Shown here: in pieces, positions 1 to 64,000 of the stretch
Position numbering within the stretch: the first letter of the stretch is position 1
How the letters are laid out: each line of letters starts with the position of its first letter
Assembly: GCA_963929915.1 (NCBI GenBank)
Contig: CAWVJY010000008.1
Span: forward strand, 226,705-290,704
Direction of reading: 5' to 3'
From: Bacillota bacterium
Lineage (GTDB): Bacteria > Bacillota > Clostridia > TANB77 > CAG-508
Length of the DNA stretch: 64,000 nucleotides
Notes under the pieces: model-generated
What the model was told of the DNA's origin: nothing
What the model saw: the letters and a program-made list of their open reading frames with translations, nothing else
Databases searched by the model: none
Made by a program: the position numbers and the translations under genes

Positions 1-645
1 TTCTTGTTTGGTATAATAAGAATCTACAACAGTTAGCAAACAAGAAGCTTTTTTTCCTAATTGATGAGCAATATAAAATAAAGCAAAAGCCTCCATTTCA
101 CAAGCAATAATATTTAATTCTTTTGGAAAACGATTAATAAATGCAGGAATATCTGGAAGATAACCGTCAAAACAATCATTACACAAAGTATTTCCTTTTA
201 TATATGGCATAGCAATTTCTTTAGCGGTTTGTTCTATTAGGTCATTTAAAAAAGCATTAGATCCCATTAAATGGCAATCATCTTCTTTCCATTCATAGGC
301 AAAATTACCTTCTGTATAAGACTTATCTACTAAAATGGTGTCAAATAATTTTAAATCCTTGTTATAACTACCACAAGAACCAATACGAATCATATTTTCT
401 ACCCCATAAAATTGAAATAGTTCATAACAATAAATTCCCATACTTGGCATACCCATACCAGAGGAAAAAACAGTAATCTCTTTTCCTTTATAAGTACCTG
501 TATATGCTAACATATTGCGCACCGTGTTTACTAACCTAGCATTTTCTAAAAAGTTTTCGGCAATATATTTAGCACGAAGCGGATCACCTGGAATTAATAC
601 TGTTTTGGCAATATCTTCTTTTTTGGCATTACAATGAATTGACAT
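1..645 (-). CDS. deoD: Purine nucleoside phosphorylase, DeoD type (3' end outside window)
   Basis: Minus-strand ATG at 645 preceded by AGGAGG. Translation MSIHCNAKKEDIAKTVLIPGDPLRAKYIAENFLEN matches the conserved DeoD N-terminus. Confidence 0.85.
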   Translation of the reverse strand, partial: MSIHCNAKKEDIAKTVLIPGDPLRAKYIAENFLENARLVNTVRNMLAYTGTYKGKEITVFSSGMGMPSMGIYCYELFQFYGVENMIRIGSCGSYNKDLKLFDTILVDKSYTEGNFAYEWKEDDCHLMGSNAFLNDLIEQTAKEIAMPYIKGNTLCNDCFDGYLPDIPAFINRFPKELNIIACEMEAFALFYIAHQLGKKASCLLTVVDSYYTKQE

Positions 646-728
646 ATATATGTCCTCCTTTTATAATAGTTAAATTTTTAATAAAGACATTATATAAAAA
701 CAATTAAAAAAAAGCAATGTGTAATTAG

Positions 729-1178
729 TTGATAAAAATAATAAAATATGGTACACTAATTACAGAGGAGGGGATTAAGATTAGTGATTTTGATAAAATA
801 GAATATTGGCTAGAGTTGGCTATTTATGATTTAGAAACAGCTAAAGCAATGTTAAAAAGTAAAAGATATTTATATGTTGGATTTATGTGTAATCAAGTAA
901 TTGAAAAAATGTTTAAGGCGTATTATATAAAAGTAAAAAATGAACCTCCACCATATACACATAAATTAATTAGATTAGCAGAAGAAAGCAATCTTTATAA
1001 AAAAATGACTGAACAGCAAAAAGATTTTTTAGACTTAATAGCACCACTAAATATAGAAGCAAGATATCCTACACAAAAACAAGAAATATTTGAAGCGCTA
1101 AATAAAAAGAAATGTAAGCAAATTATAGATGAAACAGAGGAGATGATATTATGGATAAAACAAAAGTTAAAAATTTAG
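729..1178 (+). CDS. HEPN-domain protein (toxin-like partner of the MNT gene)
   Basis: 149-aa ORF with the HEPN pattern QVIEKMFKAYYI...YTHKLIRLAEE...NIEARYP. It overlaps the next gene by 28 nt. The TTG start is uncertain; the SD GAGGAGG at 765-771 suggests a start near 780. Confidence 0.7.
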   Translation: MIKIIKYGTLITEEGIKISDFDKIEYWLELAIYDLETAKAMLKSKRYLYVGFMCNQVIEKMFKAYYIKVKNEPPPYTHKLIRLAEESNLYKKMTEQQKDFLDLIAPLNIEARYPTQKQEIFEALNKKKCKQIIDETEEMILWIKQKLKI

Positions 1179-1465
1179 TTGAAGAATATGCTAAACTTGT
1201 TGTAAAAAATATGATTGTGAATAAAATAATCTTATATGGTTCTTATGCAAGAGGAGATTATAGACAAGATAGTGATATTGATGTGGCAGTTGTAGTGCCA
1301 AAAAATAGTGTATCAAAAGATATTCTAGAAGATATGGCTAAATTGTTTAAATTAAGAAGAAATATATCTACAGATATCGAACCAGTATTACTTATAGATG
1401 GGGAAGATAAAAGTGGATTCTTAGAAAGTATTTCTAAATATGGAGAAATTATATACTCAAGGTAA
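1151..1465 (+). CDS. Minimal nucleotidyltransferase (MNT, antitoxin-like)
   Basis: LYGSYARGDYRQDSDIDVAVVV is the GS-x(n)-DxD polymerase-beta-type nucleotidyltransferase motif. It overlaps the HEPN gene. Confidence 0.8.
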   Translation: MDKTKVKNLVEEYAKLVVKNMIVNKIILYGSYARGDYRQDSDIDVAVVVPKNSVSKDILEDMAKLFKLRRNISTDIEPVLLIDGEDKSGFLESISKYGEIIYSR

Positions 1466-1501
1466 TTTAGGAAAAATTGACAACCGCTTTTCAATAATAT
1501 T

Positions 1502-2696
1502 TATAAATGGTAAAATTAAATTACCGTTTTAAGATAAATAAAAAGACACATAATTAAAACTTATGATACAATGTTGGTGTCGAATCAAACATTGAAAGGA
1601 AGAATTAATTATGTGTCAAGAAAATAATACCACAAAAAGTAGAAAAGGTAAACACTTAGAATATAGTGAAAGACAATCAATAGAAAGATGGTGGAATAGA
1701 GATAAACGTACAAAACTTGAAATAGCTGAACTTTTAGATAGAACAGAAAAGACAATAAGGAATGAAATAAAAAGAGGATTAGTAAAAAATCTAACAACGG
1801 AATTAATTGAAATATGGGTATATAGTGCAGATGTAGCACAGCAAAAATATGAATATTATTTAAAAGCAAAAGGACCAAAGTTAAAAATAGATAATGATTA
1901 TGAATTAAAAGAATATGTTGAAAAAGCTATAAAAGAAGATAAAAAGTCACCAGAAGTAATAGCAAAAGAGATAAAAACAATGAATTTTAAAACAAAAATG
2001 TGTGCAAGAACAATTAGAAATAATATATATGCAGGAGATATTTATGATATAAAATCAAGCGATATGATTTACAACAAAGAATATAAGGAAAAAAATAAAG
2101 AAAAGACAGTATGCGAAAAAGTACCAGCAGAAAAGAGTATAGATTATAGACCAGAAGAAGCTAATAGTAGAGAAATATATGGACATTGGGAAGGAGATTT
2201 AGTAATAGGAACTAAAAAAAGAGGTTCAGTATTATTTACTTTAACTGAAAGAAAGACAAGGGAAGAAATAATCGTAAAGCTACCCGGAAAGAAAGCAGAA
2301 TATGTAGCAAAAGCATTAGATATAATAGAAAAGAAATATAAAAAAATATTTTATAATAAATTTAAAACTATAACTTTTGATAATGGTGGAGAATTTAGAA
2401 ATTGGAAGGCTTTAGAGAAATCTTATGATAATCGAAGAAAAAAGGCTAGAACACAAATATATTATGCCCATCCATATCGTTCAGGAGAACGAGGAAGTAA
2501 TGAAAATGCTAATAGATTAATAAGAAGGTTTATACCAAAAGGAATTGATATAACACCAATATCAGAAGAATTTATACAAAAAATAGAAGATTGGATAAAT
2601 AATTATCCAAGAGCTATGTTTAATTATAAAAGTACCAACGAAATCTTAAGTGAAATTTGTGCATAATAAACCGGAAATTTATTATTGCCATTTATA
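1502..2696 (+). mobile_element. IS30-family insertion sequence (1195 bp)
   Basis: Imperfect terminal inverted repeats TATAAATGGTAAAATTAAATTACCG (1502-1526) and CCGGAAATTTATTATTGCCATTTATA (2671-2696). Flanked by perfect direct repeats TTTTCAATAATATT at 1488-1501 and 2697-2710. Confidence 0.85.
1611..2666 (+). CDS. IS30-family DDE transposase
   Basis: 351 aa with HWEGDLVIG, TFDNGGEF and YYAHPYRSGERGSNENANRLIRRFIPKG, all typical of IS30 transposases. Confidence 0.9.
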   Translation: MCQENNTTKSRKGKHLEYSERQSIERWWNRDKRTKLEIAELLDRTEKTIRNEIKRGLVKNLTTELIEIWVYSADVAQQKYEYYLKAKGPKLKIDNDYELKEYVEKAIKEDKKSPEVIAKEIKTMNFKTKMCARTIRNNIYAGDIYDIKSSDMIYNKEYKEKNKEKTVCEKVPAEKSIDYRPEEANSREIYGHWEGDLVIGTKKRGSVLFTLTERKTREEIIVKLPGKKAEYVAKALDIIEKKYKKIFYNKFKTITFDNGGEFRNWKALEKSYDNRRKKARTQIYYAHPYRSGERGSNENANRLIRRFIPKGIDITPISEEFIQKIEDWINNYPRAMFNYKSTNEILSEICA

Positions 2697-2721
2697 TTTT
2701 CAATAATATTGAATAAAAATC

Positions 2722-4450
<1,729 letters not shown>

Positions 4451-4476
4451 GATTTAATAACTTAATTAACACTATT

Positions 4477-4535
4477 AGAAAACAAGACTGTTCTAAAAAT
4501 AAATTTAGTCTGATTTTAGAATAGTCTTGTTTTCT
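4477..4535. terminator. Long-arm bidirectional terminator hairpin
   Basis: AGAAAACAAGACTGTTCTAAAA (4477-4498) pairs with TTTTAGAATAGTCTTGTTTTCT (4514-4535), 21 of 22 bp with a 15-nt loop. It lies between the convergent pyrG and relB-like genes. Confidence 0.75.
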
Positions 4536-4587
4536 GACTAAAATAAATCTGCATGAGTTCCAGCATTTCAATTTTATATTTATTCAT
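4516..4587 (-). pseudogene. Possible truncated RelE/YafQ-type toxin remnant (23 codons)
   Basis: An ATG overlaps the antitoxin stop (ATGAATAA). It encodes MNKYKIEMLELMQIYFSQKTRLF and terminates inside the terminator arm. Confidence 0.3.
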
Positions 4588-4867
4588 CTTGGCTATTTAA
4601 TTCCTCCATTAATTCATCAACAGTGTTAAAAGATTTATAATTTTCTGGATTTTTAATCATTTCTAATGTTTCTTTAATAGCTTCGATAGTTTCTTTATTA
4701 TATTTAGGCTTTTTTATATCAAAAGGAATACTTTCGGTTAATACAACTTGTTTCAAAAAGATAGTTACAGCATCAGCTATATTCATTCCTAAATCATTAA
4801 GGGTTTCTTCTACTTCTTTTTTTAATTCTGGTTCTATTCTAATATTTATGGTATCAGTTTTAGACAT
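4580..4867 (-). CDS. RelB/DinJ-family antitoxin (ribbon-helix-helix)
   Basis: MSKTDTINIRIEPELKKEVEETLNDLGMNIADAVTIFLKQVV is typical of DinJ/RelB. An SD GGAGGTG precedes ATG 4867. Confidence 0.8.
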   Translation of the reverse strand: MSKTDTINIRIEPELKKEVEETLNDLGMNIADAVTIFLKQVVLTESIPFDIKKPKYNKETIEAIKETLEMIKNPENYKSFNTVDELMEELNSQDE

Positions 4868-5080
4868 TTTTAACACCTCCTATCTTAATTCATTTATATT
4901 GTAACACAATGTAAGTACAATGTCAATTATATTTTATTAGTTTTCCCATAAAAAAGTTACATTATACAAAAATATTTTTTATTTAAAATGATTTTATAAT
5001 CATTTGAGACGCTTGTGAAAATGGTTAACTGCAAAAGTAAATTACAATTGTGAAAATTATGTGAAATTTTAAAATAGTAC

Positions 5081-5108
5081 TTGACAATTAGAATAAATGG
5101 GTATAAAT
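5081..5108 (+). promoter_or_regulatory. Putative sigma-A promoter of groESL
   Basis: TTGACA at 5081-5086 and a -10-like ATAAAT at 5103-5108 (16-nt spacer), immediately upstream of CIRCE. Confidence 0.6.
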
Positions 5109-5110
5109 TA

Positions 5111-5137
5111 TTAGCAGTCTTACAAAAAGACTGCTAA
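5111..5137 (+). promoter_or_regulatory. CIRCE operator (HrcA binding site)
   Basis: TTAGCAGTC-N9-GACTGCTAA against the consensus TTAGCACTC-N9-GAGTGCTAA. Perfect inverted repeat, 75 bp upstream of groES. Confidence 0.9.
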
Positions 5138-5169
5138 TTTAAATAAAAAAAACTAATAAAACAGTTTAA

Positions 5170-5493
<324 letters not shown>

Positions 5494-5584
5494 AAAAGTA
5501 AGAATAAAAAATAGATAATCTTAAATAATCTATAAATTTTGTAGATTAGATGAATAATTGATAAAAATAAAAAAAGATTGATAA

Positions 5585-7237
<1,653 letters not shown>

Positions 7238-7268
7238 TATAAGTATTAGTTAAGATAGAAATAGTTTT

Positions 7269-7313
7269 GGGACGTATTTTAAAACGGATTTCGTTTTAGA
7301 ATACGTCCTTTTT
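7269..7313 (+). terminator. Rho-independent terminator after groEL
   Basis: GGACGTATTTTAAAACG pairs with CGTTTTAGAATACGTCC, followed by TTTTT. Confidence 0.75.
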
Positions 7314-7337
7314 CGAGTTCTACTTTAACCAAAAAAA

Positions 7338-7420
7338 GAATTTTGTGAAAAAATACTATAAAAATATATGGAATTTTGTGAAAAAACAATTGAATATACC
7401 TGGAATTTTGTGATATAATA
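7338..7420 (+). repeat. Three phased GAATTTTGTGA repeats; the last overlaps an extended -10
   Basis: GAATTTTGTGA at 7338, 7371 and 7403 (spacing 33 and 32 bp). The third copy reads TGTGATATAAT. Confidence 0.6.
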
Positions 7421-7441
7421 TACATAGGATGGTGATGAGAA

Positions 7442-8782
7442 ATGGAATTACTAAAAAGAAAAGTAGATAAATATTTAGAAGAATGGAAGGAAAGTCCAGA
7501 TAGAAAACCTTTAATTATAAAAGGTGCACGTCAAGTAGGAAAAACAGAATCCATTAGAAACTTTGCTAAGAATAATTATAAAAGTGTTATTGAAATTAAT
7601 TTTGCTCTTCAAAAACAATATAAAGATATTTTTGATGATGGATTTGAAGTAGATACAATTATAAAAAATATTTCATTAAGAAATCCAAACTATGAGTTTA
7701 TACCAGGGAATACTTTAATATTTTTTGATGAATTACAGGATTGTATTAATTGTGCAACATCCTTAAAATCATTTAGAGAAGATGGAAGATATGATATTAT
7801 TTGCTCAGGTTCGCTTATGGAAATTAATTATAATGAAATTGAATCAAATAGTGTAGGAAATAAAGAAGATTACGAAATGAATTCAATGGATTTTGAAGAA
7901 TTTCTTTGGGCAAAAGGGTATAGGGAAGAACAAATAGAAGACTTATATGTACATATGAAAAATTTAACACCACTTTCTAACACAGAACTTTCCATTATGT
8001 TTGAGAACTTTAAAGAATATATGATAGTAGGAGGAATGCCTGCTATTGTTAACTCTTTTGTAAAACAGAATAATTATAGTGGAACATTAAAAATGCAAAA
8101 ACAAATTCTTCAAGATTATGAAGAAGATATTACTAAATATGCAGGGGGATTAGACCATGCAAAAATTTTAAATGTGTATCGTAAAATACCTATATTTTTA
8201 GGAAATGAAAATAAAAAATTTCAAATTTCAAAAATCGAAACAGGTGCCAGAAATCGTGAATATATAGGAACAATAGACTGGTTAAGAGATAGTGGAATTA
8301 TTAATATTTGTTATTGTTTAGAACAGCCAGAACTTCCACTAGGTGGAAACTTTAATCCAGATAATTATCGTATTTACTTTAGAGATACAGGATTATTAAT
8401 TGGTTCACTAGACGAAGAAGCGCAAGAGGATTTAAGAAACAACAAAAATTTTAATACCTATAAAGGGGCTATTTATGAAAATATTATAGGAGATATGCTA
8501 GTAAAACAAGGATATCAACTATATTTTTATAAAAACGAAAAAGCTACAATAGAAATGGATTTTTTTGTTAGAGATAAAGACTCTCTTATTCCAGTTGAAG
8601 TAAAAGCCAATGATGGCGCTACCGTTTCCTTAAGAAACTTAATTGAAAGTGAAAAATATAAAGATATTAAGTATGGAATAAAGCTAGGATATAAAAATAT
8701 AGGATTTAATGGACAATTTTATACATTTCCGTATTTTTTAACTTTCCTTCTAAAAAGATATTTAAGAGAAAAAACGATATAA
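7442..8782 (+). CDS. AAA-family ATPase (ATPase plus DUF4143-like architecture)
   Basis: Walker A GARQVGKT and Walker B-like LIFFDELQ. Size and layout are typical of orphan AAA/DUF4143 ATPases. Confidence 0.75.
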   Translation: MELLKRKVDKYLEEWKESPDRKPLIIKGARQVGKTESIRNFAKNNYKSVIEINFALQKQYKDIFDDGFEVDTIIKNISLRNPNYEFIPGNTLIFFDELQDCINCATSLKSFREDGRYDIICSGSLMEINYNEIESNSVGNKEDYEMNSMDFEEFLWAKGYREEQIEDLYVHMKNLTPLSNTELSIMFENFKEYMIVGGMPAIVNSFVKQNNYSGTLKMQKQILQDYEEDITKYAGGLDHAKILNVYRKIPIFLGNENKKFQISKIETGARNREYIGTIDWLRDSGIINICYCLEQPELPLGGNFNPDNYRIYFRDTGLLIGSLDEEAQEDLRNNKNFNTYKGAIYENIIGDMLVKQGYQLYFYKNEKATIEMDFFVRDKDSLIPVEVKANDGATVSLRNLIESEKYKDIKYGIKLGYKNIGFNGQFYTFPYFLTFLLKRYLREKTI

Positions 8783-8827
8783 AATGATTAGTTATAAAAA
8801 ATAAAATTGCTGAAAGGTAGTAATTAT

Positions 8828-10262
8828 ATGCAAAATAAAAACATAAAAACAGTTGCTTTTTACACATTAGGTTGTAAAGTAAATCAATACGAAACAAATG
8901 CAATGATGCAAAAATTAAAAGAAGTAGGATTCGAAATAGTAGATTTTGAACGAAAAGCAGATATCTATATTATTAATACTTGTACTGTAACTAACATGGC
9001 AGATAAAAAATCTAGGCAAATGTTAAGAAGAGTAAAAGAAGTATCACCAAATTCTATTTTAGTTGCAGTAGGTTGTTATGCACAAGTGGCAAAACAAGAA
9101 TTAGAAAAAATACCAGAAATAGATTTAATATTAGGAATTAATGAAAAAAATGATATTGTGTGGTATGTAGAAAAAGCAATACAAGAAAAGACGAGCAAAA
9201 AAGAGAAAAAAATTGAAAGAGAAAAAGAAAATGAAACAAATAAAATAACTAGCAAAAAAAGCATAGATAACAAGGATTCTAGCTCTAGTCAGAAAAGTAA
9301 AATTGATATTGTAAATGTTTCCAATGTAGCAAACCAAAAAGAGTTTCTAGACTTTGGAAATGTTACCTACACAGAAAAAACAAGAGCAGTCATCAAAGTA
9401 CAAGATGGGTGTAACCAGTTCTGTTCCTATTGCATTATACCTTATGCCAGAGGTCGTATTAGAAGTAGAGAGCCACAAAGTGTTATTCAAGAAATTACTG
9501 CAATTAGCAAACAAGGTATTAAAGAAGTAGTTATTACTGGAATTCACTTAGCCTCTTATGGAAAAGATTTTGACCGGAGAACGACAAGAATATAGATTAA
9601 TTGATTTATTAGAAGAAATCCAAAAAATAGATGGAATTGAAAGAATTCGTTTGGGTTCCTTAGAGCCTACGTTAATTACAGAAGAATTTGTAACAAGACT
9701 TTCCAAACTTTCTAAAATCTGTGACCATTTTCATTTATCTTTACAAAGTGGATGTAATGAAACATTAAAAAGAATGAATCGAAAATATACTACTGAAATT
9801 TTTGAAAAAGGAGTAGAGATTTTAAGAAACACATATCCAAATGTACACTTAACAACAGATATTATTGTAGGCTTTCCAGGAGAAACAGAAGAAGAGTTTC
9901 AAACAACTTATGAATTCCTAAAGAAAATACAGTTCTATAAAATGCATGTTTTTAAATATTCTCCAAGAAAAGGAACAGTAGCTGCAAAAATGCCAAACCA
10001 AATAGATGGCAATAAAAAAGAAGAAAGAAGCAATTTACTAATAGAACTTTCAAACAAAAATGAACTTGCCTATAACCAAGAATATTTAGGCAAAATAGTA
10101 GAGGTTTTGTTGGAAGATAGAGAAGGTAAATACATAAAAGGTCATACCACAAATTACATGGTAGTAAAAGTACAAACAGAACAAGAACTAGAAAATACCA
10201 TACAAAATATAAAAATTACAGGTTTGGATGGAGTAGAACTAGTTGGAAGAATTGAATTATAA
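8828..10262 (+). CDS. mtaB: tRNA methylthiotransferase MtaB-like (radical SAM), reading frame broken near 9577
   Basis: TVAFYTLGCKVNQYETNAM (MTTase N-domain), the radical-SAM CNQFCSYCIIPYARG, and a TRAM-like C-terminus. The two track ORFs (8807-9595, 9558-10262) are consecutive parts of one protein. Confidence 0.85.
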
Positions 10263-10449
10263 TAAGAAAAATCAGTAAACAAATTAGCTGGAAAAAATAT
10301 GCTATAAATATTGAAAAACAACCATAAAAATGATATGATAACAATACAGTGAAAACAGAAAGGAGAATTTGCTCTAGATACTTAAAAATTACTTGGTATC
10401 AAAAACAAAAAGAAGAAGTATAAAAAAGTCTAGTACAAATAAAATAACA

Positions 10450-12207
10450 ATGAAAGCAATTGAAATTAGAAATACCTATTTAAAATTTTTTGAAAAACAT
10501 GGACACAAAATTATTCCAAGTGCACCATTAATACCAGAAAACGACCCATCTGTATTATTCACCACAGCAGGTATGCAACCTTTAGTACCATACCTTTTAG
10601 GGGAAACTCATCCAGAAGGAAAACGTCTTACAGACTATCAAAAATGTTTAAGAACCAATGATATTGATGAAGTTGGAGATAATAGACATTTAACCTATTT
10701 TGAAATGTTAGGAAATTGGTCTTTAGGAGATTATTTTAAAGAAGAAGCAATAACTATGAGTTATGAGCTATTAACCAAAGAATTTGGCATTGACCCTAAC
10801 AAATTATCTGTAACCTGTTTTGCAGGTGATGAAGATGCACCAAGAGATGAGGTGGCAGCAAATGCTTGGAAAAAAGCAGGAATTCCAGAAGAAAGAATTT
10901 ATTTTTATGGTAAAGATGATAACTGGTGGATAGCAGGAGAAGAAGGACCTTGTGGTCCAGATACAGAAATGTATTTAGATACAGGTAAGCCTGCTTGTGG
11001 ACCAGATTGCCAGCCTTCTTGTAGCTGTGGAAAGTATGTAGAAATTTGGAATAATGTATTTATGGAATATTATAAATCCAAAGATGGGTCTATTTCTAAA
11101 TTAAAACAACAAAATGTAGATACTGGTCTTGGACTAGAAAGAATGACAATGCTTTTGCAAGGAAAAGAAACTCCATTTGATACAGAAATATTTTTACCAA
11201 TTATGGAAAAATTAAAAGAACTTGCAAAACAAGATTCTATAGAAAGTAGAAGAATTGTAGCAGAACACTTACGTGCAAGTATTATGGTTATTGCAGATGG
11301 CGGAAAACCAAGCAATATAGACCGTGGTTATGTATTAAGAAAACTAATTAGAAGAATGACAAGACATTTAAATAAATTACAAATAAATTTAGAGGAACTA
11401 GGAAACTTAATTGATTTATACATAGATACTTTGCAAGAGCTATATCCAGAATTACAATCTAAAAAAGACATGATTAAGCAAACTATTATAGAAGAAAAAA
11501 ACAAATTTATGAAGACTTTATCTCATGGAGAAAAGGAATTTGAAAAAGTAGTAGCTAAAGCAAAACAAGAGAATAAAACCATGATAGATGGGTATACTAT
11601 TTTCAAATTATATGAAACTTATGGTTTCCCTCCAGAAATTACAACAGATTTAGCAAAAGAGCAAGGATTTACTGTAGATTTATCTGAATTTGATAAACTA
11701 TTTAAAGAACATCAAGAAAAATCTAGACAAGGTAGTGAATTAAAATTCAAAGGAGGACTTGCAGAACAAAATGAGCAAACAATAGCTTACCATACTGCAA
11801 CCCACCTTTTACATAAAGCTTTACAAATTGTATTAGGAGATCATGCAAAACAATGTGGTTCTAATATTACTACAGAAAGATTAAGATTTGACTTTACTCA
11901 TCCAGAAAAAATGACAAAAGAACAATTACAACAAGTAGAAAATTTGGTAAATGAACAAATTAAACGTGACTTGCCAGTAACTTGTGAAGAAATGACTTTA
12001 GAAGAAGCAAAAGCATCTGGTGCAACAGGTTTATTTGAAAATAAATATGGAGAAAAAGTAAAGGTATATACAATTGGAGATTTTAGTAAAGAAATTTGTG
12101 GTGGACCTCATGTTACCCATACAGGAGAGTTAGGACATTTTAAAATAAAAAAAGAAGAATCTAGTTCAGCAGGAGTAAGGAGAATTAAGGCTATTTTAGA
12201 AAAATAG
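10450..12207 (+). CDS. alaS: Alanine--tRNA ligase, short form lacking the C-Ala domain
   Basis: MKAIEIRNTYLKFFEKHGHKIIPSAPL, FTTAGMQ and WNNVFMEY, plus the editing-domain motifs HTATHLLH and CGGPHV. It ends right after GVRRIKAILEK. The start could instead be TTG 10393. Confidence 0.85.
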   Translation: MKAIEIRNTYLKFFEKHGHKIIPSAPLIPENDPSVLFTTAGMQPLVPYLLGETHPEGKRLTDYQKCLRTNDIDEVGDNRHLTYFEMLGNWSLGDYFKEEAITMSYELLTKEFGIDPNKLSVTCFAGDEDAPRDEVAANAWKKAGIPEERIYFYGKDDNWWIAGEEGPCGPDTEMYLDTGKPACGPDCQPSCSCGKYVEIWNNVFMEYYKSKDGSISKLKQQNVDTGLGLERMTMLLQGKETPFDTEIFLPIMEKLKELAKQDSIESRRIVAEHLRASIMVIADGGKPSNIDRGYVLRKLIRRMTRHLNKLQINLEELGNLIDLYIDTLQELYPELQSKKDMIKQTIIEEKNKFMKTLSHGEKEFEKVVAKAKQENKTMIDGYTIFKLYETYGFPPEITTDLAKEQGFTVDLSEFDKLFKEHQEKSRQGSELKFKGGLAEQNEQTIAYHTATHLLHKALQIVLGDHAKQCGSNITTERLRFDFTHPEKMTKEQLQQVENLVNEQIKRDLPVTCEEMTLEEAKASGATGLFENKYGEKVKVYTIGDFSKEICGGPHVTHTGELGHFKIKKEESSSAGVRRIKAILEK

Positions 12208-12321
12208 ATGTATTCTGAATCATTATTTATAAATGTTACTCTATAACTTAAAGAATATAAATGTAATACATTAATTAAATAAAAGATGAAAAATAATATA
12301 AAAAGAAAGGGATTTATAAAA

Positions 12322-12669
12322 ATGGAAGATTGTGTTTTTTGTAAAATTATAAAGGGAGAAATTCCTTCAGAAAAAGTATATGAAGATGATGAAATTTTAG
12401 CATTTAAAGATATTAATCCAGCAGCACCTATCCATGTTTTAATTATTCCTAAAAAACATATAGCTACTCTATTAGATATTTCTGATGAAGATAGTGCTTT
12501 AATGGGAAAAATGATGAAAGTAGTTCAAAAACTTGCTAAACAATTAGGTATAGAAGAAAAAGGATTTCGCTTAATTGCAAATTGTGGACCAGATTCTGGA
12601 CAAGAAGTAATGCATATTCATTTTCACCTATTGGCAGGAAGACCTATGGGACCTAAAATTATCTCATAA
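12322..12669 (+). CDS. HIT-family (HinT-like) nucleotide hydrolase
   Basis: CVFCKII...HIHFHLL histidine-triad motif. Confidence 0.9.
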   Translation: MEDCVFCKIIKGEIPSEKVYEDDEILAFKDINPAAPIHVLIIPKKHIATLLDISDEDSALMGKMMKVVQKLAKQLGIEEKGFRLIANCGPDSGQEVMHIHFHLLAGRPMGPKIIS

Positions 12670-12741
12670 ACCTATAGATTATCTTACAAAAATGTGCTAT
12701 AATAATAATTGTAAGATAAATGTTGATAGGAGGAAATACAA

Positions 12742-13434
12742 ATGCAAAATAGTAAATATAGTAAAGTTTTAACTGTTATTTTAGTAATTGCTATTATAGT
12801 AATAATTGGTTTATTAGTTTTTGTAGGATTAGATTGGTATAAAACATATATTACTGGTGCAGATTCAGAAGGCGGAATTCATGATTTTGATGGTTATATT
12901 AATAATGTTTTAAACAATAGTGAACAGAACAACCAAAATAATGAAAACAATACAGAGGTAATAGAACCAAATATAAATGTTGAAAATACAGTTCAAAATA
13001 CAACTGGAGGTGAAGGAAGCTCTAACACAGGTCTTACTTATAAAGGCTATAATGTAGTAGGAAAAATAGAAATTCCTAAAACAGATGTAAGTTATGTAAT
13101 ATTAGACAAAGTAACACCTAAATCATTAGAAACTTCTATCGGACTTATGTATGGAGCTGGTATTAATCAAGTAGGAAATACGGTTTTAGCAGGACATAAC
13201 TTTAGAAATGGAACTTTCTTTTCTAATAATAAAAGATTAGAAGAAGGGGACAAAATTTATTTAACAGATATGGACGGCAATAGGGTAACATACGAAATTT
13301 ATAAAACATATACCACTACTCCTCAAGATTTTAGTTATGCAACTAGAGATACAAATGGAAAAAGAGAAATTTCTTTAACAACTTGTACAGATGATACTAC
13401 AAATAGATTAATTATTTGGGCAGTAGAAGAATAG
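12742..13434 (+). CDS. Sortase-family transpeptidase
   Basis: N-terminal TM helix, LAGHN and the catalytic LTTCT (TLxTC) motif. Confidence 0.8.
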   Translation: MQNSKYSKVLTVILVIAIIVIIGLLVFVGLDWYKTYITGADSEGGIHDFDGYINNVLNNSEQNNQNNENNTEVIEPNINVENTVQNTTGGEGSSNTGLTYKGYNVVGKIEIPKTDVSYVILDKVTPKSLETSIGLMYGAGINQVGNTVLAGHNFRNGTFFSNNKRLEEGDKIYLTDMDGNRVTYEIYKTYTTTPQDFSYATRDTNGKREISLTTCTDDTTNRLIIWAVEE

Positions 13435-13536
13435 AAAGAAAAGTAATAAGAAGAAAATATATTAGTAGTAAAGAAAATTAAAATGCAAAATAAAAAAGAG
13501 AAAAATATATAATCTTAAAAAAATAAAAGATAATGG

Positions 13537-13566
13537 TTGACAAATAACAACATTTTGTTGTACAAT
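13537..13566 (+). promoter_or_regulatory. Putative promoter of the tRNA pair
   Basis: TTGACA at 13537-13542, an 18-nt spacer, then TACAAT at 13561-13566. Confidence 0.5.
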
Positions 13567-13595
13567 TATATATGCGTGTGAGCGTAATATGTGAT

Positions 13596-13673
13596 GGTGG
13601 ATGTAGCGTAGTTGGTTAACGCGCCAGTTTGTGGCACTGGAGACCGTGGGTTCGAGTCCCATCTTCCACCCCA
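13596..13673 (+). tRNA. tRNA-His (GTG)
   Basis: Manual cloverleaf fold. The anticodon stem CCAGT/ACTGG carries the loop TTGTGGC, so the anticodon is GTG. T arm GTGGG-TTCGAGT-CCCAT. An extra 5' G(-1) sits opposite C73, as expected for tRNA-His. CCA is encoded. Confidence 0.9.
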
Positions 13674-13691
13674 TAATATAATTGTAAATAC

Positions 13692-13766
13692 TGGGCTGTA
13701 GCCAAGCGGTAAGGCACTAGACTTTGACTCTAGCATGCGGTAGTTCGAATCTACCCAGCCCAACCA
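13692..13766 (+). tRNA. tRNA-Gln (TTG)
   Basis: Acceptor TGGGCTG/CAGCCCA, anticodon stem CTAGA/TCTAG with loop CTTTGAC, T loop TTCGAAT, CCA encoded. Confidence 0.9.
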
Positions 13767-13771
13767 ATGAG

Positions 13772-13800
13772 TAACGACTTTTCTATTAGAAAAGTCGTTA
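13772..13800 (+). terminator. Terminator after the tRNA pair
   Basis: TAACGACTTTTC-TATTA-GAAAAGTCGTTA perfect hairpin followed by a T-rich tract. Confidence 0.7.
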
Positions 13801-13913
13801 TTGCTTTATTACTATGAATAAAAAATAATTTTAAAAAATTCCAAAATCTCTTGATTTTTGAAAAAACATCGAGTAAGATAAAGAAAAGAAATCAAGAATA
13901 AGGAGAAATAAAA

Positions 13914-14066
13914 ATGATAGTAGATGGAAAAGGAAACTTATTTGAAAATAGAAGAAAAAGCAAAGAAGATAGGAGAAAAAATGAAATAGATGTATCTGGG
14001 GGAAGAAGAAAGGAAGACAGAAGAAAGCAAAGCCAAATCCCAGAAACAGAAAAAAAGAGAAAATAA
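13914..14066 (+). CDS. Small highly basic protein (50 aa), hypothetical
   Basis: SD AGGAG 8 nt upstream. Encodes MIVDGKGNLFENRRKSKEDRRKNEIDVSGGRRKEDRRKQSQIPETEKKRK and is followed by a strong terminator. It is below the track's ORF size cutoff. Confidence 0.5.
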   Translation: MIVDGKGNLFENRRKSKEDRRKNEIDVSGGRRKEDRRKQSQIPETEKKRK

Positions 14067-14086
14067 AAACATACCGTGTCAATGGG

Positions 14087-14114
14087 GACGGAGATTTTTG
14101 ACAAAATCTCCGTC
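14087..14114 (+). terminator. Rho-independent terminator
   Basis: GACGGAGATTTT-TGAC-AAAATCTCCGTC followed by TTTATT. Confidence 0.75.
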
Positions 14115-14205
14115 TTTATTGATACTATTAATATAAAAATACCCCATTTAACTTATAATAAGTCAAATGAGGCAATAGATTATGGCAAAAAATAATTAAC
14201 TAAAA

Positions 14206-14328
14206 TTAGCAACATCCATTTCTACCATTACCACCGCAACAGCAGCAGATTAAAATAAGAACTATAATAATCCAAATGCAGTCATCACCAAATCCAAAAC
14301 CGCATCCACATCCTCTATTTTCTGGCAT
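14206..14328 (-). CDS. Tiny Cys/Gly-rich membrane protein (YjcZ-like sporulation-type peptide), 40 aa
   Basis: Reverse-strand ORF with an SD GGGGGAA: MPENRGCGCGFGFGDDCIWIIIVLILICCCCGGNGRNGCC. Confidence 0.6.
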   Translation of the reverse strand: MPENRGCGCGFGFGDDCIWIIIVLILICCCCGGNGRNGCC

Positions 14329-14371
14329 ACTAATTCCCCCCTTTCAAAAACATGTACTTAATTCTGTTGAA

Positions 14372-14485
14372 CTAGCAACCACATCCGTTGTTACAGCTAC
14401 AGCAATTGTTATTACCACAGCAGAAAAGTAACAAGAATAGGATGATAAACCATAAAATTTCTCCGTTATTACCACAACATCCCAT
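14372..14485 (-). CDS. Tiny Cys/Gly/Asn-rich membrane protein (YjcZ-like), 37 aa
   Basis: Reverse-strand ORF with an SD GGGAGG: MGCCGNNGEILWFIILFLLLFCCGNNNCCSCNNGCGC. Paralog of the neighbouring gene. Confidence 0.6.
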   Translation of the reverse strand: MGCCGNNGEILWFIILFLLLFCCGNNNCCSCNNGCGC

Positions 14486-14606
14486 TTTCTATACCTCCCT
14501 ATCAAAAAAATATTTTAGTTCTTTCGTATGGTATATAGTATTCTTATTTTTTAAAAGTGTTACAAAGCTAAATTGTAAAAGTAAAATATAATTAGAAAAA
14601 GCAAAG

Positions 14607-14685
14607 GAATGTCCCAACTGGCTGAAAATCAACCAATAGGGACGTTCTTTTTTGGTCGAAAATCAGCCAAAAAGGACCGTCCCTC
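14607..14685 (-). repeat. REP-family variant (same termini as the RAYT-flanking REPs, longer internal hairpin)
   Basis: Starts GAATGTCCCAACTG and ends GACCGTCCC (REP3 has GAAGTGTCCCAACTG...GAACCGTCCC). The interior is an imperfect palindrome, GGCTGAAAATCAACCAA / TTGGTCGAAAATCAGCC. Confidence 0.6.
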
Positions 14686-14786
14686 TTGGCTGAAATGAAA
14701 AAAATCTAAAAAAGTCTACAAAAAAACAAAAAAGAATGATATAATTTGTAACAGAAAAAACAATAGAAAAATATGGAGGAAAATAC

Positions 14787-16955
14787 ATGGGAAATATTGT
14801 ACTATTAGATGATAATACGATTAATAAAATTGCGGCAGGAGAAGTTATAGAAAGACCAGCATCTGTAGTAAAAGAATTAATGGAAAATTCTATTGATGCG
14901 GGAGCAACCGTTATTAATGTAGAAATAAAAAATGGAGGAATTTCTTATATTCGAATTACAGATAACGGAAAGGGATTTGCTCCAGATGATATGGAAATTG
15001 CATTTGAGAGACATGCAACTTCTAAAATTAGAAAAGCAGAAGATTTAGAGACCGTTACTTCTATGGGGTTTAGAGGAGAAGCTTTAGCTAGTATTGCAGC
15101 TATTAGTAAAGTAGAACTTGTTTCTAAAACAGCAGAAAATGAAATTGGTTACAAAGTGGAAATAGAAGGTGGAAAGCTTTTAAATAAAGAAGAAGCAGGT
15201 TGCTCCAAAGGAAGTACCATTACGATTCAAAATTTATTTTACAATACTCCTGTTAGATATAAATTTTTAAAAAAGGATTTTACAGAAGCAGGATACATAG
15301 AAGATGTAGTAACTAGAATTGCTTTAGTACATCCAGAGGTTGCTATTAGGCTAATCAATACAGGAAAAACCATTATTCAAACACCAGGAAATGGAGATAG
15401 TAAAGCCGTTATTTATAGTATTTATGGAAAAGATATTGCAGAAAATATTTTAGATGTATCTTATGAATATGAAGATATTAAAATAACGGGGGTAATTGGA
15501 AAACCAGTTATAGCACGTTCTAATCGTTCTAACCAACTATTTTTTGTGAATAAAAGATATATTAAAGATAAAACATTAACAAGTGCAGCAGAGCAAGGCT
15601 ACAAAGGGTTAATTACAATTGGCAAATATGGCTTTTTAGTGTTAAATATAGAAATGAGTCCTAATAAAGTAGATGTTAATGTACACCCTGCAAAATTAGA
15701 AGTTCGTTTTGAAGAAGAAAGCAAAGTATTTAAAGCAGTATATCATGCTATTAAAGATACTTTATTAAAAGGAGATTTAGTAGCAGATACAGAACAAGTA
15801 CCAGAAGAAACGAAAATAAATACGATAGTGAATTCTACCGCAATTCCTACAAATACAATACCAGTAAGTACAACACCCCTAGATGCAGCAAATCTTAGGT
15901 ATAATCCTAATATAGCAGATACCAATAAAAATCAGGATAAGCAAGAAGAGAACAAAGAAGAAAAAACATTGGGTGGCCTATTCAGAAGATTGGTAAAAGA
16001 ACATGAAGAAAAAGAAAAGAAGGAAGAAAAACAAACAGATAATGAACCAGAAGATAAAGGTAATTTCATTGCCGAACTTTATACCAATAAATTTGGTGTT
16101 TCAGAAGAAAAATCACCTTATGAATTACCTACTAAAAAAATAGATATACAAGAAATTCAAGAACAAAATAAAGTTAAGAAACAAGAAAATACAACAAACC
16201 AAAAAGATAACAAGAATTTTGATGAAATGTATTTACGTACTTTTGGCGCAATGCCATCAGAATTAAGAAAGCTTGCCGAGGAAGAAAAGAAAAAAGAAGA
16301 AAAAATTACAGTAAAACCAGAAGAACTAGAAGCAGTAGAAAATATTTCTATTTTTCCAAAAGAAGATAAACAACAAATTCCTGATTACAAATTTATAGGT
16401 ATTGCATTTTCTACCTATATTATTCTAGAATTAGGAAAAGAACTTTACATTTTAGATCAACATGCAGCACATGAAAGAATTTTATATGAAAAAGTAAAAA
16501 AGAACTATTATAGTGATGACCAAAAAGATTCTCAATTAATGCTATTACCAGATATTATTAATTTGTCTCATAAAGAAATGGATATTGCAAAAGAAAATAT
16601 GGAAATGTTTGAAAAAGCAGGTTTCACCTTAGAAGAATTTGGAGAAAACACTATCAAACTAAGTGGAGTTCCTAATATTTGTTTGGACTTAGATACCAAA
16701 GAGCTATTTCTAGAAACATTAGATGAAATTAATACTGTAGCTAGAACTGCTAAACAAGAAAAAGAAGAAAAGTTTATTGCAACTGTTGCTTGTAAAGCAG
16801 CAGTAAAAGCTAATATGGCACTTACCAAAGAGGAAGTAGACAACTTAATGAGTCAATTATTAGTGCTTCCAAATCCATTTACCTGTCCACATGGAAGACC
16901 AACCGCAATTAAAATGACCAAAACAGATATTGAAAAGAAATTTTCAAGAAGATAA
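14787..16955 (+). CDS. mutL: DNA mismatch repair protein MutL
   Basis: INKIAAGEVIERPASVVKELMENSIDAGA (GHKL ATPase), with a C-terminal dimerisation region ending FTCPHGRP. Long K/E-rich linker. Confidence 0.95.
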   Translation: MGNIVLLDDNTINKIAAGEVIERPASVVKELMENSIDAGATVINVEIKNGGISYIRITDNGKGFAPDDMEIAFERHATSKIRKAEDLETVTSMGFRGEALASIAAISKVELVSKTAENEIGYKVEIEGGKLLNKEEAGCSKGSTITIQNLFYNTPVRYKFLKKDFTEAGYIEDVVTRIALVHPEVAIRLINTGKTIIQTPGNGDSKAVIYSIYGKDIAENILDVSYEYEDIKITGVIGKPVIARSNRSNQLFFVNKRYIKDKTLTSAAEQGYKGLITIGKYGFLVLNIEMSPNKVDVNVHPAKLEVRFEEESKVFKAVYHAIKDTLLKGDLVADTEQVPEETKINTIVNSTAIPTNTIPVSTTPLDAANLRYNPNIADTNKNQDKQEENKEEKTLGGLFRRLVKEHEEKEKKEEKQTDNEPEDKGNFIAELYTNKFGVSEEKSPYELPTKKIDIQEIQEQNKVKKQENTTNQKDNKNFDEMYLRTFGAMPSELRKLAEEEKKKEEKITVKPEELEAVENISIFPKEDKQQIPDYKFIGIAFSTYIILELGKELYILDQHAAHERILYEKVKKNYYSDDQKDSQLMLLPDIINLSHKEMDIAKENMEMFEKAGFTLEEFGENTIKLSGVPNICLDLDTKELFLETLDEINTVARTAKQEKEEKFIATVACKAAVKANMALTKEEVDNLMSQLLVLPNPFTCPHGRPTAIKMTKTDIEKKFSRR

Positions 16956-17077
16956 AAATAATACAAAGTTTTTTTACATAAAACAACATAAAATTAGATA
17001 ATTAGCAGATTGGCAAAAAGTAATAAAAAATAGTACAAAGTAGTACAAAATTTAAGAAAAAGAGAAGAGGAAAAAAC

Positions 17078-17506
17078 ATGGTTTTATTTATCTATTTTTG
17101 TATATTAGTATTAAATATTGTAGCAATATTTTTAATGTATCGTTTTTTAGGTACAACCATAGAAAAAAAAGAAAAATGGATTTTTATTGTGGTAGGAATG
17201 GCTCTTATGTATATGCTAGTATCTTTTGTTTATTGGCTAAGTACAAAAGATATAGATTTAGGTACCAATAGTAATTTAGGTTCTAACTTTATTACTTTTA
17301 CCTTTGTACCAGTCAATGGAATCTTAGTTTTGCCATTTTTGGCAAGTTCTTATCGTTATTGGAAAGAAGGAAGATTAAAACCTGAAAAATTTAGAAATAG
17401 AATTATTCTAGCTGTTATTATTTTAGTAATTGTTTTAGTAATTGAATTTTTTTATTTTCAAGATATTCAAAATGGAATTTTAAGTTTAGTACAAGCTAAC
17501 CAATAA
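17078..17506 (+). CDS. Hypothetical integral membrane protein (4 predicted TM helices)
   Basis: 142-aa hydrophobic ORF with an SD-like GAGGAAAA upstream. Confidence 0.6.
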   Translation: MVLFIYFCILVLNIVAIFLMYRFLGTTIEKKEKWIFIVVGMALMYMLVSFVYWLSTKDIDLGTNSNLGSNFITFTFVPVNGILVLPFLASSYRYWKEGRLKPEKFRNRIILAVIILVIVLVIEFFYFQDIQNGILSLVQANQ

Positions 17507-17640
17507 ATGAAACAATATTTAAAAATATGCAAACTAAAAAATAAAAATTAAAATTAAAATAACAAAATAAGCAGTATAATAAGTAGCTTAAAAGAAAGGA
17601 GAATGTTGTATAATATCCTTTATATTATACAAAGAAAATT

Positions 17641-18573
17641 ATGCAAAAAAACAAACCAAAAGTAATTGTGATTTGTGGTCCAACAGCTTCAGGCAAAACT
17701 AAATTATCCATAGAGCTTGCTAAACAAATACAAGGAGAAATTGTTTCTTGTGATTCTATGCAAATTTATCAGGAAATGAATATAGGAACTGCAAAACCAA
17801 CCAAAGAAGAAATGCAAGGAATACCACATTATTTATTGGATTTTGTTTCACCAAGTAAAAGGTATAGTGTAGCAGATTTTAAAAAAGATGCTACCTTAGC
17901 AATAGAAAATATCTTACAGTATAATAAAGTGCCTATTTTGGTAGGAGGTACAGGACTTTATATAGAAAGCTTAGTTAAAAATATTGAGTACCCAGAAATA
18001 GAATTAGATAGTAATTATAGAAAACAACTAGAAGAGCAAATACAAGAAAAAGGTCTAGAAGTACTATATGAAAAAGCAAAAGAGATTGATCCAAAAGCAA
18101 TGGAAACGATTAGTAAAAACGATAAGAAGCGTATTATGAGGGTATTAGAACTTTACCGTCAAACAGGTAAAACCAAAACAGAACTAGAAAAACTATCTAG
18201 GCAAAATCCACCACCTTATGACTATCATGTTTTTGCGATTACAATGGATCGAGAAAAATTATATAATAGAATTAACCAAAGAGTGGACAACATGATAGAG
18301 CAAGGGTTAATTCAAGAAGTAGAAAACTTGCTAAAAAAATATAATACTTTTCCTACTGCTATGCAAGGGTTAGGGTATAAAGAGGTAGTAAGTTATTTGC
18401 AAGGAAATATAACCAAAGAAGAAATGATTGAAAAATTAAAGATGGAAACCAGAAGATATGCAAAAAGGCAATTAACATGGTTTCGAAAAGATAAAAATAT
18501 AAAATGGCTAAATGCTTTAGCACCAATACAAGAAAATATACAATGTATTGTGGAGGATTACAGTGGAGAATAA
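17641..18573 (+). CDS. miaA: tRNA dimethylallyltransferase
   Basis: VIVICGPTASGKT P-loop, DSMQIY, GGTGLY. Confidence 0.95.
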   Translation: MQKNKPKVIVICGPTASGKTKLSIELAKQIQGEIVSCDSMQIYQEMNIGTAKPTKEEMQGIPHYLLDFVSPSKRYSVADFKKDATLAIENILQYNKVPILVGGTGLYIESLVKNIEYPEIELDSNYRKQLEEQIQEKGLEVLYEKAKEIDPKAMETISKNDKKRIMRVLELYRQTGKTKTELEKLSRQNPPPYDYHVFAITMDREKLYNRINQRVDNMIEQGLIQEVENLLKKYNTFPTAMQGLGYKEVVSYLQGNITKEEMIEKLKMETRRYAKRQLTWFRKDKNIKWLNALAPIQENIQCIVEDYSGE

Positions 18574-18598
18574 AAAAAATGTAACAGCATCTGAAAAA

Positions 18599-19888
18599 AT
18601 GAAAAATAAGAAAATAGCACCTCGAAAAAAGAAATCAAAGAATATAAAGAATATGTGGAATGACATTATAGGGCATAAAAAAATTCTGATTGCTTTGATT
18701 GTGGTTCTTGCGGTTATTATTTTTTGCATCTATAAAGTTATAATATTTATTCAGAACCCAACAGATACCTTTATGGTAGAACAAGGAATGATTTATCAAG
18801 AAGAAAAAGGAACAGGCTATGTTATTAGAGATGAAACAATTGTAAAAGGTTCTAATTATAAAAATGGAATGGAACAAATAAAAACAGAAGGAGAACGAGT
18901 AGCAAAAGGAGAAGACATTTTTCGTTATTATTCTAGTGGGGAAGAAAATCTCATAAAAAAAATACAAGATTTAGATGCAAAAATAGATGAAGCTATGGCA
19001 AAAGAGGAACCTTTGTATCCCAGTGATGTGAAAGCTCTAGAAAAACAAATAGAAGATGATATTGCTTCTTTATATCAAGTCAATAATTTACAAACAATCC
19101 GTGAAACGAAAAAAAGTATTGCAGACAGTATTACAAAAAAAGCAAAAATAGCAGGTGAATATAGTCCAGCAGGATCTTACTTAAAAAAATTAATTGATGA
19201 AAGAAGTGAATATGAAAATCAATTAAATCAAGGAGCAGAACGACTAACAGCACCAATTAGTGGTGTAGTGTCATATAAAGTAGATGGATTAGAAGATGTT
19301 TTAACAACAGATGATTTTAGCAAAATTACAACAGAATTTTTAGAAGGACTTAATTTAAAAACAGGGCAAGTAGTAGCGGATAGTAAAGAAAGTGCTAAAA
19401 TTATTAATAATTTTGAATGCTATATTGCTTGCAGTATGGATTCTGAACAAGTCAAAAATGCAGAAGTAGGGCAATCTGTTGACTTAAGATTACCAAGTGG
19501 AAGTGAAGTAACTAGCGAAATTGTTAATATTTTAGAAGAAGAAAACAAAGTAGTTATTACCTTTAAAATAGATAAACAAGTACAAGAACTTATTAGTTAC
19601 CGCAAAATTTCTTTTACCATTATTTGGTGGAGTGATAGTGGCAAAAAGATTCCAAATACTGCTATTGGTACAGAAACAAAAGGAGAAAATGAACTTCATT
19701 ATGTAGTTAGAACAAGAGCTGGATACCAAGATAAAATTTGGATTAAAATAAAAAGACAAAATGATAAATATGCCATAGTAGAAAATTATACAAGAACAGA
19801 ACTAGAAGAATTAGGCTTTACAGATGAAGAAATTCAAAATGCTATCAGTTTGACTTTATATGATGAAATTCTAAAAAAACCGACATAA
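18599..19888 (+). CDS. Membrane-anchored hypothetical protein (HlyD-like barrel-sandwich/coiled-coil features)
   Basis: Basic N-terminus, one TM helix (ILIALIVVLAVIIFCIY), then a coiled-coil region. The start is ambiguous between 18548 and 18599. Confidence 0.55.
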   Translation: MKNKKIAPRKKKSKNIKNMWNDIIGHKKILIALIVVLAVIIFCIYKVIIFIQNPTDTFMVEQGMIYQEEKGTGYVIRDETIVKGSNYKNGMEQIKTEGERVAKGEDIFRYYSSGEENLIKKIQDLDAKIDEAMAKEEPLYPSDVKALEKQIEDDIASLYQVNNLQTIRETKKSIADSITKKAKIAGEYSPAGSYLKKLIDERSEYENQLNQGAERLTAPISGVVSYKVDGLEDVLTTDDFSKITTEFLEGLNLKTGQVVADSKESAKIINNFECYIACSMDSEQVKNAEVGQSVDLRLPSGSEVTSEIVNILEEENKVVITFKIDKQVQELISYRKISFTIIWWSDSGKKIPNTAIGTETKGENELHYVVRTRAGYQDKIWIKIKRQNDKYAIVENYTRTELEELGFTDEEIQNAISLTLYDEILKKPT

Positions 19889-19889
19889 A

Positions 19890-19942
19890 ATATTACAATT
19901 ATATTACAAATATATTACAATAATATTAAATTATGATTACAA
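19890..19942 (+). promoter_or_regulatory. Phased TATTACAA array upstream of the sepF promoter
   Basis: TATTACAAT / TATTACAAA / TATTACAAT at exact 11-bp spacing, plus GATTACAAA. TTGACA at 19955-19960 follows. Confidence 0.5.
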
Positions 19943-20029
19943 ACACAAAAACTATTGACAAGAAGACTAAAAAGTTAGATACTATTTACAGTTAAACGAA
20001 TGATAAATTCGAATTAGGAGGTTGTTTAA

Positions 20030-20515
20030 ATGGCAGGAGCTATTATGGAAAAAGTATGGGGATTATTTGGAATGGACCCAGCTGAAGATAAAGAAGAAGA
20101 AGAGGTAGAAAACTACGATCAAGAAGAGGAAGAAGCTACCGAAGAAGAGGATCAAGAACAAGAAACAAGAAGACCTTGGGGAAGAAAAAATAGCAAAGTA
20201 GTTAGTATGCCACAAGTTCAACAAGTAAAAATGGTTATTTCTCAACCAACAAACTTTGAACAAGCTGCTAATATTTGCGATTTATTAAAACAAAAGAAAT
20301 CCGTAATTGTTAATTTAGAATATGTAAATAAAGATGTTGCAAGAAGAATTATAGATGTAGTATCTGGAGCAGTACATGCTTTAGATGGTCATATGCAAAA
20401 AATTTCTAATTCTATTGTATTAATTGCACCATTTAATTATGATATTGAAAACGAAATGGCTAGAGATGAAATTAAAAATAAATTATCCGTTTCATGGCTA
20501 AGAAATAATAACTAA
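20030..20515 (+). CDS. sepF: Cell division protein SepF
   Basis: Acidic N-terminus, then VISQPTNFEQAANICDLLKQKKSVIVNLEYVNKDVARRIIDVVSGAVHALDG. SD AGGAGG. Confidence 0.9.
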   Translation: MAGAIMEKVWGLFGMDPAEDKEEEEVENYDQEEEEATEEEDQEQETRRPWGRKNSKVVSMPQVQQVKMVISQPTNFEQAANICDLLKQKKSVIVNLEYVNKDVARRIIDVVSGAVHALDGHMQKISNSIVLIAPFNYDIENEMARDEIKNKLSVSWLRNNN

Positions 20516-20582
20516 AGAAAAAGCAGGTAGCAAATAACAAGGCTATCTGTTTTACGAAGCAAAAAATGTAGGAGGAAAAAAT

Positions 20583-21032
20583 ATGCTAACCCCTTTAGAT
20601 ATTGAGAACAAAAAATTTTCAAAACAAATGATGAATGGATATAGTGTAGAAGAAGTAGACGACTTTCTAGATGAATTAACAGCAGACTACGAAAAAATAT
20701 ATAAAGAAGTTGCAGAAGCAAAAAATAAAATAGAAGATTTACAAGAAAGTATGGAAAAATATAAAAATATCGAAGGAACTTTACAAAATACTTTGGTAAT
20801 GGCACAATCTGCAGCAGATGAGGTAAAAAGGCTTGCAAAACAACAAGCTGAGCAAATGATTAATGAAGCACAAGCAACTGCCAAACAAGCTGTTACAGAA
20901 TTAGAACAAGAATTAACTTTAAAGAAAAAAGAAATGGAAGAAGTACAAAAACAATTTGATGTTTACAAAGCAAAAATGGAATCTCTTTTAATTTCACAAT
21001 TAGAGTTATTAAAAGATGTGAATAAGGACTAA
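20583..21032 (+). CDS. divIVA: DivIVA-domain cell-division protein
   Basis: MLTPLDIENKKFSKQMMNGYSVEEVDDFLDEL is the canonical DivIVA N-terminus, followed by a coiled coil. Confidence 0.9.
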   Translation: MLTPLDIENKKFSKQMMNGYSVEEVDDFLDELTADYEKIYKEVAEAKNKIEDLQESMEKYKNIEGTLQNTLVMAQSAADEVKRLAKQQAEQMINEAQATAKQAVTELEQELTLKKKEMEEVQKQFDVYKAKMESLLISQLELLKDVNKD

Positions 21033-21048
21033 GAGAATGTAAAAAGTG

Positions 21049-21079
21049 GAGATAGCTTTTAAATGCTATCTCTATTTTT
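21049..21079 (+). terminator. Terminator after divIVA
   Basis: GAGATAGC-TTTTAAAT-GCTATCTC followed by TATTTTT. Confidence 0.7.
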
Positions 21080-21090
21080 AGCTATTATAA

Positions 21091-21273
21091 TATTCAAAGT
21101 AAATATATTACAACGTTTGACCTTGGTGTCGCAATTTCCTATATTGTGCAAGAAAATCTACGATTTTCTGCACATACTAGCATGAAAATTGCTCCAATTC
21201 GCACTTCGTGGCACAGCCACTCCGTTTGGTCGCTTACGCGGTCTACACTTTTGTAATATATTTACTTTGAATA
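21091..21273. repeat. Hairpin-closed element A (23-bp perfect arms, 137-nt GC-richer structured core)
   Basis: Arms TATTCAAAGTAAATATATTACAA (21091-21113) and TTGTAATATATTTACTTTGAATA (21251-21273). The core contains the sub-hairpins GTGCAAGAAAATC/GATTTTCTGCAC and GTGGC-ACA-GCCAC, and the motif TGGTCGCTTACGC. Confidence 0.7.
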
Positions 21274-21349
21274 AATTGCTTAGTACTAAAATTCATTGAA
21301 AAAATTACTTTACTTTTACAAATACTTGTTATATAATACAACTAGAAAA

Positions 21350-21402
21350 ATATTACAATTATTTAACATTATTACAATTGCATTAAGAAAATATTACAAT
21401 TG
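21350..21402 (+). promoter_or_regulatory. TATTACAATT(G) triplet array upstream of the rsmD promoter
   Basis: Copies start at 21351, 21370 and 21392 (about two helical turns apart). TTGACA at 21414-21419 and TAAAAT at 21436-21441 follow. Confidence 0.5.
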
Positions 21403-21464
21403 TGTTAAAAATATTGACATATTAGCTAAAAACTATAAAATAGAAGTATATCATAAGAGGTACT

Positions 21465-22025
21465 ATGAGAGTAATTAGTGGAACAGCAAGAGGAACAAAA
21501 TTAAATTCAATTCAAGAATTGTCTACAAGGCCAACATTAGATAGAGTAAAAGAATCTTTATTTAACATTTTACAACCTAATATCCAAGAAGATTCTGTTA
21601 TTTTAGATTTGTTTTCAGGAAGTGGAGCTATTGCAATTGAATTTTTAAGTAGAGGTGCCGAAAAAGCCTATTTTTGTGAAAAAAATCAGTTGGCAGTAAA
21701 AATGATATACTCCAATTTAGAAAAAACAAAGCTAACAGAAAAAGCAGTTATTATTAAAAAAGACTATAAAAAAGCTTTAGAAATTTTACAGCAGGAAAAG
21801 GTAAAATTGGATTTTGTTTATATCGATCCACCTTATGAAGCGAATATTGCAGTTGATGCTGCAGAAAGAATTTTGTCACTAAATTTACTAAATGAAAAAG
21901 GAAACCTAATCATAGAAACCGATGATGAGAAACGAGAATTACTCGAATTGAAAGAATTAAATGTAGATGTTTATGATATAAGAAAATATGGAAGAGTGAG
22001 TCTTATATTCTTAAGAAAAAAGTAG
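21465..22025 (+). CDS. rsmD: 16S rRNA (guanine966-N2)-methyltransferase RsmD
   Basis: MRVISGTARGTKL...RPTLDRVKESLFNIL...DLFSGSG...YIDPPY. Confidence 0.9.
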   Translation: MRVISGTARGTKLNSIQELSTRPTLDRVKESLFNILQPNIQEDSVILDLFSGSGAIAIEFLSRGAEKAYFCEKNQLAVKMIYSNLEKTKLTEKAVIIKKDYKKALEILQQEKVKLDFVYIDPPYEANIAVDAAERILSLNLLNEKGNLIIETDDEKRELLELKELNVDVYDIRKYGRVSLIFLRKK

Positions 22026-22060
22026 AATTCCTACTTTTTAGGTTGAAAGGGGTTAAAGCA

Positions 22061-22498
22061 ATGGAAATATTCACCTTATTAGAAACATTAGAAGATATGT
22101 TAGAAAAAAGCAGAAATGTACCTTTTTCTGGTAAATGTGTTGTAGATAAAGAAGAAATTTTAGATATTATTAAAGAAATTAGATTAAAACTACCAGAAGA
22201 GCTAAAACAAGCAAAATGGGTAAAAGAAGAAAGACAAAGAATTTTAGTGGAAGCTCAAAATGAGGCAGATGAAATTATTAAAGAAGCAGAAAATAGAATT
22301 ATTTCTATGATTGATGAACACGAAATTACAAGAAAGGCCTATGAAAAGAAAGTAGAAATTATAGAAACAGCAAATGAAATGTCTCGCGAAATTTCAAAAG
22401 GAACCAAAGATTATGCAGATAGTGTTCTAGCTGGAATTGAAGTTGCACTTCAAGATGCATTAAAAGTAATTCAAGATAATAGAAAAGAACTTAAATAG
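22061..22498 (+). CDS. Conserved coiled-coil hypothetical protein
   Basis: MEIFTLLETLEDMLEKSRNVPFSGKCVVDKEEILDIIKEIRLKLPEELKQAKWV. I recall similar sequences being common in Clostridia but cannot verify this here. SD AAAGGGG. Confidence 0.6.
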   Translation: MEIFTLLETLEDMLEKSRNVPFSGKCVVDKEEILDIIKEIRLKLPEELKQAKWVKEERQRILVEAQNEADEIIKEAENRIISMIDEHEITRKAYEKKVEIIETANEMSREISKGTKDYADSVLAGIEVALQDALKVIQDNRKELK

Positions 22499-22511
22499 AG
22501 TGTTTTTTCGG

Positions 22512-22550
22512 AAGTCAGATATCGGAAGTTTCCGATTTCTGACTTTTTTT
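22512..22550 (+). terminator. Rho-independent terminator
   Basis: AAGTCAGATATCGGAA-GT-TTCCGATTTCTGACTT followed by TTTTT. Confidence 0.75.
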
Positions 22551-22581
22551 AAAGAAGTTCTTGGACAAAGGAGGGGCTAGT

Positions 22582-25008
22582 TTGGCAAAAAGACGAGCAA
22601 AAAGAAGTAAAAACAAAGTAGATATTAATGTAGCGGTAGTAGTACTAGTATTACTTGCTATCTTATTAATGATATTAATTTATACAAAATCCGGAAGTAT
22701 TGGCGCTACCTTAAGCCCAATGCTTGGTGGTATTATGGGATTTATTAAATATGTGATTCCTATCGGTTTATTATTAATTGCCATTTATATGACTCATAAT
22801 GATAAAGAATATTTAATTCATAAATTAATTCAATATGGAATTTTTTTGGTCTGCATAGCAGCAATGCTTACGATTTTTCAAGTAGGCAATGGAAATCTTA
22901 CTATAGAAGATAGAGATTTTACGCAAATTATAGAAGACAGTTATTATTTGGGAGAAAAAGATATTGGTGGAGGAATCGTTGGCGCTTGTGTTGCTGTTCC
23001 ATTAATTAGTGCATTAGGAGAAGTAGGAGCTATTATTTTAACAATTGGAGTTTCCATTATTCTTCTTGTATTTATGTTCGGAATTCGCCCAGCAGAAATG
23101 ATAAGCAATTTCTTAGATCATTTAGAAGAAAGAAAAGAAGAACGAAGAGAAGAAAAATTGCAAAGACAAAATGATAAAAAACGAAATAAAGAAGAATTAC
23201 CGGCAAATGCAAAAGAAACAAGATGGCAAAGACGTTTAAGAGAAAAAGAAGAAGCAGAAAAATTAGCTTCACAAATTGAAAATCAATTAACCATTAATTT
23301 AGATGATGAAGAAGATAAAAAATCTGCTAAAAAATATGATCATAGTAAAGACGAACTAGACATACCATTTTTTGGTGGACTAGGAAAGAAAAAAGAAAAG
23401 GAAGAAGAAAAACAGCAACAACAAGAAACATCCCCAGATGTTATTGAAGCAAATTTATTTAAACAAGTAGAAGAACAAAAAGAAGATAAGGTAAAAGAAG
23501 TTTTACAATTAGAGCATACCATTACTGCTGAAGATGAAAATTATGAATTTCCTCCTGTTCAGCTTTTAAGTGAGCCAGAGAAAAAAGGAAATAAAGCAAG
23601 TAAAAAAATGGTAACAGATACAGCAACCAAATTACAAAAAACATTATATAGTTTTGGCGTTTCTGCCAAAGTAGAAAATGTATCTGTAGGCCCTGCTATT
23701 ACTAGATATGAGCTAAAACCAGCAGAGGGGGTTCGTGTTAGCAAAATTGCAAATTTAGCAGATGATATTGCTTTAAATTTAGCAGCAGAAACCATTCGTA
23801 TTGAGGCTCCAATTCCAGGTAAACAAGCAGTAGGAATTGAAATTCCAAACAAAGAAAATGAAGTTGTTCATTTTAGAGAAATGATAGAATCAGATGTTTT
23901 CCAAAATCATAAGTCTAAACTTGCTTTTGGGTTAGGAAAAGATGTAGCAGGGGATCCAGTAGTAACAGATATTGCAAAAATGCCCCATGTATTAATTGCA
24001 GGTGCAACAGGTTCTGGAAAAAGTGTATGTATCAATACTCTTATTGCTAGTATTATTTATAAAGCAAAGCCAAGTGAAGTAAAATTATTAATGATAGACC
24101 CAAAAGTTGTAGAACTTTCTGTATATAATGGTATACCACATTTATTAATTCCAGTAGTAACAGATCCAAAAAAAGCAGCAGGTGCATTGGCATGGGCTGT
24201 GCAAGAAATGGAAAATCGTTATCAATTATTTGCTACAAAAGGGGTAAGAGATATTAAAGGATATAATGAAGTGGCAAAACAAGAAGAATCAGGAAATTTA
24301 CCACAAATCGTTATTATTATTGATGAGCTTGCAGATTTAATGATGGTAGCTTCCAAAGATGTAGAAGATTCTATTTGCCGTTTAGCACAAAAAGCAAGAG
24401 CTGCTGGAATGCATTTAGTAATTGCAACACAAAGACCTTCTGTTGATGTTATTACAGGAATTATTAAAGCCAATATTCCATCTAGAATTTCTTTTGCAGT
24501 TTCTTCACAAGTAGACTCTAGAACCATTTTGGATATGGTAGGAGCAGAAAAATTGCTTGGTAAAGGTGACATGTTATTCTATCCATCAGGCGCACCAAAG
24601 CCTACTAGGGTGCAAGGAGCATTTATTTCTGATAAAGAAGTAGAAAAAATAGTAGACTTTATTAAAGCAAATGGCGAAGTGGTATATAATGAAGATATTA
24701 TAGAACAAATTGAAAATGCCAACAAAACAGATAAAGAACTAGAAACAGAAGGCGGACCAGATGATGATGGAACAGATCCATTATTAATGGAAGCAATTGA
24801 TACTGTGGTAGAAACAAGGCAAGCCTCTACTTCTTTTATTCAAAGAAGATTTAAAGTAGGATATGCTAGAGCTGGAAGAATTATAGACCAAATGGAAGAA
24901 AGAGGAATTATCTCTGGTTACCAAGGTAGTAAACCTCGTGAAGTATTAATGCCAAAAGAAAGATGGCAAGAGCTTAAAATGGCACCTATGGACCAAACAG
25001 AAGAATAG
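22582..25008 (+). CDS. ftsK: DNA translocase FtsK/SpoIIIE
   Basis: N-terminal TM helices, a K/E-rich linker, Walker A GATGSGKS, Walker B IIIDELADL, and a C-terminal gamma winged helix (SFIQRRFKVGYARAGRIIDQME). SD AAAGGAGGGG precedes TTG 22582. Confidence 0.93.
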   Translation: MAKRRAKRSKNKVDINVAVVVLVLLAILLMILIYTKSGSIGATLSPMLGGIMGFIKYVIPIGLLLIAIYMTHNDKEYLIHKLIQYGIFLVCIAAMLTIFQVGNGNLTIEDRDFTQIIEDSYYLGEKDIGGGIVGACVAVPLISALGEVGAIILTIGVSIILLVFMFGIRPAEMISNFLDHLEERKEERREEKLQRQNDKKRNKEELPANAKETRWQRRLREKEEAEKLASQIENQLTINLDDEEDKKSAKKYDHSKDELDIPFFGGLGKKKEKEEEKQQQQETSPDVIEANLFKQVEEQKEDKVKEVLQLEHTITAEDENYEFPPVQLLSEPEKKGNKASKKMVTDTATKLQKTLYSFGVSAKVENVSVGPAITRYELKPAEGVRVSKIANLADDIALNLAAETIRIEAPIPGKQAVGIEIPNKENEVVHFREMIESDVFQNHKSKLAFGLGKDVAGDPVVTDIAKMPHVLIAGATGSGKSVCINTLIASIIYKAKPSEVKLLMIDPKVVELSVYNGIPHLLIPVVTDPKKAAGALAWAVQEMENRYQLFATKGVRDIKGYNEVAKQEESGNLPQIVIIIDELADLMMVASKDVEDSICRLAQKARAAGMHLVIATQRPSVDVITGIIKANIPSRISFAVSSQVDSRTILDMVGAEKLLGKGDMLFYPSGAPKPTRVQGAFISDKEVEKIVDFIKANGEVVYNEDIIEQIENANKTDKELETEGGPDDDGTDPLLMEAIDTVVETRQASTSFIQRRFKVGYARAGRIIDQMEERGIISGYQGSKPREVLMPKERWQELKMAPMDQTEE

Positions 25009-25138
25009 AAAATTAAAAAATAAGAATTAAAATAAAAATAGAAATTAAAATAAAACTAAAAATCAATAATATTATAACTTAAATAATACCATAATAAGAA
25101 TGGCATATAGAACATGAACTAATGAAAAAAGGTGGCAT

Positions 25139-26692
25139 ATGGATAAAAAGGAAAAAATACTTAAAAAGCTTCATATAACAGATTATACAAATCGCTTAGA
25201 GAAGGTTTTGGAAAAAAAGAAATTTTCTTTCGATACCAAAAATCTTCTTTTAAGCATGTTCTATAAAATAGAAAATGGATATCAAGATTATCAAAAAACA
25301 AAAGTACAAGTAGAAAATAAAGAAGATTTTTTTGAAAAAATACTCCAAATCATTGATAAAAAATGTGAAGAAATTATTACCACCAAAGATGTTTTAGTAG
25401 ATGAAAAAAAGCAAAAAGTAGATTTTATGGTAGATAAAGAAAAAGGAAAAATCGTAGCTTTAGGAAATGAATTTGTTTTATTAAACGCTATTTTAGTACT
25501 AGGAGAAAAAGAAATTTGTTTTCCAGAAGAAGAAAAGCTTTTACAAACACCATTTACAGCCTTTTTTAATTTAGGACTAAGAATGCATGAAACAGAAGTA
25601 ATTCGAGATTTTAATGGCTGGTCATGGGATATTGTTACAAAAGATATTACCAATATTCCTGTAAATCTTATCTTCCAAAGTTTTCTATATTTACTAGGGC
25701 AAGATTTTATGGCTCAATGGATAAATAATAAGAGTGAATTAGCAGATTATTTTATGTTAGCTGCTGAGAACATGAAACAAAACTTTGGAGAAGAAAGAAG
25801 TAAAAAAATAGTATCTCTATTTTGTAAATTAGTGATAGAGATTGTGGCAGAACAGGATGAAACACAAGCAACTTTATGGAAAAAGTTAAAAAAGGAAAAT
25901 AAAATAGAATTAGAAAAATTAAGTAATAAGCCAAAATTTCTAGAAGAAATTACCAAAGAAAAAAAGGAAATCACCAAAAAAATTGAAAAAATTGATAAAA
26001 TCATGAATAATAAGATTCTTTTACAACAGGAGTATGAAGAAAGAAATGAAAAATTACCTAATAAAGAGAAGATTTTTAGTATTAGGCATTTAACCAATCG
26101 TTTAGTAGAAGAAAGACAAGAACTAGTTGAGAAAATGAAACAAAGCAACAATTTAATTGATCCAAAAGAATATGTTGCTCGTAAGGAAAAAGTAGAAAAA
26201 AGGGTAGAGTTTTTAGATAGTTTAGATTTAGAAAATAAAACAGATAGAAGAGAAGCGTTATTACAACTATGTATACTATTCTTAGAATGTTTTGAAATCA
26301 AAACCATTAAAGCACAAAAAAAGGAAGAAGTCATTCATTATTTTTACGAATTAAGATATTATCGCTTTTTACCTTTTGAAGAAGAAGTGAAACTAAAAGA
26401 AATAGAAAAATTAAATCATATTTTTGAAAAAGAAATATCATTATTAATAGAAAAAGCACAAAAAATGGCAATTATTGATGAAGTTACGGCAGATAAAGAA
26501 ATTAATCAAAAAATCATTGGAAACTTATTTAATAGTAAATTAATTGATTTAAATCATTTAATTATTGAAACAAAAGTAGAAGAAGGCAAATTATATGCAG
26601 AATATTATGATACTAATATTTTAGAAAATGTTGTAGAAGTACAAAGCAATAGAACGGTGAAACTAAAGAAAAAGACAAAATTGTTTCTTTAG
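25139..26692 (+). CDS. Hypothetical K/E-rich protein (517 aa)
   Basis: Long ORF with an SD AAAGGTGG. No motif recognised. The stop codon abuts REP1. Confidence 0.6.
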   Translation: MDKKEKILKKLHITDYTNRLEKVLEKKKFSFDTKNLLLSMFYKIENGYQDYQKTKVQVENKEDFFEKILQIIDKKCEEIITTKDVLVDEKKQKVDFMVDKEKGKIVALGNEFVLLNAILVLGEKEICFPEEEKLLQTPFTAFFNLGLRMHETEVIRDFNGWSWDIVTKDITNIPVNLIFQSFLYLLGQDFMAQWINNKSELADYFMLAAENMKQNFGEERSKKIVSLFCKLVIEIVAEQDETQATLWKKLKKENKIELEKLSNKPKFLEEITKEKKEITKKIEKIDKIMNNKILLQQEYEERNEKLPNKEKIFSIRHLTNRLVEERQELVEKMKQSNNLIDPKEYVARKEKVEKRVEFLDSLDLENKTDRREALLQLCILFLECFEIKTIKAQKKEEVIHYFYELRYYRFLPFEEEVKLKEIEKLNHIFEKEISLLIEKAQKMAIIDEVTADKEINQKIIGNLFNSKLIDLNHLIIETKVEEGKLYAEYYDTNILENVVEVQSNRTVKLKKKTKLFL

Positions 26693-26736
26693 GGACGGTT
26701 CTCAGTGGCCCCATTTGGGGTCACTTGGGACACTTC
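26692..26736 (+). repeat. REP element copy 1 (orientation A)
   Basis: GGGACGGTTCTCAGTGGCCCCATTTGGGGTCACTTGGGACACTTC, with the central hairpin AGTGGCCCC/GGGGTCACT. Confidence 0.85.
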
Positions 26737-26836
26737 ATTAAAAAGAGAAAGATTAAAAATTATTACTATTAACCAAAGACCAAAATATAAAATATAATAC
26801 AAATTATAATTTTTTAGGAGAGGATTGAAATTAAAT

Positions 26837-28486
26837 ATGAAAATTACCTTTTTAGGAGCTACCAAAACTGTAACAGGTTCCAACTTTTTAGTAGAAGGGG
26901 CAGGAAAAAAGTTTTTAGTGGATTGTGGAATGTATCAAGGCAGTAGTAAAGACGAAATGAAAAATAGTGAGCCATTTCCATTTGATGTAAAAGATATTGA
27001 TTTTATGTTATTAACACATGCCCATATTGATCATTCTGGAAGAATTCCAAAGTTATATGTAGAAGGATATCGTAATCCAGTTATTACTACGAAGGCTACC
27101 AGAGATCTTTGCTCTATTATGTTACCAGACAGTGGACATATTCAAGAACAAGAAATTGGATGGCGAAACAAAAAAAGAATGAGAGAAGGTAAAGAAGCCC
27201 TACCTCCTTTATATACAGCAGAAGATGCCATCCATACTATGGAAATTTTTAAACCAGTCAATTATGATGAAATTGTAGAAATTGACCCAAATATTCAAGT
27301 ACGTTTTAATGATGCAGGACATATGCTAGGTTCTGCCATTATTGAAGTATGGGTAACAGAAAATGGAAAACAAACCAAAGCAGTATTTACGGGAGATTTA
27401 GGTAATAATGATATTCCACTATTATCTTCTCCTACGATGATAGAAACAGCCGATTACTTAGTAATGGAATCTACTTATGGTAGTAGACTTCATATGAGAA
27501 ATGACGATAAAGCCAGCCTATTTTTAGATATTGTTTCCGAAACATTAGATAAAGGTGGAACTGTTGTTATCCCGTCTTTTGCAGTAGGAAGAACCCAAGA
27601 AATTTTATATGAAATTAACAATTTAAAAGATGAACACCAAGATGAAGAATTTAAAAAGAAATATCAAACTTTAATGAGGGTACCTGTTTATGTAGATAGC
27701 CCACTTGCTATTTCTGCTACAGAAATTTTTAAGGAAAATGCTAACTTATTTGATGAAGAAACCCAAGCAATTATTCAAAGAGGAGATAATCCTTTAGAGT
27801 TTCCAGGTTTACAGTTTACTAGAACTGCAGATGAGTCAAAAGCATTAAATGAAAAGAAAGAGTCTGCTATCATTATTTCTGCTAGTGGTATGTGTGAAGT
27901 AGGTAGAATTAAACATCATTTAAAACATCATTTGTGGGATCCGAACAGCACTATTCTATTTGTTGGTTACCAAGCACCTGGAACTTTAGGTAGAAAGCTA
28001 GTAGACGGCGAAAAAATGGTAAGAATTTTTGGAGAAGAAATTGCAGTAAATGCAAGAATAGAATATATAGAAGGCTATTCTGGTCATGCTGACCAAGAAT
28101 GGTTATTAAACTTTATATATTCTTTTATTACAAAGCCAAAACATATCTTTTTAGTACATGGAGAAATAGAAAGTCAAGAAGTATTAAAAGAAAAAATATT
28201 AGAAAATGTGAGCATTCCTGTTACCATTCCAGATTATGGCCAAACTTATACATTAGATGAAAACTTAACAATGGAACAAACGGTAGAGCCGGTTTGTGAA
28301 GAAATAGTAGCAAGAAGAGATATTTTAGAAAAAATGAAGACACTTAAAGAAGAACTAGAAGATATGGAAACGATTATCAAAGAGGAATACTTTACAAAAA
28401 ATCCAAGCGATTCTAGTATGAATCTTTTAAAACTAAGATTAAATGAAATAGAAGATCAAATTGTAAAAATAGTAGAAAAAAGCTAA
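26837..28486 (+). CDS. MBL-fold / beta-CASP RNA-metabolising hydrolase (RNase J/CPSF-like)
   Basis: MKITFLGATKTVTGS, HAHIDHSG (HxHxDH), ESTYG, and GHADQ...VHGE at the C-terminus. Confidence 0.85.
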   Translation: MKITFLGATKTVTGSNFLVEGAGKKFLVDCGMYQGSSKDEMKNSEPFPFDVKDIDFMLLTHAHIDHSGRIPKLYVEGYRNPVITTKATRDLCSIMLPDSGHIQEQEIGWRNKKRMREGKEALPPLYTAEDAIHTMEIFKPVNYDEIVEIDPNIQVRFNDAGHMLGSAIIEVWVTENGKQTKAVFTGDLGNNDIPLLSSPTMIETADYLVMESTYGSRLHMRNDDKASLFLDIVSETLDKGGTVVIPSFAVGRTQEILYEINNLKDEHQDEEFKKKYQTLMRVPVYVDSPLAISATEIFKENANLFDEETQAIIQRGDNPLEFPGLQFTRTADESKALNEKKESAIIISASGMCEVGRIKHHLKHHLWDPNSTILFVGYQAPGTLGRKLVDGEKMVRIFGEEIAVNARIEYIEGYSGHADQEWLLNFIYSFITKPKHIFLVHGEIESQEVLKEKILENVSIPVTIPDYGQTYTLDENLTMEQTVEPVCEEIVARRDILEKMKTLKEELEDMETIIKEEYFTKNPSDSSMNLLKLRLNEIEDQIVKIVEKS

Positions 28487-28605
28487 TAAGATTAGCAAGT
28501 AAAAAATTTTAAATTAATTTAAAAAATGTCGCTGTGATTGTAAAAAAGAATAACTACAAATGGAAAAAGAAAAAACAGGATAAGTTACTAGAAAAGGGGA
28601 AAACA

Positions 28606-30585
28606 ATGAAAAATAAATATTATAATAATGCTATTATTGGGGGAAAAAACATTACAGCAAGTTATAGTAAAACAGGAGAATTGTTAAGGGTTATGTATCC
28701 AAATCCAGATTTTAGAAGTTGGATAGATGAATTTTTAACTGGTGTTAAAATTAATGATTCTGGAATGATTTATTTACATGAAGATTGCAATAATCAATAT
28801 CATCAATATTATACTGAAAATACCAATATTTTAAAAACTGAAATTTTAAATACCTATTTTCAATTACAAATTAAGCAAACCGATTTTGCCTTACTAAAAA
28901 ATAGCATATTGGTAAAAAAGTATGAATTTGAAAACAAAAATAATATTGATTTAAAAGTAAATTTTTTAGTACATAGTAAACTCTTATCAGATACCAATAA
29001 TATGGTAGGAAGTGAAGTAAAATATAATACACTAATTCAATATTGCCACGACTATTGTCTTTACCTTTTTTCACCATCTTCTTTATTAAGTTATCAATTA
29101 AATGATACTAAAGAAAATATTGGAAGTGGAGAAATTTATGATAAAGACTATATAGGTATGTCTTGTGATTCTAGTATTAGTTATGATATTGGAATTCTAA
29201 AACCAGGAGAAAAGAAAGAATTAGTGCTTTATTTGTATTTTAAAAATAATACGACAGCAGATATAGGAACAGAAAAAATAAGTAGTAAACAATTAGAAGA
29301 ACAGTTACTAAAAGAAATAGCCGAAATAAAAAAGATAGATGTACAAAAAGAAGAACAAGATGTAGAAAAATACTGGAAAAAATATGTAAAAGAACATTTA
29401 ACCATTCCTTTAAAACCAGAAACAAATACTTTTCATAAAAAATGGAACCAAATTTATCAAAGAAGCATTTTATTATTTCCTTTATTAATCAACCAAGAAA
29501 CAGGGGGAATTAGTGCAACTGTAGAAGTTGATGAAAATATGACACAATGTGGAAGATATGCCTATTGCTGGCCAAGAGATGCAGTATGGATTACCAAAGC
29601 ATTAGATTTGCTAAAAATGACAAAGGAAACGGAAAAATTTTATAAAATCTTCTGCAAAGAAACCCAAAGTAAAAATGGAATGTGGGAACAAAGATTTTAT
29701 ACAGATGGAAAATTAGCACCTTGTTGGGGATATCAAATTGATGAAACAGCCAGTGTTATTTATGGAGTTTATGAACATTATAAGGTAGTAAAAGATGCTA
29801 AATTTTTAAAAGACACTTATAAAATGTGTGAAAATGCTGCAAAGTTTTTAGGAATTTATTTAGATAATGTGTTAGGCACAAAAGATGAATCAGATGTGGT
29901 AAAAAAAGAAATAGAAGAAACTTACCATACAGAGGGAAGAAATAAATTGCCAGTTAGTTATGATTTATGGGAAATGCATGAAGGAGTACATTTATATTCC
30001 TTATCTGCTATTTATGCAGCCTTTGAAGCAATGAAACAAATTCATATTGTTTTAAAACCAAGTTATGAACAAAATAATCGACTAAAAGTAGAAGCAATGA
30101 ACAAACTAGAAGCCAAAATGATAAAATATCAGGAAGAAATTAAAAAGTATATACTTGCCAACTTATATGACGAAAACACTAAAACTTTTTCTAGAAACTT
30201 AAATGATAATCGTACAGATATTAGTGAACTTGGAATGATAGTACCATTTGCTTTGTTTTCTGCAAAAGAAAAAAAGGTACAAAATACTATTGAAAAAATC
30301 AATATGACATTAAGAACTTATACAGGAGGATACTTAAGATTCGAGCAAGATCATTACCGTGGTGGAACAAGTCCATGGCCAATAGCTACTTTATGGATGG
30401 CAATGTACTATCAGAAGGCTGGAGAAAGAAAAAAAGCAAAAGAATGTATCGAATTTGTTGTAAATTCTGCCAATGAACACGGCTTACTAGGTGAGCAAGT
30501 AGACAACCAAACTATGCAGCCGAATTGGGCAATTGGCTTACGGATGGGCCCATGCTATGTTTGTTTTGGGGACGGTTCTCACTGA
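28606..30585 (+). CDS. Glycoside hydrolase family 15 (glucoamylase/glucodextranase-like)
   Basis: CWPRDAVWITKAL, WEQRFYTDG, YQIDETASVIYG, DLWEMHEG, PWPIATLWMAMYY, GLLGEQV. The 3' end runs into REP2, and the expected W-AHAMFV motif is out of frame (possible indel near 30540). Confidence 0.85.
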   Translation: MKNKYYNNAIIGGKNITASYSKTGELLRVMYPNPDFRSWIDEFLTGVKINDSGMIYLHEDCNNQYHQYYTENTNILKTEILNTYFQLQIKQTDFALLKNSILVKKYEFENKNNIDLKVNFLVHSKLLSDTNNMVGSEVKYNTLIQYCHDYCLYLFSPSSLLSYQLNDTKENIGSGEIYDKDYIGMSCDSSISYDIGILKPGEKKELVLYLYFKNNTTADIGTEKISSKQLEEQLLKEIAEIKKIDVQKEEQDVEKYWKKYVKEHLTIPLKPETNTFHKKWNQIYQRSILLFPLLINQETGGISATVEVDENMTQCGRYAYCWPRDAVWITKALDLLKMTKETEKFYKIFCKETQSKNGMWEQRFYTDGKLAPCWGYQIDETASVIYGVYEHYKVVKDAKFLKDTYKMCENAAKFLGIYLDNVLGTKDESDVVKKEIEETYHTEGRNKLPVSYDLWEMHEGVHLYSLSAIYAAFEAMKQIHIVLKPSYEQNNRLKVEAMNKLEAKMIKYQEEIKKYILANLYDENTKTFSRNLNDNRTDISELGMIVPFALFSAKEKKVQNTIEKINMTLRTYTGGYLRFEQDHYRGGTSPWPIATLWMAMYYQKAGERKKAKECIEFVVNSANEHGLLGEQVDNQTMQPNWAIGLRMGPCYVCFGDGSH

Positions 30586-30613
30586 CCCCTAATGGGGCCA
30601 CTTGGGACACATC
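30569..30613 (+). repeat. REP element copy 2 (orientation A), left flank of the RAYT gene
   Basis: GGGACGGTTCTCACTGACCCCTAATGGGGCCACTTGGGACACATC. Confidence 0.85.
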
Positions 30614-30753
30614 ATATCATCTGAATTAACTCAAATGAAAAAAGAATCATAAATAATTTTAACAAGTACTTGCAAAATTATAAAAAATATGAGAAGATGT
30701 AAAAGAGAGAGAATTATAAAAAAGAGGGGCACTATCGGAGAAAGGAGGCAATT

Positions 30754-31571
30754 ATGCCTAGAAAACCAAGAGATAGGAGTCCCTCTAATTGTTACCATAT
30801 CATTACCAGAGGAATTAATAAGCAAGATATTTTCTTTGATAACAATGATAAGGCCAAACTTCTTAAAGAAATAAGTAGAACAAAAGAAAAATATGAATAT
30901 GAATTATATGCTTATGTTCTAATGCCAAATCATATTCATTTACTAATTAAAGAAAATACTCATTCGATTTCTGAAATTATGAGAAGTCTTTTGATAAGTT
31001 ATGCTGAATATATTAACAAGAAATATGATAGGATTGGATATGTCTTTCAGAATCGATTTACTAGTAGACCAGTTGAAAACGATATTTATTTTAGAAATGT
31101 GGTACGTTATATTCATTTAAACCCACAAAAAGCCGGAATTTCTATATATAGTCAATATAAATGGAGTCAGTTACCAAGATTATTGCAAAGACAATAATAG
31201 TCTGGTTGATGTAGAAAAAGGAAAAAAATAGATTTGAGAATATAAACGGAAACTTTGAAGAATCTTTTGAAAAATTTCATAATGAACAACTAAATGATAG
31301 TATAGAAGAAGAAATTATGGAGTATGAAATAAAAAGTGTGTTGGAAGATGAGGATTTATATAGAATTTTGAAAGAAAAAATAGGAGAACAAGAAATACAT
31401 AATCTTCACCGATATCAAAAAAAATATCGAAATAAAGTACTGATGCAGATATTGAAAATAAAAGGTACAAATTGTGCTCAAATTTCAAGAGTGACAGGAA
31501 TTAGTAAAAAACTAATTAAGAAAGCTAGAGAACAATTTTTAAAGAATAAACCGAAAATTAAAATAGTATAA
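30754..31571 (+). pseudogene. REP-associated Y1/HUH (IS200-like, RAYT-type) transposase with a C-terminal HTH; two frameshifts as written
   Basis: YHIITRG, the HUH motif PNHIHLL, FQNRFTS and the catalytic-Tyr region RYIHLNP. The frame moves +1 near 31170 (continuing YQDYCKDNNSLVDVEKGKK) and again in the A-run 31222-31228. It then joins ORF 31317-31571, which carries an HTH (GTNCAQISRVTGISKKLIKKA). Confidence 0.8.
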
Positions 31572-31595
31572 TTTGAATAGATTGGAGGAAATGGA

Positions 31596-31640
31596 GAAGT
31601 GTCCCAACTGACCCCTTTTGGGGTCACTGAGAACCGTCCC
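31596..31640 (-). repeat. REP element copy 3 (orientation B), right flank of the RAYT gene
   Basis: GAAGTGTCCCAACTGACCCCTTTTGGGGTCACTGAGAACCGTCCC, the reverse complement of the REP1/2 consensus. Confidence 0.85.
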
Positions 31641-31648
31641 CAGAAAAC

Positions 31649-33062
31649 ATGAAAGCAAAAACAATTTTTGTATGTAGTAATTGTGGATATGAATCACCAA
31701 AATGGCTAGGAAAATGCCCAGGTTGTAATGAGTGGAATAGTTTTTATGAAGAGAAATTAGCTATGCAAACAGGTTCAGGAAAACAGACAGAAAAGAAAGT
31801 AGTTACTCCTAAATCATTAAATGAAGTAGTAGGAAAAGATGCTATTCGTATCCACACTGGAATTGGAGAATTAGATAGAGTTCTAGGGGGAGGTTTAGTA
31901 AAAGGTTCTTTAGTATTAGTAGGAGGAGAACCTGGAATTGGTAAATCTTACTCTTATTTGGAACTTTGCGATAAAATGCAGGCAGAAGGAAAAGTTCTTT
32001 ATGTTTCAGGAGAAGAGTCTGCTGAACAAATAAAATTAAGGCAGATCGACTTGGAATCCACAATGACGACATTTTATTTTTAGGAGAAACTGATATTTCA
32101 CTTATAGAAAATACAATATTAGAATTAAAACCAAAATTAGTTATTATTGATTCTATTCAAACAATGTATTCTGAAGATATTTCTTCGGCGGCAGGAACAG
32201 TAAGCCAAGTTCGCGAGATTACAGCTCGTATTATGCGTATTTGCAAAGGAAATGAAATTACTACTATTATTATTGGTCATGTAACAAAAGAAGGAAATAT
32301 TGCAGGACCTAGAGTTTTAGAACATATGGTAGATACTGTACTTTATCTAGAAGGCGAAAGGTATTTTTCTTATCGAGTTTTGCGTGGCGTTAAAAATCGT
32401 TTTGGGCTCTACCAACGAAGTAGGGATGTTTGAAATGCAAAATGAGGGAATGGTAGAAATAACAAATCCTTCTTCTGTATTAATTTCAGAAAGGGAGGAT
32501 AATCCTTCAGGTTCTGTTATTATTGCAAGTATGGAGGGAACTAGACCTTTGTTAATAGAATTACAGGCATTAACGACACCGACTGTATTTGGTTTTCCGC
32601 GTAGAACAGCCAATGGAATTGATTATAACAGGCTTACTTTGTTAGTTGCAGTACTAGAAAAAAGGGCTGGACTTGCATTAAGTTCACAAGATGTGTATTT
32701 AAATGTAGTAAGTGGAATCAGAATTGTAGAACCTGCTGCAGACCTAGGCATGATTTTAGCTTGTTGTTCTAGTTTTAAAAATACTAGTATTCCTAAAAGT
32801 ACAGTTGTTATTGGAGAAGTACGGATTAACAGGAGAGGTAAGAGCAGTAAATTTAATAGAAAAAAGATTAAAAGAAGCGGAAAAATTAGGATTTAAAACT
32901 TGTATTATACCAGAAAGTAATAAAAAACTATTGAAAGATAAGTACAAGTTAGATATAATAGGGGTTAGAAATGTAAATGAGGCGATGAAAAGTAGTGGGG
33001 CTAAAGTAAAAGTTAAGAAATTTAGTGAAGTGTCCCAAGTGGCCCCATTTGGGGCTACATAG
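31649..33062 (+). CDS. radA: DNA repair protein RadA; three frameshifts as written
   Basis: Zinc ribbon CSNCGYESPKWLGKCPGCNEW, Walker A GGEPGIGKS, KNRFG, and a Lon-like C-terminal domain. The four track ORFs (31649, 32164, 32384, 32805) are consecutive pieces, with indels near 32040, 32408 and 32819. The last codons lie inside REP4. Confidence 0.85.
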
Positions 33063-33071
33063 AACCGTCCC
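33027..33071 (-). repeat. REP element copy 4 (orientation B)
   Basis: GAAGTGTCCCAAGTGGCCCCATTTGGGGCTACATAGAACCGTCCC. Confidence 0.85.
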
Positions 33072-33087
33072 TAGAAAGGAAAATGTG

Positions 33088-34144
33088 ATGATTACTGATA
33101 TTTTAAAAATGATTGCACCTGGTACTCCTATTCGTGATGGTTTAGAAAATATTCTAAAGGCAAAAACTGGTGCATTAATTGTCATAGGAGATAGTAAAGA
33201 AGTATTAGATTTAGTAGATGGTGGTTTCCAATTAAATATTGACTATACCTCCTCCAGGCTTTATGAACTTGCTAAAATGGATGGTGCAATTGTGTTAAGT
33301 AGCGATTTCAAAAAAATTCTTTATGCTAATGCACAATTAATACCACAGTCTAGTATTACTACTACAGAAACCGGTACTAGACATCGTACGGCAGAGCGTA
33401 CTGCAAAACAAACAGGAGCCCTAGTAATTAGCATTTCACAAAGAAGAAGTATTATTACTATTTTTAAAGGTAACCTCCGCTATGTTTTAGAAGATACTGC
33501 AAAAGTAATTTCCAAAGCAAACCAGGCATTACAAACAGTAGAAAAATATAAAAAGGTGTTTGATAATAAACTAAGTTTATTAAATGAATATGAGTTTAAT
33601 GATATTGTTACTTTAGAAAATGTAATTAATGCCATTCAACGTGCAGAAATGGTAATGAAAGTAGTAGAAGAGGTGCAAAGGTCTATTTACGAATTAGGAG
33701 AAGAGGGAAGACTTCTAGAAATGCAATTAGAAGAATTAGTTGGTGATTTAGAAAAAGAAGAACTTTTAATTATAAAAGATTATATTGCACCTGGTAAAAA
33801 ACGTACTGCAGAAAAAGTATTAGCAGAAATTCAAAGTTTAGAACATGATGATTTGATGGTTCTAGAAAAAAATAGCTAATCTTCTAGGATATGAAGATTT
33901 CGACAATTATGACGAAGTAGGTGTTTATACAAGAGGCTATAGAGTGCTTAGTAAAATTCCTAGAATGCCAAGTAATATTGTGGAGAATTTAGTTAAGTCA
34001 TTTAAATCTTTCCAACATATTTTGGCAGCAGATTTACAGCAATTAGATGATGTAGATGGCATTGGAGAGGTAAGAGCAAGAACCATTAAACAGTCTTTGA
34101 AACGTATGCAAGAACAATTTGTATTTGACAATTTAATGTTATAA
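33088..34144 (+). CDS. disA: DNA integrity scanning protein DisA (diadenylate cyclase); one frameshift in an A-run near 33867
   Basis: MITDILKMIAPGTPIRDGLENILKAKTGALIVIGD, the DAC motifs DGAIVL and TRHRTAER, and a C-terminal HhH (DGIGEVRARTIKQSL) in ORF 33944-34144. Confidence 0.88.
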
Positions 34145-34266
34145 TTGTATAATCAAAACGCAAATTTTATAAAAAATTATTTTGGCATTGTAAGGAAAAA
34201 ATTAAACACAAGGCACAAATTAAAATATAAATTTGGACAAGTAGTGTTAAAAAACAAGGAGGAATT

Positions 34267-35079
34267 ATGGAAGTATTTAAAAAAATTTTATTAATCTTAG
34301 GAATTATTATATTATTAGCAGGTATTGCTTTTGTAAGTTATGGTTTTTATAAAAAGGCAACTACCAATATTCCTAATCCAGTTGCTACCATGGAAGTAGA
34401 AGGTTATGGAACTATTAAAATTGAACTTTATCCAGATAAAGCTCCAAATACAGTAGCAAATTTTATTCGTTTAGCAAATCGTGGTTTTTATAATGGGCTT
34501 ACATTTCATAGAACCATTCCAGAATTTATGATTCAAGGTGGAGACAAAAATGGAGATGGAACAGGTTCTCCAAGTTTAAGTGATATTCAAGATGGCATTT
34601 CAGAAGAGGATAATAAAGAATATAATATTCCAGGAGAATTTATTGCTAATGGATATAATGAAAATAATTTGAAACATACCAAAGGTGTTATTTCTATGGC
34701 TAGAACTGACTATAGCCAAATGAGTACAGCTTTAACCCAATATGGCTACAATTCAGCAGGTTCTCAATTTTTTATTATGACAGAAGATAATACTTCATTA
34801 GATGGATTATATGCAGCTTTTGGAGAAATAATTGAAGGTATGGATGTTGTAGAAAAAATTGCAAATGTAGAAGTATATTATAGAGATACTGAACTTGAAG
34901 AAGGAGAGGAAGCACCAACAGATGAAGATGGGAATACCATTTCATCAGACACTCCAATAGAAGCACCTGTTATTACAAGCATTACTGTAGAAACCTATGG
35001 GGTAGATTATGGTATTCCAGAAACCAATGATGTATTTGACTATTATACATGGTTAATGCAACAATATGGAATGCAATAA
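34267..35079 (+). CDS. Membrane-anchored cyclophilin-type peptidyl-prolyl isomerase
   Basis: N-terminal TM helix, then FHRTIPEFMIQGGD...GSQFFI. Acidic C-terminal extension. Confidence 0.88.
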   Translation: MEVFKKILLILGIIILLAGIAFVSYGFYKKATTNIPNPVATMEVEGYGTIKIELYPDKAPNTVANFIRLANRGFYNGLTFHRTIPEFMIQGGDKNGDGTGSPSLSDIQDGISEEDNKEYNIPGEFIANGYNENNLKHTKGVISMARTDYSQMSTALTQYGYNSAGSQFFIMTEDNTSLDGLYAAFGEIIEGMDVVEKIANVEVYYRDTELEEGEEAPTDEDGNTISSDTPIEAPVITSITVETYGVDYGIPETNDVFDYYTWLMQQYGMQ

Positions 35080-35141
35080 AAAGATACAACCTTAGGAAAA
35101 TGACAAAACAGAAAATAGAAAACAAGAGGTAGGAAAGAAAA

Positions 35142-35348
35142 ATGGCAAAGAAAACAAACAATAAAGAAAAAATAGCAAAGAAAGTAGATAGCAAAGAAAA
35201 AAAGATACAAGAAAATAAAAAAGGAAAAGTAAAAAAAGATTTAGGAAAAATGGCAACCAAAATTATGGCTATTATTTTAGTAGCTATGATGATATTATCT
35301 GTTGCTATTACATTAATTTATTATATGGTTTATGCGACGCAATCTTAA
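35142..35348 (+). CDS. Small lysine-rich protein with a C-terminal TM helix, hypothetical
   Basis: 68-aa ORF with an SD-like AGGTAGGAAAG upstream. Confidence 0.45.
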   Translation: MAKKTNNKEKIAKKVDSKEKKIQENKKGKVKKDLGKMATKIMAIILVAMMILSVAITLIYYMVYATQS

Positions 35349-35478
35349 AGCAAGATAAAAACTGTAAAGTAAAAAGTAATTTACAAAAAAGAATATAAAA
35401 ACATAATTTGAAAAGAATATAGAAACAAAATTTGCAAAAAATAAGGTAGAAAATAAAAATAAACAAAAGAGGTAAGAT

Positions 35479-36447
35479 ATGTTTGAAAACTTCACTTTAG
35501 AATTTAATGGAATTTGGCAAGCTTTTATGAGCTATATGACAGATCTTTCACAAAATCCATTAAAACTATTAACTTTATTATTAGATTTAGTAATTGTAAT
35601 TTATATTTTATATAAATTTATTGTGTCTGCTAGAAATTCAAGAGTATGGCAATTATTAAAAGGAATTTTACTTATTTTAATTATTACAGCACTTAGCGAA
35701 ATTTTACAACTTAGAATTTTAAATTATATTTTAACATTCTTTATGCCATATGGTGTTATAGCTTTAATTGTTATTTTTCAACCAGAACTACGCAGAATGT
35801 TGGAACAATTAGGTACCAATAAAATAACCAAATATTTTGGACTAGATAAGGACTTAGCAACGAAAACAAAAGAAGATATATATAAAATAGTTATTGCAGC
35901 AACTGAACTTGCTAAAGCTAAAACAGGGGGACTTATTGTAATTGAAAGAGATATTCAAATAAAAGACATTATCGATACTGGTGTAAAAATAGATGCAGAA
36001 GTTTCCCCACAATTGATTGTGAACTTGTTTACTCCTAATACACCATTACATGACGGAGCAGTTATTATTGCTAAAAATAAAATTGCAGCAGCTGCTTGTA
36101 TTTTGCCATTAGCAGATGATAAAGATATTGCAAAAGAAATAGGTACAAGGCACCGTGCAGGAATAGGAGTATCAAAAGAATCAGACGCTATTGCTATTAT
36201 CATTTCGGAAGAAACCGGAAAAATTTCTGTTGCAAAAGATGGAACCTTAATAGCAGATGTAAAAGAAGAAGCGCTAAAAAATATTTTAATCAAACATATT
36301 GTTGCAAAACGTTTTGGCAATGAAAAAGAAGAGAAAAATGTAGAACATGAAAATGCCGACAATACCAATATAGAAGATAGTATAGAGGAAACTCAAAAAG
36401 TAAAAAATAAAAAAGATAATAACACAGCATCAAAAAATAGAAAATAA
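35479..36447 (+). CDS. cdaA: Diadenylate cyclase CdaA (DacA)
   Basis: Three N-terminal TM helices, then the DAC-domain motifs LHDGAVII and GTRHRAGIG. K/E/N-rich C-terminal tail. Confidence 0.9.
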   Translation: MFENFTLEFNGIWQAFMSYMTDLSQNPLKLLTLLLDLVIVIYILYKFIVSARNSRVWQLLKGILLILIITALSEILQLRILNYILTFFMPYGVIALIVIFQPELRRMLEQLGTNKITKYFGLDKDLATKTKEDIYKIVIAATELAKAKTGGLIVIERDIQIKDIIDTGVKIDAEVSPQLIVNLFTPNTPLHDGAVIIAKNKIAAAACILPLADDKDIAKEIGTRHRAGIGVSKESDAIAIIISEETGKISVAKDGTLIADVKEEALKNILIKHIVAKRFGNEKEEKNVEHENADNTNIEDSIEETQKVKNKKDNNTASKNRK

Positions 36448-36530
36448 ATAATACAAAATAATAAAGAAAAAATAAAACAAATATAAAAACAAACTCTAAA
36501 ATAAAAATAAGGATTCGAAATAATAAAAAT

Positions 36531-37265
36531 ATGAGAAATATTAAACTAACAATAGAGTATGATGGTAGAGAATATCATGGATGGCAAAAACAGCCAAACA
36601 GGTTAAATATTCAAGGAGAAATTGAGCAAGCTATCCAAAAGGTAACGGGAAAAACGGTAGAACTCATAGGTTCTGGAAGAACAGATGCAGGAGTACATGC
36701 TTTTGGACAGGTGGCTAATTTTAAAATTGATACAGATTTCCCAATCGAAAAAATGGCTATTGCTATTAATTCTCAATTAAAAAGATCTATTCGCATTCAA
36801 AAAGCAGAAGAAGTAGAAGAGAGTTTTCATAGCCGTTATAGTTGCCATAAAAAAACATATGCTTATATTATTGATAATTCAGAACAAGGTTCAGCCATTT
36901 ATCGCAACCTAACCTACCATATACCACAACCTTTAAATCTAGAAGCAATGCAAAAAGCAGCAGAATTTTTAAAAGGAGAGCATGATTTTACTAGTTTTAA
37001 ATCGAGTGGTACTAGTAGTAAAAGTAGTGTAAGAACTATTTATGAAGCAAAAGTTTTAAAAGAGCAAGAAAGAATTGTTATTATGCTTACAGGAAATGGA
37101 TTTTTATATAATATGGTTCGAATAATAGCAGGAACTTTAGTAGAAGTAGGACTAGGCAATAAAAAACCAGAAGAAATGCAAGATATCATTTTACAAAAGA
37201 ATAGACAATTGGCAGGAAAAACATTACCAGCACATGGACTTTATTTAATGAATGTAGAATATTAA
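36531..37265 (+). CDS. truA: tRNA pseudouridine38-40 synthase TruA
   Basis: IEYDGREYHGWQKQPN, GSGRTDAGVHA (catalytic Asp), FLYNMVRIIAGTL. Confidence 0.93.
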   Translation: MRNIKLTIEYDGREYHGWQKQPNRLNIQGEIEQAIQKVTGKTVELIGSGRTDAGVHAFGQVANFKIDTDFPIEKMAIAINSQLKRSIRIQKAEEVEESFHSRYSCHKKTYAYIIDNSEQGSAIYRNLTYHIPQPLNLEAMQKAAEFLKGEHDFTSFKSSGTSSKSSVRTIYEAKVLKEQERIVIMLTGNGFLYNMVRIIAGTLVEVGLGNKKPEEMQDIILQKNRQLAGKTLPAHGLYLMNVEY

Positions 37266-37354
37266 TGTATGAATAAAAAAGGATACAATGTACTTGTAAC
37301 CTTTTTGTTTTTTATGTCATAAAATATATAAAAAACAAAAAGGAGATAAGGAAT

Positions 37355-37780
37355 ATGAATACTTTATTAATATTTTTTGCCCTTCCTATAGCAACCATTA
37401 TTTTAGCCATTGTATTACAAAAAATATTAAAATGTGCATTATTAGTAGCAGCAACATTTTTTGCAATTTATTTAATTGTAACTTTTGCCGCTTTTGATGC
37501 TAGTTTTTTAGTCTTTGCTATTGCATATACCATTTTGGCCTATATTACGGCGGTAATAACCAAAATTATTTGCCATTGTTTAGAAATTTGGAGACAGCAA
37601 TGTAATTGTAATAATACTGGAAATGCAAGAACACAAAATACTCCAATTACCATTAATAATACAAGTCCTTGTACCAGTATTAATCTGGCAAGCGGAGCTA
37701 ATTTGTTAACAGATACAAATCAAACAACTCAAACAAGAAGAAATCATAATTGTTGCTGGAATTGTTCACGTAGAGGGTAA
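37355..37780 (+). CDS. Hypothetical membrane protein with a Cys/Asn/Thr-rich tail
   Basis: 141-aa ORF with an SD AAAGGAG: three hydrophobic helices, then CNCNNTGN...NHNCCWNCSRRG. Confidence 0.55.
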   Translation: MNTLLIFFALPIATIILAIVLQKILKCALLVAATFFAIYLIVTFAAFDASFLVFAIAYTILAYITAVITKIICHCLEIWRQQCNCNNTGNARTQNTPITINNTSPCTSINLASGANLLTDTNQTTQTRRNHNCCWNCSRRG

Positions 37781-37828
37781 ACATAAGTTTTTATTTTTAC
37801 ATGCATAATATGATTCTAAAATTTATTT

Positions 37829-37977
37829 TATAAAAGGAATAGAATTGTCTTTTTCAATTTTTAAAACCTTTCCCCTTTTGGACATCTGTAACTCGGCGTA
37901 AACGCCTCGAACAGCTGTCACAATGGTCGCCCACGCAAGGCTTAAAAATTTCAAAAGACAATTCTATTCCTTTTATA
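37829..37977. repeat. Hairpin-closed element B1 (25-bp perfect arms; core shared with B2)
   Basis: Arms TATAAAAGGAATAGAATTGTCTTTT (37829-37853) and AAAAGACAATTCTATTCCTTTTATA (37953-37977). The GC-richer core carries the nested stem GACATCTGT/ACAGCTGTC and the apical hairpin GGCG-TAAA-CGCC. Confidence 0.8.
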
Positions 37978-37987
37978 TTTAATACTT

Positions 37988-38075
37988 TATTACAATTATA
38001 TTACAAATATATTAAATTTATATTACAAACAAAGAACTTATTGTTTTTAGACGAAAAATGTTGTACAATAAATTA
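37988..38075 (+). promoter_or_regulatory. TATTACAA array plus putative promoter of the pilus operon
   Basis: TATTACAATTATATTACAAATATATTA is identical to the 19891 array, and there is a third TATTACAAA at 38021. It is followed by TTGTTT...TGtTGTACAAT (extended -10) about 50 bp before cpaB-like. Confidence 0.5.
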
Positions 38076-38114
38076 AATGATGATATTTTGTAAATTTATA
38101 AGGAGGAACAAGCA

Positions 38115-39065
38115 ATGGCAAAGAACCCAATGCAAAGAAAAGCTCAAAATTCATTTCTTTTAGGAATGTTAATCACATTATTAATAACAGGAATTATTAT
38201 TGCTGTTTTAGTAATACAACTTACTAAAATAACAAGAGAACAAAATGAGGCAAAAGCAAATTTAAAACAGGTTTATGTATTAACACAAGATGTTAATTCA
38301 GGAGATACTGTTACTACCGATATATTAACATTACAAGCAATGGACGCAAGTACTATTCCATCCAATGCACTAAGTTTAGCAGAACTAACTGCTAAAAGCG
38401 ATATTGTAGACGAAAATGGTAATCTTATTCAAAAAATGAATGTTGTTAGTAAAATAGATTTGAAACAAGGAACAATTATTACTTCTGATATGATTGCAGT
38501 ACAAGATGAATTAGCAGCAGATTTAAGAAAAGTAGAATATAATATGATTGTTCTTCCAACACAGTTACAAGATGGCAAATATATTGATATTCGTTTAAAA
38601 TTACCAACAGGAGAGGATTTTATTGTAATTTCCCATAAACAAGTAGAAATTCCTACTGTTGAAGGAATAGATTCTTTAAATAGTATTTGGTTAAACTTAG
38701 ATGAAACAGAAATTTTAACTTTAAGTTGTGCTATTGTAGAATCTTATCAAATTCAAGGTTCTCTACTATATATAACTGAATATGTGGAACCAGGCTTACA
38801 AGAAGCAGCTACTGCAACTTATTTACCAAACGATTCAACTATTAATTTAATTAACCGTGATCCTAACTGTGTAGCAGAAGCTAAAAATGCATTATTTGAA
38901 AGAAATAATAATCAGAGCACTAAAAATTCAGTTAGAAATCCTGTTAATAATAATTTAAATAATAATGCAGAAGATGCAATTGATAATGTTATTGACAATG
39001 TAGAAGAAGAAATTAGAAAAACGCAAGAAGAAAGACAAACTTATTTAGAGTCGTTAGGTGGATAA
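38115..39065 (+). CDS. CpaB/RcpC-like Flp/Tad pilus assembly protein (TM helix plus SAF-like domain)
   Basis: A basic N-terminus plus a TM helix, then VYVLTQDVNSGDTVTTDIL (SAF-type strand pattern). First gene of the operon, with SD AAGGAGG. Confidence 0.65.
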   Translation: MAKNPMQRKAQNSFLLGMLITLLITGIIIAVLVIQLTKITREQNEAKANLKQVYVLTQDVNSGDTVTTDILTLQAMDASTIPSNALSLAELTAKSDIVDENGNLIQKMNVVSKIDLKQGTIITSDMIAVQDELAADLRKVEYNMIVLPTQLQDGKYIDIRLKLPTGEDFIVISHKQVEIPTVEGIDSLNSIWLNLDETEILTLSCAIVESYQIQGSLLYITEYVEPGLQEAATATYLPNDSTINLINRDPNCVAEAKNALFERNNNQSTKNSVRNPVNNNLNNNAEDAIDNVIDNVEEEIRKTQEERQTYLESLGG

Positions 39066-39135
39066 TAGAAAAGTAAAAATATGATAATTTAGAAAATTAA
39101 TCTTAAAAAATAGAAAAAAGTAATAGGAGGAAAGC

Positions 39136-39837
39136 ATGAAAACGGTAGGATTTATAGGGGCATATGATAAAACAGATTTGATTGTTTATATAGCAAGAAT
39201 TCTAGTGGTATTAGGAAAAAAAGTTTTGGTAATAGATGCTACTACTTTACAAAAAGCAAAATATATAGTACCTGCTATTTCTCCTGCTAAATCCTATATT
39301 ACTGATTTTGAAGGTATTGATATTGCAGCAGGATTATATAATTTTACCTCAATTAAAGAATATTTAGGGATGCCTTTACATGCAGCTTTTGAATATGATT
39401 ATATTTTTATTGATGCAGATTCATCAGAAGTGATTGAAAGTTTTAATTTACAAACTGCAAACCAAAATTATTTTGTAACGGCTTTTGATGCTTATTCTTT
39501 AAAAAGAGGATTAGAAATTTTATCTGGAATAGCAGAACCAATGAAACTAAAAAAAATACTATTTTCCAAAAATTGTACTGTAGAAGAAGATGAATATCTA
39601 AATTATTTATCATTAGGCTATAAAATTATATGGGATGAAGAAAAAATTTATTTTCCATTTGAATCAGGAGACCAAACAGTTATTATGGAAAATCAAAGAG
39701 TCGCCAAAATTAAATTGAAAAAGTTATCAGAACTCTATAAAACTAGCTTGATGTATGTTGCAGAAGAATTATTAGATAATGAAAAAGAAAGTGCAAATTT
39801 AAAAAAGGCATTTAAACAATTAGAAAAAGGGGTATAA
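39136..39837 (+). CDS. ParA/MinD-fold protein with a degenerate Walker A (TadZ/CpaE-like)
   Basis: MKTVGFIGAYDKTDLIVYIARILVVLGKKVLVIDAT aligns to the ParA/MinD N-terminus, but GAYDKTD replaces KGGxGKT. Confidence 0.6.
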   Translation: MKTVGFIGAYDKTDLIVYIARILVVLGKKVLVIDATTLQKAKYIVPAISPAKSYITDFEGIDIAAGLYNFTSIKEYLGMPLHAAFEYDYIFIDADSSEVIESFNLQTANQNYFVTAFDAYSLKRGLEILSGIAEPMKLKKILFSKNCTVEEDEYLNYLSLGYKIIWDEEKIYFPFESGDQTVIMENQRVAKIKLKKLSELYKTSLMYVAEELLDNEKESANLKKAFKQLEKGV

Positions 39838-39842
39838 AGTTC

Positions 39843-40688
39843 ATGGCAATAATTACATTTTGTAGTAATGAAACTAAAGAAACAGGACAAACCTTATCTT
39901 TAGCGGCAATTGCTTCTTTTATGGCAATTGAGCATAATTATAAAATTCTAGTAGTATCCACAAATTTTAATGATTTGAGCTTAGAAAATTGCTTTTGGGA
40001 ATATAACAAAATAAGGCCATCTGGAGCAATTAAAATAGATGGACAAAAAAATGTGGGGCTAGAATCTGGAATAGAAGGATTAATTAAAGTCTTAAATAGT
40101 AATAGAACTAGTACTGAAATTGTAAAAAACTATTCTAGAATTGTATTAAGAGATAGATTAGACGTTTTTTTATCACCTATTACAAAATCTTATCAAGAAT
40201 ATACACAAATTACACCATATTATACAAACATTCTTCAAATTGCTAATAGGTATTATGACTTGATATTTGTAGACTTAAGCAAAAAAATGCCTAAACAAGA
40301 TGCAAATGACATTTTACAATTATCTGATATTGTTGTGGTAAACCTTACTCAAAGATTAAAAACAATAAATGATTTTATGCAATTAAGAGAATCTAACGAA
40401 TTTTATCAAAGAAAAAATGTAATGCTTGCTATAGGAAGATTTGATAAATTTTCTAAATATAATAGCAAAAATATTACTAGATATTTAAAAGAAAAGAAAT
40501 TAATTTCTGTAATTCCTTATAATACATTATTTTTTGAAGCTTGCTCAGAAGGAACCATTATTGACTTTTTACTAAAAGTAAAGAACATTACAGATGAAAC
40601 AGACCGTAATAGTAGTTTTATAAAAGAAATTCAAGCAATAGATAATAGTATTATTTTTAAATTACAGGAACTACAAATGAAAATGTAA
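39843..40688 (+). CDS. Second ParA/MinD-fold protein with a degenerate Walker A (TadZ/CpaE-like)
   Basis: MAIITFCSNETKETGQTLSLAAIASFMAIEHNYKILVVSTN has the same fold pattern, with SNETKETGQT in place of the P-loop. Confidence 0.55.
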   Translation: MAIITFCSNETKETGQTLSLAAIASFMAIEHNYKILVVSTNFNDLSLENCFWEYNKIRPSGAIKIDGQKNVGLESGIEGLIKVLNSNRTSTEIVKNYSRIVLRDRLDVFLSPITKSYQEYTQITPYYTNILQIANRYYDLIFVDLSKKMPKQDANDILQLSDIVVVNLTQRLKTINDFMQLRESNEFYQRKNVMLAIGRFDKFSKYNSKNITRYLKEKKLISVIPYNTLFFEACSEGTIIDFLLKVKNITDETDRNSSFIKEIQAIDNSIIFKLQELQMKM

Positions 40689-40715
40689 TCCTATTAGAAA
40701 GGAGACTTTAAAAAG

Positions 40716-50886: not shown

Positions 50887-51034
50887 TGCGTTCTCCTCTA
50901 ACTTCTATTTTTCCGTTCCATCCCTACTTCCTAACAGACTTTAAATAAAATTTTATTTTATAAAATTTTATAAAAGTCTGTAAGTCGCTGGTCCCCACAG
51001 CCTCACTACAAAATAGAAGTTAGAGGAGAACGCA
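50887..51034. repeat. Hairpin-closed element C (25-bp perfect arms)
   Basis: Arms TGCGTTCTCCTCTAACTTCTATTTT (50887-50911) and AAAATAGAAGTTAGAGGAGAACGCA (51010-51034). The inner stem is ACAGACTTT/AAAGTCTGT around an AT palindrome. The C-rich internal loop carries GGTCCCCACAGCC. Confidence 0.75.
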
Positions 51035-51092
51035 AAATTAAAAAAGTTTAAATTTTAAAAAAATGGTTATCCTAATAAAAAAGGAGAGCCAT

Positions 51093-52313
51093 ATGAAAAA
51101 TTTAAAAAAAATTGCTATTATTATTTTCCTATTTCTATTTTACATTTATGTTTGCAATATTACTTTACTTCCCAGTAGTTATATTATGATGCAAGGAGAA
51201 ACTTTTCAAATTCCCATGGTTTTAGGTCTTTCCTTGCAAGAAAATAATTCTTATGCTACCTTGCAAACAGCTAGTTCTTTAAATAAAACAAAGGTAAATG
51301 AAGTAGGAAAAATTGATTTAAATTTAAGTTTATTTCAATTATTGACAGTAAAAAATATTCAAGTGAATGTTATTCCTAAAACAACAGTAGTTCCTGTAGG
51401 AGCTGCTATTGGAATGAAATTATATACAGATGGTGTTTTGGTAGTAGGTATGTCAGAGATTGAAGGCAAAAAGCCATATGAAAATTCTGGCATTCAAGAA
51501 GGTGATAGAATTATTCAAATTAACCAAAATGATATTGATAATACAGAAGATTTAATGCAAGTAGTAAATGAATGTAATGGACAAGAAATTACAGTAAAAT
51601 ATGTTAGAGAAGAAGAAACAATTACTACTAGTATGACACCTGTAAAGAATGGAGACAATCAATATAAATTAGGATTATGGGTAAGAGATGCTGCAGCAGG
51701 TGTTGGAACTATGACTTTTTATGAACCATCTACCAAAATGTTTGCAACTTTAGGGCATGGAATTTTTGATATAGATACCTCTGAATTAATTAAAATTGAA
51801 AATGGAGAGTTAGTAACTACCAATATTCTTTCTATTAGTAAAGGTGAAAAAGGAAAACCAGGAGAAATTAGAGGAACCATAGAATCTGGTTACACCATAG
51901 GAGAAATTTCTAAAAATACAAATTTTGGCGTTTTTGGAATGTTAACAAAACCTTCTTATCTTTCTATAACAGAAGAAAATGCCATGGAAGTATGCTTAAG
52001 GGAAGAAATACAAACAGGAAAAGCTCAAATTATTTGTGAACTGGAAAATGGCAAAAGAGAGTACTATGATATAGAAATACAAAAAATATTTTTAAATAAT
52101 AATCAGGACAATAAAAGTATGTTAATAAAAGTAACAGATGAAAGACTGTTAGAAAAAACAGGAGGAATTATTCAAGGAATGAGTGGAGCACCTATTATTC
52201 AAAACGGAAAGTTTGTAGGAGCTGTTACTCATGTACTAGTAAATGATCCTACTATGGGATACGGCGTATTTGCAGATATTATGTTAAAACAAATGAAAGA
52301 AGTAGATTATTAA
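51093..52313 (+). CDS. spoIVB: Stage IV sporulation protein B (SpoIVB, S55 peptidase)
   Basis: PDZ region (GIQEGDRIIQIN), GTMTFYEP...ATLGHGI, and the catalytic GMSGAPII. SD AAGGAG. Confidence 0.9.
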   Translation: MKNLKKIAIIIFLFLFYIYVCNITLLPSSYIMMQGETFQIPMVLGLSLQENNSYATLQTASSLNKTKVNEVGKIDLNLSLFQLLTVKNIQVNVIPKTTVVPVGAAIGMKLYTDGVLVVGMSEIEGKKPYENSGIQEGDRIIQINQNDIDNTEDLMQVVNECNGQEITVKYVREEETITTSMTPVKNGDNQYKLGLWVRDAAAGVGTMTFYEPSTKMFATLGHGIFDIDTSELIKIENGELVTTNILSISKGEKGKPGEIRGTIESGYTIGEISKNTNFGVFGMLTKPSYLSITEENAMEVCLREEIQTGKAQIICELENGKREYYDIEIQKIFLNNNQDNKSMLIKVTDERLLEKTGGIIQGMSGAPIIQNGKFVGAVTHVLVNDPTMGYGVFADIMLKQMKEVDY

Positions 52314-52461
52314 AAATATAATGAATGGAAAAATATAAGGAAAATATAAATTGAACTTCTTATTGTAAAATAAACTAGTAACAAAATACGATTAAGATTA
52401 AAAGAAAATATAAAATTTAAAGTAATAAAAGAATGAATGAGAAATGAGGGAAGAACAAATG

Positions 52462-53601
52462 AAAAGAAATAAAAACATAAAAATTTTAATTATTTTGCTG
52501 TGTATTATAATGGCTGTTATCTTAGGCTGTTTAATTTATATTTCCATTGGGATTAATCATTCTCCTAGTACAAATGAGCTAGAAAATATACAGCAAAATG
52601 AACCAACTACATCAACAGAACCACAAAATAATGTAATAGAAAATGTAGAACAACAAAATATAGTAGAACCAATTTTAAATGAAATTACAAATCCTCAAAA
52701 CAATCAAACTAGTCAAGAAGTAATTTCTTCTACTTATTATTATGGACAGTTAGATGATAATGCCAAAATTATTTATGATGCTTTAAAAGAAAATAAGGAA
52801 AATATGAAAACAGGAACCTATGAGCTAGATTTTGAAACTCAGTTTAATACACTTTTACATACAGAAACAGGAGAACAAGAATTACAAACGGCTTTTCAAT
52901 CAGCCTGGAATGCTTATTCTTATGATCAAGCAGATTTATTTTACATAGATTCACAAAAACTAACCTTAATGAATGAATATGTTAATGTAGGAGGAATAGT
53001 AACTTATCATATTTCTATAGGACCAGGAGAAAATGAAAACTATTTATTAGATACTTTTCAAGAAGCAGGAAGTATAGAACAAGCAGAAAGTTATATTCAA
53101 AATATTGTAGACCAAATTGTGGAACAAACGCAAAATGACTCTGTAGTGGAAAAGGCAAGAAGAATTCACAATTGGTTAGTAAGCTCAGTAAGCTATGAAG
53201 AATCTGAAGAAAATAAAAATCGTTTTGAAATTTATGGAGCACTTCATGACCAAAGGGCAGTTTGTGAAGGATATGCCAGAAGTTTTAAATATTTAATGGA
53301 AAAAGTAGGAGTCCCTTGTGTTTTAGTGTCTGGAACGGGAACTAATTCAGAAGGAAAATCAGAAAGCCATGCATGGAATTACATGCAAGTGAATAATGAG
53401 TGGTATGCAGTAGATGTTACATGGGATGACCCTGTAGTAGTGGGAGGAGAAACTCCAGGTACAAATACTTTATATCGTTACTTTTTAAAAGGATCAGAAG
53501 AATTTTACAAAGACCATAAAGAAGAAAATATTATTTCAGAAAATAGTATGAGTTTTAGATTTCCTACATTATCTACAACAGACTATGAGTTAGATTTTTA
53601 A
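52462..53601 (+). CDS. Membrane-anchored transglutaminase-like (cysteine-protease-fold) protein
   Basis: AVCEGYARSFKYLMEKVGVPCVLVSG...HAWNYMQVNNEWYAVDVTWDD is the Cys-His-Asp transglutaminase-core pattern. Confidence 0.8.
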   Translation, partial: KRNKNIKILIILLCIIMAVILGCLIYISIGINHSPSTNELENIQQNEPTTSTEPQNNVIENVEQQNIVEPILNEITNPQNNQTSQEVISSTYYYGQLDDNAKIIYDALKENKENMKTGTYELDFETQFNTLLHTETGEQELQTAFQSAWNAYSYDQADLFYIDSQKLTLMNEYVNVGGIVTYHISIGPGENENYLLDTFQEAGSIEQAESYIQNIVDQIVEQTQNDSVVEKARRIHNWLVSSVSYEESEENKNRFEIYGALHDQRAVCEGYARSFKYLMEKVGVPCVLVSGTGTNSEGKSESHAWNYMQVNNEWYAVDVTWDDPVVVGGETPGTNTLYRYFLKGSEEFYKDHKEENIISENSMSFRFPTLSTTDYELDF

Positions 53602-53820
53602 AATAAGAAACTGTTCTAAAATAGAATAAATTTATTTTAAAAAAGTATTAGGATTGTCTTTTTCAATTTTTAAAGCCTTTCCCCTTTTGGACATCTGTAC
53701 CTCGGCATAAATGCCTCGAACAGCTGTCACAATGGTCGCCCACGCAAGGCATAAAAATCTCAAAAGACAATCCTAATACTTTTATTATACATTATATATT
53801 TTTAGGACAGTTTCTTATTT
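53601..53820. terminator. Outer bidirectional terminator-type hairpin whose loop is occupied by element B2
   Basis: AAATAAGAAACTGTTCTAAAA (53601-53621) pairs with TTTTAGGACAGTTTCTTATTT (53800-53820), 20 of 21 bp. It lies between the convergent transglutaminase-like gene and murC. Confidence 0.6.
53641..53783. repeat. Hairpin-closed element B2 (copy of B1)
   Basis: Arms AAAAGTATTAGGATTGTCTTTT and AAAAGACAATCCTAATACTTTT. The core is nearly identical to B1, and the differences are compensatory. Confidence 0.8.
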
Positions 53821-55210
53821 AAGGATCTGTTACAAGCATAGGTCCAATATTGGTAACTGTTCCTGCACCTAAAGTTAAAACAATATCATCTTTTATCGTA
53901 TGTTCTTTTAAATAAGTAACAATTTCATCAAAATTAGAAATATATAATGCTTTTTTATTGTAAGAACTTAATTTGTCCACTAAATCTTTTGCAGAAACAC
54001 CATAAATATTATCTTCTCTAGCAGCATAAATATCAGTAATAATTATATGGTCAAAATCTAAAAGAGCTTTAGCAAAATCATCTAATAAATTTTTAGTTCT
54101 GCTATAAGTATGTGGTTGAAAAACTACCCAAGATTGTCTATATTGTTTTTGCTTTAAAGCTTTGCTAGTAGCTAAAATTTCGGTAGGATGATGACCATAA
54201 TCATCATATACCCTAACCCCTTGATTAAAAGAACCAACATATTCAAATCTTCTGTGTGCACCAGTATATTTTGCTAAACCGTTTTTAATATCTTCTTTTT
54301 GAATACCATATTCATGGCAAAGGCTAATACAAGCTAAGGCATTCATAACATTATGCATTCCAGGGATAGATAAACGAATAGTTTTATAAAAATTGTTATT
54401 ATAATATACATCAAAACAAGCAAAGCCATCTTTATTAAAAGTAATATTTCGAGCAATAAAATTGGCATTTTCGTTCTCTATACCAAAGGTAACAACTTTG
54501 CATTTAGCATCCTTTACAATTTTTCTACAATTAGGATCATCTGCATTAATAATTAATAAACCATCTTCTGGCAATAAATGTATGTAATTATCAAAAGAAG
54601 TAACAATATTTTCTAAGTTACCAAAGTAATCTAAATGGTCATTATCAATATTTAAAATAACTTCTGCTTTAGGGAAAAGTTTTAAATAACTTTCTACATA
54701 TTCACAAGCTTCTATAATAAAATATTCACTACTACCAACACGGTAATTACCATGAATTGGTTTTAAATAGGCGCCAACTTGAATAGAAGGATCTTTGTGT
54801 GCTTCTAAAAAGCATACAGAAATCATAGAAGTGGTGGTAGTTTTTCCATGGGTACCTGAAACACAAATACTATTATGGAAAGCTTTTGAAATTTTTCCTA
54901 AAAAAGTACCTCTATCAACTAATGGAATATTTAATTCTTTTGCCCTTACAAGTTCTACATCATTTTGCTTTACTGCAGCACTGTATACAACAAGATCTGC
55001 TTTTTCCAAATTTGGTAAATCATGCCCAATGGTAACAGAAATTCCGCTATCTATTAATCTTTGTGTAGTTTCAGAAGCAGAAGTATCAGAACCAGTTACA
55101 TGAAATCCCCAAAACTTTAGAATTTCGGCAATTCCGCTCATACTAATTCCGCCAATTCCCACCATATGAATATTTTTATATTGTCTTAACTCTTCTACAT
55201 TTGCCAACAA
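53819..55210 (-). CDS. murC: UDP-N-acetylmuramate--L-alanine ligase
   Basis: HMVGIGGISMSGIAEIL, GTHGKTTTTSMI, and the Mur-ligase C-terminal region. Confidence 0.95.
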   Translation of the reverse strand: MLANVEELRQYKNIHMVGIGGISMSGIAEILKFWGFHVTGSDTSASETTQRLIDSGISVTIGHDLPNLEKADLVVYSAAVKQNDVELVRAKELNIPLVDRGTFLGKISKAFHNSICVSGTHGKTTTTSMISVCFLEAHKDPSIQVGAYLKPIHGNYRVGSSEYFIIEACEYVESYLKLFPKAEVILNIDNDHLDYFGNLENIVTSFDNYIHLLPEDGLLIINADDPNCRKIVKDAKCKVVTFGIENENANFIARNITFNKDGFACFDVYYNNNFYKTIRLSIPGMHNVMNALACISLCHEYGIQKEDIKNGLAKYTGAHRRFEYVGSFNQGVRVYDDYGHHPTEILATSKALKQKQYRQSWVVFQPHTYSRTKNLLDDFAKALLDFDHIIITDIYAAREDNIYGVSAKDLVDKLSSYNKKALYISNFDEIVTYLKEHTIKDDIVLTLGAGTVTNIGPMLVTDP

Positions 55211-55743
55211 AATGCACCCCTTTTACTTTTTTCTATTTTATTTATAATCAATTTTATTTTTATTAAAATGTTTGACAATCTAATTTTGCTAATTCATATT
55301 ATTTTTTCTTACTTAGATAAAAAATAATATGAATATCTAATATATCTTCCACATTATATACTTTCTATTAAGAATTTTCAACACTTTTGCTGATTTTTAT
55401 ACAATAACTCTTTAAATTTCCGTTTTAATTCTAACAAATAGATAATAGGAAAAAGTTGTTTGTGGAAGATAAAAGTAAAAAAATATATATATAATAAAAT
55501 AATTTAAGATATAGTAAAAAACTGGTATATTATATGTAAAAAATAAAAAAATGTGAAAACAAGAAGGTAAAGGCAAAAATCAAAAATATGAAATTAAAAA
55601 GTAAAGGGAAAAATAAAATAAAAAATAAAATCTTTTCAAGAAAAATTGTAAAATAAAGAAGGAAAAAAGAAAATTGTGGCGAATAATATAAATGTACATA
55701 AGAAATGTACAAAAAAATAAACTCGGAAGGATGGTACTTAAAA

Positions 55744-56031
55744 ATGCAAATTACAGATGTACGTTTAAGAAAAGTAAATTCAGAAAACAGAATGAAAGCT
55801 GTTGCTTCTGTGACATTTGATAACGAATTTGTTATTCATGACATTAAAGTTATTGAAAGTCAAAATGGATTATTTATTGCTATGCCAAGCAGAAAAACTC
55901 CTAATGGAGAATTTAAGGATATAGCTCATCCAATCAATGCTGAAACAAGAGAGAAAATTCAAAAAGCTATATTAGAAGCTTATGAAGCTCCAGAAGCTGA
56001 AGGAACTTCAGATACAGAATCAGCAGAATAA
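55744..56031 (+). CDS. spoVG: Septation/sporulation regulator SpoVG
   Basis: [64 protein letters not shown]. Confidence 0.93.
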
Positions 56032-56076
56032 TAAAATAAAAGAGAAGCTTAAAAACTATTACCAAAAGTAATTAGG

Positions 56077-56097
56077 GAGAAAAAGTTTCTCTTTTTT
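56077..56097 (+). terminator. Terminator after spoVG
   Basis: GAGAAA-AAG-TTTCTC followed by TTTTTT. Confidence 0.6.
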
Positions 56098-56198
56098 GTT
56101 GCTGAAAATATATTGATTAAAGTAAGAAATAAATTCATTATAGAGAGGAAAAATATAATAGGAATCAAACAATTTTCTTATTTAAGATAATAAAAAAT

Positions 56199-56225
56199 AG
56201 AAAGAGTAGATTTTCTACTCTTTCT
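56199..56225 (-). terminator. Terminator of the minus-strand 67-aa gene
   Basis: AGAAAGAGTAGA-TTT-TCTACTCTTTCT perfect 12-bp stem, with a T-run on the minus strand. Confidence 0.7.
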
Positions 56226-56235
56226 GTATAAAGGA

Positions 56236-56439
56236 TTAAGCTAACACCAAAGCATAGGAGCCAGGAGCAAGTTGAATTTCTCTTAAAACTCTTCCTCCTA
56301 GTTGCTTTTTTTCTGCGGATAGATAATCTCCATTTACGAAGATTACCTTGGGATTGAGAAACAGATTACGCATCATTTCGTTCTTTTTCTGGGACTCCAA
56401 ATACTCAGCTTCATTCTGAGTTAGTGCAGGAAACGGCAT
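56236..56439 (-). CDS. Hypothetical protein (67 aa), GC-richer than its surroundings
   Basis: ORF with an SD GGAGAGAG, no recognised motif. 26 of 60 nt are G+C at 56241-56300. Confidence 0.5.
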   Translation of the reverse strand: MPFPALTQNEAEYLESQKKNEMMRNLFLNPKVIFVNGDYLSAEKKQLGGRVLREIQLAPGSYALVLA

Positions 56440-56607
56440 TAAACTCTCTCCTTTTTATATAAAATTCCTGCTTTTACAGGATACTATTATTATATCACAA
56501 AATAAAAGAAAAAGCAAAAAAATTAGAAATTTTTACCAAAATAAATTAGCAATATTTGTAAATTTAAAAATCCCCTCCTCAAAAAAGGGGAGGGGAAAAG
56601 AGAGATC

Positions 56608-56988
56608 TTACAGCTGACAGAAGCTATCAAAGAATTCTTGCAATTTCTTGTAAGTTTTTTCGCTGGGAGGTACCAAAGTAATCTCCAAACTACAATCATT
56701 TCCTAAACCAAAGGCTACTGCACAACCTTGTGCTATTGCCATATTGTATTTCGTGGCAATCAAGCTCATTTCCCGCACAGAGTCAACTAACACGTGGATG
56801 TTAACTCTCACATCGGGCAATAGGGAAATTTGGACTAAAATGTTTTGCTTATCGCTATTGGGTACAGGGGTTACTTCTGCTGTCATCATAACAGACTTGA
56901 TTCCCGTAGGTTCGGAAAACATGAGTAAAATCTTCTGCAAGGGCATGTTCAGCTGTGCCAGTTTTAACCGAATGTTGAAATTCTCCAT
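56608..56988 (-). CDS. Hypothetical protein (126 aa), GC-richer than its surroundings
   Basis: Likely start MENFNIRLK (SD GAGAGGTG). The terminator CCCCTCC/GGAGGGG at 56572-56595 lies downstream on the minus strand. Confidence 0.55.
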   Translation of the reverse strand: MENFNIRLKLAQLNMPLQKILLMFSEPTGIKSVMMTAEVTPVPNSDKQNILVQISLLPDVRVNIHVLVDSVREMSLIATKYNMAIAQGCAVAFGLGNDCSLEITLVPPSEKTYKKLQEFFDSFCQL

Positions 56989-57175
56989 TAAAAACACCTC
57001 TCTATATATTATGGCAGTTGCCATTACTAGTATTATACCACAAAAAGTAAAATCTGTAAAACAGCACAAATTAATTCTAAAATAAAAATTTAAAATTTGA
57101 AAAAAGTATTGAAAAGAAAAATGAATAATGGTAAGATAAAGATAAAGTTAAATCAAAAGAGGAGGAATTAAGAAA

Positions 57176-58567
57176 ATGAACAAAAGTAGTAAAAACGTTG
57201 AAGTTTTAGAGAGAGAGAGAGAGTTACACTTTAAGCAAATAAAGGAGAAAAGAGGTATCACCCTTATTGCATTGGTTGTAACCATAGTGGTTTTGTTAAT
57301 TTTAGCAGGAATCACAATCAATATGTTATTTGGAAGTGATGGAATATTTAAAGTAGCAGAAGATGCAGGAGATGCATGGAATGAAGCAACAGTAAATGAG
57401 CAAGAAAGTTTAGACAACATAGCAGACCAAATAGCAAATTTAGTAAATGGACAAGCAGGAGGAGATGCAGGAACAGAAGAACCAGAAGAACCATGGATAC
57501 CACCAACAACAATAGAAGAAGCAATAGAACAAGATAAAATATTTGAAGAAACAAAACAAATAAAAGATAATTATAATAATACCGTAACTGTACCAAAAGG
57601 ATTTAAGGTAACAGAAGATGCTACAACAGTACCAGAAGGAATCGTAATAGAAGACGGAACAGGAACAGAAACAACTACAGGAAACCAATTTGTATGGATA
57701 CCAGTAGGAACCGTACATAAAGATAGTAATCCAGAAAATGATGTAACAATAAAACTAGGAAGATATACATTTGATACAACAGATGGAACACCAACAATGC
57801 AACAGGCAGCATTTGAAGGAGATAATGAAAATGATCCTAGTCAAACTTATGCATCAGATCCACCAGTTACTATAAATTCATATTATAGAGAATTAACAAC
57901 ATATAGAGAAGGAATAGCATCAGATGGAAGAAAAGGCTTAAATGCAACAGCTAAAAACTTAGCAGGCTTCGTTCAAAGTATAGCAAATAATGGAGGTTAT
58001 TACATAGCAAGATATGAGGCAAGCTATGGAAGTGGAAGTAGTACATCAGATTGGAAGCCATTATCAAAAGTATCCACAGGAACACCAAGAGGAGAAGACC
58101 AAGATAGTACACCATTAACACAAGGAATGCTATGGAACCATGTAACACAATTAGAAGCCTCAAAAATATGCCAGAATATGTATCAGGAAGGAGATACAAC
58201 AGTAGGAGTAGAAAGTGATTTAGTAAATAGTTATGCATGGGATACAGCAATCGTGTTTATCCAAAGCATGGATGAAGCAAATAGTAATTATGCAAATGCA
58301 AATAGAAATACAACAGGAAATAGAGTTTTAAAGAATACAGGAGAAACAGGAGATGAAGTATGTAACATATTTGATATGGCAGCAAATATAAAAGAATGGA
58401 CCACAGAATATTCCACGTACAAGCCTAACAGTGGTGCGGGCCCTTGCGTTGGCAGAGGAGGCATTTACAACGAATACGGCAGCGACTACACTGCTAACAG
58501 GAGCACGTATTATGCGATCACCAGCCGCCTCGATATCAGCTTTCGAGAGGTGCTTTATGTAAAGTAA
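57176..58567 (+). CDS. Type-IV-pilin-like protein with an FGE-sulfatase/C-type-lectin-like C-terminal domain
   Basis: Prepilin-type N-terminus KRG-ITLIALVVTIVVLLILAGI. FGE/SUMF1-like landmarks: GGYYIARYEAS, LWNHVTQLEASKIC, NSYAWDTAI, DMAANIKEWT, GRGG, ISFR. Confidence 0.75.
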   Translation: MNKSSKNVEVLERERELHFKQIKEKRGITLIALVVTIVVLLILAGITINMLFGSDGIFKVAEDAGDAWNEATVNEQESLDNIADQIANLVNGQAGGDAGTEEPEEPWIPPTTIEEAIEQDKIFEETKQIKDNYNNTVTVPKGFKVTEDATTVPEGIVIEDGTGTETTTGNQFVWIPVGTVHKDSNPENDVTIKLGRYTFDTTDGTPTMQQAAFEGDNENDPSQTYASDPPVTINSYYRELTTYREGIASDGRKGLNATAKNLAGFVQSIANNGGYYIARYEASYGSGSSTSDWKPLSKVSTGTPRGEDQDSTPLTQGMLWNHVTQLEASKICQNMYQEGDTTVGVESDLVNSYAWDTAIVFIQSMDEANSNYANANRNTTGNRVLKNTGETGDEVCNIFDMAANIKEWTTEYSTYKPNSGAGPCVGRGGIYNEYGSDYTANRSTYYAITSRLDISFREVLYVK

Positions 58568-58630
58568 CACTGACCACTGGTAGTGGTAACTAGTTTTAAG
58601 AAGAAAAATACAAAAAAGTCAGCAAAACTG

Positions 58631-58659
58631 TTGACTTTTTTGCATTCTCATTATATAAT
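58631..58659 (+). promoter_or_regulatory. Putative promoter of the S10 operon
   Basis: TTGACT at 58631-58636, a 17-nt spacer, then TATAAT at 58654-58659. Confidence 0.65.
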
Positions 58660-58672
58660 AATAAAGCATGTA

Positions 58673-58870
58673 TTTGGCGATGAAGTAAGATGTGGCTACA
58701 AATGTAGTAATTAAGCTCATTTGGAGGGAACTCTTATGGAGTATGTCGTGGCTTAGACCAGGCGGTAAGTTAAAAACAAAAAGCACTTATCCCAAGAATT
58801 ATCATGCGAGCTTGGGTTTTTATATTGGTAAACAACGAAACACCAGGGTGCGTTATAACTTCCGACCAAA
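58673..58870 (+). ncRNA. Candidate structured 5' leader of the S10 ribosomal-protein operon
   Basis: The closing helix TTTGGCG-at-GAAGT (58673-58686) / ACTTC-CG-a-CCAAA (58858-70) encloses about 170 nt. Inside are the sub-hairpins CTAC-AAAT-GTAG, ACTC-TTATG-GAGT, GGTAAGT...ACTTATCC and the pairing AAGCTC...GAGCTT. It is visibly GC-richer than neighbouring intergenic DNA. Confidence 0.4.
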
Positions 58871-58916
58871 ATAAAGGCAAAAAAGCCTAGAAAATTTAGA
58901 AGGAGGGAATTTTAAA

Positions 58917-59247
58917 ATGGCAACAAAGAAAGAAAACGCAGTAACAAGTGAAAAAATCAGAATAAGACTAAAAGCTTATGATCATGTTGTTTAGAACAGT
59001 CTGCTGAAAAAATAGTAGATACTGCTAAAAAAACAGGAGCTAAAGTATCAGGTCATATTCCATTACCAACAGAAAAGGAGATTATTACTATTTTACGTTC
59101 TCCACACAAACACAAAGATTCTAGAGAACAATTTGAAATGAGAACACATAAAAGAGTAATCGACATTCTTTATCCAACACAAAAAACAGTAGACAATTTA
59201 ATGAAAATTGATTTGCCGGCTGTGTAGATATTGAAATCAAATTATAA
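58917..59247 (+). CDS. rpsJ: 30S ribosomal protein S10 (frame broken by indels as written)
   Basis: [23 protein letters not shown], then shifted pieces ...[20 protein letters not shown]...[35 protein letters not shown]. There are missing bases at gttgttTag and ccggctGtgta. Confidence 0.85.
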
Positions 59248-59369
59248 TGTCAAAAGAATAATTTGTATTAGATAAAAAAGGAAGATGTATCCTTAAATAC
59301 ATCAAAACCATGCTAATTAATATTTAATATACAAATCAATTAATTAGCCAATAGTTAGGAGGAAATAAA

Positions 59370-59990
59370 ATGAATAAAGGATTAATAGGAAAAAAAGTAG
59401 GAATGACTCAATTCTTGATGAACAAGGAAAAGTAATTCCAGTAAACCGTTATTGAAGCAGGTCCATGTACTGTTGTACAAGTAAAAACAGTAGAAAATGA
59501 TGGATACCAAGCAATTCAATTAGGATTTGGAGAAGTAAAAGAACATAAAGTTAGCAAACCAGTAAAAGGTCATTATACAAAAGTAAACTTAACTCCAAAA
59601 AAACATTAAGAGAATTTAGAGTAGATTCTTTAGAAAATGTAAAAGTAGGAGACGAATTAAAAGCAGATATTTTTAGTTGCAGGAGAAAAGTTAGATATTC
59701 AAGGAACTTCAAAAGGAAAAGGATTCCAAGGTGTTATTAAACGTCATGGACAATCTAGAGGACCAATGGACATGGTTCTATGTATCATAGAAGACCAGGT
59801 TTCAATGGGACCAACTTCTACTCCAGGTAGAGTTTTCAAAGGTAAAAAACTACCAGGACATATGGGTAACCAAACCATTACTATCCAAAACTTAGAAGTT
59901 ATAAAAGTAGATTTAGATAAAAATGTTATTTTAGTAAAAGGTAGTGTACCAGGAGCAAAAGGTGCTATCTTAAAATTAAAAACAGTGTAA
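59370..59990 (+). CDS. rplC: 50S ribosomal protein L3 (multiple indels as written)
   Basis: [14 protein letters not shown]...; later pieces [10 protein letters not shown] and [22 protein letters not shown] (ORF 59766-59990). Confidence 0.85.
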
Positions 59991-60013
59991 AAGTAAATAA
60001 GGAGGAAAGACAA

Positions 60014-60632
<619 letters not shown>

Positions 60633-60633
<1 letters not shown>

Positions 60634-64000: not shown

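Follow-up and report, generated by a model that had tools for sequence, protein, structure and literature searches.

The question raised by this locus was what recognizes a short word that is repeated in exact helical phase directly upstream of the cell-division gene sepF, and what such a factor would control. The window, which is the whole stretch of 64,000 nucleotides (64 kb) that was analyzed, has a G+C content of 29.4% and holds nearly all of its genes on the + strand. Its sequence is similar to metagenome contigs of an uncultured gut Firmicute, and the nearest named relatives were MAGs labelled "uncultured Clostridia bacterium" or "Clostridium sp." The word precedes three groups of genes, as follows.

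20030 to 20515, + strand: sepF, 161 aa (PF04472 SepF)
20583 to 21032, + strand: divIVA, downstream of sepF (PF05103 DivIVA)
21465 to 22025, + strand: rsmD, first gene of a probable operon
22043 to 22498, + strand: orf151, an ORF of 151 aa, second gene of the probable rsmD operon
22561 to 25008, + strand: ftsK/spoIIIE, third gene of the probable rsmD operon
38115 to 50869, + strand: tentatively pilus-like operon of about 12 genes, the first product weakly CpaB-like

No terminator-like sites were found between the rsmD, orf151, and ftsK genes, and these three probably form one operon (21465 to 25008, + strand). The label "pilus" for the operon at 38115 to 50869 is a tentative one, taken from a single sub-threshold match of its first product to CpaB (TIGR03177, E-value 1.3e-6, 27.8 bits against a cut-off of 71). 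Several small proteins of this operon have pilin-like hydrophobic N-termini (MENASKALIIAG…), and its other products had no family match in the Pfam, NCBIfam, and PDB sequence searches. At the gathering threshold, Rfam identified two tRNAs and no other RNA family in the whole window. In E-value mode, it returned no matches for a hairpin element at 21030–21300, and only spurious hairpin matches of the miRNA-precursor type for the region of a dispersed repeat, D1 (37780–38000).

Each of the three units is preceded by an array of the word and by a predicted promoter, as follows.

19891 to 19942, − strand: predicted sepF operator array, five half-sites phased at 11 bp
19955 to 19983, + strand: predicted sepF promoter, −35 TTGACA (19955–19960), 17-bp spacer, −10 GATACT (19978–19983)
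21310 to 21338, + strand: predicted upstream promoter P1 of rsmD, −35 TTTACT (21310), 17-bp spacer, −10 TATAAT (21333)
21351 to 21410, − strand: predicted rsmD operator array, six hexamers, strong and weak
21414 to 21441, + strand: predicted promoter P2 of rsmD, −35 TTGACA (21414), 16-bp spacer, −10 TAAAAT (21436)
37988 to 38028, − strand: predicted operator array of the pilus-like operon, four boxes
38041 to 38069, + strand: predicted promoter of the pilus-like operon, −35 TTGTTT (38041), 17-bp spacer, −10 TACAAT (38064)

The stop codon of an HlyD-family gene lies 3 bp before the sepF array, which is followed by its predicted promoter, a ribosome-binding site (AGGAGG at 20016), and the sepF start codon (ATG at 20030). 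It is composed of TATTACAA at 19891, 19902, and 19913, a weak box TATTAAAT at 19924, and a further box GATTACAA at 19935; the three copies at exact 11-bp spacing and the box at 19935 are as the earlier note had given them. In the rsmD array, the triplet related to this word was confirmed as TATTACAATT at 21351, 21370, and 21392. The hexamers of this array are ATTACA (21352), TTAACA (21363), ATTACA (21371), a weak ATTAAG (21382), ATTACA (21393), and a weak GTTAAA (21404). Promoter P2 matches the promoter consensus at 11 of 12 positions in a promoter scan and precedes the rsmD ATG at 21465, and its ATTGACATAT is conserved in relatives. The predicted start of P1 is located just upstream of the rsmD array, so that the array would lie inside the P1 leader. 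TTTACA or TTGACA followed by N17 and TATAAT is conserved at the P1 position in most relatives, and P1 is presumably functional as a promoter. Transcription from the four predicted promoters would start near 19990 (sepF), 21345 (P1), 21448 (P2), and 38076 (pilus-like operon).

The pilus-like array contains TATTACAA at 37988, 37999, and 38021 and the weak TATTAAAT at 38010, followed by a ribosome-binding site at 38101 and an ATG at 38115. Its promoter scored below the threshold of the promoter scan and was assigned by reading the sequence; it aligns with the sepF promoter, and its TTGTTGTACAAT is conserved in one of the relatives (locus L074). The sepF and pilus-like upstream regions align past the boxes and through the −35, and differ by an 11-bp indel that corresponds to one box. 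The same array layout was found upstream of the orthologous first gene of the pilus-like operon in five other loci (L033, L058, L074, L092, and L110). The arrays were also found in other, independent assemblies of the same species, among which three strains have TGTTACAA instead of TATTACAA at box 3, a variant that is still within the consensus. The dispersed repeat D1 (37819–37991) adjoins the pilus-like array, and the similarity among its copies ends before the boxes.

The occurrence of the boxes exceeded chance expectation. The box word was found 24 times in the window, while 9.76 ± 3.0 occurrences were expected and none of 100 shuffles reached the observed count, and 21 of the 24 were on the + strand. 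Two boxes at 11 bp (TATTACAANNNTATTACAA) occurred three times (0.00 expected), and DTWACA-N5-DTWACA-N16-DTWACA occurred twice (0.03 expected). The 27-mer TATTACAATTATATTACAAATATATTA is identical at 19891–19917 and 37988–38014, where 100 dinucleotide-preserving shuffles gave an expectation of 0.00. The earlier note had also placed the arrays just upstream of promoters, which was upheld: the distance from the array end to the −35 or −35-like hexamer (TTGACA at 19955, TTGACA at 21414, and TTGTTT at 38041) is 12–14 bp at all three loci. Its extension of the word to two further sites did not hold. The occurrence upstream of groES (5040–5050) is a single ATTACAA rather than TATTACAA and lacks a phased partner, and the control of groES is explained by a CIRCE element at 5111–5137. 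Similarly, each arm of hairpin element A carries one isolated box (21106 on the + strand and 21251 on the − strand), which is not significant. Matches to TGTWAH-N5-TGTWAH with one mismatch are at background in the window (50 compared with 40.7 expected), and this together with the single boxes leaves the extension to groES and hairpin A unsupported.

The identity of the boxes emerged when they were read on the opposite strand. A literature search with TATTACAA as a known operator word returned nothing relevant. The reverse complement of TATTACAA is TTGTAATA, and TTGTAATA-N3-TTGTAATA is equivalent to TGTAATA-N4-TGTAATA. WalR (also named YycF or VicR) is the OmpR-family response regulator of WalRK, a two-component system of the cell wall and cell division in Gram-positive bacteria. 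Its operator consensus in B. subtilis and S. aureus is TGTWAH-N5-TGTWAH (PMC9210968), refined in S. mutans by footprints and mutagenesis of VicR sites to TGTWAHA-N4-TGTWAHA (PMC4168254), while ChIP-seq in S. aureus yielded the motif TGTHH-N6-WGTNDD (PMC10746227). The arrays match the first two of these consensus sequences exactly, and TGTAATATAATTGTAAT fits TGTWAHA-N4-TGTWAHA and TGTHH-N6-WGTNDD by inspection. Exact TGTWAH-N5-TGTWAH occurs four times in the 64-kb window (1.68 expected), and all four occurrences are inside the three arrays on the − strand: two that overlap in the sepF array (19892–19908 and 19903–19919), one in the rsmD array (21352–21368), and one in the pilus-like array (37989–38005). 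The uncharacterised regulator that the earlier note had suggested, for an operator it could not match, is hence not supported; the identity was missed because the published consensus is written on the other strand.

Other regulators were compared by repeat geometry and composition and were rejected. Spo0A (TGTCGAA), the DnaA box, CodY, CcpA, Rex, LexA, and CtsR do not fit, since CG is absent from the arrays and the geometry of the repeats is wrong. By inspection, the same applied to MraZ, which binds repeats of the GTG type, and the geometry was also wrong for LytTR (9-bp repeats about 21 bp apart).

The three arrays are probably operators bound by the WalR (YycF/VicR) orthologue of the organism, and WalR would accordingly be named as the binding protein from the operator match. 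Two properties count against the WalR reading. Published WalR sites mostly consist of a single pair of half-sites, whereas four or five are present here. Additionally, the −35 of the sepF promoter is a perfect TTGACA, and a perfect −35 is atypical of activator-dependent promoters, which counts against activation by WalR at sepF.

Conservation of the arrays was analyzed by starting from the genes. From gut metagenomes, 80 SepF loci with 67–95% protein identity were collected irrespective of the motif, and the distinct upstream regions of sepF (n=50) and rsmD (n=31) were compared. At least three DTWACA hexamers were present within 80 bp upstream of the TTGACA −35 in 41 of the 50 sepF regions, with a mean of 2.64 hexamers per region compared with 0.46 in shuffled sequences. 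Of 86 distances between successive hexamers, 46 were 11 bp and 39 were 22 bp (85 in total), and the −35 follows 19–20 bp after the start of the last hexamer. The common layout at sepF consists of two strong boxes, a weak box (TATTAAa), and another strong box, followed after about 13 bp by tATTGACA-N17-GATACT, which is conserved in 47 of the 50 orthologous loci; the lineage of the window has one additional strong 11-bp unit. Two or more hexamers were present in all 31 rsmD regions (mean 2.97, compared with 0.34 in shuffled sequences), the last strong box was located exactly 21 bp from the −35 in every one of them, and weak boxes occupy the intervening 11-bp positions.

A profile of 132 boxes showed TTACA at 99–100%, A (88%) or G (12%) at position 1, where T was absent, and a T before the hexamer in 89% of the boxes, which is the A at position 7 on the other strand. 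The spacers that follow the boxes are A-rich but variable. The idea of a site array, as put forward in the earlier note, was thus borne out at orthologous promoters, since conserved boxes, variable spacers, helical phasing by 11 or 22 bp, and an unvarying distance from the −35 are together the signature of a protein-binding operator. The arrays are a conserved and essentially ordinary regulatory element.

The same profile bears on the proposal that the arrays are protein-independent modules of bent DNA or of the UP type, for which the C. perfringens plc promoter provides an example. Phased A-tracts stimulate clostridial promoters, the boxes are exactly phased at 11 bp directly upstream of the −35, and the A-rich spacers of relatives (ACAAAAAT; AAAAT) are phased A-tracts, such that intrinsic bending may contribute. 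However, it is the T-TTACA positions, including a C that is invariant at 99–100%, that are conserved while the spacers vary, and the spacers of the window itself (TTA, ATA, and TAA) contain no tract of A4 or longer. The same hexamer pair also occurs in Firmicutes of 40–50% GC with flanks that are not A-tracts, and it overlaps the −10 in front of M23 peptidase genes; moreover, a link to genes of one function is unexpected for a generic UP element. The curvature or UP-like module offered as an alternative in the earlier note is therefore considered very improbable.

Alternatively, the arrays might be overlapping weak promoters (ATTACA, 18 bp, TACAAT), or they might be what is left of a dispersed repeat or mobile element that brought the 27-mer to two loci. 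ATTACA-18-TACAAT at 19892–19921 and 21371–21400 indeed scores 9 of 12 in the promoter scan, two loci have 27 identical bases in common that include the spacers, and the D1 repeat adjoins one array. Yet the final T needed for TACAAT is not conserved, with A in 64% and T in 22% at position +7, and the third position in relatives is the weak box TATTAAA, which keeps no −10-like hexamer. The orthologous conservation of the arrays at three loci, over 54–95% protein identity, is unlike a recent mobile insertion, and the end of D1 similarity before the boxes argues against a repeat remnant. Given 21 constrained positions and spacers of A and T only, the identity of the 27-mer needs about six coincident A/T bases. 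This explanation was accorded hardly any credence.

The analysis in the opposite direction, from the motif to the genes, also pointed to WalR. One genome per species was scanned for TATTACAANNNTATTACAA with two perfect boxes required, which returned at least 120 loci. About half of the listed matches were MAGs of low-GC gut Clostridia, and in Firmicutes the listed matches were intergenic and located beside a narrow set of genes. The counts below are illustrative rather than exhaustive and refer, in every line, to motif neighbours among the matches listed.

sepF: at least 9 loci
ftsA: at least 7 loci
orthologue of the CpaB-like gene of the window: at least 5 loci
M23 peptidase: at least 3 loci
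SleB-type hydrolase (Hydrolase_2 with PG_binding): at least 2 loci
NlpC/P60-SH3 proteins (Roseburia hominis and Anaerostipes) and other SH3 proteins
polysaccharide deacetylase with LysM repeats (Metaplanococcus)
mraZ
pilin-like genes: at least 5 loci
PilM-like gene: at least 2 loci
314-aa family of unknown function (MSxSGIVNVRMV): at least 6 loci
ltaS (Staphylococcus canis)

Several of these genes are known from WalR studies. For example, ltaS is an experimentally proven direct target of WalR in S. aureus (PMC10746227), autolysins are the core of the WalR regulon in all Firmicutes studied so far (PMC9210968), and YycFG reportedly modulates ftsAZ in B. subtilis (Fukuchi 2000). Additionally, a site was found inside the wal operon itself in at least three genomes (two Tissierellaceae and Wukongibacter; loci L054, L043, and L113), where it is located between walK and a gene for a small secreted protein, and where the best-scoring models for the regulator and the kinase are the YycF and WalK equivalogs. 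Among the matches listed, the genes that follow the motif elsewhere are a classical WalR-type regulon. In front of the M23 peptidase gene of relatives, the boxes overlap the −10; repression would be predicted at that gene, in keeping with a regulon of both signs.

These neighbours also bear on a binder of the OmpR/PhoB family other than WalR, either a PhoP-like regulator or a lineage-specific WalR paralogue that recognizes four tandem half-sites of the TTACA type. Half-sites like TTACA are common to OmpR-family regulators, so a paralogue could bind instead. The core binding region of B. subtilis PhoP is composed of four TT(A/T/C)ACA hexamers at 11-bp periodicity; the arrangement here, with four half-sites in phase on the coding strand close before the −35, resembles it, and ATTACA is one mismatch from a PhoP box. 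The WalR of locus L054 also obtains good scores with the models for MtrA, RpaB, and PhoB, which places these families close to one another, and walRK was not found in the 84 kb examined. Nevertheless, the arrays have the periodicity of the Pho box and not its hexamer, as the A or G at position 1 fits the DTWACA of WalR and not the TTHACA of PhoP. No genes of the Pho regulon (pst, pho, or tua-type) were downstream of the motif among the matches listed; the neighbours were division genes, peptidoglycan hydrolases, ltaS, and wal operons. The identical sequence furthermore precedes ltaS in Staphylococcus and, in Planococcaceae, a deacetylase-LysM gene of the WalR-regulon type. A different member of the family was hence judged unlikely as the binder.

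The search for the regulator itself covered 84 kb of the organism's DNA including the window, in which no walR or walK was found, and neither the window nor the 10 kb further upstream of it held a response regulator. In a tblastn search of 209 loci and the window with the B. subtilis WalR and the WalR of L054 as queries, WalR orthologues were found only in the Tissierellaceae and Wukongibacter loci, and none in the lineage of the window. That this genome encodes the cognate regulator is assumed from the literature, which assigns WalRK to all Firmicutes (PMC9210968).

With WalR as the preferred binder, a mechanism can be proposed. WalR is a winged-helix protein of the OmpR family that binds direct repeats as a head-to-tail dimer (PMC4168254). 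Each box, read on the opposite strand, would provide a WalR half-site TGTAAT(A), and half-sites 11 bp apart would present one face of the helix to such a dimer. Four in-phase positions (strong, strong, weak, and strong) would hold two adjacent dimers, a stoichiometry deduced from the number of positions, and the conserved four-box architecture suggests that the two WalR dimers bind cooperatively. The sepF array of this lineage would have gained a fifth unit. In S. aureus, sites upstream of the −35 go with activation whatever their orientation, while WalR sites between or downstream of the −35 and −10 go with repression (PMC10746227). As the arrays are upstream of the −35, this position rule predicts that sepF, rsmD(–ftsK) from P2, and the pilus-like operon are activated. 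Phosphorylated WalR is thus the predicted activator at all three arrays, the direction being deduced from position. Such activation would couple sepF, rsmD–orf151–ftsK, and the CpaB-like pilus operon to the growth or cell-wall signal sensed by WalK. More speculatively, the rsmD array could repress P1 while activating P2.

If this holds, a seemingly orphan repeat would be assigned to a named and well-studied regulator, which would offer a handle, from sequence only, on the control of cell division in abundant uncultured Clostridia of the human gut. The array could also serve as a marker of the regulon, and in that role it would give priority, among unannotated genes, to the 12-gene operon (38115–50869) and to the 314-aa family MSxSGIVNVRMV.

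Compared with known systems, the arrays most resemble the WalR operators of B. subtilis, S. aureus, and S. mutans, with which they share the half-site TGTAAT, the A at position 7, and direct repeats at 11 bp, as well as the association with peptidoglycan hydrolases, ltaS, and ftsA. They differ in several respects. Known WalR sites consist of one pair, whereas the arrays here include four to five phased half-sites with a conserved pattern of strong and weak boxes, and sepF, the rsmD–ftsK operon, and the CpaB-like pilus operon are not among the WalR targets in the WalR studies cited. The host is also different, being an uncultured lineage of low-GC gut Clostridia. What is new is modest, namely the long arrays with their conserved strong and weak pattern and their deep conservation in an uncultured gut lineage; sepF, rsmD–ftsK, the CpaB-like operon, the pilin-like genes, and the 314-aa family are additional candidate members of the regulon.

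A further proposition is that, in this small-genome lineage, these unusually long operators of four to five sites belong to a WalR-type regulon that is centred on the divisome (sepF, ftsA, mraZ, and ftsK), together with the CpaB-like pilus operon, the pilin-like genes, and the 314-aa family, rather than mainly on autolysins. It is advanced tentatively, as one that is rather unlikely. In a stronger variant, a lineage-specific regulator of the OmpR family that is not the WalR orthologue would have taken over the role. If a divisome-centred regulon were true, membership in the arrays could lead to the discovery of new genes for division and pili in organisms that resist cultivation.

The PhoP boxes of B. 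subtilis and the PhoB boxes of E. coli are likewise tandem direct repeats of hexamers or heptamers at 11-bp periodicity. In these Pho boxes, multiple dimers bind side by side and abut or replace the −35. A similarity to PhoB was pointed out previously (PMC4168254). The PhoP hexamer TT(A/T/C)ACA nonetheless differs from the A or G found here at position 1, and the PhoP regulon is one of phosphate scavenging rather than of cell division and the cell wall.

MtrA of Mycobacterium and Corynebacterium, an essential OmpR-family regulator that binds a direct repeat with a period of 11 bp, is the actinobacterial counterpart of WalR. Its direct targets in ChIP-seq include sepF, the divIVA homologue wag31, and peptidoglycan hydrolases (PMC6265350), and it thus targets the same sepF–divIVA locus as the sepF array described here. 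The MtrA half-site is different (of the GT-a-AC type in a GC-rich context), as is the phylum, and MtrA does not target ftsZ or ftsA. The control of sepF and wag31 by MtrA nevertheless provides a precedent for a regulator of this class at the sepF–divIVA locus, and the apparent recruitment of sepF, rsmD–ftsK, and a pilus-like operon would, in parallel to MtrA, extend the WalR regulon beyond autolysins.

An exact site of the WalR type, TGTAAT-N5-TGTAAT followed by TATAAT, was found within the wal operons of two Tissierellaceae and of Wukongibacter baidiensis. It lay downstream of walK and ahead of the gene encoding a secreted protein of 170-190 amino acids, which in turn precedes the yycH/yycI-like genes. 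The placement of the paired half-sites and the TATAAT suggests an internal promoter under WalR control in these operons.

Features of the window and of loci from other genomes or assemblies (L-numbers); positions are those of the window unless a locus is named.
L054:3424-3442, L043, L113: TGTAAT-N5-TGTAAT, then TATAAT, within the wal operon
1611-2666: transposase gene, IS30-like, with weak matches to HTH_38 and rve
5111-5137: CIRCE-like inverted repeat TTAGCAGTC-N9-GACTGCTAA
21092-21272: hairpin element A, inverted arms 21092-21113 and 21251-21272
26685-26745, 30564-30615, 31596-31647, 33021-33077: palindromic GC-rich element GGGACGGTTCTCAGTGGCCCCATTTGGGGTCACTTGGGACAC, ~50 nt, both orientations
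37819-37991, 53628-53800, L207:8568-8720: dispersed repeat D1, ~155-173 nt
38115-50869: pilus-like operon, ~12 genes
59700-64000, 10393-12207, 31649-32896, 40716-42699: frameshift-split genes
L055, L086, L091, L103, L116, L125: genes of a protein family of ~290-314 amino acids, N-terminus MS(K/R)SGIVNVRMVITEEKILSNI...

The predicted -10 region of sepF, AAAAAGTTAGATACTA (19978-19983 in the window; orthologous loci L127-L206), was nearly invariant across species whose SepF proteins share 67-95% identity. Such conservation despite a hexamer, GATACT, that matches a -10 element poorly hints at an additional constraint, which might come from another factor or from a discriminator or leader function.

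Two further occurrences of the box word had been proposed in the earlier note. Upstream of groES, the proposed box amounted to a single ATTACAA at 5041, and the likelier basis of control is an HrcA operator, the CIRCE-like repeat located downstream of the predicted groES promoter (TTGACA at ~5082) and upstream of groES. In hairpin element A the word was indeed present, but as one isolated TATTACAA per arm. This element, positioned after the divIVA terminator and before the rsmD promoters, consists of perfectly inverted 22-nt arms enclosing a GC-richer core of 137 nt. It occurred as one copy in the sequences compared, was confined to contigs of the window's species and missing from the orthologous site in relatives, and had no match in Rfam.

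The three copies of D1 share 88-92% identity, each with a GC-rich core of ~77 nt between AT-rich inverted-repeat arms of 32-36 nt. Every copy started 25-50 bp past a stop codon (of a DUF2651 gene, a transglutaminase-like gene, and greA), and one directly adjoined the array of the pilus-like operon. D1 had no match in Rfam; it could be an element of the REP/MITE type or one resembling a terminator. The ~50-nt palindrome was intergenic in all four copies and GC-rich within a genome of 29% GC; at locus L059, a box pair was followed by a GGGAC-rich element resembling it.

Frameshifts interrupted many essential genes, among them the S10 operon genes rplC, rplD, rplB, rpsS, rplV, and rpsC, as well as alaS, radA, and the ATPase-like gene of the pilus-like operon. 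The frameshifts are most likely indel errors of long-read assembly rather than marks of pseudogenes. The box arrays themselves were verified in short-read assemblies. The IS30-like gene, flanked by a HEPN/nucleotidyltransferase pair and pyrG, is an insertion polymorphism at the strain level, being missing from the same position in another strain's contig, L208 (compared with L207).

WalR-type arrays also preceded, in either orientation, genes of the ~290-314-residue family in six different Clostridia MAGs. These proteins, unannotated and without a Pfam or NCBIfam match, are candidates for a role in the envelope or in division. Searches of the pilus-like operon against Pfam, NCBIfam, and PDB sequences returned essentially nothing, the sole match being a sub-threshold CpaB in the first gene. 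The operon encodes at least four small paralogous proteins with the N-terminus MENASKALIIAG... and a hydrophobic helix, and judged from its sequence it may represent a divergent Tad/Flp-like pilus system.

Follow-up and report, generated by a model that had tools for sequence, protein, structure and literature searches.

A hairpin-closed, GC-richer element in a hypervariable slot between divIVA and rsmD of an uncultured gut Clostridium

Element A and the divIVA-rsmD slot

The stretch of DNA analysed here (64 kb, hereafter the window) has a GC content of 0.29 and carries nearly all of its genes on the plus strand. Its lineage is one of uncultured human-gut Clostridia, the nearest species representative to the sequence being "uncultured Clostridium sp. 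MGYG-HGUT-04078". Between divIVA and rsmD lies a hairpin-closed element, A, of 183 bp, or roughly 217 bp when its private flanks are counted. The features of this interval are as follows (arms, core and hairpins of A being given without strand).

20583..21032, plus strand: divIVA, the upstream gene (open reading frame; Pfam DivIVA on an identical protein)
21042..21079, plus strand: intrinsic (bidirectional) terminator of divIVA, hairpin and T-run (inverted repeat; terminator scan; kept in relatives without A)
21091..21113: left arm of A, TATTCAAAGTAAATATATTACAA (inverted-repeat search)
21114..21250: core of A, 137 nt, 45% GC, with nested helices
21117..21145, plus strand: promoter-like TTGACC-17-TATATT (10/12) within the core, facing rsmD
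21131-21137 / 21186-21192: helix GCAATTT / AAATTGC, enclosing the innermost hairpin
21146..21173: innermost hairpin, GTGCAAGAAAATC (21146-21158) / GATTTTCTGCAC (21162-21173), with one bulged A
21208..21220: small hairpin GTGGC-ACA-GCCAC (GTGGC 21208-21212, GCCAC 21216-21220)
21227..21239, plus strand: motif TGGTCGCTTACGC
21251..21273: right arm of A, TTGTAATATATTTACTTTGAATA (inverted-repeat search)
21296..21464, plus strand: conserved promoter region of rsmD, the right-hand boundary of the variable slot
21465..22025, plus strand: rsmD (16S rRNA m2G966 methyltransferase), the downstream gene

The original prediction, made from the window alone, held that divIVA owns a conventional terminator, and a hairpin with the stem GAGATAGC/GCTATCTC followed by a T-run is indeed found at 21042-21079, with A starting 11 bases past it. 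Because this terminator is kept where A is absent, A is dispensable for termination, as had also been proposed. On the other side of A, the conserved promoter region of rsmD (AAAAATTACTTTAC...) marks the right edge of the slot; it contains promoter-like sites at 21309-21337 and 21414-21441 as well as ATATTACAA boxes at 21350, 21370 (a variant) and 21391. A sits in transcriptionally dead space, past a functional terminator and ahead of the rsmD promoters, and rsmD retains its own conserved promoter beside it.

The ATATTACAA box is over-represented (11 copies against 2.9 expected), with sites at 19890-19920, 21350-21399 and 37988-38028 and also at 21105-21113 and 21251-21259 within the arms of A. 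Its arrays are phased by 11 bp and lie just 5′ of the -35 boxes of the sepF operon, of rsmD and of the gene at 38115, and the rsmD array is kept in relatives of as low as 78% identity. On the opposite strand the arrays read TGTAAT-N5-TGTAAT-N5-TGTAAT, which fits the WalR consensus, TGTWAH-N5-TGTWAH (PMC9210968).

The architecture originally described for A was borne out. The two arms are 23 nt long, 100% complementary and 137 nt apart, the composition of the core is foreign to its surroundings (GC 0.45 against 0.29 in the window and 0.15-0.25 in the flanks), and all three predicted internal helices are present, giving a multi-hairpin architecture. The whole element folds at -61.7 kcal/mol (z = -8.7), with 0/200 shuffles folding as well. 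It is equally stable on the minus strand (z = -8.0) and with DNA parameters (z = -8.1) because nearly all of its helices are perfectly Watson-Crick paired. Taken alone, the core has only modest structure, with z = -2.75 (plus strand) and -2.64 (minus strand), and folds better than 198-199 of 200 shuffles. On the plus strand, and there alone, the motif TGGTCGCTTACGC can fold as GGUCGC-UUAC-GCGGUC, two of whose pairs are G-U.

Six-frame translation and the list of open reading frames gave nothing convincing as coding potential in A, the longest frame wholly inside the core being 36 aa, and no independent promoter or terminator of its own was found; promoter-like sites around A are not above chance (6 found against 3.2 +/- 1.7 expected). 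Within the left arm, the 17 nt next to the core (AAGTAAATATATTACAA) include one TGTAAT/ATTACA box, and the inner part of each arm equals a unit of the local regulatory boxes, matching 19908-19920 at 13/13 nt.

Among relatives, A was found, essentially identical (one SNP), in 8 contigs from 7 samples, which had been gathered via identical DivIVA or RsmD, and its orientation is uniform in all eight of these consensus assemblies. Other contigs have other occupants in the same place:

RsmD 95-96% (L015-18 and the closest species-representative MAG, L023): A absent; terminator retained, then ~66 unrelated nt, then the conserved rsmD promoter region (divIVA-rsmD spacer of 276 nt, against 432 in the window)
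RsmD 92% (L011-14): A absent; a different filler of ~370 nt, including a 24-codon open reading frame
RsmD 78-81% (L025, L067, L070): A absent; own terminator and a spacer of 220-240 nt
Identical DivIVA (L004 type): slot filled by a cassette of 2.1 kb that carries a pilin-like gene of 452 aa

No A-like element was found in the orthologous slot at 95, 92, 81, 79, 78 or 61-66% RsmD identity. At least four unrelated alleles make the slot hypervariable, and A is a lineage-specific insertion, the occupant of this slot in one clade. Some of the other occupants are of interest in themselves. The ~370 nt of the 92% clade (L011:3438-4000) contain a terminator hairpin, and their 24-codon frame reads MFYFNYNKGNGNSGFDFCAVLVAI; the 452-aa protein of the cassette (L004:3451-5540) has a pilin-type N-terminal methylation motif. 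At 66% RsmD identity (L026:2860-3160) there is a multi-level nested hairpin of ~210 nt with arms of 22 and 20 nt and inner palindromes, flanked by a further inverted repeat (GTTACAGGTCAGGTGG... / ...CCACCTGAACTGTAAC) and lacking the motif.

How did A come to occupy this slot? A TA dinucleotide stands at its two outer ends, within the palindrome, which is compatible with a TA target duplication, and no target-site duplication is demonstrable, the flanks differing from those of the empty-site allele. Since the A-less allele differs over the whole slot, neither the boundaries of A nor an origin of its arms from local sequence can be fixed. An origin of the arms by inverted copying of the target was rejected, as their alignment to the empty-site allele is not significant (p ~0.27). 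This result also bears on the idea that A is a functionless, immobile by-product, namely foreign or rearranged DNA whose flanks arose from replication template-switching or inverted duplication at a recombination hot spot. Such an origin would suit the multiplicity of alleles in the slot, the single copy of A, the perfection of the arms, which is expected of a young duplication, and the identity of their inner part with the local box unit. However, besides the lack of significant similarity between the arms and the empty site, it leaves unexplained the three nested helix levels and the analogy with elements B and C described below, and we consider it unlikely.

Relatives, sister elements and family B

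At the gathering threshold of Rfam 15 the window yields two tRNAs only and A is unmatched, a permissive scan of 20900-21500 gave chance matches only (E >= 5), and for A, B and C nothing appeared beyond generic long-hairpin (miRNA precursor) matches. Blastn of A against phage and plasmid collections gave either none or chance matches at E >= 0.6. An exact 22-mer of the core is absent from the JGI metagenome contigs, a 17-mer of A matches in IMG/VR only a GC-rich phage, by chance, and local blastn against the window and ~0.6 Mb of related loci found no second copy. A has terminal inverted repeats, as a MITE does, and is bounded by repeats in the range of those of invertons (about 10-40 bp); multiple dispersed copies, also a MITE trait, were not found in the window, the related loci, JGI, IMG/VR, phages or plasmids. 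For the proposal that A is a mobile hairpin, its presence or absence between clades speaks in favour and the failure to find a second copy against. That A is single copy and without homologs in all data searched tells against the original prediction in general, but the prediction is not refuted outright because the insertion is polymorphic. A literature search found no paper on the sequence of the motif and nothing specific on terminator-loop MITEs in Clostridia. A retron, an integron attC site, a dif/Xer site and 6S RNA were dropped on general knowledge, there being no reverse transcriptase or cassette context, motif match or Rfam match.

Other mobile or repeated sequences occur in the window. 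An IS30-type insertion sequence (1502-2696) encodes a 351-aa transposase (1611-2666) with HTH_38 and rve domains and has imperfect terminal repeats of 41 nt (1502-1542 / 2656-2696), with TTCAATAATATT on both sides. An IS200-like element (30565-31646) contains a gene for a Y1 (HUH) transposase (30754-31197, Pfam Y1_Tnp), and imperfect palindromes rich in GC (GGGACGGTTCTCAGTGGCCCC-ATTT-GGGGTCAC...) border this gene in inverted orientation. Two more copies of the palindrome, at 26688-26738 and 33022-33072, abut or overlap the stop codons of other genes; to judge by its layout, this would be a REPtron/RAYT-like arrangement. As a cognate of A, both the IS30-like and the IS200-like element were rejected, their ends being unrelated to it, and no insertion sequence with terminal repeats matching A was found in the window. 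Four tandem paralogous genes at 45036-47480, which constitute the repeat families D3 and D4, share a conserved hydrophobic N-terminus (MENASKALIIAG...) and have no Pfam domains. A 21-nt inverted repeat with a 40-nt GC-richer spacer (28051-28132) lies inside a 553-aa open reading frame and is conserved in a 92% relative (L024:10261-10342).

The window holds three further hairpin-closed elements with GC-richer cores, all just past gene ends:

37829-37977: B1, with 36-nt arms
53641-53783: B2, with 32-nt arms
50887-51034: C, with 25-nt perfect arms

B2 lies within a terminator-like inverted repeat (53601-53621 / 53800-53820), so placed that it makes up the loop of a stop-to-stop repeat (53601-53820) between convergent genes. 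C adjoins spoIVB, 59 nt upstream.

B1 and B2 belong to a family with members elsewhere. An exact 20-mer of the B core has six real copies in other low-GC metagenome contigs and a covariance model added a seventh, the copies outside the window being L032:6178-6326, L032:905-1051, L033:1-122, L035:391-537, L036:1129-1277, L037:3469-3617 and L038:2264-2412; the family is absent from Rfam and IMG/VR. It is a hairpin of ~150 nt with an apical domain of 66 nt that is almost invariant (UCCCCUUUUGGACAUCUGUAACUCGGCAUAAAUGCCUCGAACAGCUGUCACAAUGGUCGCCCACGC) and a stem of ~45 bp, in which 13 pairs are changed on both sides among 8 copies from different organisms. The exceptions to pairing are G-U in 4 cases and A-C in 6, and since the two are about equally frequent the pairs do not indicate the strand. 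Recombination between the arms would homogenise them, which offers an alternative to RNA-level selection for these "compensatory" changes. Seven of the eight copies stand 8-48 nt past a stop codon in sense orientation; the elements are flanked by A- and U-tracts, and several sit in the loop of a terminator-like hairpin that encloses them. That the variable outer stems are host terminator stems was rejected, for they are homologous between copies (GGATTAGAA, GCATTAGGAA, GTATTAGGA). Family B could represent either a module that is mobile and terminator-like or a structured RNA not described before.

Is A related to these elements? The original prediction assigned one motif to A, B1, B2 and C, which did not hold up: TGGTCGCTTACGC, a 13-mer of the TGTCGCTTACGC type, is exact in A only, B1 and B2 carry TGGTCGCCCACGC with 2 mismatches (11/13), and C (TGGTCCCCACAGC) has no match at <=2 mismatches. 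A 13-mer shared at <=2 mismatches between two cores is expected by chance in ~1/6 comparisons (our own estimate, made post hoc), and its position beside the closing stem alone makes the match between A and B suggestive. The kinship of A with B and C that had been drawn from the 13-mer failed likewise, since the covariance model built from the 8 copies of B gave no match to A at E <= 10 with default filters, and with filters off only the divIVA terminator hairpin scored (19.5 bits), the motif region of A reaching 0.4 bits. Because the model does not recognise A, the shared motif is weak, and membership of A in family B was rejected. On C the same model scored 28.8 bits on the plus strand and 18.3 bits on the minus strand; with ~10 bits more on the plus strand, C may be a distant relative of B.

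These results weigh on the view that A is a structured non-coding RNA, either a divIVA 3′UTR or read-through product or a small RNA in its own right, with the closing stem as an RNase III processing stalk and the core tied to B and C via UGGUCGCYYACGC. The very stable fold, a core that beats nearly all of its shuffles, the two G-U pairs of the plus-strand motif hairpin and the location of the motif on the 3′ side of the core beside the closing stem, as in B, would all agree with it, as would the near-invariant apical domain, the compensatory pairs and the sense orientation of family B. Against it, neither Rfam threshold matched A, the B model does not align to it, the 13-mer is near what chance may give, the motif of C is antisense in most strains, and A lies past a working terminator without promoter or terminator of its own. 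Moreover, its helices are symmetric and Watson-Crick paired like those of DNA palindromes, and homologs for a covariation test were not found. The original suggestion of a stable structured RNA thus gained no positive support, and we regard this explanation as decidedly unlikely.

Inversion and the nature of element A

Comparison of the sister elements between strains revealed inversion. The 98-nt core of the window's C matches that of L039 at 98% identity as the reverse complement and at 57% without reversal; the arms and flanks around it remain collinear. Among 22 contigs (comparison loci L039-L047 and L054-L065), the window, L064 and L065 have one orientation and 19 contigs the opposite, so that in most strains the motif is on the antisense strand. 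Orientation follows clade (3 contigs '+', 19 '-'), which points to a rare fixed event, and the idea that C switches frequently was rejected. Close strains differ in whether C contains an internal piece of 63 nt, made up of a hairpin and the TGGTCCCCACAG motif and bounded by the 4-nt repeat CTGT/ACAG. At B2 of the 95% clade (L043:5448-5583 and L046), identical outer arms surround a core that is inverted as well as degenerate, with 72% identity as the reverse complement and 53% without reversal. In the 79% relative a plain terminator occupies the B2 site (L066:5922-6070) and C is absent; elsewhere in that contig (L066:3405-3490) a different inverted repeat, of 17 nt (TTGCATTTTGAATAGTA / TACTATTCAAAATGCAA), lies directly 5′ of the spoIVB ribosome-binding site. 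Elements of the A/B/C build insert, gain or lose nested hairpins and invert on evolutionary time scales.

The proposal that A itself is an invertible segment fared unevenly: the inverted cores of C and B2 and the arms of A, which resemble a known switch, speak for it indirectly, and the single orientation of A in 8/8 contigs speaks against it. The C. difficile flagellar switch is a 154-bp segment with 21-bp inverted repeats that is flipped by RecV encoded elsewhere (PMC5386303). The repeats of this switch, the RecV target Cdi4, read AAGTTACTATTTTACAAAAAA on one side and AAGTTGCTATATTACAAAAAA on the other. The arm sequence AAGTAAATATATTACAA matches the switch repeats AAGTTACTATTTTACAA and AAGTTGCTATATTACAA at 14/17 each and the published degenerate form of the repeat at 15/17, with the same core-proximal polarity. 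In the 64-kb window the two arms of A are the only matches of at least 15/17; ~0.3 such matches are expected in shuffled windows, and 5 more occur in 268 kb of relatives. The resemblance of the arms to Cdi4 (p ~1e-3) is suggestive and is not taken as proof because the over-represented ATATTACAA box supplies part of it. The cores of A and Cdi4 are unrelated. No recombinase was found among the 20 window open reading frames scanned with Pfam. The uniform orientation of A in assemblies is compatible with switching, since C. difficile switches can stand at 0.5-4% inverted (PMC5903667), a level that consensus assemblies can miss.

In a programmed inverton, the arms of A would be sites for a RecV-like tyrosine recombinase whose gene lies elsewhere in the genome, and flipping of the core would turn an internal sigma-A-type promoter, or some other signal that depends on orientation, between the rsmD-coaD-ftsK operon and divIVA. 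The dimensions of A (137 bp with 23-bp repeats) are near those of the flagellar switch, the arm matches are confined within the window to A, TTGACC-17-TATATT stands within the core, and inversion has occurred in C and B2. Nevertheless, apart from the uniform orientation and the lack of a recombinase among the frames scanned, the clade-fixed state of C makes inversion in this class look rare, and the promoter match is within chance. The location past a terminator and upstream of an intact housekeeping-operon promoter would be odd for a switch, the core, GC-rich and full of nested hairpins, differs from the AT-rich one of Cdi4, and part of the arm similarity comes from a box that is over-represented in the genome anyway. 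A programmed inverton is, in our judgment, rather unlikely.

What, then, is A? The reading we favour, tentatively, is that A may be a DNA-level non-coding foldback cassette, either MITE-like or acquired by recombination, and prone to inversion. In one clade of uncultured gut Clostridium it would have entered, or been swapped by recombination into, the slot that separates the divIVA terminator from the rsmD promoter region. Its perfect 23-bp repeats would make it a cruciform or hairpin former, and recombination between the arms could turn the core round, an event that two neighbouring elements of like architecture have undergone. In favour of this reading stand the confinement of A to one clade, its foreign composition, the other occupants of the slot, helices equally stable on either strand and with DNA parameters, the location in transcriptionally dead space, the three further elements of like build with a multi-copy family B among them, the inverted cores of C and B2, and the TA at both outer ends. 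A probably came as a mobile or recombined unit, is probably largely neutral in place, acting at most as a read-through barrier or a weak outward promoter, and is presumably no RNA gene. Against this foldback reading, the structure of the core (z ~-2.7) and arms resembling a recombinase target are unexplained by a purely selfish or neutral insert; A is single copy in all data searched, a target-site duplication is not demonstrable and a matching insertion sequence was not found in the window.

A broader view would make A, B and C one undescribed superfamily of gut Clostridia, hairpin-closed, terminator-proximal and core-flipping, with the 3′ motif UGGUC(G)CYYACRC. Its elements would insert beside or inside terminator hairpins, B being a widespread structured module and A a divergent, enlarged member with arms recognised by a RecV-like enzyme. 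We hold this view to be improbable.

By itself A matters little, being a clade-specific non-coding insert beside cell-division genes whose use lies in serving as a strain marker and a candidate inverton. Of wider significance is that a low-GC gut Clostridium lineage carries repeat-closed intergenic elements by whose insertion, nesting, inversion and loss of internal hairpins close strains differ. Family B, conserved across organisms with compensatory changes in its stem and yet missing from Rfam, is more interesting than A. Should these repeat-closed elements prove to be mobile modules resembling terminators, or switches of the RecV type, uncultured gut Firmicutes would possess a source of regulatory variation that has gone unrecognised.

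Comparison with known systems

A and family B are alike in having a long closing stem, a GC-richer core and a location just past a gene end, and also in the 11/13 match of the 3′ core motif at the same relative position. They differ in that the core of B is 66 nt with one hairpin whereas that of A is 137 nt with three, and in that family B is multi-copy and present in other organisms whereas A is single copy in all data searched.

The Correia/NEMIS, RUP, ERIC and bcr1 elements are short non-coding intergenic inserts whose terminal inverted repeats fold into long hairpins. They are found near gene ends, vary between strains and may carry a TA duplication; each family occurs in many copies and has a cognate transposase as well as terminal repeats that are conserved. 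Compared with such MITE or foldback families by description rather than by sequence, A is likewise repeat-closed, intergenic and strain-variable, but it is single copy in the data searched and no cognate insertion sequence was found. REP/BIME sequences with RAYT (IS200-like Y1) offer a likeness as palindromic intergenic elements acted on as single-stranded hairpins. The arms of A, however, are AT-rich, 23 bp long and perfect, and bear no relation to the GC-rich REP-like units (GGGACGGTTCTCAGTGGCCCC...); a blastn search of the window with A gave nothing at the REP-like sites 26688, 30565, 31596 and 33022, which sets A apart from REP/BIME.

With Cdi4, A shares the form of an intergenic segment of ~140-150 bp with 21-23-bp inverted repeats and no recombinase gene nearby (for A, among the 20 frames scanned). 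In contrast, the core of A is GC-richer and rich in nested hairpins where that of Cdi4 is AT-rich, and inversion of A, as expected of RecV-dependent invertons, was seen in 0/8 contigs. A lies behind a terminator and before an intact housekeeping promoter, whereas Cdi4-type switches occupy the 5′UTR of a surface or motility operon.

Follow-up and report, generated by a model that had tools for sequence, protein, structure and literature searches.

Organization of the locus

The stretch of DNA analysed here (64 kb in total, referred to below as the window) contains a gene for a Y1 HUH transposase of the RAYT/TIRYT type, which lies between two inverted copies of a short hairpin repeat. The features identified at this locus, elsewhere in the window and at one corresponding site in two relatives are as follows:

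14606..14683, minus strand: degenerate composite element related to the REP, in the intergenic space 5' of a 722-aa ORF
26692..26736, plus strand: solo REP copy, exact match to the consensus, overlapping the stop codon of a 525-aa ORF upstream of RNase J
30569..30613, plus strand: left flanking REP/TIR copy, with the GGGACGG 'head' directed away from the RAYT gene
30724..30736, plus strand: G-rich box GAGGGGCACTATC, about 20 nt 5' of the RAYT start codon
30754..31571, plus strand: gene of a Y1 HUH transposase (RAYT/TIRYT type), 273 aa once repaired
30754-31167: Y1 domain of the RAYT gene, with the motifs YHIITRG, HIH, RYIHLNP and WSSY
from about 31218 to 31571: DnaA-domain-IV-like helical HTH domain of the RAYT gene
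31596..31640, minus strand: REP/TIR copy on the right flank, in inverted orientation to the left one, head outward
33027..33071, minus strand: solo REP copy between radA and disA, intergenic
L001, 12346 (minus strand), and L110, about 8219-8262: REP of the species' own type at the radA-disA site

The window was searched with the 45-nt consensus given in the original prediction, allowing up to 3 mismatches and using 100 shuffles as control; four matches were obtained and none of the 100 shuffles gave any. At least five further family members had been counted besides the pair around the gene, and the number proved too high, since a box scan of the whole window returned two canonical copies and one degenerate composite (14606-14683). 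The two flanking copies stand on either side of the gene, inverted to each other as had been proposed, at distances of 140 nt and 24 nt (141 and 25 in the original prediction). The left copy is built of a GGGACGGTTC box, a hairpin (CTGACCCC-TAAT-GGGGCCAC) and a TTGGGACACATC box, in that order, and it provides the final codons and the stop (..FGDGSH*) of the upstream GH15 ORF; the same arrangement is present at the RAYT locus of the sister genome L030. The right copy lies 24 nt past the RAYT stop codon and 8 nt ahead of the radA start, and was listed as an inverted repeat with 86% complementary arms, while radA itself runs into the solo copy at 33027..33071 and takes its TAG as stop codon. In the composite element, a GGGACGGTCC box is followed by a hairpin (TTTTTGG/CCAAAAA), an inverted box (GAACGTCCC), a second short hairpin and a TTGGGACATTCC box. 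Apart from the pair bracketing the RAYT gene, no heads-out doublet was found within the window. The copy number is modest, with four canonical copies in 64 kb, all at most 4 kb from the RAYT gene, and this counts against the reading of the locus as a REPtron that is developed below.

Affiliation of the transposase

The predicted Y1 signature was recovered in full (YHIITRG, PNHIHLL with the HUH motif, and RYIHLNP), and the protein matched Pfam Y1_Tnp at 2.4e-16. H60 and H62 of the HIH motif and Y119 of RYIHxNP showed no variation among 63 homologs. The predicted C-terminal HTH was likewise detected, as weak Pfam HTH_23/28/29 matches that all fall at one location, and the C-terminal domain resembles DnaA domain IV. 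The assignment of 30754-31571 to a Y1 HUH coding region thus stands; an intact ORF is not present in the window, since three indels separate it from the ortholog in L030 (see below).

Against the NCBIfam models, the window fragment and five intact homologs scored 74-80 bits with REP_Tyr_transpos and 23-27 bits with IS200, for which the curated cutoffs are 80 and 55 bits, respectively; a sixth homolog (P0054) scored 51.8 bits with REP_Tyr_transpos and had no IS200 match. The values of 74-80 bits are slightly under the curated REP_Tyr_transpos cutoff, which counts against the main reading. The sole significant PDB sequence match was 4ER8, the E. coli TnpA-REP (profile E 8.7e-4). An AF2 model of the protein (pLDDT 91) again retrieved 4ER8 first in Foldseek (E 1.9e-7, TM 0.74), with IS608, ISDra2 and IS200 ranking lower. 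Judged by the model scores, the protein is clearly nearer to RAYT than to IS200 TnpA, contrary to the refuting condition of the original prediction, and its nearest solved structure is a TnpA-REP. On its architecture and on the repeat box, compared with published descriptions, we provisionally assign the enzyme to the long, HTH-bearing branch known as TIRYT or TnpA-REP subclass 2.1.

Structure and distribution of the repeats

The REP element comprises 40-45 nt, composed of a 5'-GGGAC(G/A)G box, a species-specific hairpin of 5-9 bp and a (T)TGGGACAC box at the 3' end. The invariant flanks of the repeat are GGGACGGTTC and TTGGGACAC, with no GTAG beside the stem, and the absence of this tag of classical REPs next to the stem counts against the main reading. 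With respect to the GGGGWSAS motif, GGGGACGG and TGGGACAC of the window each agree at 7/8 positions and GGGGACAG of L118 at 8/8, and L112 carries GGGACAGG.

Pair counts were made from length-matched repeat sets, since a mixed-length MAFFT alignment gapped the stem and a fixed register was unfit for the 41-mers. Forty-six distinct complementary stems were recovered, the mean perfect stem being 5.98 bp as against 2.88 bp in shuffles. In the covariation analysis 92% of cells were paired and 8 pairs had changed on both sides, a result matched by none of 500 shuffles; slid controls reached at most 59% paired and the 40-mer set was concordant. Pairing of the hairpin is therefore retained while its sequence is swapped between species. 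Pairing of a basal GTTCT with GGGAC occurred in the MFE structure of 17/94 elements; these positions do not vary in the window-type families, hence there is no covariation signal for this pairing. Taken singly, the hairpins have little stability (-2 to -8 kcal/mol, with z between -0.7 and -2.6), which also counts against the main reading.

A pattern scan of contigs revealed at least 110 copies across at least 22 MAGs of low-GC Clostridia, with 9-17 copies each in the best-sampled MAGs among the matches listed. The repeats occur solo or in heads-out doublets and are spread over many contigs of related MAGs. With a rough gene caller, 93 of 121 copies were intergenic, 18 were at block edges and 10 were inside an ORF, and most repeats lie shortly 3' of genes (median 37 nt past the stop). 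Close pairs in relatives were mostly heads-out doublets (16/19), whose spacers measure 16, 36 or 43-48 nt and are conserved within CAKPKU. Viral contigs gave zero matches to the REP pattern, and a comparison with Rfam assigned neither the repeats nor the locus to a family, at gathering or at E<=1.

Strand and orientation of the repeats

The G-T wobble of the hairpin had been taken to mean that the repeat pairs better on one strand. This expectation was not borne out: copy 26692 does show the wobble, which is also frequent in the sister genome, but the pair is A-C on that strand in copy 30569 and A-T in copy 31596, and the 94 distinct members, folded as ssDNA, gave -5.07 kcal/mol for the top and -5.04 kcal/mol for the bottom strand (Wilcoxon p=0.61). 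The orientation statistics proposed together with the original prediction showed no bias, either relative to genes (39 same, 32 opposite) or relative to the GC-skew strand (65 vs 52, p=0.27). A strictly lagging-strand ssDNA mechanism would be expected to leave both strand asymmetry and orientation bias, so their absence counts against the main reading; the lack of preference with respect to transcription argues at the same time against a strand-specific role at the RNA level. A rule placing plus copies upstream and minus copies downstream of the gene fitted the window and L001, failed in L098 and was dropped.

Conservation of the locus and turnover of the repeats

The gene order FtsK, 525-aa ORF, RNase J, GH15, RAYT is retained down to 42-48% protein identity. 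In every relative examined (to 42% identity) the RAYT gene occupies this single syntenic locus downstream of GH15, and no second copy was found in the window or outside the syntenic locus in 109 related loci; the P0054 contigs that were read come from different samples and share one gene context. Within the loci sampled, the sequences indicate that the RAYT gene is vertically inherited in single copy.

The repeats around this fixed gene are replaced. In 10/10 orthologous loci the RAYT gene stands between inverted, head-out repeats of the species' own type. At the GH15 end, after RAYT and between radA and disA, the copies are of the GxCCCC type in the window and of the CACCCT type in L001, and the latter two sites carry a third type in L110. 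Filled and empty sites were also encountered. The repeat at 26692 is missing from the 92.7%-identical sister genome L030, where the left box (GGGACGGTT) alone persists, and the der-plsY site holds a repeat in CANPFO and is empty in CANEEJ. Mobility of the repeats is accordingly suggested by comparison of the sequences of different species; as for the element ends, the filled and empty sites amount to three cases in diverged intergenic DNA, where boundaries are ambiguous, and the der-plsY comparison gives a hint of a unit extending from GGGAC to GGGAC beside GA(A/T)GT.

Alternative explanations

An ordinary IS200/IS605 insertion sequence, in which the repeats would form the two ends (left and right) of a mobile element that carries the gene and is present in many copies, is suggested by the Y1_Tnp domain with its IS200-like HUH and Tyr motifs and by IS608 and ISDra2 TnpA as significant structural neighbours. 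This identity is contradicted by the IS200 score of 23-27 bits against a cutoff of 55, compared with 74-80 for the RAYT model, and by the confinement of the gene to one syntenic locus in the relatives and related loci examined, whereas the repeats are found at many loci, the majority of them solo and without the gene. Moreover, the repeats are inverted and nearly identical to each other rather than distinct LE/RE hairpins on the direct strand, and no tnpB is adjacent to the RAYT gene, so that we regard this explanation as hardly credible. Slightly more room, although still very little, can be given to the possibility that the repeats act for the host as cis-elements, be it in termination, mRNA stabilisation or protein binding, and that their placement around the gene is incidental, the Y1 protein having an unrelated job. 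Their position just 3' of genes, where they sometimes give the stop codon, would agree with such a function. What makes it improbable is that the species' own repeat type stands head-out around the gene at all ten loci despite complete replacement of the repeat sequence, together with the lack of any matching Rfam family. As intrinsic terminators in particular the repeats were rejected, as none was called as one, they have no T-tract and their orientation to genes is mixed; a combined promoter and terminator scan gave a result no better than shuffles.

The alternative with the greatest weight accepts the REPtron/TIRtron layout and regards the system as a fossil, with a true transposase pseudogene and repeats as inert relics, possibly kept for incidental effects, for instance as a source of stop codons or of hairpins at 3' ends. 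Relative to the intact 273-aa ortholog of L030, the window gene has one additional C at 31168, one additional A in an A-run near 31222 (A7 where A6 is expected) and a third indel, -1, near 31551. Both main frameshifts are shared by a second assembly made from this organism, so that the system could be dead in this strain, and the mere four canonical copies in 64 kb differ from one another at 1-3 positions plus the loop. On the other hand, the second assembly differs from the window by single-base indels alone, with zero substitutions, which is the signature of noisy long-read consensus; the contig bears the name tig00009589. The neighbouring genes radA (3 frameshifts) and disA (1) are broken as well, yet retain 75-92% amino-acid identity in every frame, and one of the RAYT indels falls within the A7 run. 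The RAYT gene contains zero premature stops derived from substitutions, and its product is 84-96% identical to the intact ortholog over two large frame segments and 77% identical in a 22-aa linker. An intact 273-aa ortholog occupies the same site in MGYG-HGUT-04078. We therefore rate consensus errors, which may account for the frameshifts, as likelier than true inactivation, and consider a fossil system unlikely.

Comparison with known systems and proposed mechanism

We conclude that the locus is probably a REPtron/TIRtron, composed of a single-copy RAYT-type HUH/Y1 nuclease-transposase and dispersed hairpin repeats of 40-45 nt; the interpretation of the layout as REPtron-like rather than IS200/IS605 is thus upheld. 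The system is real and of a kind already catalogued (TIRYT / TnpA-REP subclass 2.1), and it is new for this lineage. The REP/RAYT layout was correctly recognized in the original prediction; its remark that such systems are described mainly in Proteobacteria needs correction, as RAYT-like genes of Clostridia had already been catalogued (PMC5581495). In that work, Clostridia are represented by RAYT Group 1, with flanking 16-mers in about 12 copies. TIRYT and TIRtrons with the GGGGWSAS motif were described by Di Nocera et al. 2013 (PMC3733652), and Quentin et al. 2018 considered TIRYT probably equivalent to their TnpA-REP subclass 2.1, the C-termini of which match Bac_DnaA_C/HTH_23/HTH_28 and beside the genes of which no REP-like sequences were found (PMC6006769).

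With the TIRYT/TIRtron systems the locus shares a long RAYT-like Y1 protein whose C-terminal HTH is related to DnaA domain IV, inverted repeats bearing a GGGGWSAS-like box on both sides of the gene, and the membership of these repeats in a dispersed family of moderate abundance, in which dimers and clusters also occur. It differs in that the repeats are short REP-like units, in which a covarying hairpin lies between two direct GGGAC boxes, instead of a plain long TIR, and in its host, an uncultured clade of low-GC gut Clostridia in which the locus is conserved to 42% identity. Classical REP/RAYT systems (E. coli TnpA-REP, PDB 4ER8; Group 2/3 with REPINs) likewise have a Y1 gene that is vertically inherited in single copy and stands between inverted, dispersed extragenic palindromes, which form short-spacer inverted doublets in some relatives, and 4ER8 is the best match in both sequence and structure. 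Unlike them, the present repeats have GGGAC boxes on both sides and no GTAG tag, the protein is about 110 aa longer and has an HTH domain, the copies sampled so far number in the tens and not in the hundreds, the NCBIfam equivalog score falls slightly short, and the host is a Firmicute rather than a proteobacterium. The HUH/Y1 catalytic fold, DNA partners with hairpins and, speculatively, a guide/cleavage-site logic (GTYCY vs GGGAC) are common to IS200/IS605 elements (IS608, ISDra2). In the loci sampled, the present unit is neither multi-copy nor mobile as a unit, its ends are inverted and alike, it has no tnpB, its IS200 model score is far under the cutoff, and it shows no orientation bias with respect to replication.

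In the REPtron/TIRtron reading, the RAYT protein is a putative single-strand DNA nuclease-transposase and the repeats are its proposed substrates; two of them flank the gene head-outward and others occupy further intergenic gaps, forming REPIN-like heads-out doublets in some relatives. By analogy with E. coli TnpA-REP in 4ER8, the Y1 domain would bind the hairpin in single-stranded DNA, and cleavage at or beside the invariant GGGAC boxes could proceed via the HUH-bound metal and Tyr119, allowing excision, copying or replacement of repeats. Recognition of a box in duplex DNA may be added by the HTH domain. More speculatively, GTYCY at the 5' foot of the hairpin might pair with the GGGAC box in the guide/cleavage-site style of IS608.

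A wider proposal can be put forward only tentatively, as we hold it somewhat more likely to be wrong than right. It states that the whole clade of uncultured low-GC gut Clostridia maintains a partnership resembling REPIN-RAYT, with a subclass 2.1 (DnaA-HTH) enzyme at its centre, in which all repeats of a genome, including those at orthologous sites, are exchanged together as the single-copy enzyme diverges and the GGGAC boxes are cleavage sites read via the hairpin foot. If true, the clade would offer a natural series of matched enzyme/hairpin pairs for the study of RAYT specificity, and long-term, vertically inherited 'replicators within genomes' would extend past Proteobacteria.

REP/RAYT biology has been almost wholly that of Proteobacteria with GTAG-tagged REPs, and the DNA partners of the large branch with an HTH (TIRYT / subclass 2.1) are ill defined, one survey having found none. 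Here the partners are explicit, namely two GGGAC boxes and a hairpin that is swapped between species with pairing kept, and throughout a deep clade the gene of the enzyme keeps a single fixed position, which provides natural enzyme/substrate pairs, a testable definition of the substrate and evidence for concerted repeat turnover in a Firmicute lineage. The accepted picture of such systems is unchanged by this locus. For annotation, the repeats give stop codons and occupy tight operon gaps (radA-disA), and the label of IS200 transposase is wrong for the gene. The G-rich box at 30724..30736 is kept in the orthologous loci of L030, L001 and L003, with looser G-runs in L098, L042, L072 and L110; it looks like the GGGAC box and could be a 5'-UTR or operator element.

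Identification of the transposase and its flanking repeats

The gene of the REP-associated tyrosine transposase (RAYT) begins with an ORF of 147 aa (30754-31197) containing YHIITRG, PNHIHLL and RYIHLNP, after which the reading passes into a second frame (SYQDYC...) and a third (NRFENING...KIKIV), ending at 31571. The protein matched Pfam Y1_Tnp (2.4e-16). Against NCBIfam REP_Tyr_transpos (cutoff 80) and IS200 (cutoff 55), the window fragment scored 78.1 vs 27.2 bits and five intact homologs 74-80 vs 23-27 bits, just short of the equivalog score; a sixth homolog (P0054) scored 51.8 bits with no IS200 match. Once repaired, the protein (273 aa) gave 832 matches altogether, among them full-length homologs at 89%, 78%, 74% and 69% identity. 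Searched with a profile, 1.84 billion representatives yielded 4,949 at E<=1e-30, most of 245-275 aa, and the family is therefore very common. The sole meaningful solved relative by sequence was E. coli TnpA-REP (4ER8; E 0.016 with the single sequence, 8.7e-4 with the profile). The predicted AlphaFold structure (pLDDT 91, pTM 0.82) also matched 4ER8 best (E 1.9e-7, target TM 0.74), followed by IS608, ISDra2 and IS200 TnpA. In the C-terminal part, sub-threshold Pfam matches to HTH_23, HTH_28 and HTH_29 all covered the same residues.

The window (GC 27-34%, GC skew positive all along) was scanned with the 45-nt consensus of the original prediction, allowing up to 3 mismatches, which gave 4 matches versus 0 in 100 dinucleotide-preserving shuffles.

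REP copies and a relative in the window
26692-26736, + strand, REP copy, 0 mismatches to the consensus
30569-30613, + strand, REP copy, 2 mismatches, left flank of the RAYT gene
31596-31640, - strand, REP copy, 1 mismatch, right flank of the RAYT gene
33027-33071, - strand, REP copy, 3 mismatches, at the radA end
14606-14683, composite REP relative, 78 nt, found by the box and GGGAC/GTCCC scan

The gene is bracketed by inverted repeats as predicted: the copies at 30569 and 31596 lie on opposite strands as 50-nt arms, 86% complementary, leaving 140 nt before the gene and 24 nt after it. At least five further family members had been claimed for the window; when both conserved boxes and every GGGAC/GTCCC site were looked for, no further canonical REP was found there, so that the claim was not confirmed and the additional members come down to two canonical copies and the 78-nt composite.

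Conservation of the locus and origin of the frameshifts

An intact 273-aa RAYT gene is found at the corresponding place in the sister genome MGYG-HGUT-04078 (locus L030), which shares 92.7% identity with the window across 8 kb. Relative to this intact gene, the window gene has an extra C at 31168, an A7 instead of an A6 run near 31222, a missing base near 31551 and 48 substitutions. Between the window and another assembly of this organism (L004, contig name tig00009589), the only differences are single-base indels, with zero substitutions, and the two main RAYT frameshifts are common to both. Together with three frame changes in radA and one in disA (31649-34141), these make six within 3.4 kb; FtsK, a 525-aa ORF, RNase J and GH15 upstream (22.5-30.6 kb) have none. 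The RAYT, radA and disA frameshifts probably stem from a poor long-read consensus in this region, for which strain heterogeneity at the repeat-rich locus may be responsible; those of RAYT may instead represent true gene decay. The L004 assembly ends near 31649-34141 and is noisier still than the window.

Related loci were compared for gene order, and the RAYT gene was bracketed by inverted copies with their GGGACGG heads outward in 10/10 orthologous loci.

RAYT identity to the window or sister gene, and gene context, at related loci
L001: 69-70%; ...FtsK, 525-aa ORF, RNase J, GH15, RAYT, radA, disA, PPIase, mutS2
L003: 74-77%; (cut ORF), 304-aa ORF, RAYT, radA, disA, PPIase
L098: 42%; flanking repeats, RAYT beside radA
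L042: 42%; flanking repeats, order RNase J, GH15, RAYT, radA
L072: 35-54%, frameshifted; RAYT locus with flanking repeats
L110: 48%; same upstream genes
L112: 44%; same upstream genes, gapdh downstream
L118: 46%; same upstream genes, gapdh downstream

One homolog occupied a single context in 23/23 contigs read, each from a different sample, and no second RAYT copy was found outside this locus in the window and 109 loci (L001-L109). Since the locus is conserved, the gene is not moving; the pattern is that of a domesticated gene passed on by vertical descent and unlike that of an insertion sequence.

In the more distant orthologs L098, L072, L118 and L042, an inverted repeat GTATAGC-N17-GCTATAC is conserved about 60-110 nt 5' of the RAYT start and overlaps an extended -10-like TGCTATACT; the two could be a promoter/operator of the gene. 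The repeat is absent in that form from the window.

Dispersed repeats with a covarying hairpin

One genome per species was scanned with the pattern GGGACGGTTC-N20-26-TTGGGACAC, which returned at least 105 stretches; about 85 of those listed came from 22 low-GC (26-35%) MAGs of human, mouse and ruminant gut origin, labelled as uncultured Clostridia or Clostridium sp. Among the matches listed, the best-sampled MAGs had at least 9-17 copies each, spread over as many as 11 different 8-kb blocks. Matches in high-GC organisms were without the central hairpin and were taken as chance. All listed low-GC copies have the flanks GGGACGGTTC(T) and (T)TGGGACAC in common, around a hairpin of species-specific sequence.

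Hairpin arms by genome
Window and sister genome: GGCCCC / GGGGYC
L001 and CALXUZ: CACCCT / AGGGTG
CANEEJ: CCGACA / TGTCGG
CAMCQH and CANPFO: TTGGACA / TGTCCAA
Water-deer MAGs JAGALX and JAGBDU: TTCCCA / TGGGAA
CAOJXM: TGGTCCA / TGGACCA

Among 94 distinct elements there were 46 different complementary stems, and the longest perfect stem averaged 5.98 bp versus 2.88 bp in shuffles. In the 42-nt set, 92% of cells were paired and 8 pairs had changed on both sides, a result reached by 0/500 shuffles, with slid controls at 59% or less; the 40-nt set agreed (87.5% paired, 6 pairs with double changes). The outer GTTCT/GGGAC segment is invariant in both sets, and covariation is therefore silent on it. 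Among more distant relatives, L110 has GTCCC, the perfect complement of GGGAC, as its left box; L112 has chained units, [GGGACAGGTCCC-hairpin]n, and L118 the exact GGGGACAG form. A second box type (TCAATGGGGACGGAG) was seen in L110 at three other gene ends, 3779 (+), 10277 (+) and 10450 (-); its presence beside the RAYT-flanking type indicates that more than one repeat family may coexist in a genome. Tandem chains of GGGACGGTTC(C/T)CTTGGGA(C/T)AC, with little or no hairpin between boxes, occur in Bacillota bacterium Bin_1 (L015, L084, L095; 47% GC), which suggests use of the box motif well outside the low-GC clade.

Like the RAYT-flanking pair, 16/19 close repeat pairs elsewhere were heads-out; their spacers are 16, 36 or 43-48 nt, conserved within one genome, and they resemble REPINs or MITE-like derivatives. 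Of 121 copies placed relative to genes with a crude gene caller, 71 had co-oriented neighbouring genes, 13 convergent and 9 divergent ones, 18 were at block edges and 10 fell within ORFs; the median distance after a stop codon was 37 nt. No orientation bias was found relative to genes (39 vs 32) or to the GC-skew strand (65 vs 52, p=0.27). Single hairpins fold weakly, the repeats were not terminator-like in a terminator check, and no Rfam family matched them. The suggestion that the hairpin pairs better on one strand did not hold, as folding was equally good for the top and the bottom strand.

Some genes take their stop codon from a repeat copy, and several copies serve in this way: radA terminates in the one at 33027, and in both the window and L030 the GH15 frame closes with ..FGDGSH* within the left REP. 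The last ~15 codons of GH15 (window 30540-30585; L030 1573-1620) are read in another frame than in distant orthologs (GLRMGPCYVCFGDGSH* vs ..GWAHAMF..). This looks like a real change associated with the REP, because the short-read sister genome has the same reading.

Apparent turnover of repeats between relatives

Of the 26692 copy, only the left box is left in the sister genome. The der-plsY gap holds a repeat in CANPFO and is empty in CANEEJ, and a disA-side gap holds one in CANEEJ and is empty in JAAVZN. Species-matched copies at shared sites are more telling: at the GH15 3' end, the post-RAYT gap and the radA-disA gap, the window has the GxCCCC type and L001 the CACCCT type, and the latter two gaps in L110 have a third type. 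In each case the type at shared intergenic sites is that of the species' own RAYT-flanking repeats. Independent drift would not produce matching compensated changes in several copies, so the copies appear to have been homogenised or replaced, or the gaps repeatedly re-colonised; both would imply activity after the species split.

Relation to known systems and a possible mechanism

Di Nocera et al. introduced the names TIRYT and TIRtron for RAYT-like genes lying between long inverted repeats that have GGGGWSAS in common; some repeats are self-complementary, and they form moderately abundant families, as dimers or clusters (PMC3733652). In the view of Quentin et al., TIRYT probably correspond to subclass 2.1 of their TnpA-REP scheme, whose members are long and have C-termini resembling Bac_DnaA_C, HTH_23 or HTH_28; these authors reported finding no REP-like sequences beside the genes of this subclass (PMC6006769). 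Group 1 RAYTs also occur in Clostridia, with flanking 16-mers at ~12 copies per replicon (Bertels et al., PMC5581495). On the features compared, the window system appears to fit the TIRYT/subclass 2.1 class; its repeats lack the GTAG of classical REPs. The REP/RAYT system originally predicted is real and its interpretation essentially correct. In the literature searched, neither this repeat family nor a REP/RAYT system in these Clostridia was found described. What is new is that an HTH-bearing RAYT is given an explicit putative box-hairpin-box substrate, that synteny of its gene runs deep, and that repeats appear to have been replaced in concert in a Firmicute clade; these observations are useful and testable, yet unsurprising in kind.

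By analogy with TnpA-REP (4ER8) and IS608, the Y1 domain would bind the hairpin in single-stranded DNA and cleave near the invariant GGGAC boxes via an HUH-bound metal and Tyr119, and the DnaA-IV-like HTH domain would add duplex DNA recognition. More speculatively, the GTYCY hairpin foot might act as a guide pairing with the GGGAC boxes. The lack of strand or orientation bias counts against a strictly replication-fork, single-strand mode.

Other elements in the window

A second repeat family has two copies in the window (37819-37991 and 53628-53800) and is present in the sister genome too; it was also seen at L018 ~2324-2538 and L085 ~4242-4408. Its GC-rich, almost invariant core of ~85 nt, CCTTTCCCCTTTTGGACATCTGTAACTCGGCG..CGCCTCGAACAGCTGTCACAATGGTCGCCCACGCAAGGC, is bracketed by 22-36-nt inverted repeats, AATTGTCTTTTTCAATTTTTAAAA / TTAAAAATTTCAAAAGACAATT. 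No Rfam family matches it; a MITE and a small RNA not yet described are possible identities. At 45034-47480, four neighbouring ORF starts have a common N-terminus MENASKALIIAG.. followed by a hydrophobic stretch, and they look like a paralogous pilin-like or pseudopilin-like cluster.

Follow-up and report, generated by a model that had tools for sequence, protein, structure and literature searches.

The window, as we call the whole 64,000-nt stretch of DNA analyzed here (Bacillota bacterium; GCA_963929915.1, CAWVJY010000008.1:226705-290704), is part of the 29% GC chromosome of a spore-former with genes for SpoIVB, CdaA, TruA and MurC; close homologues are named 'Intestinibacter sp.' or 'Clostridia bacterium' in their sources. 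The longest direct repeat of the window is formed by two elements, B1 and B2 (Table 1), which are found at the positions given for them in a preliminary description of this DNA and share about 90% of their bases in an alignment of about 173 nt. B2 lies between the gene for MurC and a facing transglutaminase-like gene. The end of B1 is followed after 137 nt by an ATG at 38115, and the region 38115-50869 comprises ten consecutive ORFs, an operon conserved across the clade. The preliminary description had placed B1 about 140 bp before a pilus operon; while the distance is correct, the pilus label is without significant Pfam support, as none of the ten ORFs gave a significant match and a sub-threshold SAF domain was seen in the first ORF only. 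Four small paralogs encoded in this region have a common N-terminus (MENASKALIIAG).

Two other kinds of repeats were observed in the window. In the first, TATTACAA repeats with a period of 11 nt precede three genes or operons (37977-38036, 19891-19939 and 21370-21407). Those downstream of B1 are conserved, together with the promoter region there, in species with a 72-75%-identical SAF-domain protein (L061 and L062); since they are retained in species lacking B1, they are part of the operon and not of B1, and are probably an operator or promoter element of the operon that follows it. The second is a family of GC-rich palindromes of about 50 nt (GGGACGGTTCTCAGTGGCCCCATTTGGGGTCACTTGGGACAC; 26688-26743, 30565-30615, 31596-31646 and 33022-33077), which are found at gene ends in either orientation and have a REP-like look.

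About 13 substitutions separate B1 from B2, eight of which make up four compensated pairs, as had been described: three arm differences are exactly complementary (left G/T, A/T and A/G against right C/A, T/A and T/C), and the apical stem GGCG..CGCC of B1 reads GGCA..TGCC in B2. The 150-nt rod drawn for B1 is likewise what it folds into, be it as plus-strand RNA (-55.5 kcal/mol, z = -10.2), as minus-strand RNA (-63.7 kcal/mol, z = -9.2) or as single-stranded DNA (-38.6 kcal/mol, z = -12.2), and no shuffled sequence folded as well for either RNA strand or for ssDNA. A tandem G-A/A-G motif ascribed to the rod exists on the minus strand, which carries two tandem G·A motifs and also folds better, the plus strand reading TC/TC at this point. 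The minus-strand ORF, correctly described as unconserved, measures 43 codons in B1 and 35 in B2 and not the 33 codons first given; neither ORF has a ribosome-binding site, and since 1-nt indels at three sites among the copies of the family described below break both frames, a conserved ORF is ruled out and a small protein was rejected as a candidate. A scan of 30000-49999 for sigma-70-like sites (at least 9 of 12 matches) found none within 37829-37977 and no promoter-like site beside B1.

Table 1. Positions of B1, B2 and associated hairpin features, counted from the first nucleotide of the window
Feature	Position	Strand	Remarks
Empty O hairpin without B	4477..4535	.	CTAAAA...TTTTAG arms; loop AATAAATTTAG as in O hairpins
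Possible O left-arm remnant, GATTCTAAAAT	37812..37822	+	Compared with O arms; right partner absent; weak
B1	37829..37977	+	Complete family member, 149-nt rod; covariance model match 180 bits
B1 outer left arm	37829..37853	+	Pairs with 37953-37977; variable, covarying zone of the family
B1 TC/TC 2x2 internal loop	37854-37855 and 37951-37952	+	From the B1 fold
B1 middle stem, left side (AATTTTTAA..CCTT)	37856..37870	+	Pairs with 37937-37950
B1 asymmetric core	37871..37936	+	C-rich 5' loop, stem GGACATCTGT/ACAGCTGTC, apical hairpin, 3' loop
B1 apical hairpin GGCG-TAAA-CGCC	37895..37906	+	Stem covaries
B1 outer right arm	37953..37977	+	From the fold and covariation in 29 copies
Unrelated inverted repeat	50895-51035		22-bp arms GTTCTCCT(C/T)TAACTTCTATTTT; upstream of spoIVB
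O left arm around B2	53601..53621	+	
B2	53641..53783	+	Complete family member; covariance model match 169 bits
O right arm around B2	53800..53820	+	Followed by T-rich tail

A dispersed family with a conserved asymmetric core

The preliminary description treated B1 and B2 as a two-copy element; sequence searches instead revealed a dispersed family of repeats with the behavior of mobile DNA. When an exact 20-mer taken from the core's 3' internal loop was searched against one genome per species, it matched 19 loci: 17 loci with 18 copies in the MAG CABUKD01 ('uncultured Clostridium sp.', human gut) and one locus each in two further Clostridia MAGs. A second, overlapping 20-mer searched against metagenome contigs again gave 19 loci, two of them chance matches and 17 true copies, the latter from human-gut assemblies of additional related species. 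In total the family has at least 30 distinct loci in several low-GC human-gut Clostridia, collected by exact core 20-mers that diverged members would escape. A covariance model, of the kind suggested as a check but built from 29 copies, and nhmmer both recovered only complete units in the 330-409 kb of fetched DNA, and neither found more diverged members there. Short-read contigs of the window's own species stop within B1, as expected of a repeat, and the family breaks short-read assemblies of its host genomes.

Comparison with Rfam, another of the proposed checks, gave no family for B1 or B2: at the gathering threshold the entire window yielded two tRNAs and nothing else, and at E-values up to 10 the best match in the B1 region was a Plasmodium snoRNA model at 24 bits against a cut-off of 80 bits, which is noise. 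A known Rfam family was rejected on the basis of both searches. The family was also without a match in blastn searches against phages and plasmids and against 5,426 E. coli genomes (20,395 records), had 0 matches among the IMG/VR viral contigs, and four strings from its core are absent from the literature searched and from the first 200 of the 408 supplement files of a catalogue of gut structured RNAs. B1 and B2 are copies of a previously uncatalogued family of palindromic repeats of about 150 bases, and the family is so far known from no more than a few related uncultured Clostridia of low GC content from the human gut.

In a multiple alignment of 29 copies (A2) the element consists of five parts, namely outer arms, the TC/TC internal loop, middle stem, asymmetric core and apical hairpin. 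The outer arms, of about 19-25 bp, differ among copies, with a pairwise identity among paralogs of 75-83%, as against 86-95% in the middle stem and 93-95% in the left half of the core. This left half was used in none of the searches and its value is hence unascertained, while the conservation of the right half is partly a matter of ascertainment, as the copies were found by exact 20-mers lying there. The core is the best-conserved part of the family, and its asymmetric loops (TTCCCCTTTT on the 5' side and the 13-nt CAATGGTCGCCCACGC on the 3' side) are kept in 29 of 29 copies; it also contains two 8-bp palindromes, ACAGCTGT and ACATCTGT, 29 nt apart. This asymmetric core of about 65-75 nt is under purifying selection.

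When the 29 copies were placed on the structure proposed for B1 and B2, 95.8% of the cells were paired and 22 of the 54 pairs had changed on both sides. We counted 86 doubly changed cells, as opposed to 19.9±3.3 in column shuffles (none of 500 shuffles reached 86) and 13-16 in controls in which the partners were slid by 1-3 columns; RNAalifold found the same helices independently. The covariation is located in the outer, middle and apical stems, an apical stem pair, for instance, being A-U in 21 copies and G-C in six; the core stem never varies and is therefore uninformative. Many of the double changes are transversions, which have no wobble intermediate. The hairpin of this family is a maintained, non-coding feature, which bears out the earlier claim that it was not there by chance. 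That account had also envisaged that further copies might differ by random substitutions, or that the element might prove to be a MITE: the additional copies show compensated changes in the covarying stems, and the evidence set out below does point to a MITE-like element, though one that no database names.

Gene ends, outer hairpins and lineage-specific presence

Copies of the family are located where genes end, at their 3' side, and lie within or beside transcription terminators. Among 20 classifiable copies, 11 lie between convergent and nine between co-directional genes, with none between divergent ones; convergent pairs account for 12% of the intergenic regions of the same loci (enrichment of the copies p = 5 × 10–6). 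The distance of the copies to stop codons is 0-90 nt. Both orientations occur in co-directional contexts (about 7 vs 5), and ten co-directional copies are followed by housekeeping genes that have no relation to each other, coding for HPF, UDPGP, an EPSP-synthase-family enzyme, RNase Y, Fic, DpaA, an ABC ATPase and others; a gene-specific cis-regulator or riboswitch was rejected on this ground.

Nine copies, about half and B2 among them, are enclosed by an outer terminator-like hairpin (AAGAAGCTGTCCTAAAA...TTTTAGGACAGCTTCTT), which we designate O. It has the stem GCTGTCC/GGACAGC and a T-rich tail, its inner span is a constant 176-181 nt in the nine copies, its arms covary too, and in the predicted fold it closes around B: at 53601-53820, O and B2 together form a single 220-nt rod (-76.5 kcal/mol, z = -11). 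The window also has an empty O directly after a gene end, with a 22-bp stem and a 15-nt loop (Table 1). By itself, B does not look like a canonical intrinsic terminator, having an AT-rich base followed by only 3-4 T; none was called at B1 in a terminator scan, which covers loops of up to 8 nt.

At orthologous sites the presence of copies differs between lineages. The B2 site holds O and B in the window, L002 and L052 (MurC identity at least 89%), a plain terminator hairpin in L053 (82%), a different hairpin-closed element with z = -8.7 in L054 (83%) and a 26-nt spacer with a canonical terminator in L056 (78%). B1 was found in all fetched strains of the window's species, and the orientation of B1 and of B2 was the same in all strains observed. 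In a sister species whose flanks are 86-92% identical, B1 is missing and its site is taken up by a canonical terminator together with an element related to that of L054; in a further species, with an adjacent SAF-domain protein of 72% identity, the site has nothing but a canonical terminator. B1 and B2 are accordingly lineage-specific gains. One copy has been retained across two species (L035a and L036, flanks 78-88% identical), with about three differing sites in the core and six of 16 outer-arm positions changed, all of them compensated. Terminator regions between convergent genes are thus exchangeable cassettes, with different hairpin elements in different species.

The element of the L054 type (L054:3935-4125, L058:1690-1850 and L006 at about 2278) belongs to another hairpin-closed family, with AT-rich arms of 15-22 bp and a core containing GACCGACAA(A/G)TTAGA, and fills in the sister species the intergenic sites held by B2 and B1 in the window. 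The copy L035b is closely followed by three tandem units, each about 45 nt long (AAACATATTCCAATCGTTTTATTATGCACAAATAAGTCTT; L035:6330-6560). The plain terminator at the B2 site of L053 (L053:3915-3960), which lacks B, has a 9-mer (ATTAGGATT / AATCCTAAT) that is also found in the B2 arms, on opposite sides of the hairpin; this may be chance.

As to how the copies arrive, the comparisons at L036/L050, L035/L049, the B2 locus and the B1 locus yielded whole-cassette differences or intergenic regions too diverged for alignment, and no clean pair of a filled and an empty site. Alignment of 36 copies at the stem base revealed no target-site duplication or recurrent direct repeat in their flanks, and no fixed insertion site was found. 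The outer arms, as the least conserved part and with differing lengths, offer no conserved terminal inverted repeats, and the 36 loci contained no transposase or parent IS with matching ends. We rejected the notion that a core had been inserted into older palindromes, as 409 kb held no core-less arm-like palindrome and the arms of the copies are homologous to each other.

Core inversion and the origin of the compensatory changes

One orthologous locus, which precedes an ABC-transporter operon, has the core in both orientations. The contigs L036 and L039 remain collinear for 10 kb, their flanks being 96-99% identical (about 94-99% for L036 against L039/L048); the ~105 nt between the arms AATATTATAAGTGTCTTT and AAAGACACTTATAATATT have opposite orientations in L036 and in L039/L048, the element being 100% identical over 138 nt in the reverse comparison, and the crossover falls in the outer-arm zone. 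The core points one way in ten contigs (L036 and nine others) and the other way in two (L039 and L048), and these two have common extra insertions of 26-28 nt just beyond both arms. Because the orientation is tied to linked flanking insertions, the flipped form is a stable haplotype rather than a rapid switch. The paralogs differ in the same manner: relative to the asymmetric spacers of O, the core of B2, L002 and L004 is opposite to that of L009, L010, L012, L016 and L018, with the arms of L004 and L018 being identical.

Other changes perfect or alter the stem in one step. Beside the apical stem, TC has become GA in L003a, L003b and L016, giving an 8-bp perfect stem; a T to G change perfects GACAGCTGT/ACAGCTGTC in L001, L015 and L019, with the same T to G in L017; and the outer TC/TC loop has been replaced by differing Watson-Crick pairs in about six copies. 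Between close strains, L024 (of the window's species) has an A-T pair in place of the apical G-C of the other B1 strains, i.e., GGCA..TGCC, with about six differences over the 334 nt of the intergenic region, and a T:A to G:C pair change separates the arms of L039 from those of L048. Partial outer-arm duplications lie in tandem beside copies, as three 19-nt units at L003:7488-7550 and, at about 4073-4100 of the flipped allele of L039, as three units of 13 nt. A flip and arm compensation are also seen outside the family: compared with its ortholog (L002:5255-5340), the unrelated inverted repeat upstream of spoIVB has an inverted spacer, one compensated arm pair and a 62-nt AT-rich hairpin insertion, the spacer in L002 measuring only 34 nt.

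Template switching in inverted repeats homogenizes arms and inverts spacers (PMC8604942; PMC8794818), and also gives rise to multinucleotide changes, inverted-repeat expansion and hairpin maintenance (PMC8604942; PMC13100816; PMC8794818). The flip of the core, the dinucleotide changes that perfect the stem and the flip of an unrelated repeat are signatures of this process and argue against taking the compensation as selection at the RNA level, the preliminary description having seen in it a selected RNA or ssDNA structure. We infer that template switching causes much of the compensation: as a process at the DNA level it explains much of the compensatory signal more simply and also covers the flips. 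Some of the double changes between close strains could alternatively stem from gene conversion between paralogs. Template switching would, however, tend to erase asymmetry, yet 29 of 29 copies are asymmetric, so that a sequence-specific constraint on the core is needed as well; this additional selection on the asymmetric loops could act on an RNA.

The reading we favor, with our confidence in it about evenly balanced, is that of a non-autonomous palindromic family resembling ERIC, REPIN and MITE elements, residing in terminators and having a constrained asymmetric core. Copies would be gained lineage by lineage and land at the 3' ends of genes, preferably between convergent ones, with about half of them entering the loop of a terminator-like outer hairpin. 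The rod fold of B would let the surrounding terminator stem still close, which would explain both the tolerance of the insertions and a selective reason for complementary arms; the element is probably tolerated as, and serves as, part of a bidirectional terminator. The upkeep of the long stem would be largely mechanistic, with template switching copying one arm from the other at the DNA level; this would yield apparent compensation, including transversions and dinucleotide changes, and flip the segment between the arms, and selection for a foldable hairpin, if any, would add to it. The core might be the recognition module for a putative protein, either a mobilizing enzyme or a DNA- or RNA-binding factor. 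If it does have such a dedicated partner, the family would provide a handle on a new mobilizing enzyme.

An unlikely alternative is that B is a structured non-coding RNA, i.e., a 3'-UTR element or a multi-copy small RNA, with a stem kept by selection at the RNA level and a core that binds a protein or targets; candidate interactions would be of the loop UUUCCCCUUUU with Shine-Dalgarno sequences or of the purine-rich AAAAGGGGAAAGG of the other strand. The very strong covariation in two helices, the location of the copies in transcribed 3' regions, the better folding of the minus strand with its two tandem G·A motifs, and a core that at the L035a/L036 locus is better conserved than the adjacent coding DNA would all suit an RNA. 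Against this, the co-directional copies have no orientation preference and one locus has both orientations, which makes a strand-specific RNA function hard to sustain. On the plus strand, A·C mismatches slightly outnumber those of the G·T type (19:9), but without significance in the wobble-pair strand test (p = 0.09), the many double changes by transversion passed through no wobble intermediate, and the tandem G·A sites have become Watson-Crick pairs in several copies. There is, moreover, no promoter-like site in or beside B1 and no Rfam relative, and the lineage-specific presence, with unrelated hairpins instead in sister species, fits a dispensable element. Covariation in a long hairpin is by itself no proof of a functional RNA: as spacer flips and one-step perfecting make 'compensatory' patterns without selection, R-scape-like scans of palindromic repeats will over-call RNAs.

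We regard it as distinctly improbable that the family represents a new hairpin-borne mobile or regulatory module read via its conserved asymmetric centre and not its ends. In one version, each genome would have about 20 flip-flop units, and their orientation would determine in which direction termination or antisense transcription runs at gene ends; in the other, a single-strand hairpin recombinase not yet described would act on the element and insert it into terminator loops. We put still less trust in B being a duplex or cruciform DNA site for a host protein such as a nucleoid or topology factor, with the ACAGCTGT palindromes being bound and the hairpin secondary. Binding of such a factor has been proposed for BIMEs, and the independence of orientation, the two 8-bp palindromes in the conserved core and the very stable ssDNA fold are consistent with such a site; but duplex binding needs no complementarity of the arms, and yet the variable outer arms stay complementary, sister species lack the element at the same loci, and we know of no such protein or comparable site.

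Least probable of all is that the copies are programmed invertible switches (invertons) whose core is flipped by a site-specific recombinase, altering read-through into or transcription of neighbors such as the operon that follows B1, for although inverted repeats surround an asymmetric conserved segment, both orientations occur at one orthologous locus and among paralogs, and an operon begins about 140-150 nt after B1 and likewise after the L036 copy, the orientation is haplotype-linked, B1 and B2 do not vary in it, the crossover took place within the outer arms, which are not of the same sequence in all copies (unlike the core site of a recombinase), the core has no promoter-like motif in the sigma-70-like scan, most copies lie between convergent genes with no obvious target for a switch, and an unrelated inverted repeat flips too with a spacer of 34 nt, unlikely for a recombinase synapse.

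Comparison with known systems

The closest architecture is that of ERIC (or IRU) elements, which were reportedly described as enterobacterial, intergenic imperfect palindromes of about 127 bp (Hulton et al. 1991 and later work) and are said to have a better-conserved centre, to lie in transcribed 3' regions in either orientation and to come without a transposase. B shares with them the size class (127-150 nt), a single long imperfect palindrome with the better-conserved part in the middle, an extragenic position in transcribed 3' regions, either orientation, tens of copies whose number varies between related species, and the want of both a transposase and an obvious target duplication. It differs from them in having no sequence similarity (blastn, E. 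coli), in belonging to another phylum and a 29% GC host, in often being nested inside an outer terminator hairpin, and in a core flip documented between strains.

Bacterial MITEs, e.g., Correia elements of Neisseria, RUP and BOX of pneumococcus and bcr1 of the Bacillus cereus group, are able to adopt RNA folds and to influence termination or the stability of mRNAs. Like them, B is small, non-coding, multi-copy and intergenic, has inverted repeats and differs in presence between relatives. In contrast to them, it has no target-site duplication, unconserved termini and no parent IS among the 36 loci, its inverted repeat runs through the whole element, and all matches were complete 150-nt units, with no transposase gene flanked by copies.

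REPINs are REP doublets mobilized by RAYT transposases (PMC3116915). Common to REPINs and B are extragenic hairpin-forming repeats, long persistence in a lineage and a presumed single-strand hairpin intermediate. The gradient of conservation is reversed, however: a REPIN conserves the two REPs of its arms and leaves the spacer free but for pairing, and B conserves the centre and leaves the arms free, with no pair of inverted, conserved REPs of 20-40 nt in them. Copies of B number tens and not hundreds, and no RAYT (TnpA-REP) gene, of the kind that REPs usually flank, was seen in the ~8-kb loci around the copies or in the 64-kb window.

With invertons the family has in common the two orientations at the L036 locus, and not a promoter within the segment, at least as judged by the sigma-70-like scan. 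With template switching at quasipalindromes it shares arm homogenization, multinucleotide perfecting, spacer inversion and outward growth of the arms (PMC8604942; PMC8794818; PMC13100816); this is a mutational process and not a family, and while it accounts for the flip and the compensated changes, it leaves the dispersal and the conservation of the asymmetric core unexplained. The present family adds an ERIC/REPIN-like element to the uncultured low-GC gut Clostridia, for which descriptions of repeats of this sort are scarce. Its best place is among the long intergenic repeats of bacteria that form imperfect palindromes, being ERIC-like in architecture and REPIN- or MITE-like in behavior: a new repeat family, but of a known, 'junk-like' kind of bacterial repeat, and not a new kind of RNA gene.

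Follow-up and report, generated by a model that had tools for sequence, protein, structure and literature searches.

The motif that recurs in the hairpin-closed elements of this 64-kb stretch of DNA (hereafter the window) is probably the conserved box of lineage-specific REP-like palindromic repeats, belonging to a clostridial REPtron-like system in an uncultured human-gut Clostridium. The observations are repeat families that share boxes, arms that covary, interiors that are found inverted, and a single transposase gene with flanking modules. Our confidence in this reading is moderate, because short similarities tie the most abundant repeat, B, to the flanks of the transposase gene and because that gene is split.

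The window has a GC content of 29% and carries the housekeeping genes pyrG, divIVA, mutL, murC, spoIVB and spoVG as well as ribosomal protein genes. Contigs that encode proteins identical to those of the window all derive from metagenome assemblies. The nearest genome records are metagenome-assembled genomes (MAGs) labelled uncultured Clostridium sp. or Clostridia bacterium, with one protein cluster labelled Intestinibacter sp. This last label, given by the depositor to a 96%-identical flanking protein, would presumably put the host near C. difficile.

Four hairpin-closed elements, A, B1, B2 and C (Table 1), had been described in the initial annotation as carrying one common motif. How much of this stands? 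TGGTCGCYYACGC is present exactly in A (21227-21239), B1 (37924-37936) and B2 (53733-53745), whereas the sequence of C at 50989-51003, CTGGTCCCCACAGCC, matches it only via a one-base deletion. Three exact occurrences in the window compare with 0.33 expected, yet B1 and B2, at 91% identity by blastn within the window, represent the same repeat and count as a single observation. The predicted folds of B, C and A do place the motif on the 3' strand of an internal loop with a C/T-rich strand opposite, as first noted, and the fold energies of the elements lie at z from -7 to -15 relative to shuffles. All of them are closed by a long inverted repeat, perfect in A and C (Table 1) and in B1 and B2 32-36 bp long with 91-94% complementarity. 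Blastn of the elements against the window found no cross-matches among A, B and C. Local alignments, whether pairwise or chained, did not reach significance against dinucleotide shuffles, the comparison by which the similarity was to be judged (P=0.24-0.55 for A and B, P=0.07-0.10 for C and B); this comparison is underpowered and is superseded by the replication test given below.

Table 1. Features of the window, numbered from its first nucleotide.
Feature	Position	Strand	Remarks
'Empty' O frame without B	4477..4535	.	downstream of pyrG; loop ATAAATTTAGTCTGA = 3' spacer of O+B units
Hairpin with GGGGACGG box	14076..14125	.	related 46-bp-stem hairpin at L016:5476-5574
Further site with the boxes of the transposase flanks	14608..14690	+	GTCCCAACTGGCTG ... 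CCGTCCCTCTTGGCTG; internal inverted repeats; upstream of mutL
Element A	21091..21273	+	23-bp perfect stem (21091-21113 / 21251-21273) closing 137 nt
Upstream REP-like module	30568..30610	-	GGGGACGGTTCTCACTGACCCCTAATGGGGCCACTTGGGACAC on + strand
RAYT-like Y1/HUH transposase, N-terminal catalytic part	30754..31197	+	PNHIHLL and VRYIHLNPQKAG motifs
C-terminal part of same transposase	31317..31571	+	other frame; 51% identity to residues 187-256 of 258-aa homolog P0242
Downstream REP-like module	31599..31641	+	5' box GTGTCCCAACTG, hairpin ACCCC-TTTT-GGGGT, 3' box GAACCGTCCCC
Element B1	37829..37977	+	dispersed B repeat copy; covariance model match 186 bits
B1 parts	37829-37864 and 37942-37977; 37865-37941	+	outer arms; GC-rich core
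Motif TGGTCGCCCACGC	37924..37936	+	3' box of B core; 6 nt past inner-hairpin foot
Element C	50887..51034	+	25-bp perfect stem (50887-50911 / 51010-51034), 98-nt loop; GGTCCCCAC at 50990-50998
Motif-bearing segment of C, 63 nt	50938..51000	+	AT-rich hairpin then AAGTCGCTGGTCCCCACAG; ACAG precedes and ends segment
Element B2 with outer frame	53601..53820	+	covariance model match 178 bits
B2 parts	53601-53621 / 53800-53820; 53641-53672 / 53752-53783; 53733-53745		O arms; B arms; motif

The expectation that the motif would recur in further copies was borne out: at least 18 copies of B occur in one gut MAG, and C and a new family, D, carry the motif as well. A 20-mer that includes the motif was found at 19 loci in species-representative genomes, of which 17 loci (18 copies, lying on both strands) belong to the single gut MAG, where 18 is a lower bound since only exact matches to the 20-mer were counted. 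An independent anchor, the 5' half of the core, retrieved 24 further loci from human-gut metagenomes; their boxes include the variants GGTCGCCCAC, GGTCACCCAC and GGTCCCCAC (GGTC-CCCAC), with changes just upstream as well. Aligned over 34 non-redundant copies, the core is near-invariant, and compensated substitutions alter the outer helix (17-19 bp) and the apical 4-bp hairpin. Within the arms 98.3% of cells are paired and 15 pairs show double changes; compensated cells number 85, against 18.7 in shuffles. Conservation falls off outward from the core and complementarity is kept. One ortholog of B1 has GGCA/TGCC and the others GGCG/CGCC. Many copies have a further outer frame, O, formed by AAGAAGCTGTCCTAAAAT ... 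ATTTTAGGACAGCTTCTT with asymmetric spacers, and such O+B units lie past the gene's own terminator, for example at locus L028.

Where do these copies reside? All are intergenic and beside a gene 3' end, with convergent neighbours in 12/20 cases and divergent ones in 0/20. B1 is fixed at its locus in 6 strain contigs. The orientation of B shows no bias with respect to flanking genes (tandem contexts split 4 to 5) nor to GC/AT strand skew (25/44), and the lack of a skew bias speaks neither for nor against a single-strand mechanism. No target-site duplications or flanking direct repeats were seen in 22 B copies. The recurrent protein neighbours of B amount to orthologous loci and common paralog families, and scans of viral contigs found none for B and, for D, only 17-mer chance matches in coding sequence. 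With filters off, the B covariance model matched a core in the window only in B1 and B2: A was not hit, C and the empty O frame scored via the generic outer hairpin alone, and the modules flanking the transposase gene gave no match. Among Rfam covariance models, only two tRNAs reached the gathering score in the window; up to E 10 nothing specific was found for A, B and C (C had only generic long-hairpin miRNA-precursor matches), and the 56.0-57.2 kb region gave nothing. Scans for sigma-70 promoters and intrinsic terminators stayed at background level.

Family D was discovered without use of the motif. In a sister lineage, whose flanking protein is 96% identical, the locus orthologous to that of B1 holds a different hairpin-closed element, with a 22-bp perfect stem and unrelated outer sequence, which on its C-rich strand reads GCGTCCCCCAACTGC - hairpin - TTGTCGGTCCCCACCTTAAGACGC. 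A second D copy (L016:2208-2341) has another outer stem and another central hairpin, and the two boxes are identical. At the same orthologous locus, a plain terminator is all that is present in the lineage at 72% identity, and those at 75% and 70% identity have no hairpin element either. The 5' box of D, GTCCC..AACTG, was found elsewhere at only two sites when all loci were searched, both in the window (14611 and 31601); the second is situated shortly downstream of ORF 30754-31197.

C and D allow the motif to be judged independently of B. A regular expression built from the B-family variants alone, GGTC[GA]?CCCAC (variant form GGTC[G/A/-]CCCAC), is present in C and in both D copies (L065:1192-1335 and L016:2208-2341), and it occurs in composition-matched shuffles of C, D1 and D2 in only 3.3e-4, 3.8e-4 and 7.8e-4 of trials, respectively. 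Across 465 kb (the window plus the loci, both strands) it is confined to B, C and D elements. Because this independent replication in C and D is significant, the motif is real despite the null pairwise tests, and it is a shared feature of B, C and D. The picture of C as a B element lacking its inner hairpin is roughly right; what C and D have in common is a hairpin followed by GTCG..GGTCCCCAC. Element A probably shares the motif as well, as a weaker and divergent member: it has TGGTCGCTTACGC at 21227-21239, directly 5' of the closing GGTC, so its motif abuts the closing helix as that of B does, and 11/13 positions match the 13-mer of B, with P=0.003 if the 13-mer is taken as pre-specified. The proposal of a shared ancestry or a shared module thus holds for B, C and the newly found D and is less firm for A. 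The string CGTCCCY occurs in the window 7 times against 1.04 expected, and five of the seven matches (14084, 14638, 14678, 30568 and 31635) fall in intergenic structured elements. Two other hairpin-closed families, E and one in L051, are without the box. In other strains, family E takes the place of A after divIVA.

Is there a protein that could recognise such a site? The initial annotation had raised this idea without naming one, and the transposase encoded at 30.75-31.57 kb is a candidate. The translation of ORF 30754-31197 contains both the HUH (PNHIHLL) and the tyrosine (RYIHLNP) motifs. It scores 60.4 bits against Pfam Y1_Tnp (cut-off 23) and 27.2 bits against the IS200 model (cut-off 55); its best-scoring model is the NCBIfam REP-associated tyrosine transposase NF047646, with 78.1 bits against a cut-off of 80, the scored sequence being a truncated 147-aa fragment. 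Homologs are ~250 aa long, and some have been named RayT by JGI. The gene is single-copy, and its split is found with the same stop in a second assembly. The gene may be truly split, in which case the enzyme here may be dead, or the break may reflect assembly indels, which are possible because the ribosomal protein genes in the window are likewise fragmented.

The transposase gene is bracketed by inverted copies of a REP-like module, the upstream one being identical at 38/43 positions to the reverse complement of the downstream one (30568-30610 against 31599-31641). Both have a hairpin ACCCC-N4-GGGG(T/C) between GTGTCCCAA(C/G)TG and GAACCGTCCCC. Homologs at 55-59% identity are syntenic, with a GH15 gene upstream and, downstream, either radA (L083/L084) or a glyceraldehyde-3-phosphate dehydrogenase gene (L079-L082), and in two relatives they are also bracketed by inverted GGGGAC.../...GTCCCC modules. 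Both boxes are common to D and the transposase flanks, and B, C and A share with them only the 3' box and the layout. The connection between B and the RAYT gene is therefore a chain of short similarities, as D is the bridge between B and the flanking modules.

How would such a system work? The basic module combines a short hairpin with C-rich boxes that lie to either side of it on one strand: a 5' box, GTCCC(C)AACTG or TCCCC, and a 3' box, (G/C)GTC(G)CCC(A)(C), 6-11 nt past the hairpin foot. Long perfect AT-rich inverted repeats, different at each locus, enclose the module in B, C and D and probably also in A. The single-copy REP-associated (RAYT/TnpA-REP) Y1/HUH transposase, bracketed by two inverted modules, would represent the REPtron arrangement. 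By analogy to characterised TnpA-REP and IS608-type enzymes, it may bind hairpin and box as single-stranded DNA and cleave nearby, and this binding and cleavage could lead to the spread or maintenance of the modules; on the same analogy we infer that the box is what the transposase recognises and that B, C, D and A are mobilised by it. The outer arms could be kept complementary by templating within the palindrome, through template switching or mismatch correction in the folded strand, and recombination between the arms might occasionally flip the interior. These two ideas draw on what is generally known of template switching at quasipalindromes.

Inversions in situ are seen at two loci. At the C locus of a sister MAG (L012:5257-5340) the stem and flanks are unchanged, and a 34-nt loop is the reverse complement of that in the window; this loop is also without the 63-nt ACAG-bounded segment that contains the hairpin and GGTCCCCAC. 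At one B locus (L041 versus L049/L061) the core occurs in both orientations, in 10 contigs versus 2, with flanks at least 95% identical. In B2, L012 and L014 the core is flipped relative to the O frame, compared with most copies. At the B1 and A loci, orientation is uniform in all 6-7 strain contigs, and inversion is therefore occasional. Three kinds of turnover are thereby recorded, namely flips of the interior, replacement of one family by another at the same locus in sister lineages, and compensated evolution of the arms. Such turnover of hairpin elements is relevant to metagenome assembly and to inverton detection. Metagenome contigs break at the repeats.

Could the elements act as RNA instead? 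They might be structured modules of a 3'-UTR or terminator, or small RNAs, with unpaired C-rich strands (UCCCC, GGUCCCCAC) available to bind Shine-Dalgarno-like sequences or to load Rho. Conservation of the unpaired strands beside helices that vary and covary, boxes retained in D1 and D2 around unrelated central hairpins, a strong C>G asymmetry of the cores (0.16-0.78) and a position always near gene 3' ends would all suit an RNA. On the opposite strand the A.C mismatches at the foot of P2 turn into G.U pairs, and that strand has the more stable fold (-54.5 vs -46.7 kcal/mol), but the wobble count is weak (10 vs 6). We nonetheless consider this explanation unlikely. The promoter signal is not above background, no Rfam family emerges up to E 10, and the same boxes flank the transposase gene in inverted orientation. 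A strand-specific role in particular is disfavoured because orientation relative to flanking genes is random and because the core is inverted at one and the same locus, which would destroy a strand-specific RNA. At copies upstream of genes such a role may still exist, given the C>G asymmetry and the precedent of a Rho-dependent C. difficile switch. Those switches also inspire a reading of the elements as invertons, in which inversion would toggle a C-rich (rut-like) against a G-rich leader and hence read-through downstream. The two orientations at one locus across samples (10 contigs against 2, and likewise C against L012) are what it predicts. The copy of the L041/L046 type lies ~145 nt upstream of a 247-aa gene (8307..9050) heading a same-strand gene run, B1 lies upstream of a six-gene operon, and a close homolog is labelled Intestinibacter sp. 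by its depositors. In C. difficile a switch consists of a 154-bp segment enclosed by inverted repeats, and the flagellar switch works via Rho (PMC7446863). Yet convergent genes surround 12/20 B copies, leaving nothing downstream to regulate, orientation is uniform in the strain contigs at the B1 and A loci, the inverted repeats are different at every locus with no common recombinase site evident, and template switching accounts better for the inverted 34-nt loop than site-specific recombination would. Invertons of this type are accordingly very unlikely.

Another possibility is that the elements are plain MITEs derived from a DDE transposon, or else unrelated hairpins of terminators that resemble one another by chance or through decayed common ancestry, with no current function. 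In its favour, none of the pairwise alignments reached significance, the elements occupy the positions of terminators, and the outer inverted repeat AAGAAGCTGTCCTAAAAT / ATTTTAGGACAGCTTCTT of many copies resembles terminal inverted repeats. This would be quite an unlikely outcome, however, as conservation is highest in the asymmetric core and lowest in the arms, opposite to what a MITE shows, target-site duplications are not visible, the box is element-specific (P below 1e-3 in each case), and O+B units, for example at L028, are placed past the terminator that the gene already has. The literature, searched for MITEs at Clostridium terminators, gave nothing relevant. A more far-reaching form of the REPtron reading joins several of these threads: a Firmicute REPtron with a new recognition box, GTCCC(C) in place of GTAG, whose modules, each nested singly in a long self-templated palindrome, flip in situ and, being strongly C-rich on one strand, may thereby turn a Rho-loading or terminator-modulating RNA on and off at those copies that are upstream of genes. 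This is tentative, and we would sooner doubt than believe it; if true, a selfish repeat would double as a slow phase-variation device.

To our knowledge, REP/RAYT systems have been studied almost entirely in Proteobacteria. A REP is defined as a palindrome with a conserved short motif, and tnpA-REP genes are flanked by REPs (PMC8266576). REPIN hairpins, ~100-150 nt long and RAYT-associated, also show compensated changes between their sides (PMC3116915), and a survey of RAYTs placed one group in Clostridia, where flanking repeats were only modestly abundant and the association with abundant ones was weak (PMC5581495). The system of the window resembles the REPs and REPtrons of E. coli, Stenotrophomonas and Marinomonas in its short hairpin with an adjacent conserved motif, in its many extragenic copies, mostly at gene 3' ends, and in its single-copy Y1/HUH transposase bracketed by inverted modules and inherited in synteny (PMC8266576). 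In contrast, the GTAG tetranucleotide is absent, the boxes being GTCCC(C)AACTG and (C/G)GTC(G)CCC; the hairpin has a box on either side, the two in direct orientation; and the dispersed modules are single and nested in long locus-specific AT-rich palindromes, whereas REPs are arranged in BIMEs. The host, a gut Clostridium, has a low GC content, and the transposase gene is split in the assembly and scores 1.9 bits under the NCBIfam cut-off (for the fragment scored). Apart from the box sequence, the transposase gene with its flanks matches the published REPtron (PMC8266576), and we see the system as a probable variant of the REP/RAYT type. With the REPINs of Pseudomonas and E. coli it has in common long hairpins with frequent compensated changes, but REPINs have conserved inverted REPs in their arms and a variable spacer, while here the arms are variable and an asymmetric central core is conserved; with boxes in direct rather than inverted order, the elements do not qualify as REPIN doublets.

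The ends of IS200/IS605 elements and their non-autonomous derivatives are also served by a Y1/HUH enzyme. In IS608, a hairpin and a nearby short sequence are recognised on one strand, and neither terminal inverted repeats nor target duplications are needed. This model is referred to in PMC8266576. The differences are that the enzyme reaches 27 bits with the IS200 model versus 78 with the REP-associated one, that the gene is single-copy and syntenic in relatives, and that the elements have no orientation bias relative to strand skew. The C. difficile switches (flgB, cwpV and others) similarly have a ~100-200 bp segment between inverted repeats, found in both orientations (PMC7446863); by comparison, most copies here are not upstream of genes, inversion is apparently rare, no link to a recombinase is evident, and the inverted repeats are locus-unique. 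The window offers a compact and testable case, since it combines an enzyme gene with flanking modules, several box-sharing repeat families and natural variants of the box (G, A, or nothing), and these variants make the recognition rule of a non-proteobacterial TnpA-REP directly testable.

Several other candidates were considered and dropped: an integron attC site, 6S RNA, a tRNA-like ACCA end, a DGR IMH/hairpin and a G-quadruplex. A sigma-54 promoter was rejected as the spacing is GG-N8-GC and not N10, a T-box sequence as D has GGUGGGGACCG versus GGUGGUACCG and no leader context, and a mini-ORF in the core as it is not conserved.

The tail of the pilin-lectin gene at 57176-58567 had also been linked to B. 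The blocks at 58442 and 58537 exist, but their similarity does not exceed chance level (P=0.03-0.08, with no correction for the several tests), and the motif box is absent from the gene; the link is best abandoned. What, then, is this GC-rich tail? The gene product has a prepilin-like N-terminus, and several homologs have an FGE-sulfatase domain (PF03781). Blastn of the tail against the window found no DGR template repeat, and no reverse transcriptase was found there. The last ~45 residues are hypervariable among homologs, at scattered positions on a fixed scaffold, and judging from sequence the tail looks like the hypervariable C-terminus of an FGE-sulfatase-like domain with the pattern of a DGR variable region. 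Such a pattern would account for the high GC content of the tail. Pilin-like proteins are encoded at the same loci as B copies, yet not adjacent to B.

The product of the pilin-lectin gene (57176-58567) is prepilin-like with an FGE-sulfatase-like C-terminus, and is a member of an extensive paralogous family (7680 hits). Among its homologs the final ~45 residues, encoded by the gene's tail (~58420-58567), are hypervariable on a fixed scaffold. Judged from sequence, this variation is the pattern of the variable region of a diversity-generating retroelement (DGR). Neither a DGR template repeat nor a reverse transcriptase was found within the window. A hairpin, CCACTGGTAGTGG, lies immediately 3' of the stop codon, and the two small ORFs on the other side of the gene, which match no Pfam or Rfam family, sit where the GC content is raised, at 0.37-0.44.

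ATATTACAA boxes are over-represented in the window (11 observed versus 2.9 expected) and form short arrays. The array at the promoter of the six-gene operon is kept in relatives (L068, L075 and L077) and probably serves as the operator of some regulator. One box is located inside the stem of the hairpin-closed element A. None of the six genes of the operon has a Pfam match; the first, labelled SAF domain-containing by one depositor, is conserved together with its neighbours in relatives.

Features in the window and in loci from other assemblies (prefix L, own coordinates)
Feature	Position	Strand	Context or detail
ATATTACAA array	19890-19920		upstream of sepF
ATATTACAA array	21350-21399		after element A
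ATATTACAA array	37988-38028		upstream of 38115 operon
Six-gene operon	38115-44998		downstream of B1; products of 316, 233, 281, 390, 285 and 696 aa
Two small ORFs, 67 and 126 aa	56236-56988	minus	between spoVG and pilin-lectin gene
Short Cys- and Gly-rich ORFs (e.g. ...CCCCGGNGRNGCC)	14190-14480	minus	between tRNA pair and mutL
Further hairpin-closed intergenic elements	L004:3713-3860, L006:3706-3857, L021:169-324; L051:1558-1662

The further hairpin-closed families have perfect stems of 18-21 bp and interiors of 69-114 nt, and the C-rich GTCCC(C) box is absent from them (L004, L006, L021; L051). In strains that share the window's exact DivIVA protein, family E is found after divIVA, at the spot occupied by A in the window.

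Several short-read contigs terminate within copies of the dispersed repeat B (L036, L037, L038 and the start of L016), so B breaks metagenome assemblies and copy numbers taken from MAGs are lower bounds. Locus L013 carries two B copies 637 bp apart; parts of the B 5' arm in tandem, with AGTATAGAATTGTAATA recurring (L013:7490-7540), form the 5' flank of a complete copy (L013:7340-7492).

Between 59000 and 64000 the genes for L4, L2, S19 and other ribosomal proteins are fragmented into short ORFs in differing frames, which points to homopolymer indel errors of a long-read assembly; that these are pseudogenes is less likely. The fragmentation bears on whether the split in the RAYT-like Y1/HUH transposase gene is real. 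Before mutL, the Cys- and Gly-rich ORFs may resemble YjcZ-type small sporulation proteins.

Follow-up and report, generated by a model that had tools for sequence, protein, structure and literature searches.

A probable diversity-generating-retroelement variable repeat, by descent, at the 3' end of a solitary gene for a pilin-like protein in gut Clostridia

The C-terminal tail of a pilin-like protein with a C-type-lectin-like domain, encoded in the 64-kb stretch of DNA analysed here (the window), is in our assessment a variable repeat (VR) of a diversity-generating retroelement (DGR) by descent, with a probability of about 0.9. We assign a DGR origin to the tail because matching template repeats (TRs) and reverse transcriptases (RTs) are present in related gut Clostridia; the TRs and the MSL-Avd-RT cassettes of these genomes match the scaffold of the tail, and close homologues of the protein are diversified targets encoded in cis, so that the variable region proposed from sequence alone is upheld. 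The VR occupies 58406–58554 on the plus strand, about 50 codons at the end of the gene, with a formerly mutagenised core at about 58418–58537, as delimited by blastn and by base-by-base comparison with the TR. We favour, with rather less assurance, the view that it is a former remote target whose specificity has become fixed and which is no longer rewritten.

The gene spans 57176–58567 on the plus strand and, judged from its open reading frame and its homologues, encodes a 463-residue pilin-like protein with a C-terminal FGE/C-type-lectin-fold domain that belongs to a DGR target family. A homologue search returned one identical entry (P0001) and four orthologues (P0121–P0124). The gene is solitary, with spoVG and murC on one side and the S10 operon downstream on the other. 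A consensus scan placed its intrinsic terminator at 58611–58642 (plus strand; a stem of 14 pairs followed by a T run), and the S10 operon promoter at 58631–58659 (TTGACT-17-TATAAT) overlaps it. The region encoding the leader contains an (AG)8 dinucleotide tract at 57208–57223 (plus strand), a candidate site of slipped-strand phase variation and the sole dinucleotide run of seven or more units within the window. The orthologue L022 carries (AG)9, one unit more, which breaks the frame, and for this reason its gene was called from Met50.

The abrupt change in composition at the end of the gene, reported in the sequence-only reading, was reproduced exactly, with 62 G+C in the 120 nucleotides of 58441–58560 and 14 in the 60 nucleotides of 57541–57600. 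The G+C content is 29.4% in the whole window, 34.4% in the gene body (57176–58400) and 50% in 58400–58567. An excess of NNC codons had been described as well, and this stands, although the count of 17 out of 27 was slightly off and the accompanying list of codons had been partly misread. Between RGG and ISFR the codons are ATT TAC AAC GAA TAC GGC AGC GAC TAC ACT GCT AAC, continuing with AGG AGC ACG TAT TAT GCG ATC ACC AGC CGC CTC GAT, so that 14 of 24 end in C, or 16 of 26 once the ATC AGC of ISFR is counted in. The rest of the gene (its first 407 codons) has 31 codons ending in C, and the enrichment in the tail is therefore far beyond chance (Fisher p=2e-9).

A template was deduced by placing A wherever the tails of the paralogues L001 (P0007) and L012 (P0021), both from one contig, differ from each other, and the resulting query, AGGAAYAAYAAYAATGCGACC, was used to scan one genome per species. 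Three of the five matches are true TRs, those in L014, L015 and L017, all from metagenome-assembled genomes named 'uncultured Clostridium sp.'; the matches in L016 and L018 are chance ones. The three TRs are AAC-rich and non-coding, and read STNTNSSNANPCTNRGGNYNNSNNYTANRNNNNATNSNNNIGFRVAL and then a stop. Just upstream of the TR of L017 are genes matching MutS_I (E=2e-7), bAvd (3e-18) and RT (1e-17), the last with the motifs IGNYTSQ and YLDD. A search with RT homologues led to L019–L021, in which the gene for a homologue of 409 residues (34% identity to the window protein) precedes MutS_I, bAvd, RT and TR; in the cassette of L019 the TR and the VR differ at 30 positions, 28 of which are adenines. 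In L014 the RT is reduced to its C-terminal 152 residues, and three tyrosine recombinase genes come after it; with the RT reduced to such a remnant, loss of the element evidently does happen in this clade.

Closer relatives of the window protein are themselves the targets of such cassettes. P0022 and P0032, 67–68% identical to it, are encoded directly upstream of an MSL-Avd-RT-TR cassette (L034–L036) that has the same TR as L017. Between the two alleles there are 34 differences in 1320 nucleotides, and 33 of them lie within the VR, 33–150 nucleotides from the stop codon. Compared with the TR, one allele has 19 mismatches at adenines and 4 at other bases, the other 26 and 2. Pairs among P0022, P0025, P0030 and P0032 are 100% identical over the last 250 residues of the body with tails only 61–71% identical, and the same holds for P0003 with P0011. 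Since the alleles of P0022 and P0032 differ almost only in the VR, and depart from the TR mostly at adenines, the family is a genuine and currently working DGR target family.

The window VR resembles the same template in a more altered form. In a blastn search of the window with the TR of L017 and L034, the sole match was at 58410–58525 (74% identity over 116 nucleotides, E=8e-16). Base by base, the VR differs from this TR, which comes from another species, at 47 positions, 30 at TR adenines and 17 at other bases, and carries in addition a 3-nucleotide insertion (the GAA codon); cognate TR-VR pairs have 19–28 mismatches at adenines and 2–4 elsewhere. In L001 and L012, compared with the known TR, the non-adenine mismatches number 8 and 10; most of them lie past the likely integration boundary and only 1–3 are in the core. 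The non-adenine changes in the core of the window VR (listed as ACG>AAG, AGC>AAC, ACT>GTT, AAC>TAT, ACC>ATC, AAC>GAT and GGT>AGC) are mostly from GC to AT, as is expected of mutation pressure on an unrefreshed VR in a genome of 29% G+C.

The orthologues P0121, P0123 and P0124 have tails 88–98% identical to that of the window protein (one residue different in P0121, seven in each of the other two) and orthologous bodies are 97–99.5% identical. The contigs with P0121 form a run of similar ENA accessions under different assembler-style contig names and so are perhaps not independent; truly independent orthologues are few (P0123 and P0124). Across the orthologues compared, hypervariability of the VR between strains was not observed at the window locus. 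L022, from an independent sample, has the GAA insertion in common with the window along with 14 of the 17 non-adenine mismatches, and at two codons (TAC/TAT and GAC/GAT) it retains a C that is T in the window. The two sequences are 9.5% divergent in the tail (13 of 137 nucleotides) and 1.7% in the body. Of the tail differences, 12 precede the stop codon, and presumed adenine sites account for 8 of these, the double changes AAC/TCC and ACC/GTC among them.

A near-repeat of the tail and a DGR-type RT, for which the sequence-only reading had suggested a search, were located in related genomes but not in the window, and its statement that the 64 kb hold neither TR, Avd nor RT was borne out in three ways. 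An adenine-tolerant sliding search of both strands of the window gave no TR (best identity 40–47%), tblastn of the window with MSL, Avd and RT from two related DGRs had a best E of 0.14, and blastn of the window with three real TRs matched the VR only. A metagenome scan for the cognate TR with TTTCGAGNGGTRCTCTAATA produced only the chance matches L023 and L024. Other paralogues are just as solitary: no RT was found within 10 kb of five paralogue loci, and P0121, P0007 and P0021, which share one contig of 433,730 nucleotides (at about 335–357 kb, 277–298 kb and 75–97 kb, respectively), have none within 10 kb of any of them.

We propose the following account. In this clade of gut Clostridia a chromosomal cassette, consisting of a target gene, a MutS-like gene, Avd, RT and TR, reverse-transcribes its AAC-rich template, and the copy, its adenines randomised, is written over the 3' end of the target gene beside it. 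The window gene is a solitary paralogue of the cis target, remote from any cassette and lying immediately before the S10 operon. The VR of this gene retains the scaffold derived from the TR, the NNC codons and the conserved 3' flank, and has apparently since gained the insertion and the mostly GC-to-AT point changes outside adenines, most of them common to the independent orthologue. Most likely it now changes through ordinary mutation, perhaps accompanied by selection at the positions that used to vary. A homing event resets all non-adenine positions to the TR and randomises the adenine sites anew. Homing since the strains diverged is disfavoured because it would have reset the insertion and the non-adenine changes held in common with L022, and we infer that none has occurred.

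The foremost competing explanation, possible but in our view distinctly the weaker one, is that the window VR is a currently active remote target, rewritten rarely by a DGR located elsewhere in the genome and having a TR variant of its own. Cellular DGRs with targets lying over 100 kb away from the RT are on record (PMC5758913), the low number of core non-adenine mismatches in L001 and L012, which reside in the genome of the orthologue, suggests recent DGR action in the lineage, and the window gene keeps the 3' flank of active cis targets. The tails of the orthologues have diverged about 5–6 times as much as the bodies, mostly at sites derived from adenines, and this divergence between window and L022 could reflect residual DGR activity rather than selection. 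RT-bearing contigs are mostly of 1–4 kb, and a cassette could therefore easily be missing from the bin. Weighing on the other side, orthologues at about 2% divergence have most of their variable codons in common in addition to the insertion and the 14 non-adenine mismatches, whereas cis targets in otherwise identical genes differ at 33 VR positions. Moreover, among the best 120 RT or cis-target homologues there was none on contigs of 874129, 433730 or 296644 nucleotides, that is, on contigs matching those of the genome. A cognate TR that already carried the bases now scored as non-adenine mismatches, together with the extra codon, would make the window VR look much fresher.

It is improbable that the variability of the tail arose through gene conversion or recombination among paralogues together with selection, no retroelement having acted on the window copy. 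Differences between the window and L022 do cluster in the body as well (58103–58105, 58139–58140 and 58185–58188), as is typical of mosaic exchange between paralogues, and at least three paralogues occur in one genome; gene conversion nevertheless leaves the origin of the NNC pattern and the match to the TR unexplained, and the changed tail codons of L022 differ from the corresponding codons of L001 and L012, so that it would be a secondary process at most. Least likely of all, and very nearly dismissed, is a domain end that was acquired horizontally or by recombination and never belonged to a DGR, which the sequence-only reading had kept as its fallback and had tied, among other outcomes, to orthologues having the same tail. 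An orthologue with almost the same tail does exist, and the composition changes abruptly with neither TR nor RT in the 64 kb, but the real TR of a related DGR aligns to exactly this stretch, the family has the signature of adenine mutagenesis, and in the close homologues, which are cis targets, the mismatches are restricted to adenines. We therefore retain descent from a DGR variable repeat as the origin of the tail.

The extracellular region comprises residues 120–463 (57533–58564, plus strand), in which an N-terminal β domain precedes the FGE/C-type-lectin-like domain with the VR on its last strands. The FGE/C-type-lectin fold is taken as shown. Pfam gave no FGE-sulfatase match for the window protein, and sequence searches of the PDB gave only weak FGE matches; FGE-sulfatase was matched in 27 of 56 aligned family members, with a best E of 1.5e-8. 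The first structure model, calculated for the full length from 56 sequences, reached a pLDDT of 59 as a whole, with most of its C-terminal part under 50, and was unusable; a second model, from a deeper alignment of the domain, was used instead. The VR lies at the 3' end of the open reading frame and inside a C-type-lectin/FGE-type fold, as in DGR targets.

The family amounts to more than 7800 clusters at E<=1e-3 in the homologue search. Homologues 50–75% identical to the protein have a common scaffold in the tail, EWTTEYST.T.SS.A.PC..RGG.Y..S..YTA.R....AT.S....GFR..LY.K, with free positions in between. The 93 unique tails have 21 hypervariable columns (more than 2.5 bits of entropy), in which Y, S, N, D, G and F predominate. 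K, E, Q, M and W, which are unreachable from an AAY codon through its first two positions, make up 3.7% of these columns compared to 19% of the protein body. In the DNA of the paralogues, the differences are at codon positions 1 and 2, and position 3 stays C or T.

The prepilin-type N-terminus proposed from sequence alone is faint in the window protein itself and becomes clearer across the family. The feature, a class III (prepilin-like) signal with a hydrophobic N-terminal helix, KRG/ITLIALVVTIVVLLILAGITINMLF, is encoded at 57248–57325 (plus strand) and was assigned from PF07963 and from the family matches. PF07963 (N_methyl) matches residues 25–47 of the window protein with E=0.016 and 15.2 bits, below the cut-off of 21.2, and matches 44 of the 56 aligned family members with a best E of 1e-4; pilin N-termini appeared in the PDB sequence search with weak and non-significant E values of about 0.1–0.8. 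The N-terminus KRG/ITLIALVVTIVVLLILAG resembles a class III signal, and the mature sequence, G/ITLIALVV, has Ala at position +5 and not the usual pilin Glu. Some minor pilins likewise do without Glu5. Two sister proteins bear the JGI name 'pseudopilin PulG', and a Peptidase_A24 gene is found on the contig of the orthologue's genome (L001). The window protein may be presented on a pilus-like filament. A Tad-like pilus cluster is located at 38115–50869 of the window and resembles a locus of TANB77. A link of the window protein to the TANB77 'pilin 938' family was considered and rejected, as those are pilins of 143–236 residues and a different type of protein, and only the neighbouring Tad-like cluster is alike.

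The stop codon is followed by a conserved flank at 58568–58609 (plus strand), recognised by comparison with L034–L036, where the flank of the active cis target agrees with it at 39 of 42 nucleotides (93%); the same 42-nucleotide element is present in L001, L012, L002 and L022. With the flank 93% intact, the window VR may still be recognised by a DGR. The hairpin CCACT-GGT-AGTGG noticed earlier at 58574–58586 is real and extends to 6 bp (ACCACT-GGT-AGTGGT, 58573–58587), but it is not the canonical DGR target-recognition cruciform, which has a GC-rich stem of 7–10 bp and a GRNA loop: here the stem is short and AT-rich, the loop is GGT, the DNA hairpin is worth -4.5 kcal/mol, and its counterpart in the active cis target is weaker still. 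It is also unlikely to be a terminator, because the real one lies at 58611–58642. An inverted repeat between CCTCGA (58528–58533) and TCGAGAGG (58543–58550), pointed out in the same place, exists to the extent that CTCGA and TCGAG pair over 5 bp, but it is a chance feature and not a conserved one, since it lies inside variable codons and is absent from the paralogues.

The cassettes of the relatives are like those of the MSL-type DGRs (architecture D in Wu et al. 2018, PMC5758913, with examples in Legionella and in Bacteroides DGRs that carry Msl) in having a target, a MutS_I-like gene, bAvd, an RT with IGNYTSQ and YLDD and an AAC-rich TR, with TR-VR differences confined to adenines and the VR at an FGE/CLec C-terminus. 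They differ in their order (target-MSL-avd-RT-TR, then a small SSB-like ORF) and in the type-IV-pilin-like N-terminus of the target, and the window differs in having no part of a cassette. TvpA of Treponema denticola is a lipoprotein belonging to a DGR with HRDC, in contrast to the pilin-like anchor and the MSL and Avd accessory genes found here; unlike the TvpA remote targets, the window copy is decayed and has no clean adenine-only relation to a TR. Sequence identity to TaqVP of Thermus aquaticus and to Mtd of the Bordetella phage is only 11–14%. Mtd is a phage tail-fibre protein, whereas the DGR considered here is cellular, as the TR and VR-flank patterns had no match (0) in viral contigs.

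The tip adhesins of Bacteroides type V pili (bioRxiv 10.1101/2024.11.15.621889) likewise exemplify a gut DGR aimed at the ligand-binding end of a protein belonging to a pilus, and some of their DGRs carry Msl. Type V pili belong to Bacteroidota, whereas the N-terminus found here is of type IV (class III signal) and comes from Clostridia; type IV pili and Firmicutes go unmentioned in that report. PilB of Streptococcus sanguinis, as outlined in PMC8179133, joins a pilin N-terminal module to a large globular adhesive module, and the architecture of the window protein may be read likewise. That outline describes no DGR for PilB, and the window protein, which may assemble into a filament, has Ala for Glu5.

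To our knowledge, DGRs are the only prokaryotic systems of targeted protein hypermutation, and their density is highest in the gut. The mechanism, the architecture, the fold and the remote targets are already known, and what is new is modest, namely an anchor of pilin type, how large the family is, and the presence together of active, fresh and decaying copies. In low-GC gut Clostridia, DGR targets thus include pilin-like surface proteins, an anchor barely mentioned in the DGR surveys consulted. The copies scattered in what is probably a single genome are in differing states, some adjacent to a DGR and rewritten, others remote and fresh or remote and decaying, and offer a natural series for what makes a VR recognisable in trans, how long it lasts as a target and whether fixed VRs are retained because their specificities are useful. 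The locus also serves as an example for genome scanning, since the sequence alone was enough to recognise a VR, and the TR predicted from paralogues was close enough to retrieve real ones from public genomes.

More speculatively, and with the odds against it, the family might form a two-tier system, in which one evolving DGR-adjacent copy is accompanied by archived, phase-variable solitary copies next to housekeeping operons. It would then perhaps be a very large family of modular adhesins like type IV pilins, its two subfamilies each comprising thousands of clusters at 90% identity. A single chromosomal MSL-Avd-RT DGR might serve the genome, the solitary paralogues seeded in it keeping a portable, non-canonical recognition flank of 42 nucleotides. 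The remote copies, switched by (AG)n, might be either rarely rewritten in trans or a 'frozen' repertoire of fixed specificities.

P0041 has a more decayed VR, with 33 non-adenine mismatches; 36 contigs carry P0041 in identical form. The two samples that contain it also yielded the variable cis targets P0022 and P0032, at matching coverage, and P0041 probably shares a genome with them. After 58790, the ribosomal operon of the window has about 50 single-base indels with respect to L022, most likely assembly errors such as occur in the long-read contigs L028–L031; the sequence of the window VR is corroborated by other assemblies.

The 42 nt directly after the stop codon of the remote target gene (window 58568–58609) are 93% identical to those that follow the actively diversified target at L034 (11321–11362), a locus with an MSL-Avd-RT-TR cassette and its target in cis, despite the fact that the two proteins share only 67% identity and lie in unrelated genomic contexts. 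This post-stop element includes CACTGNN-CACTGGT-AGTGG and is not of the canonical DGR cruciform type. In all of the cassettes seen, a conserved ORF encoding 87–112 amino acids is found immediately 3' of the TR (L014, 171–452; L015, 6711–7049; L019, 11409–11672; L034, 13857–14195), possibly a DGR accessory gene that has so far gone unrecognised. The L015 copy, alone among the copies scanned, gave a weak match to an SSB/OB-fold domain that fell below the cut-off (E = 7e-5). One of these loci, L014, seems to carry a DGR that has undergone natural disruption (799–4568), in that the RT is reduced to its C-terminal 152 residues beside an intact TR, and the remnant is preceded by three consecutive tyrosine-recombinase genes corresponding to a recombinase-in-trio element.

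Within the stretch of the target gene that encodes the leader lies an (AG)8 tract (57208–57223), the only dinucleotide run of at least seven units in the 64 kb of the window. The independently sampled orthologous locus L022 has (AG)9 at this position, and because the additional unit shifts the frame, the gene there is called from Met 50 and is missing the pilin-like N-terminus. The orthologue P0124 likewise starts at Met 50, and the homologous protein P0014 has one fewer Arg-Glu pair. These differences look like slipped-strand phase variation.

Ten ORFs in succession at window 38115–50869, for which no Pfam matches were obtained, read like a Tad/Flp-type pilus cluster. The set features a CpaB-like protein, two ParA/TadZ-like ATPases, a CpaF-like ATPase that is divided into two ORFs at 41842–41888, a 696-residue membrane platform and four small pilin-like proteins ('MENASKALI...'), and it resembles the pilus cluster reported from TANB77, an uncultured order (PMC11680825), a likeness that hints at the source organism.

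Comparison of window 58790–64000 with the short-read orthologous contig L022 identified approximately 50 single-base indels, which interrupt rpsJ, rplC, rplD, rplB and further essential genes. Frame breaks are also present at 8807–10262 and 40716–42699, with miaB and the pilus ATPase split, and the long-read contigs L028–L031 exhibit the same kind of gene breakage as the 58790–64000 region. The breaks in the window are most likely errors of long-read assembly or polishing rather than signs of pseudogenisation. Between the terminator of the target gene and rpsJ, the S10-Clostridia ribosomal-protein leader is matched weakly (58672–58768; 20.5 bits against a gathering score of 35.1, E = 0.068); this location is plausible for such a leader, and indel errors may lower the score.

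Solitary target paralogues are repeatedly the immediate neighbours, on the upstream or the downstream side, of housekeeping genes with high expression (window 57176; L026, 10001; L025, 6059; L012, 10001; L002, 10001), the settings of the five being the S10 operon, rpsO-pnp, aspS, near rpmE and after rpsF-ssb-rpsR. The window also encodes an IS30-like transposase of 351 residues with HTH_38 and rve domains (1611–2666). Two genes of the same length and domain content (2811–3866 and 6950–8005) lie near the paralogue P0007 at L001, in the genome of the orthologue, which suggests a multicopy IS element.

Follow-up and report, generated by a model that had tools for sequence, protein, structure and literature searches.

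What kind of RNA lies between the promoter and the start codon of rpsJ in this uncultured clostridium, and is it a new sort of ribosomal-protein leader? In the stretch of DNA analyzed here (the window, 64,000 nucleotides long, all the features of which are given on the plus strand), the 5' untranslated region of the S10 (rpsJ) ribosomal-protein operon covers 58666 to 58916 and is ~251 nt long, ending where the ATG begins (58917). A reading made from the letters of the DNA (the sequence-only reading) had described a near-consensus promoter and a leader GC-richer than its surroundings at this site, and both descriptions held. A sigma-70-type promoter, TTGACT-17-TATAAT, is present at 58631 to 58659 and agrees with the consensus at 11 of 12 positions, and of 105 homologous leaders, 92 have an equivalent, near-consensus promoter at a constant distance; in these, 4 to 6 nt separate the end of the -10 element from the conserved core. 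Because the promoter offset is fixed in the homologs, transcription is predicted to start at about 58665 to 58667, giving a leader of ~251 nt. The GC content is 37.8% in the leader and 40.3% in its conserved core versus 29.4% in the window. Our scan also located the intrinsic terminator hairpin of the upstream open reading frame (ORF) (57176 to 58567) at 58611 to 58642, with 14 pairs, a loop of 4 nt, and a T-run; the -35 hexamer of the rpsJ promoter (TTGACT, 58631 to 58636) is located within the 3' arm of this terminator stem.

We then compared the leader with Rfam. At gathering thresholds, zero matches were obtained in the leader region. When permissive filters were applied, RF03136 (S10-Clostridia ribosomal protein leader) was the best structured-RNA match and the sole one with the expected strand and position, covering 58672 to 58768 with 20.5 bits (E value of 0.081 in a 601-nt search) and missing the gathering threshold of 35.1 bits; this sub-threshold hit is what the cmscan check suggested by the sequence-only reading returned. 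The match spans model positions 1 to 81 of 81 and carries 16 inserted nt in the loop of the first hairpin, and no riboswitch family was matched in the leader in the Rfam search. The S10 motif figured among the putative ribosomal-protein leader motifs of Firmicutes reported by Yao et al. in 2007 (PMC1913097), and the leader was extended to Clostridia by Eckert and Weinberg in 2020 (PMC7247131; Rfam RF03136). According to the authors of the family, its ligand had not been determined; the family is presumed to bind an operon-encoded protein. The earlier statement that no equivalent leader was described for Firmicutes is thus wrong, since the S10 leader was published in 2007 and 2020, is in Rfam, and is the best Rfam match here. 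The proposal of a candidate ribosomal-protein autoregulatory RNA stands insofar as the leader of rpsJ is conserved, structured, and RF03136-like, but not as a new kind of element.

The low score was evaluated against those of related leaders. RF03136 was found at the homologous site in 18/18 rpsJ upstream regions scanned in evalue mode (five of them above the threshold), and the nineteenth source in the same scan, L134, gave no RF03136 match. Scores in the relatives were 43.1 (Acetivibrio), 38.2, 37.8, 36.3 (a Ligilactobacillus), 35.8, 34.6, 33.8, 31.6, 31.0, and 27.0 bits, and the nearest relative of the window, with 21.8 bits, stood at the bottom of a continuous series. The closest relatives had 21 to 31 bits and more distant leaders 34 to 43 bits. 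The closest relative retrieved is 89% identical, and the lineage motif AUGUGGCU is found in no sequence of the published RF03136 alignment. Because the closest relatives also score 21 to 31 bits and the series is continuous, the low score of the window leader is best read as divergence of the lineage, and a sequencing error is an unlikely cause, as the conserved blocks are all intact.

This last point had called for attention, since the leader borders an error-dense segment and the sequence-only reading advised that its sequence be confirmed; we found every conserved block and helix intact despite two frameshifts in rpsJ. The rpsJ gene, which has an SD sequence (GGAGG) at 58902 to 58906 and runs from the ATG at 58917 to the TAA at 59247, has lost one base at each of two sites, in a T-run near 58990 and at a G near 59222, which breaks its frame, and the repaired S10 protein shows 95% identity to S10 of an uncultured Clostridia metagenome-assembled genome (MAG). 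Further downstream, the whole S10 operon (58917 to 64000) is broken up into short ORFs, a pattern that homopolymer or indel errors in sequencing typically produce. On the criteria applied here, the window leader belongs to the Firmicutes S10 leaders (RF03136) as a divergent member, which has every structural feature of the family and a score below the Rfam cut-off.

Several observations concern the DNA upstream of the leader. The ORF at 57176 to 58567 encodes 463 aa with a prepilin-like hydrophobic N terminus and gave no Pfam match. Its 3' end (~190 nt, 58381 to 58570) has 48% GC versus 34.5% in the remaining ORF; a diversity-generating retroelement was considered as the origin of this GC-rich end and was rejected, as the window contains no second copy or template repeat. 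Between spoVG (55705 to 56031) and the pilin-like ORF, the region from 56000 to 57170 harbors no long ORF on either strand and has a GC fraction of 0.338, slightly above that of the window.

To define the conserved part of the leader, homologs were collected in two ways. The repaired S10 protein, searched against one genome per species, gave 80 loci; the closest 16 belong to uncultured Clostridia of the gut, among them a Candidatus Scatovivens MAG. A pattern derived from the leader gave 120 further metagenomic loci, and the two sets combined yielded 108 distinct leader cores. Across these 108 homologs, the promoter and ~200 nt are conserved, from the promoter to ~58870, in contrast to the spacer that precedes the SD. 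The small hairpin AGGC-A6-GCCU noticed earlier just before the SD is indeed present at 58875 to 58888, but it recurs in the closest relatives only, the spacer being otherwise variable. We also found the 8-mer GGAGGGAA twice in the leader, at 58723 to 58730 (internal loop and 3' side of P2) and at 58902 to 58909 (rpsJ SD region), and the additional copy might serve as an SD-like decoy or represent a recognition sequence common to both sites. One metagenomic locus, L178 (768 to 966, minus strand), has this leader in full, S4 and the SD included, and the ORF behind it starts with MENSKMKWYTLAFMAFSTVWGFG and is not S10; either the locus has been rearranged or the metagenome contig is a chimera.

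Structural counts were made on an alignment of 67 sequences (A2) with pairwise identity below 92%. Our model of six helices, P1 to P6, has 87.8% of cells paired versus 79.7% in shuffles, with 274 double-sided changes versus 84 expected, in controls that remove the phylogenetic signal in part. When the partners were slid by 1 to 3 columns, pairing amounted to at most 48%. Aligning the rpsJ upstream regions of relatives for covariation had been suggested, and the outcome was favorable, with compensatory changes supporting P1, P2, P4, and P5. Unguided RNAalifold recovered P1, the base of P2, and P3.

The 5' part of the leader (58672 to 58768) is homologous to RF03136, and we refer to it as the sensor domain. 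Like the members of the family, it lies in the rpsJ 5' untranslated region on the same strand and consists of an unpaired GCGAUGAAG stretch, P1 with an internal loop, a P2 of variable length, a GGAG junction (GGAGUA in the window), and P3. The unpaired (U)GCGAUGAAG stretch that precedes P1 in the family is present as GGCGAUGAAG at 58676 to 58685 (model positions 5 to 14), which is invariant or nearly so in the 67 homologs. P1 (58685-58690/58732-58737 and 58692-58693/58730-58731) encloses P2, with 99.6% of cells paired and four pairs at which 23 to 30 sequences have changed on both sides. The arrangement of P1, internal loop, and P2 is that of RF03136, although the sequence of the internal loop differs from the family consensus, with AUGUGGCUAC and GGAGGGAAC here versus AGGUUGC and GGUAAUUU in the family. 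P2 (58696-58704/58718-58726) is a hairpin of variable length that covaries, with seven pairs changed on both sides; it contains a conserved A.G mismatch (58698/58724), replaced by A-U or G-C in 14 homologs, and its 3' side runs into the first GGAGGGAA copy. The GGAG(U/C) junction and the start of P3 with AUGUC, both features of RF03136, are found as GGAGUAUGUC at 58738 to 58747. P3 itself (UGUC-G-UGG/CCA-GGCG, 58744-58751/58758-58764) is mostly invariant and 92.5% paired. In the register of the published model, UGUC pairs instead with GGUA (58764 to 58767), and this alternative is 99% paired, with one-sided changes only. The register of the outer pairs of P3, with GGCG or with GGUA, is thus ambiguous, and both are compatible with the data.

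The published RF03136 alignment and model end at the P3 hairpin. In contrast, the leaders of the lineage studied here continue for ~110 more conserved nt, comprising P4, P5 with a U-run, a GAAACACC box, and a strand that we call S4. The element shared by the possible pairings is S2 (GGCGGUAAGUU, 58761 to 58771), which can pair with UGUC (in P3), with S3 (in P4), or with S4; the outer part of P3 is made with the first four bases of S2. S3 (58785 to 58793) is the 3' strand of P4 and competes with S4 for S2. P4 (58765-58770/58785-58790) was the second-best covarying helix in an unbiased scan, with 93% of cells paired, a UA-to-CG exchange, and exchanges among GU, AU, and GC, and it can be extended by pairing G58764, G58762, and G58761 with C58791 to C58793. 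P3, P4, and P5 overlap each other by 1 to 3 nt only, and the best S2:S3 duplex overlaps the 3' strand of P3 by at least 3 nt in 45/67 homologs and the 5' strand of P5 by at least 3 nt in 46/67. Insertions are concentrated in the loop of P4, where several relatives carry 60 to 180 extra nt, often with hairpins of their own, and keep all the flanking helices (L103, L166, L191, L199; L099, L187, L098).

P5 (58791-58796/58811-58816), followed by UUUUU (58817 to 58821), is a weak, terminator-like hairpin and a candidate attenuator. Five of its pairs have changed on both sides, cognate strands pair far better than permuted ones (z = -12.7), and a U-run of at least three directly follows P5 in 60/67 homologs (7/67 being without it) while the sequence of the stem drifts. 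In the window, P5 has 6 bp, a 14-nt loop, and an energy of -6.7 kcal/mol (median of the homologs, -7.2 kcal/mol), and it was not called by a consensus terminator scan of the region. For transcripts ending at P5, the form with P3, P4, and P5 differs from the alternative by a median of 2.25 kcal/mol, and this three-hairpin form is favored in 42/60 homologs. The loop of P5 contains UCAUGC (58802 to 58807), kept in two sub-lineages in an otherwise variable loop; it is complementary to GCAUG at the predicted 5' end of the transcript (58666 to 58670), with which it could be in contact.

Beyond P5 lies the conserved box GAAACACCAGGGUGCGUU (58837 to 58854), which also occurs, in the form GAAACAC(C/A)CGG...GUGU, in Clostridia leaders that are more distant. 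It can form a weak hairpin, P6 (58839-58843/58850-58854), with 66.6% pairing and an A.C mismatch that is conserved. The box also contains part of a possible pairing between UGGU (58826 to 58829) and ACCA (58842 to 58845), which scores well as a duplex (z = -7.8) yet is 60% paired in fixed register. A pairing of the 3' strand of P5 with the box was tried and discarded, as its cognate-versus-permuted z is -2.2 and it fails in two lineages. In Bacilli leaders (L034, L070, L077, L031), we observed that the P2 hairpin contains GACACACCCGG...GUGUG, which resembles the GAAACACC(C)GG...GUGU box of Clostridia; the same box module may occupy different positions in different lineages. We also considered whether the leader mimics the 5' end of 23S rRNA, given CGAUGAAG at 23S position 47 and GCGAUAAG nearby, and dismissed this, because comparison with shuffles for the first 530 nt of the 23S rRNAs of C. 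difficile and P. megaterium gave Smith-Waterman z scores of -1.3 to 1.4 and such 8-mers are expected by chance.

The last conserved element is S4 (AACUUCCGACC, 58857 to 58867), which is complementary to S2 and offers a long-range alternative to P4 that can form only after read-through. In the MAFFT alignment, column-wise covariation of S2:S4 was not above shuffles (72% paired), and the support for this pairing comes from duplex energies. Since bulge geometry and alignment register vary by lineage, cognate S2:S4 duplexes were compared with permuted ones, which gave z = -6.3; the mean duplex energy is -9.3 kcal/mol versus -4.3 kcal/mol with shuffled S4. Lineage-specific compensations between S2 and S4 are seen as AAGGUU/ACCUU, CGACAAGGGU/ACUUUUGUCG, and GCGAUAAGUU/AACUUAUUG. 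The downstream box also occurs behind RF03136 members that score above the threshold (L017, L025, and L037), and for this reason the RF03136 family itself appears to be under-described and the downstream domain does not appear to be a separate invention. We tentatively suggest that the 3' half (~58761 to 58867) is a conserved two-state domain attached to the S10-leader sensor, in other words a new expression platform, apparently widespread in Clostridia, in which S2 would pair with the P3 stem, with S3 (setting up a weak terminator), or with S4, and in which proteins may find a second binding site at the GAAACACC(N)GG box.

We consider it likely that 58666 to 58916 is the S10-operon leader of uncultured low-GC gut Clostridia, composed of an RF03136-like sensor and an extension of ~110 nt, and that it mediates feedback attenuation by an operon protein, a mechanism that we infer. 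In short-leader relatives (some Clostridia as well as Bacilli and Negativicutes), the RF03136 match stops ~10 nt short of the ATG and the SD comes directly after P3, which suggests translational repression, so the same sensor probably acts on translation there. We propose P3-controlled termination in the window, because S2, P4, P5, and the U-run occupy the place where the SD follows P3 in these relatives. An operon protein in excess would bind the 5' domain and keep P3 closed. With P3 closed, S2 would be unable to extend P4 into the base of P5, the weak P5 terminator would be used more efficiently, and transcription would end at about 58817 to 58821, ahead of rpsJ. Transcripts that read through could refold, S3 being exchanged for S4 on S2. 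The published S10-Clostridia motif bears the source tag 'try-term-clostrid', which we take to denote intergenic regions selected for terminators. No specific Term-seq evidence on rpsJ leaders of Firmicutes was found in the literature searched.

Other outputs of the same structures have to be weighed. As the terminator form of the nascent transcript is already the more stable one in most of the homologs compared, there may be default termination independent of any protein, or the poor P5 terminator may be read through constitutively. Another reading keeps the sensor and lets the S2:S3/S2:S4 exchange govern initiation of rpsJ translation or mRNA decay, with P5 and its U-run as structural elements and no terminator. 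Its attractions are the weakness of P5, which escaped the terminator scan, the conservation of S2:S4 with a stability at least equal to that of S2:S3, a pairing of S4 with the SD region in the window (-7.7 kcal/mol), and the position of the SD next to P3 in short-leader relatives. We regard it as rather unlikely, because neither the length nor the sequence of the S4-SD spacer is constant, because S4 in most lineages (CUUGCC) is not complementary to GGAGG, and because the U-run is retained after P5 despite the changes in the stem. Feedback by a ribosomal protein could also be lacking altogether, the 5' untranslated region being a stabilizing structure, a processing site, or a device for processive antitermination of the S10-spc-alpha transcript. 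That a ligand has been demonstrated for no member of RF03136 speaks for this view, which we nevertheless find improbable: long invariant unpaired stretches (GCGAUGAAG, GGAGGGAAC, GGAGUAUGUC, and GAAACACC) are conserved across Firmicutes classes, as specific binding sites typically are, no conserved block resembling boxA was observed, and the A-rich stretch before the box is variable.

The architecture drawn in the sequence-only reading was different, namely a multibranched leader closed by a 14-bp helix (58673-58686/58858-58870) around several sub-hairpins, which would act like the L4-responsive S10 attenuator of E. coli. The helix can be formed in the window, where it has 12 Watson-Crick pairs and belongs to the single-sequence minimum-free-energy fold (the fold of the whole leader being not unusual, z = -1.15), but it is not conserved. 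Pairing across the 67 homologs is at shuffle level (63.5% of cells versus 61.2%), and in an anchored count of 100 homologs 7 of the 12 pairs are formed in only 36 to 63% of the sequences. Changes at the base of P1 are not followed by S4, which pairs better with S2 than with its partner in the closing helix (-9.3 versus -5.6 kcal/mol), and the E. coli leader is structurally different and restricted to Gammaproteobacteria (PMC3616713). We thus consider a closed leader of this type very unlikely; the comparison of homologs shows helices P1 to P5 conserved one after another, with the long-range S2:S4 alternative. Hardly any weight is given to a small-molecule riboswitch or to attenuation by a leader peptide (upstream ORF), which a long structured leader, a terminator-like hairpin, and a 60-codon ORF in the window might bring to mind. 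No riboswitch family was matched, and gene context and homology point to a ribosomal-protein leader. The ORF (58692 to 58874) exists as described, with a GTG start and no SD; it has no Pfam match, and its frame meets a stop within 24 codons in most of the 108 homologs. For the latter reason we judge that it is not coding, and it was rejected as a gene and as a leader peptide.

The attenuation favored here invites comparison with known systems. The window leader precedes the same operon as the S10 leader of E. coli, through which L4 mediates attenuation and translational repression. There, feedback by an operon protein acts on a leader terminator (PMC3616713). The E. coli leader has five hairpins, of which HD to HG are the conserved part and one covers the S10 start codon, and it is found in Gammaproteobacteria only (PMC3616713). 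Unlike it, the window leader has no hairpin over the start codon, a variable spacer before the SD, and helices P1 to P5 of the Firmicutes type, and the Rfam searches gave no match in sequence or structure between the two. According to Zengel and Lindahl, the terminator of the E. coli leader is reportedly weak and assisted by NusA. L4 is not specifically implicated as the ligand of the Firmicutes S10 leader, for which it would be a candidate only by analogy with E. coli. [quoted passage not shown] 2024, PMC11109978). It shares with the window leader its location in the 5' untranslated region of a clostridial rpsJ, and the downstream box domain is present in a Peptostreptococcaceae locus, L037. 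In the Bacillus subtilis infC-rpmI-rplT (L20) leader, binding of the protein shifts the balance from an alternative pairing to a terminator. The attenuation proposed for the window leader would follow the same logic, in an unrelated RNA with another protein and operon; the L20 leader gave no Rfam match in the window leader.

These results remove a false claim of novelty, as the Firmicutes S10 leader has been known since 2007 and is in Rfam, and they show that an entire lineage of uncultured gut Clostridia, with leaders at 21 to 31 bits, escapes the RF03136 model. The published motif corresponds to the sensor half only, and the leader continues for ~110 conserved nt in many Clostridia. For annotation, 58692 to 58874 should not be called as a gene. 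The S10 operon offers about ten candidate ligand proteins, and the alignment of 108 sequences, with its covarying helices and two competing pairings, provides a guide for the design of constructs for binding and termination assays. If our tentative view of the 3' half is true, its two-state domain would be a new expression platform, possibly with a second ligand site, for a ribosomal-protein leader.
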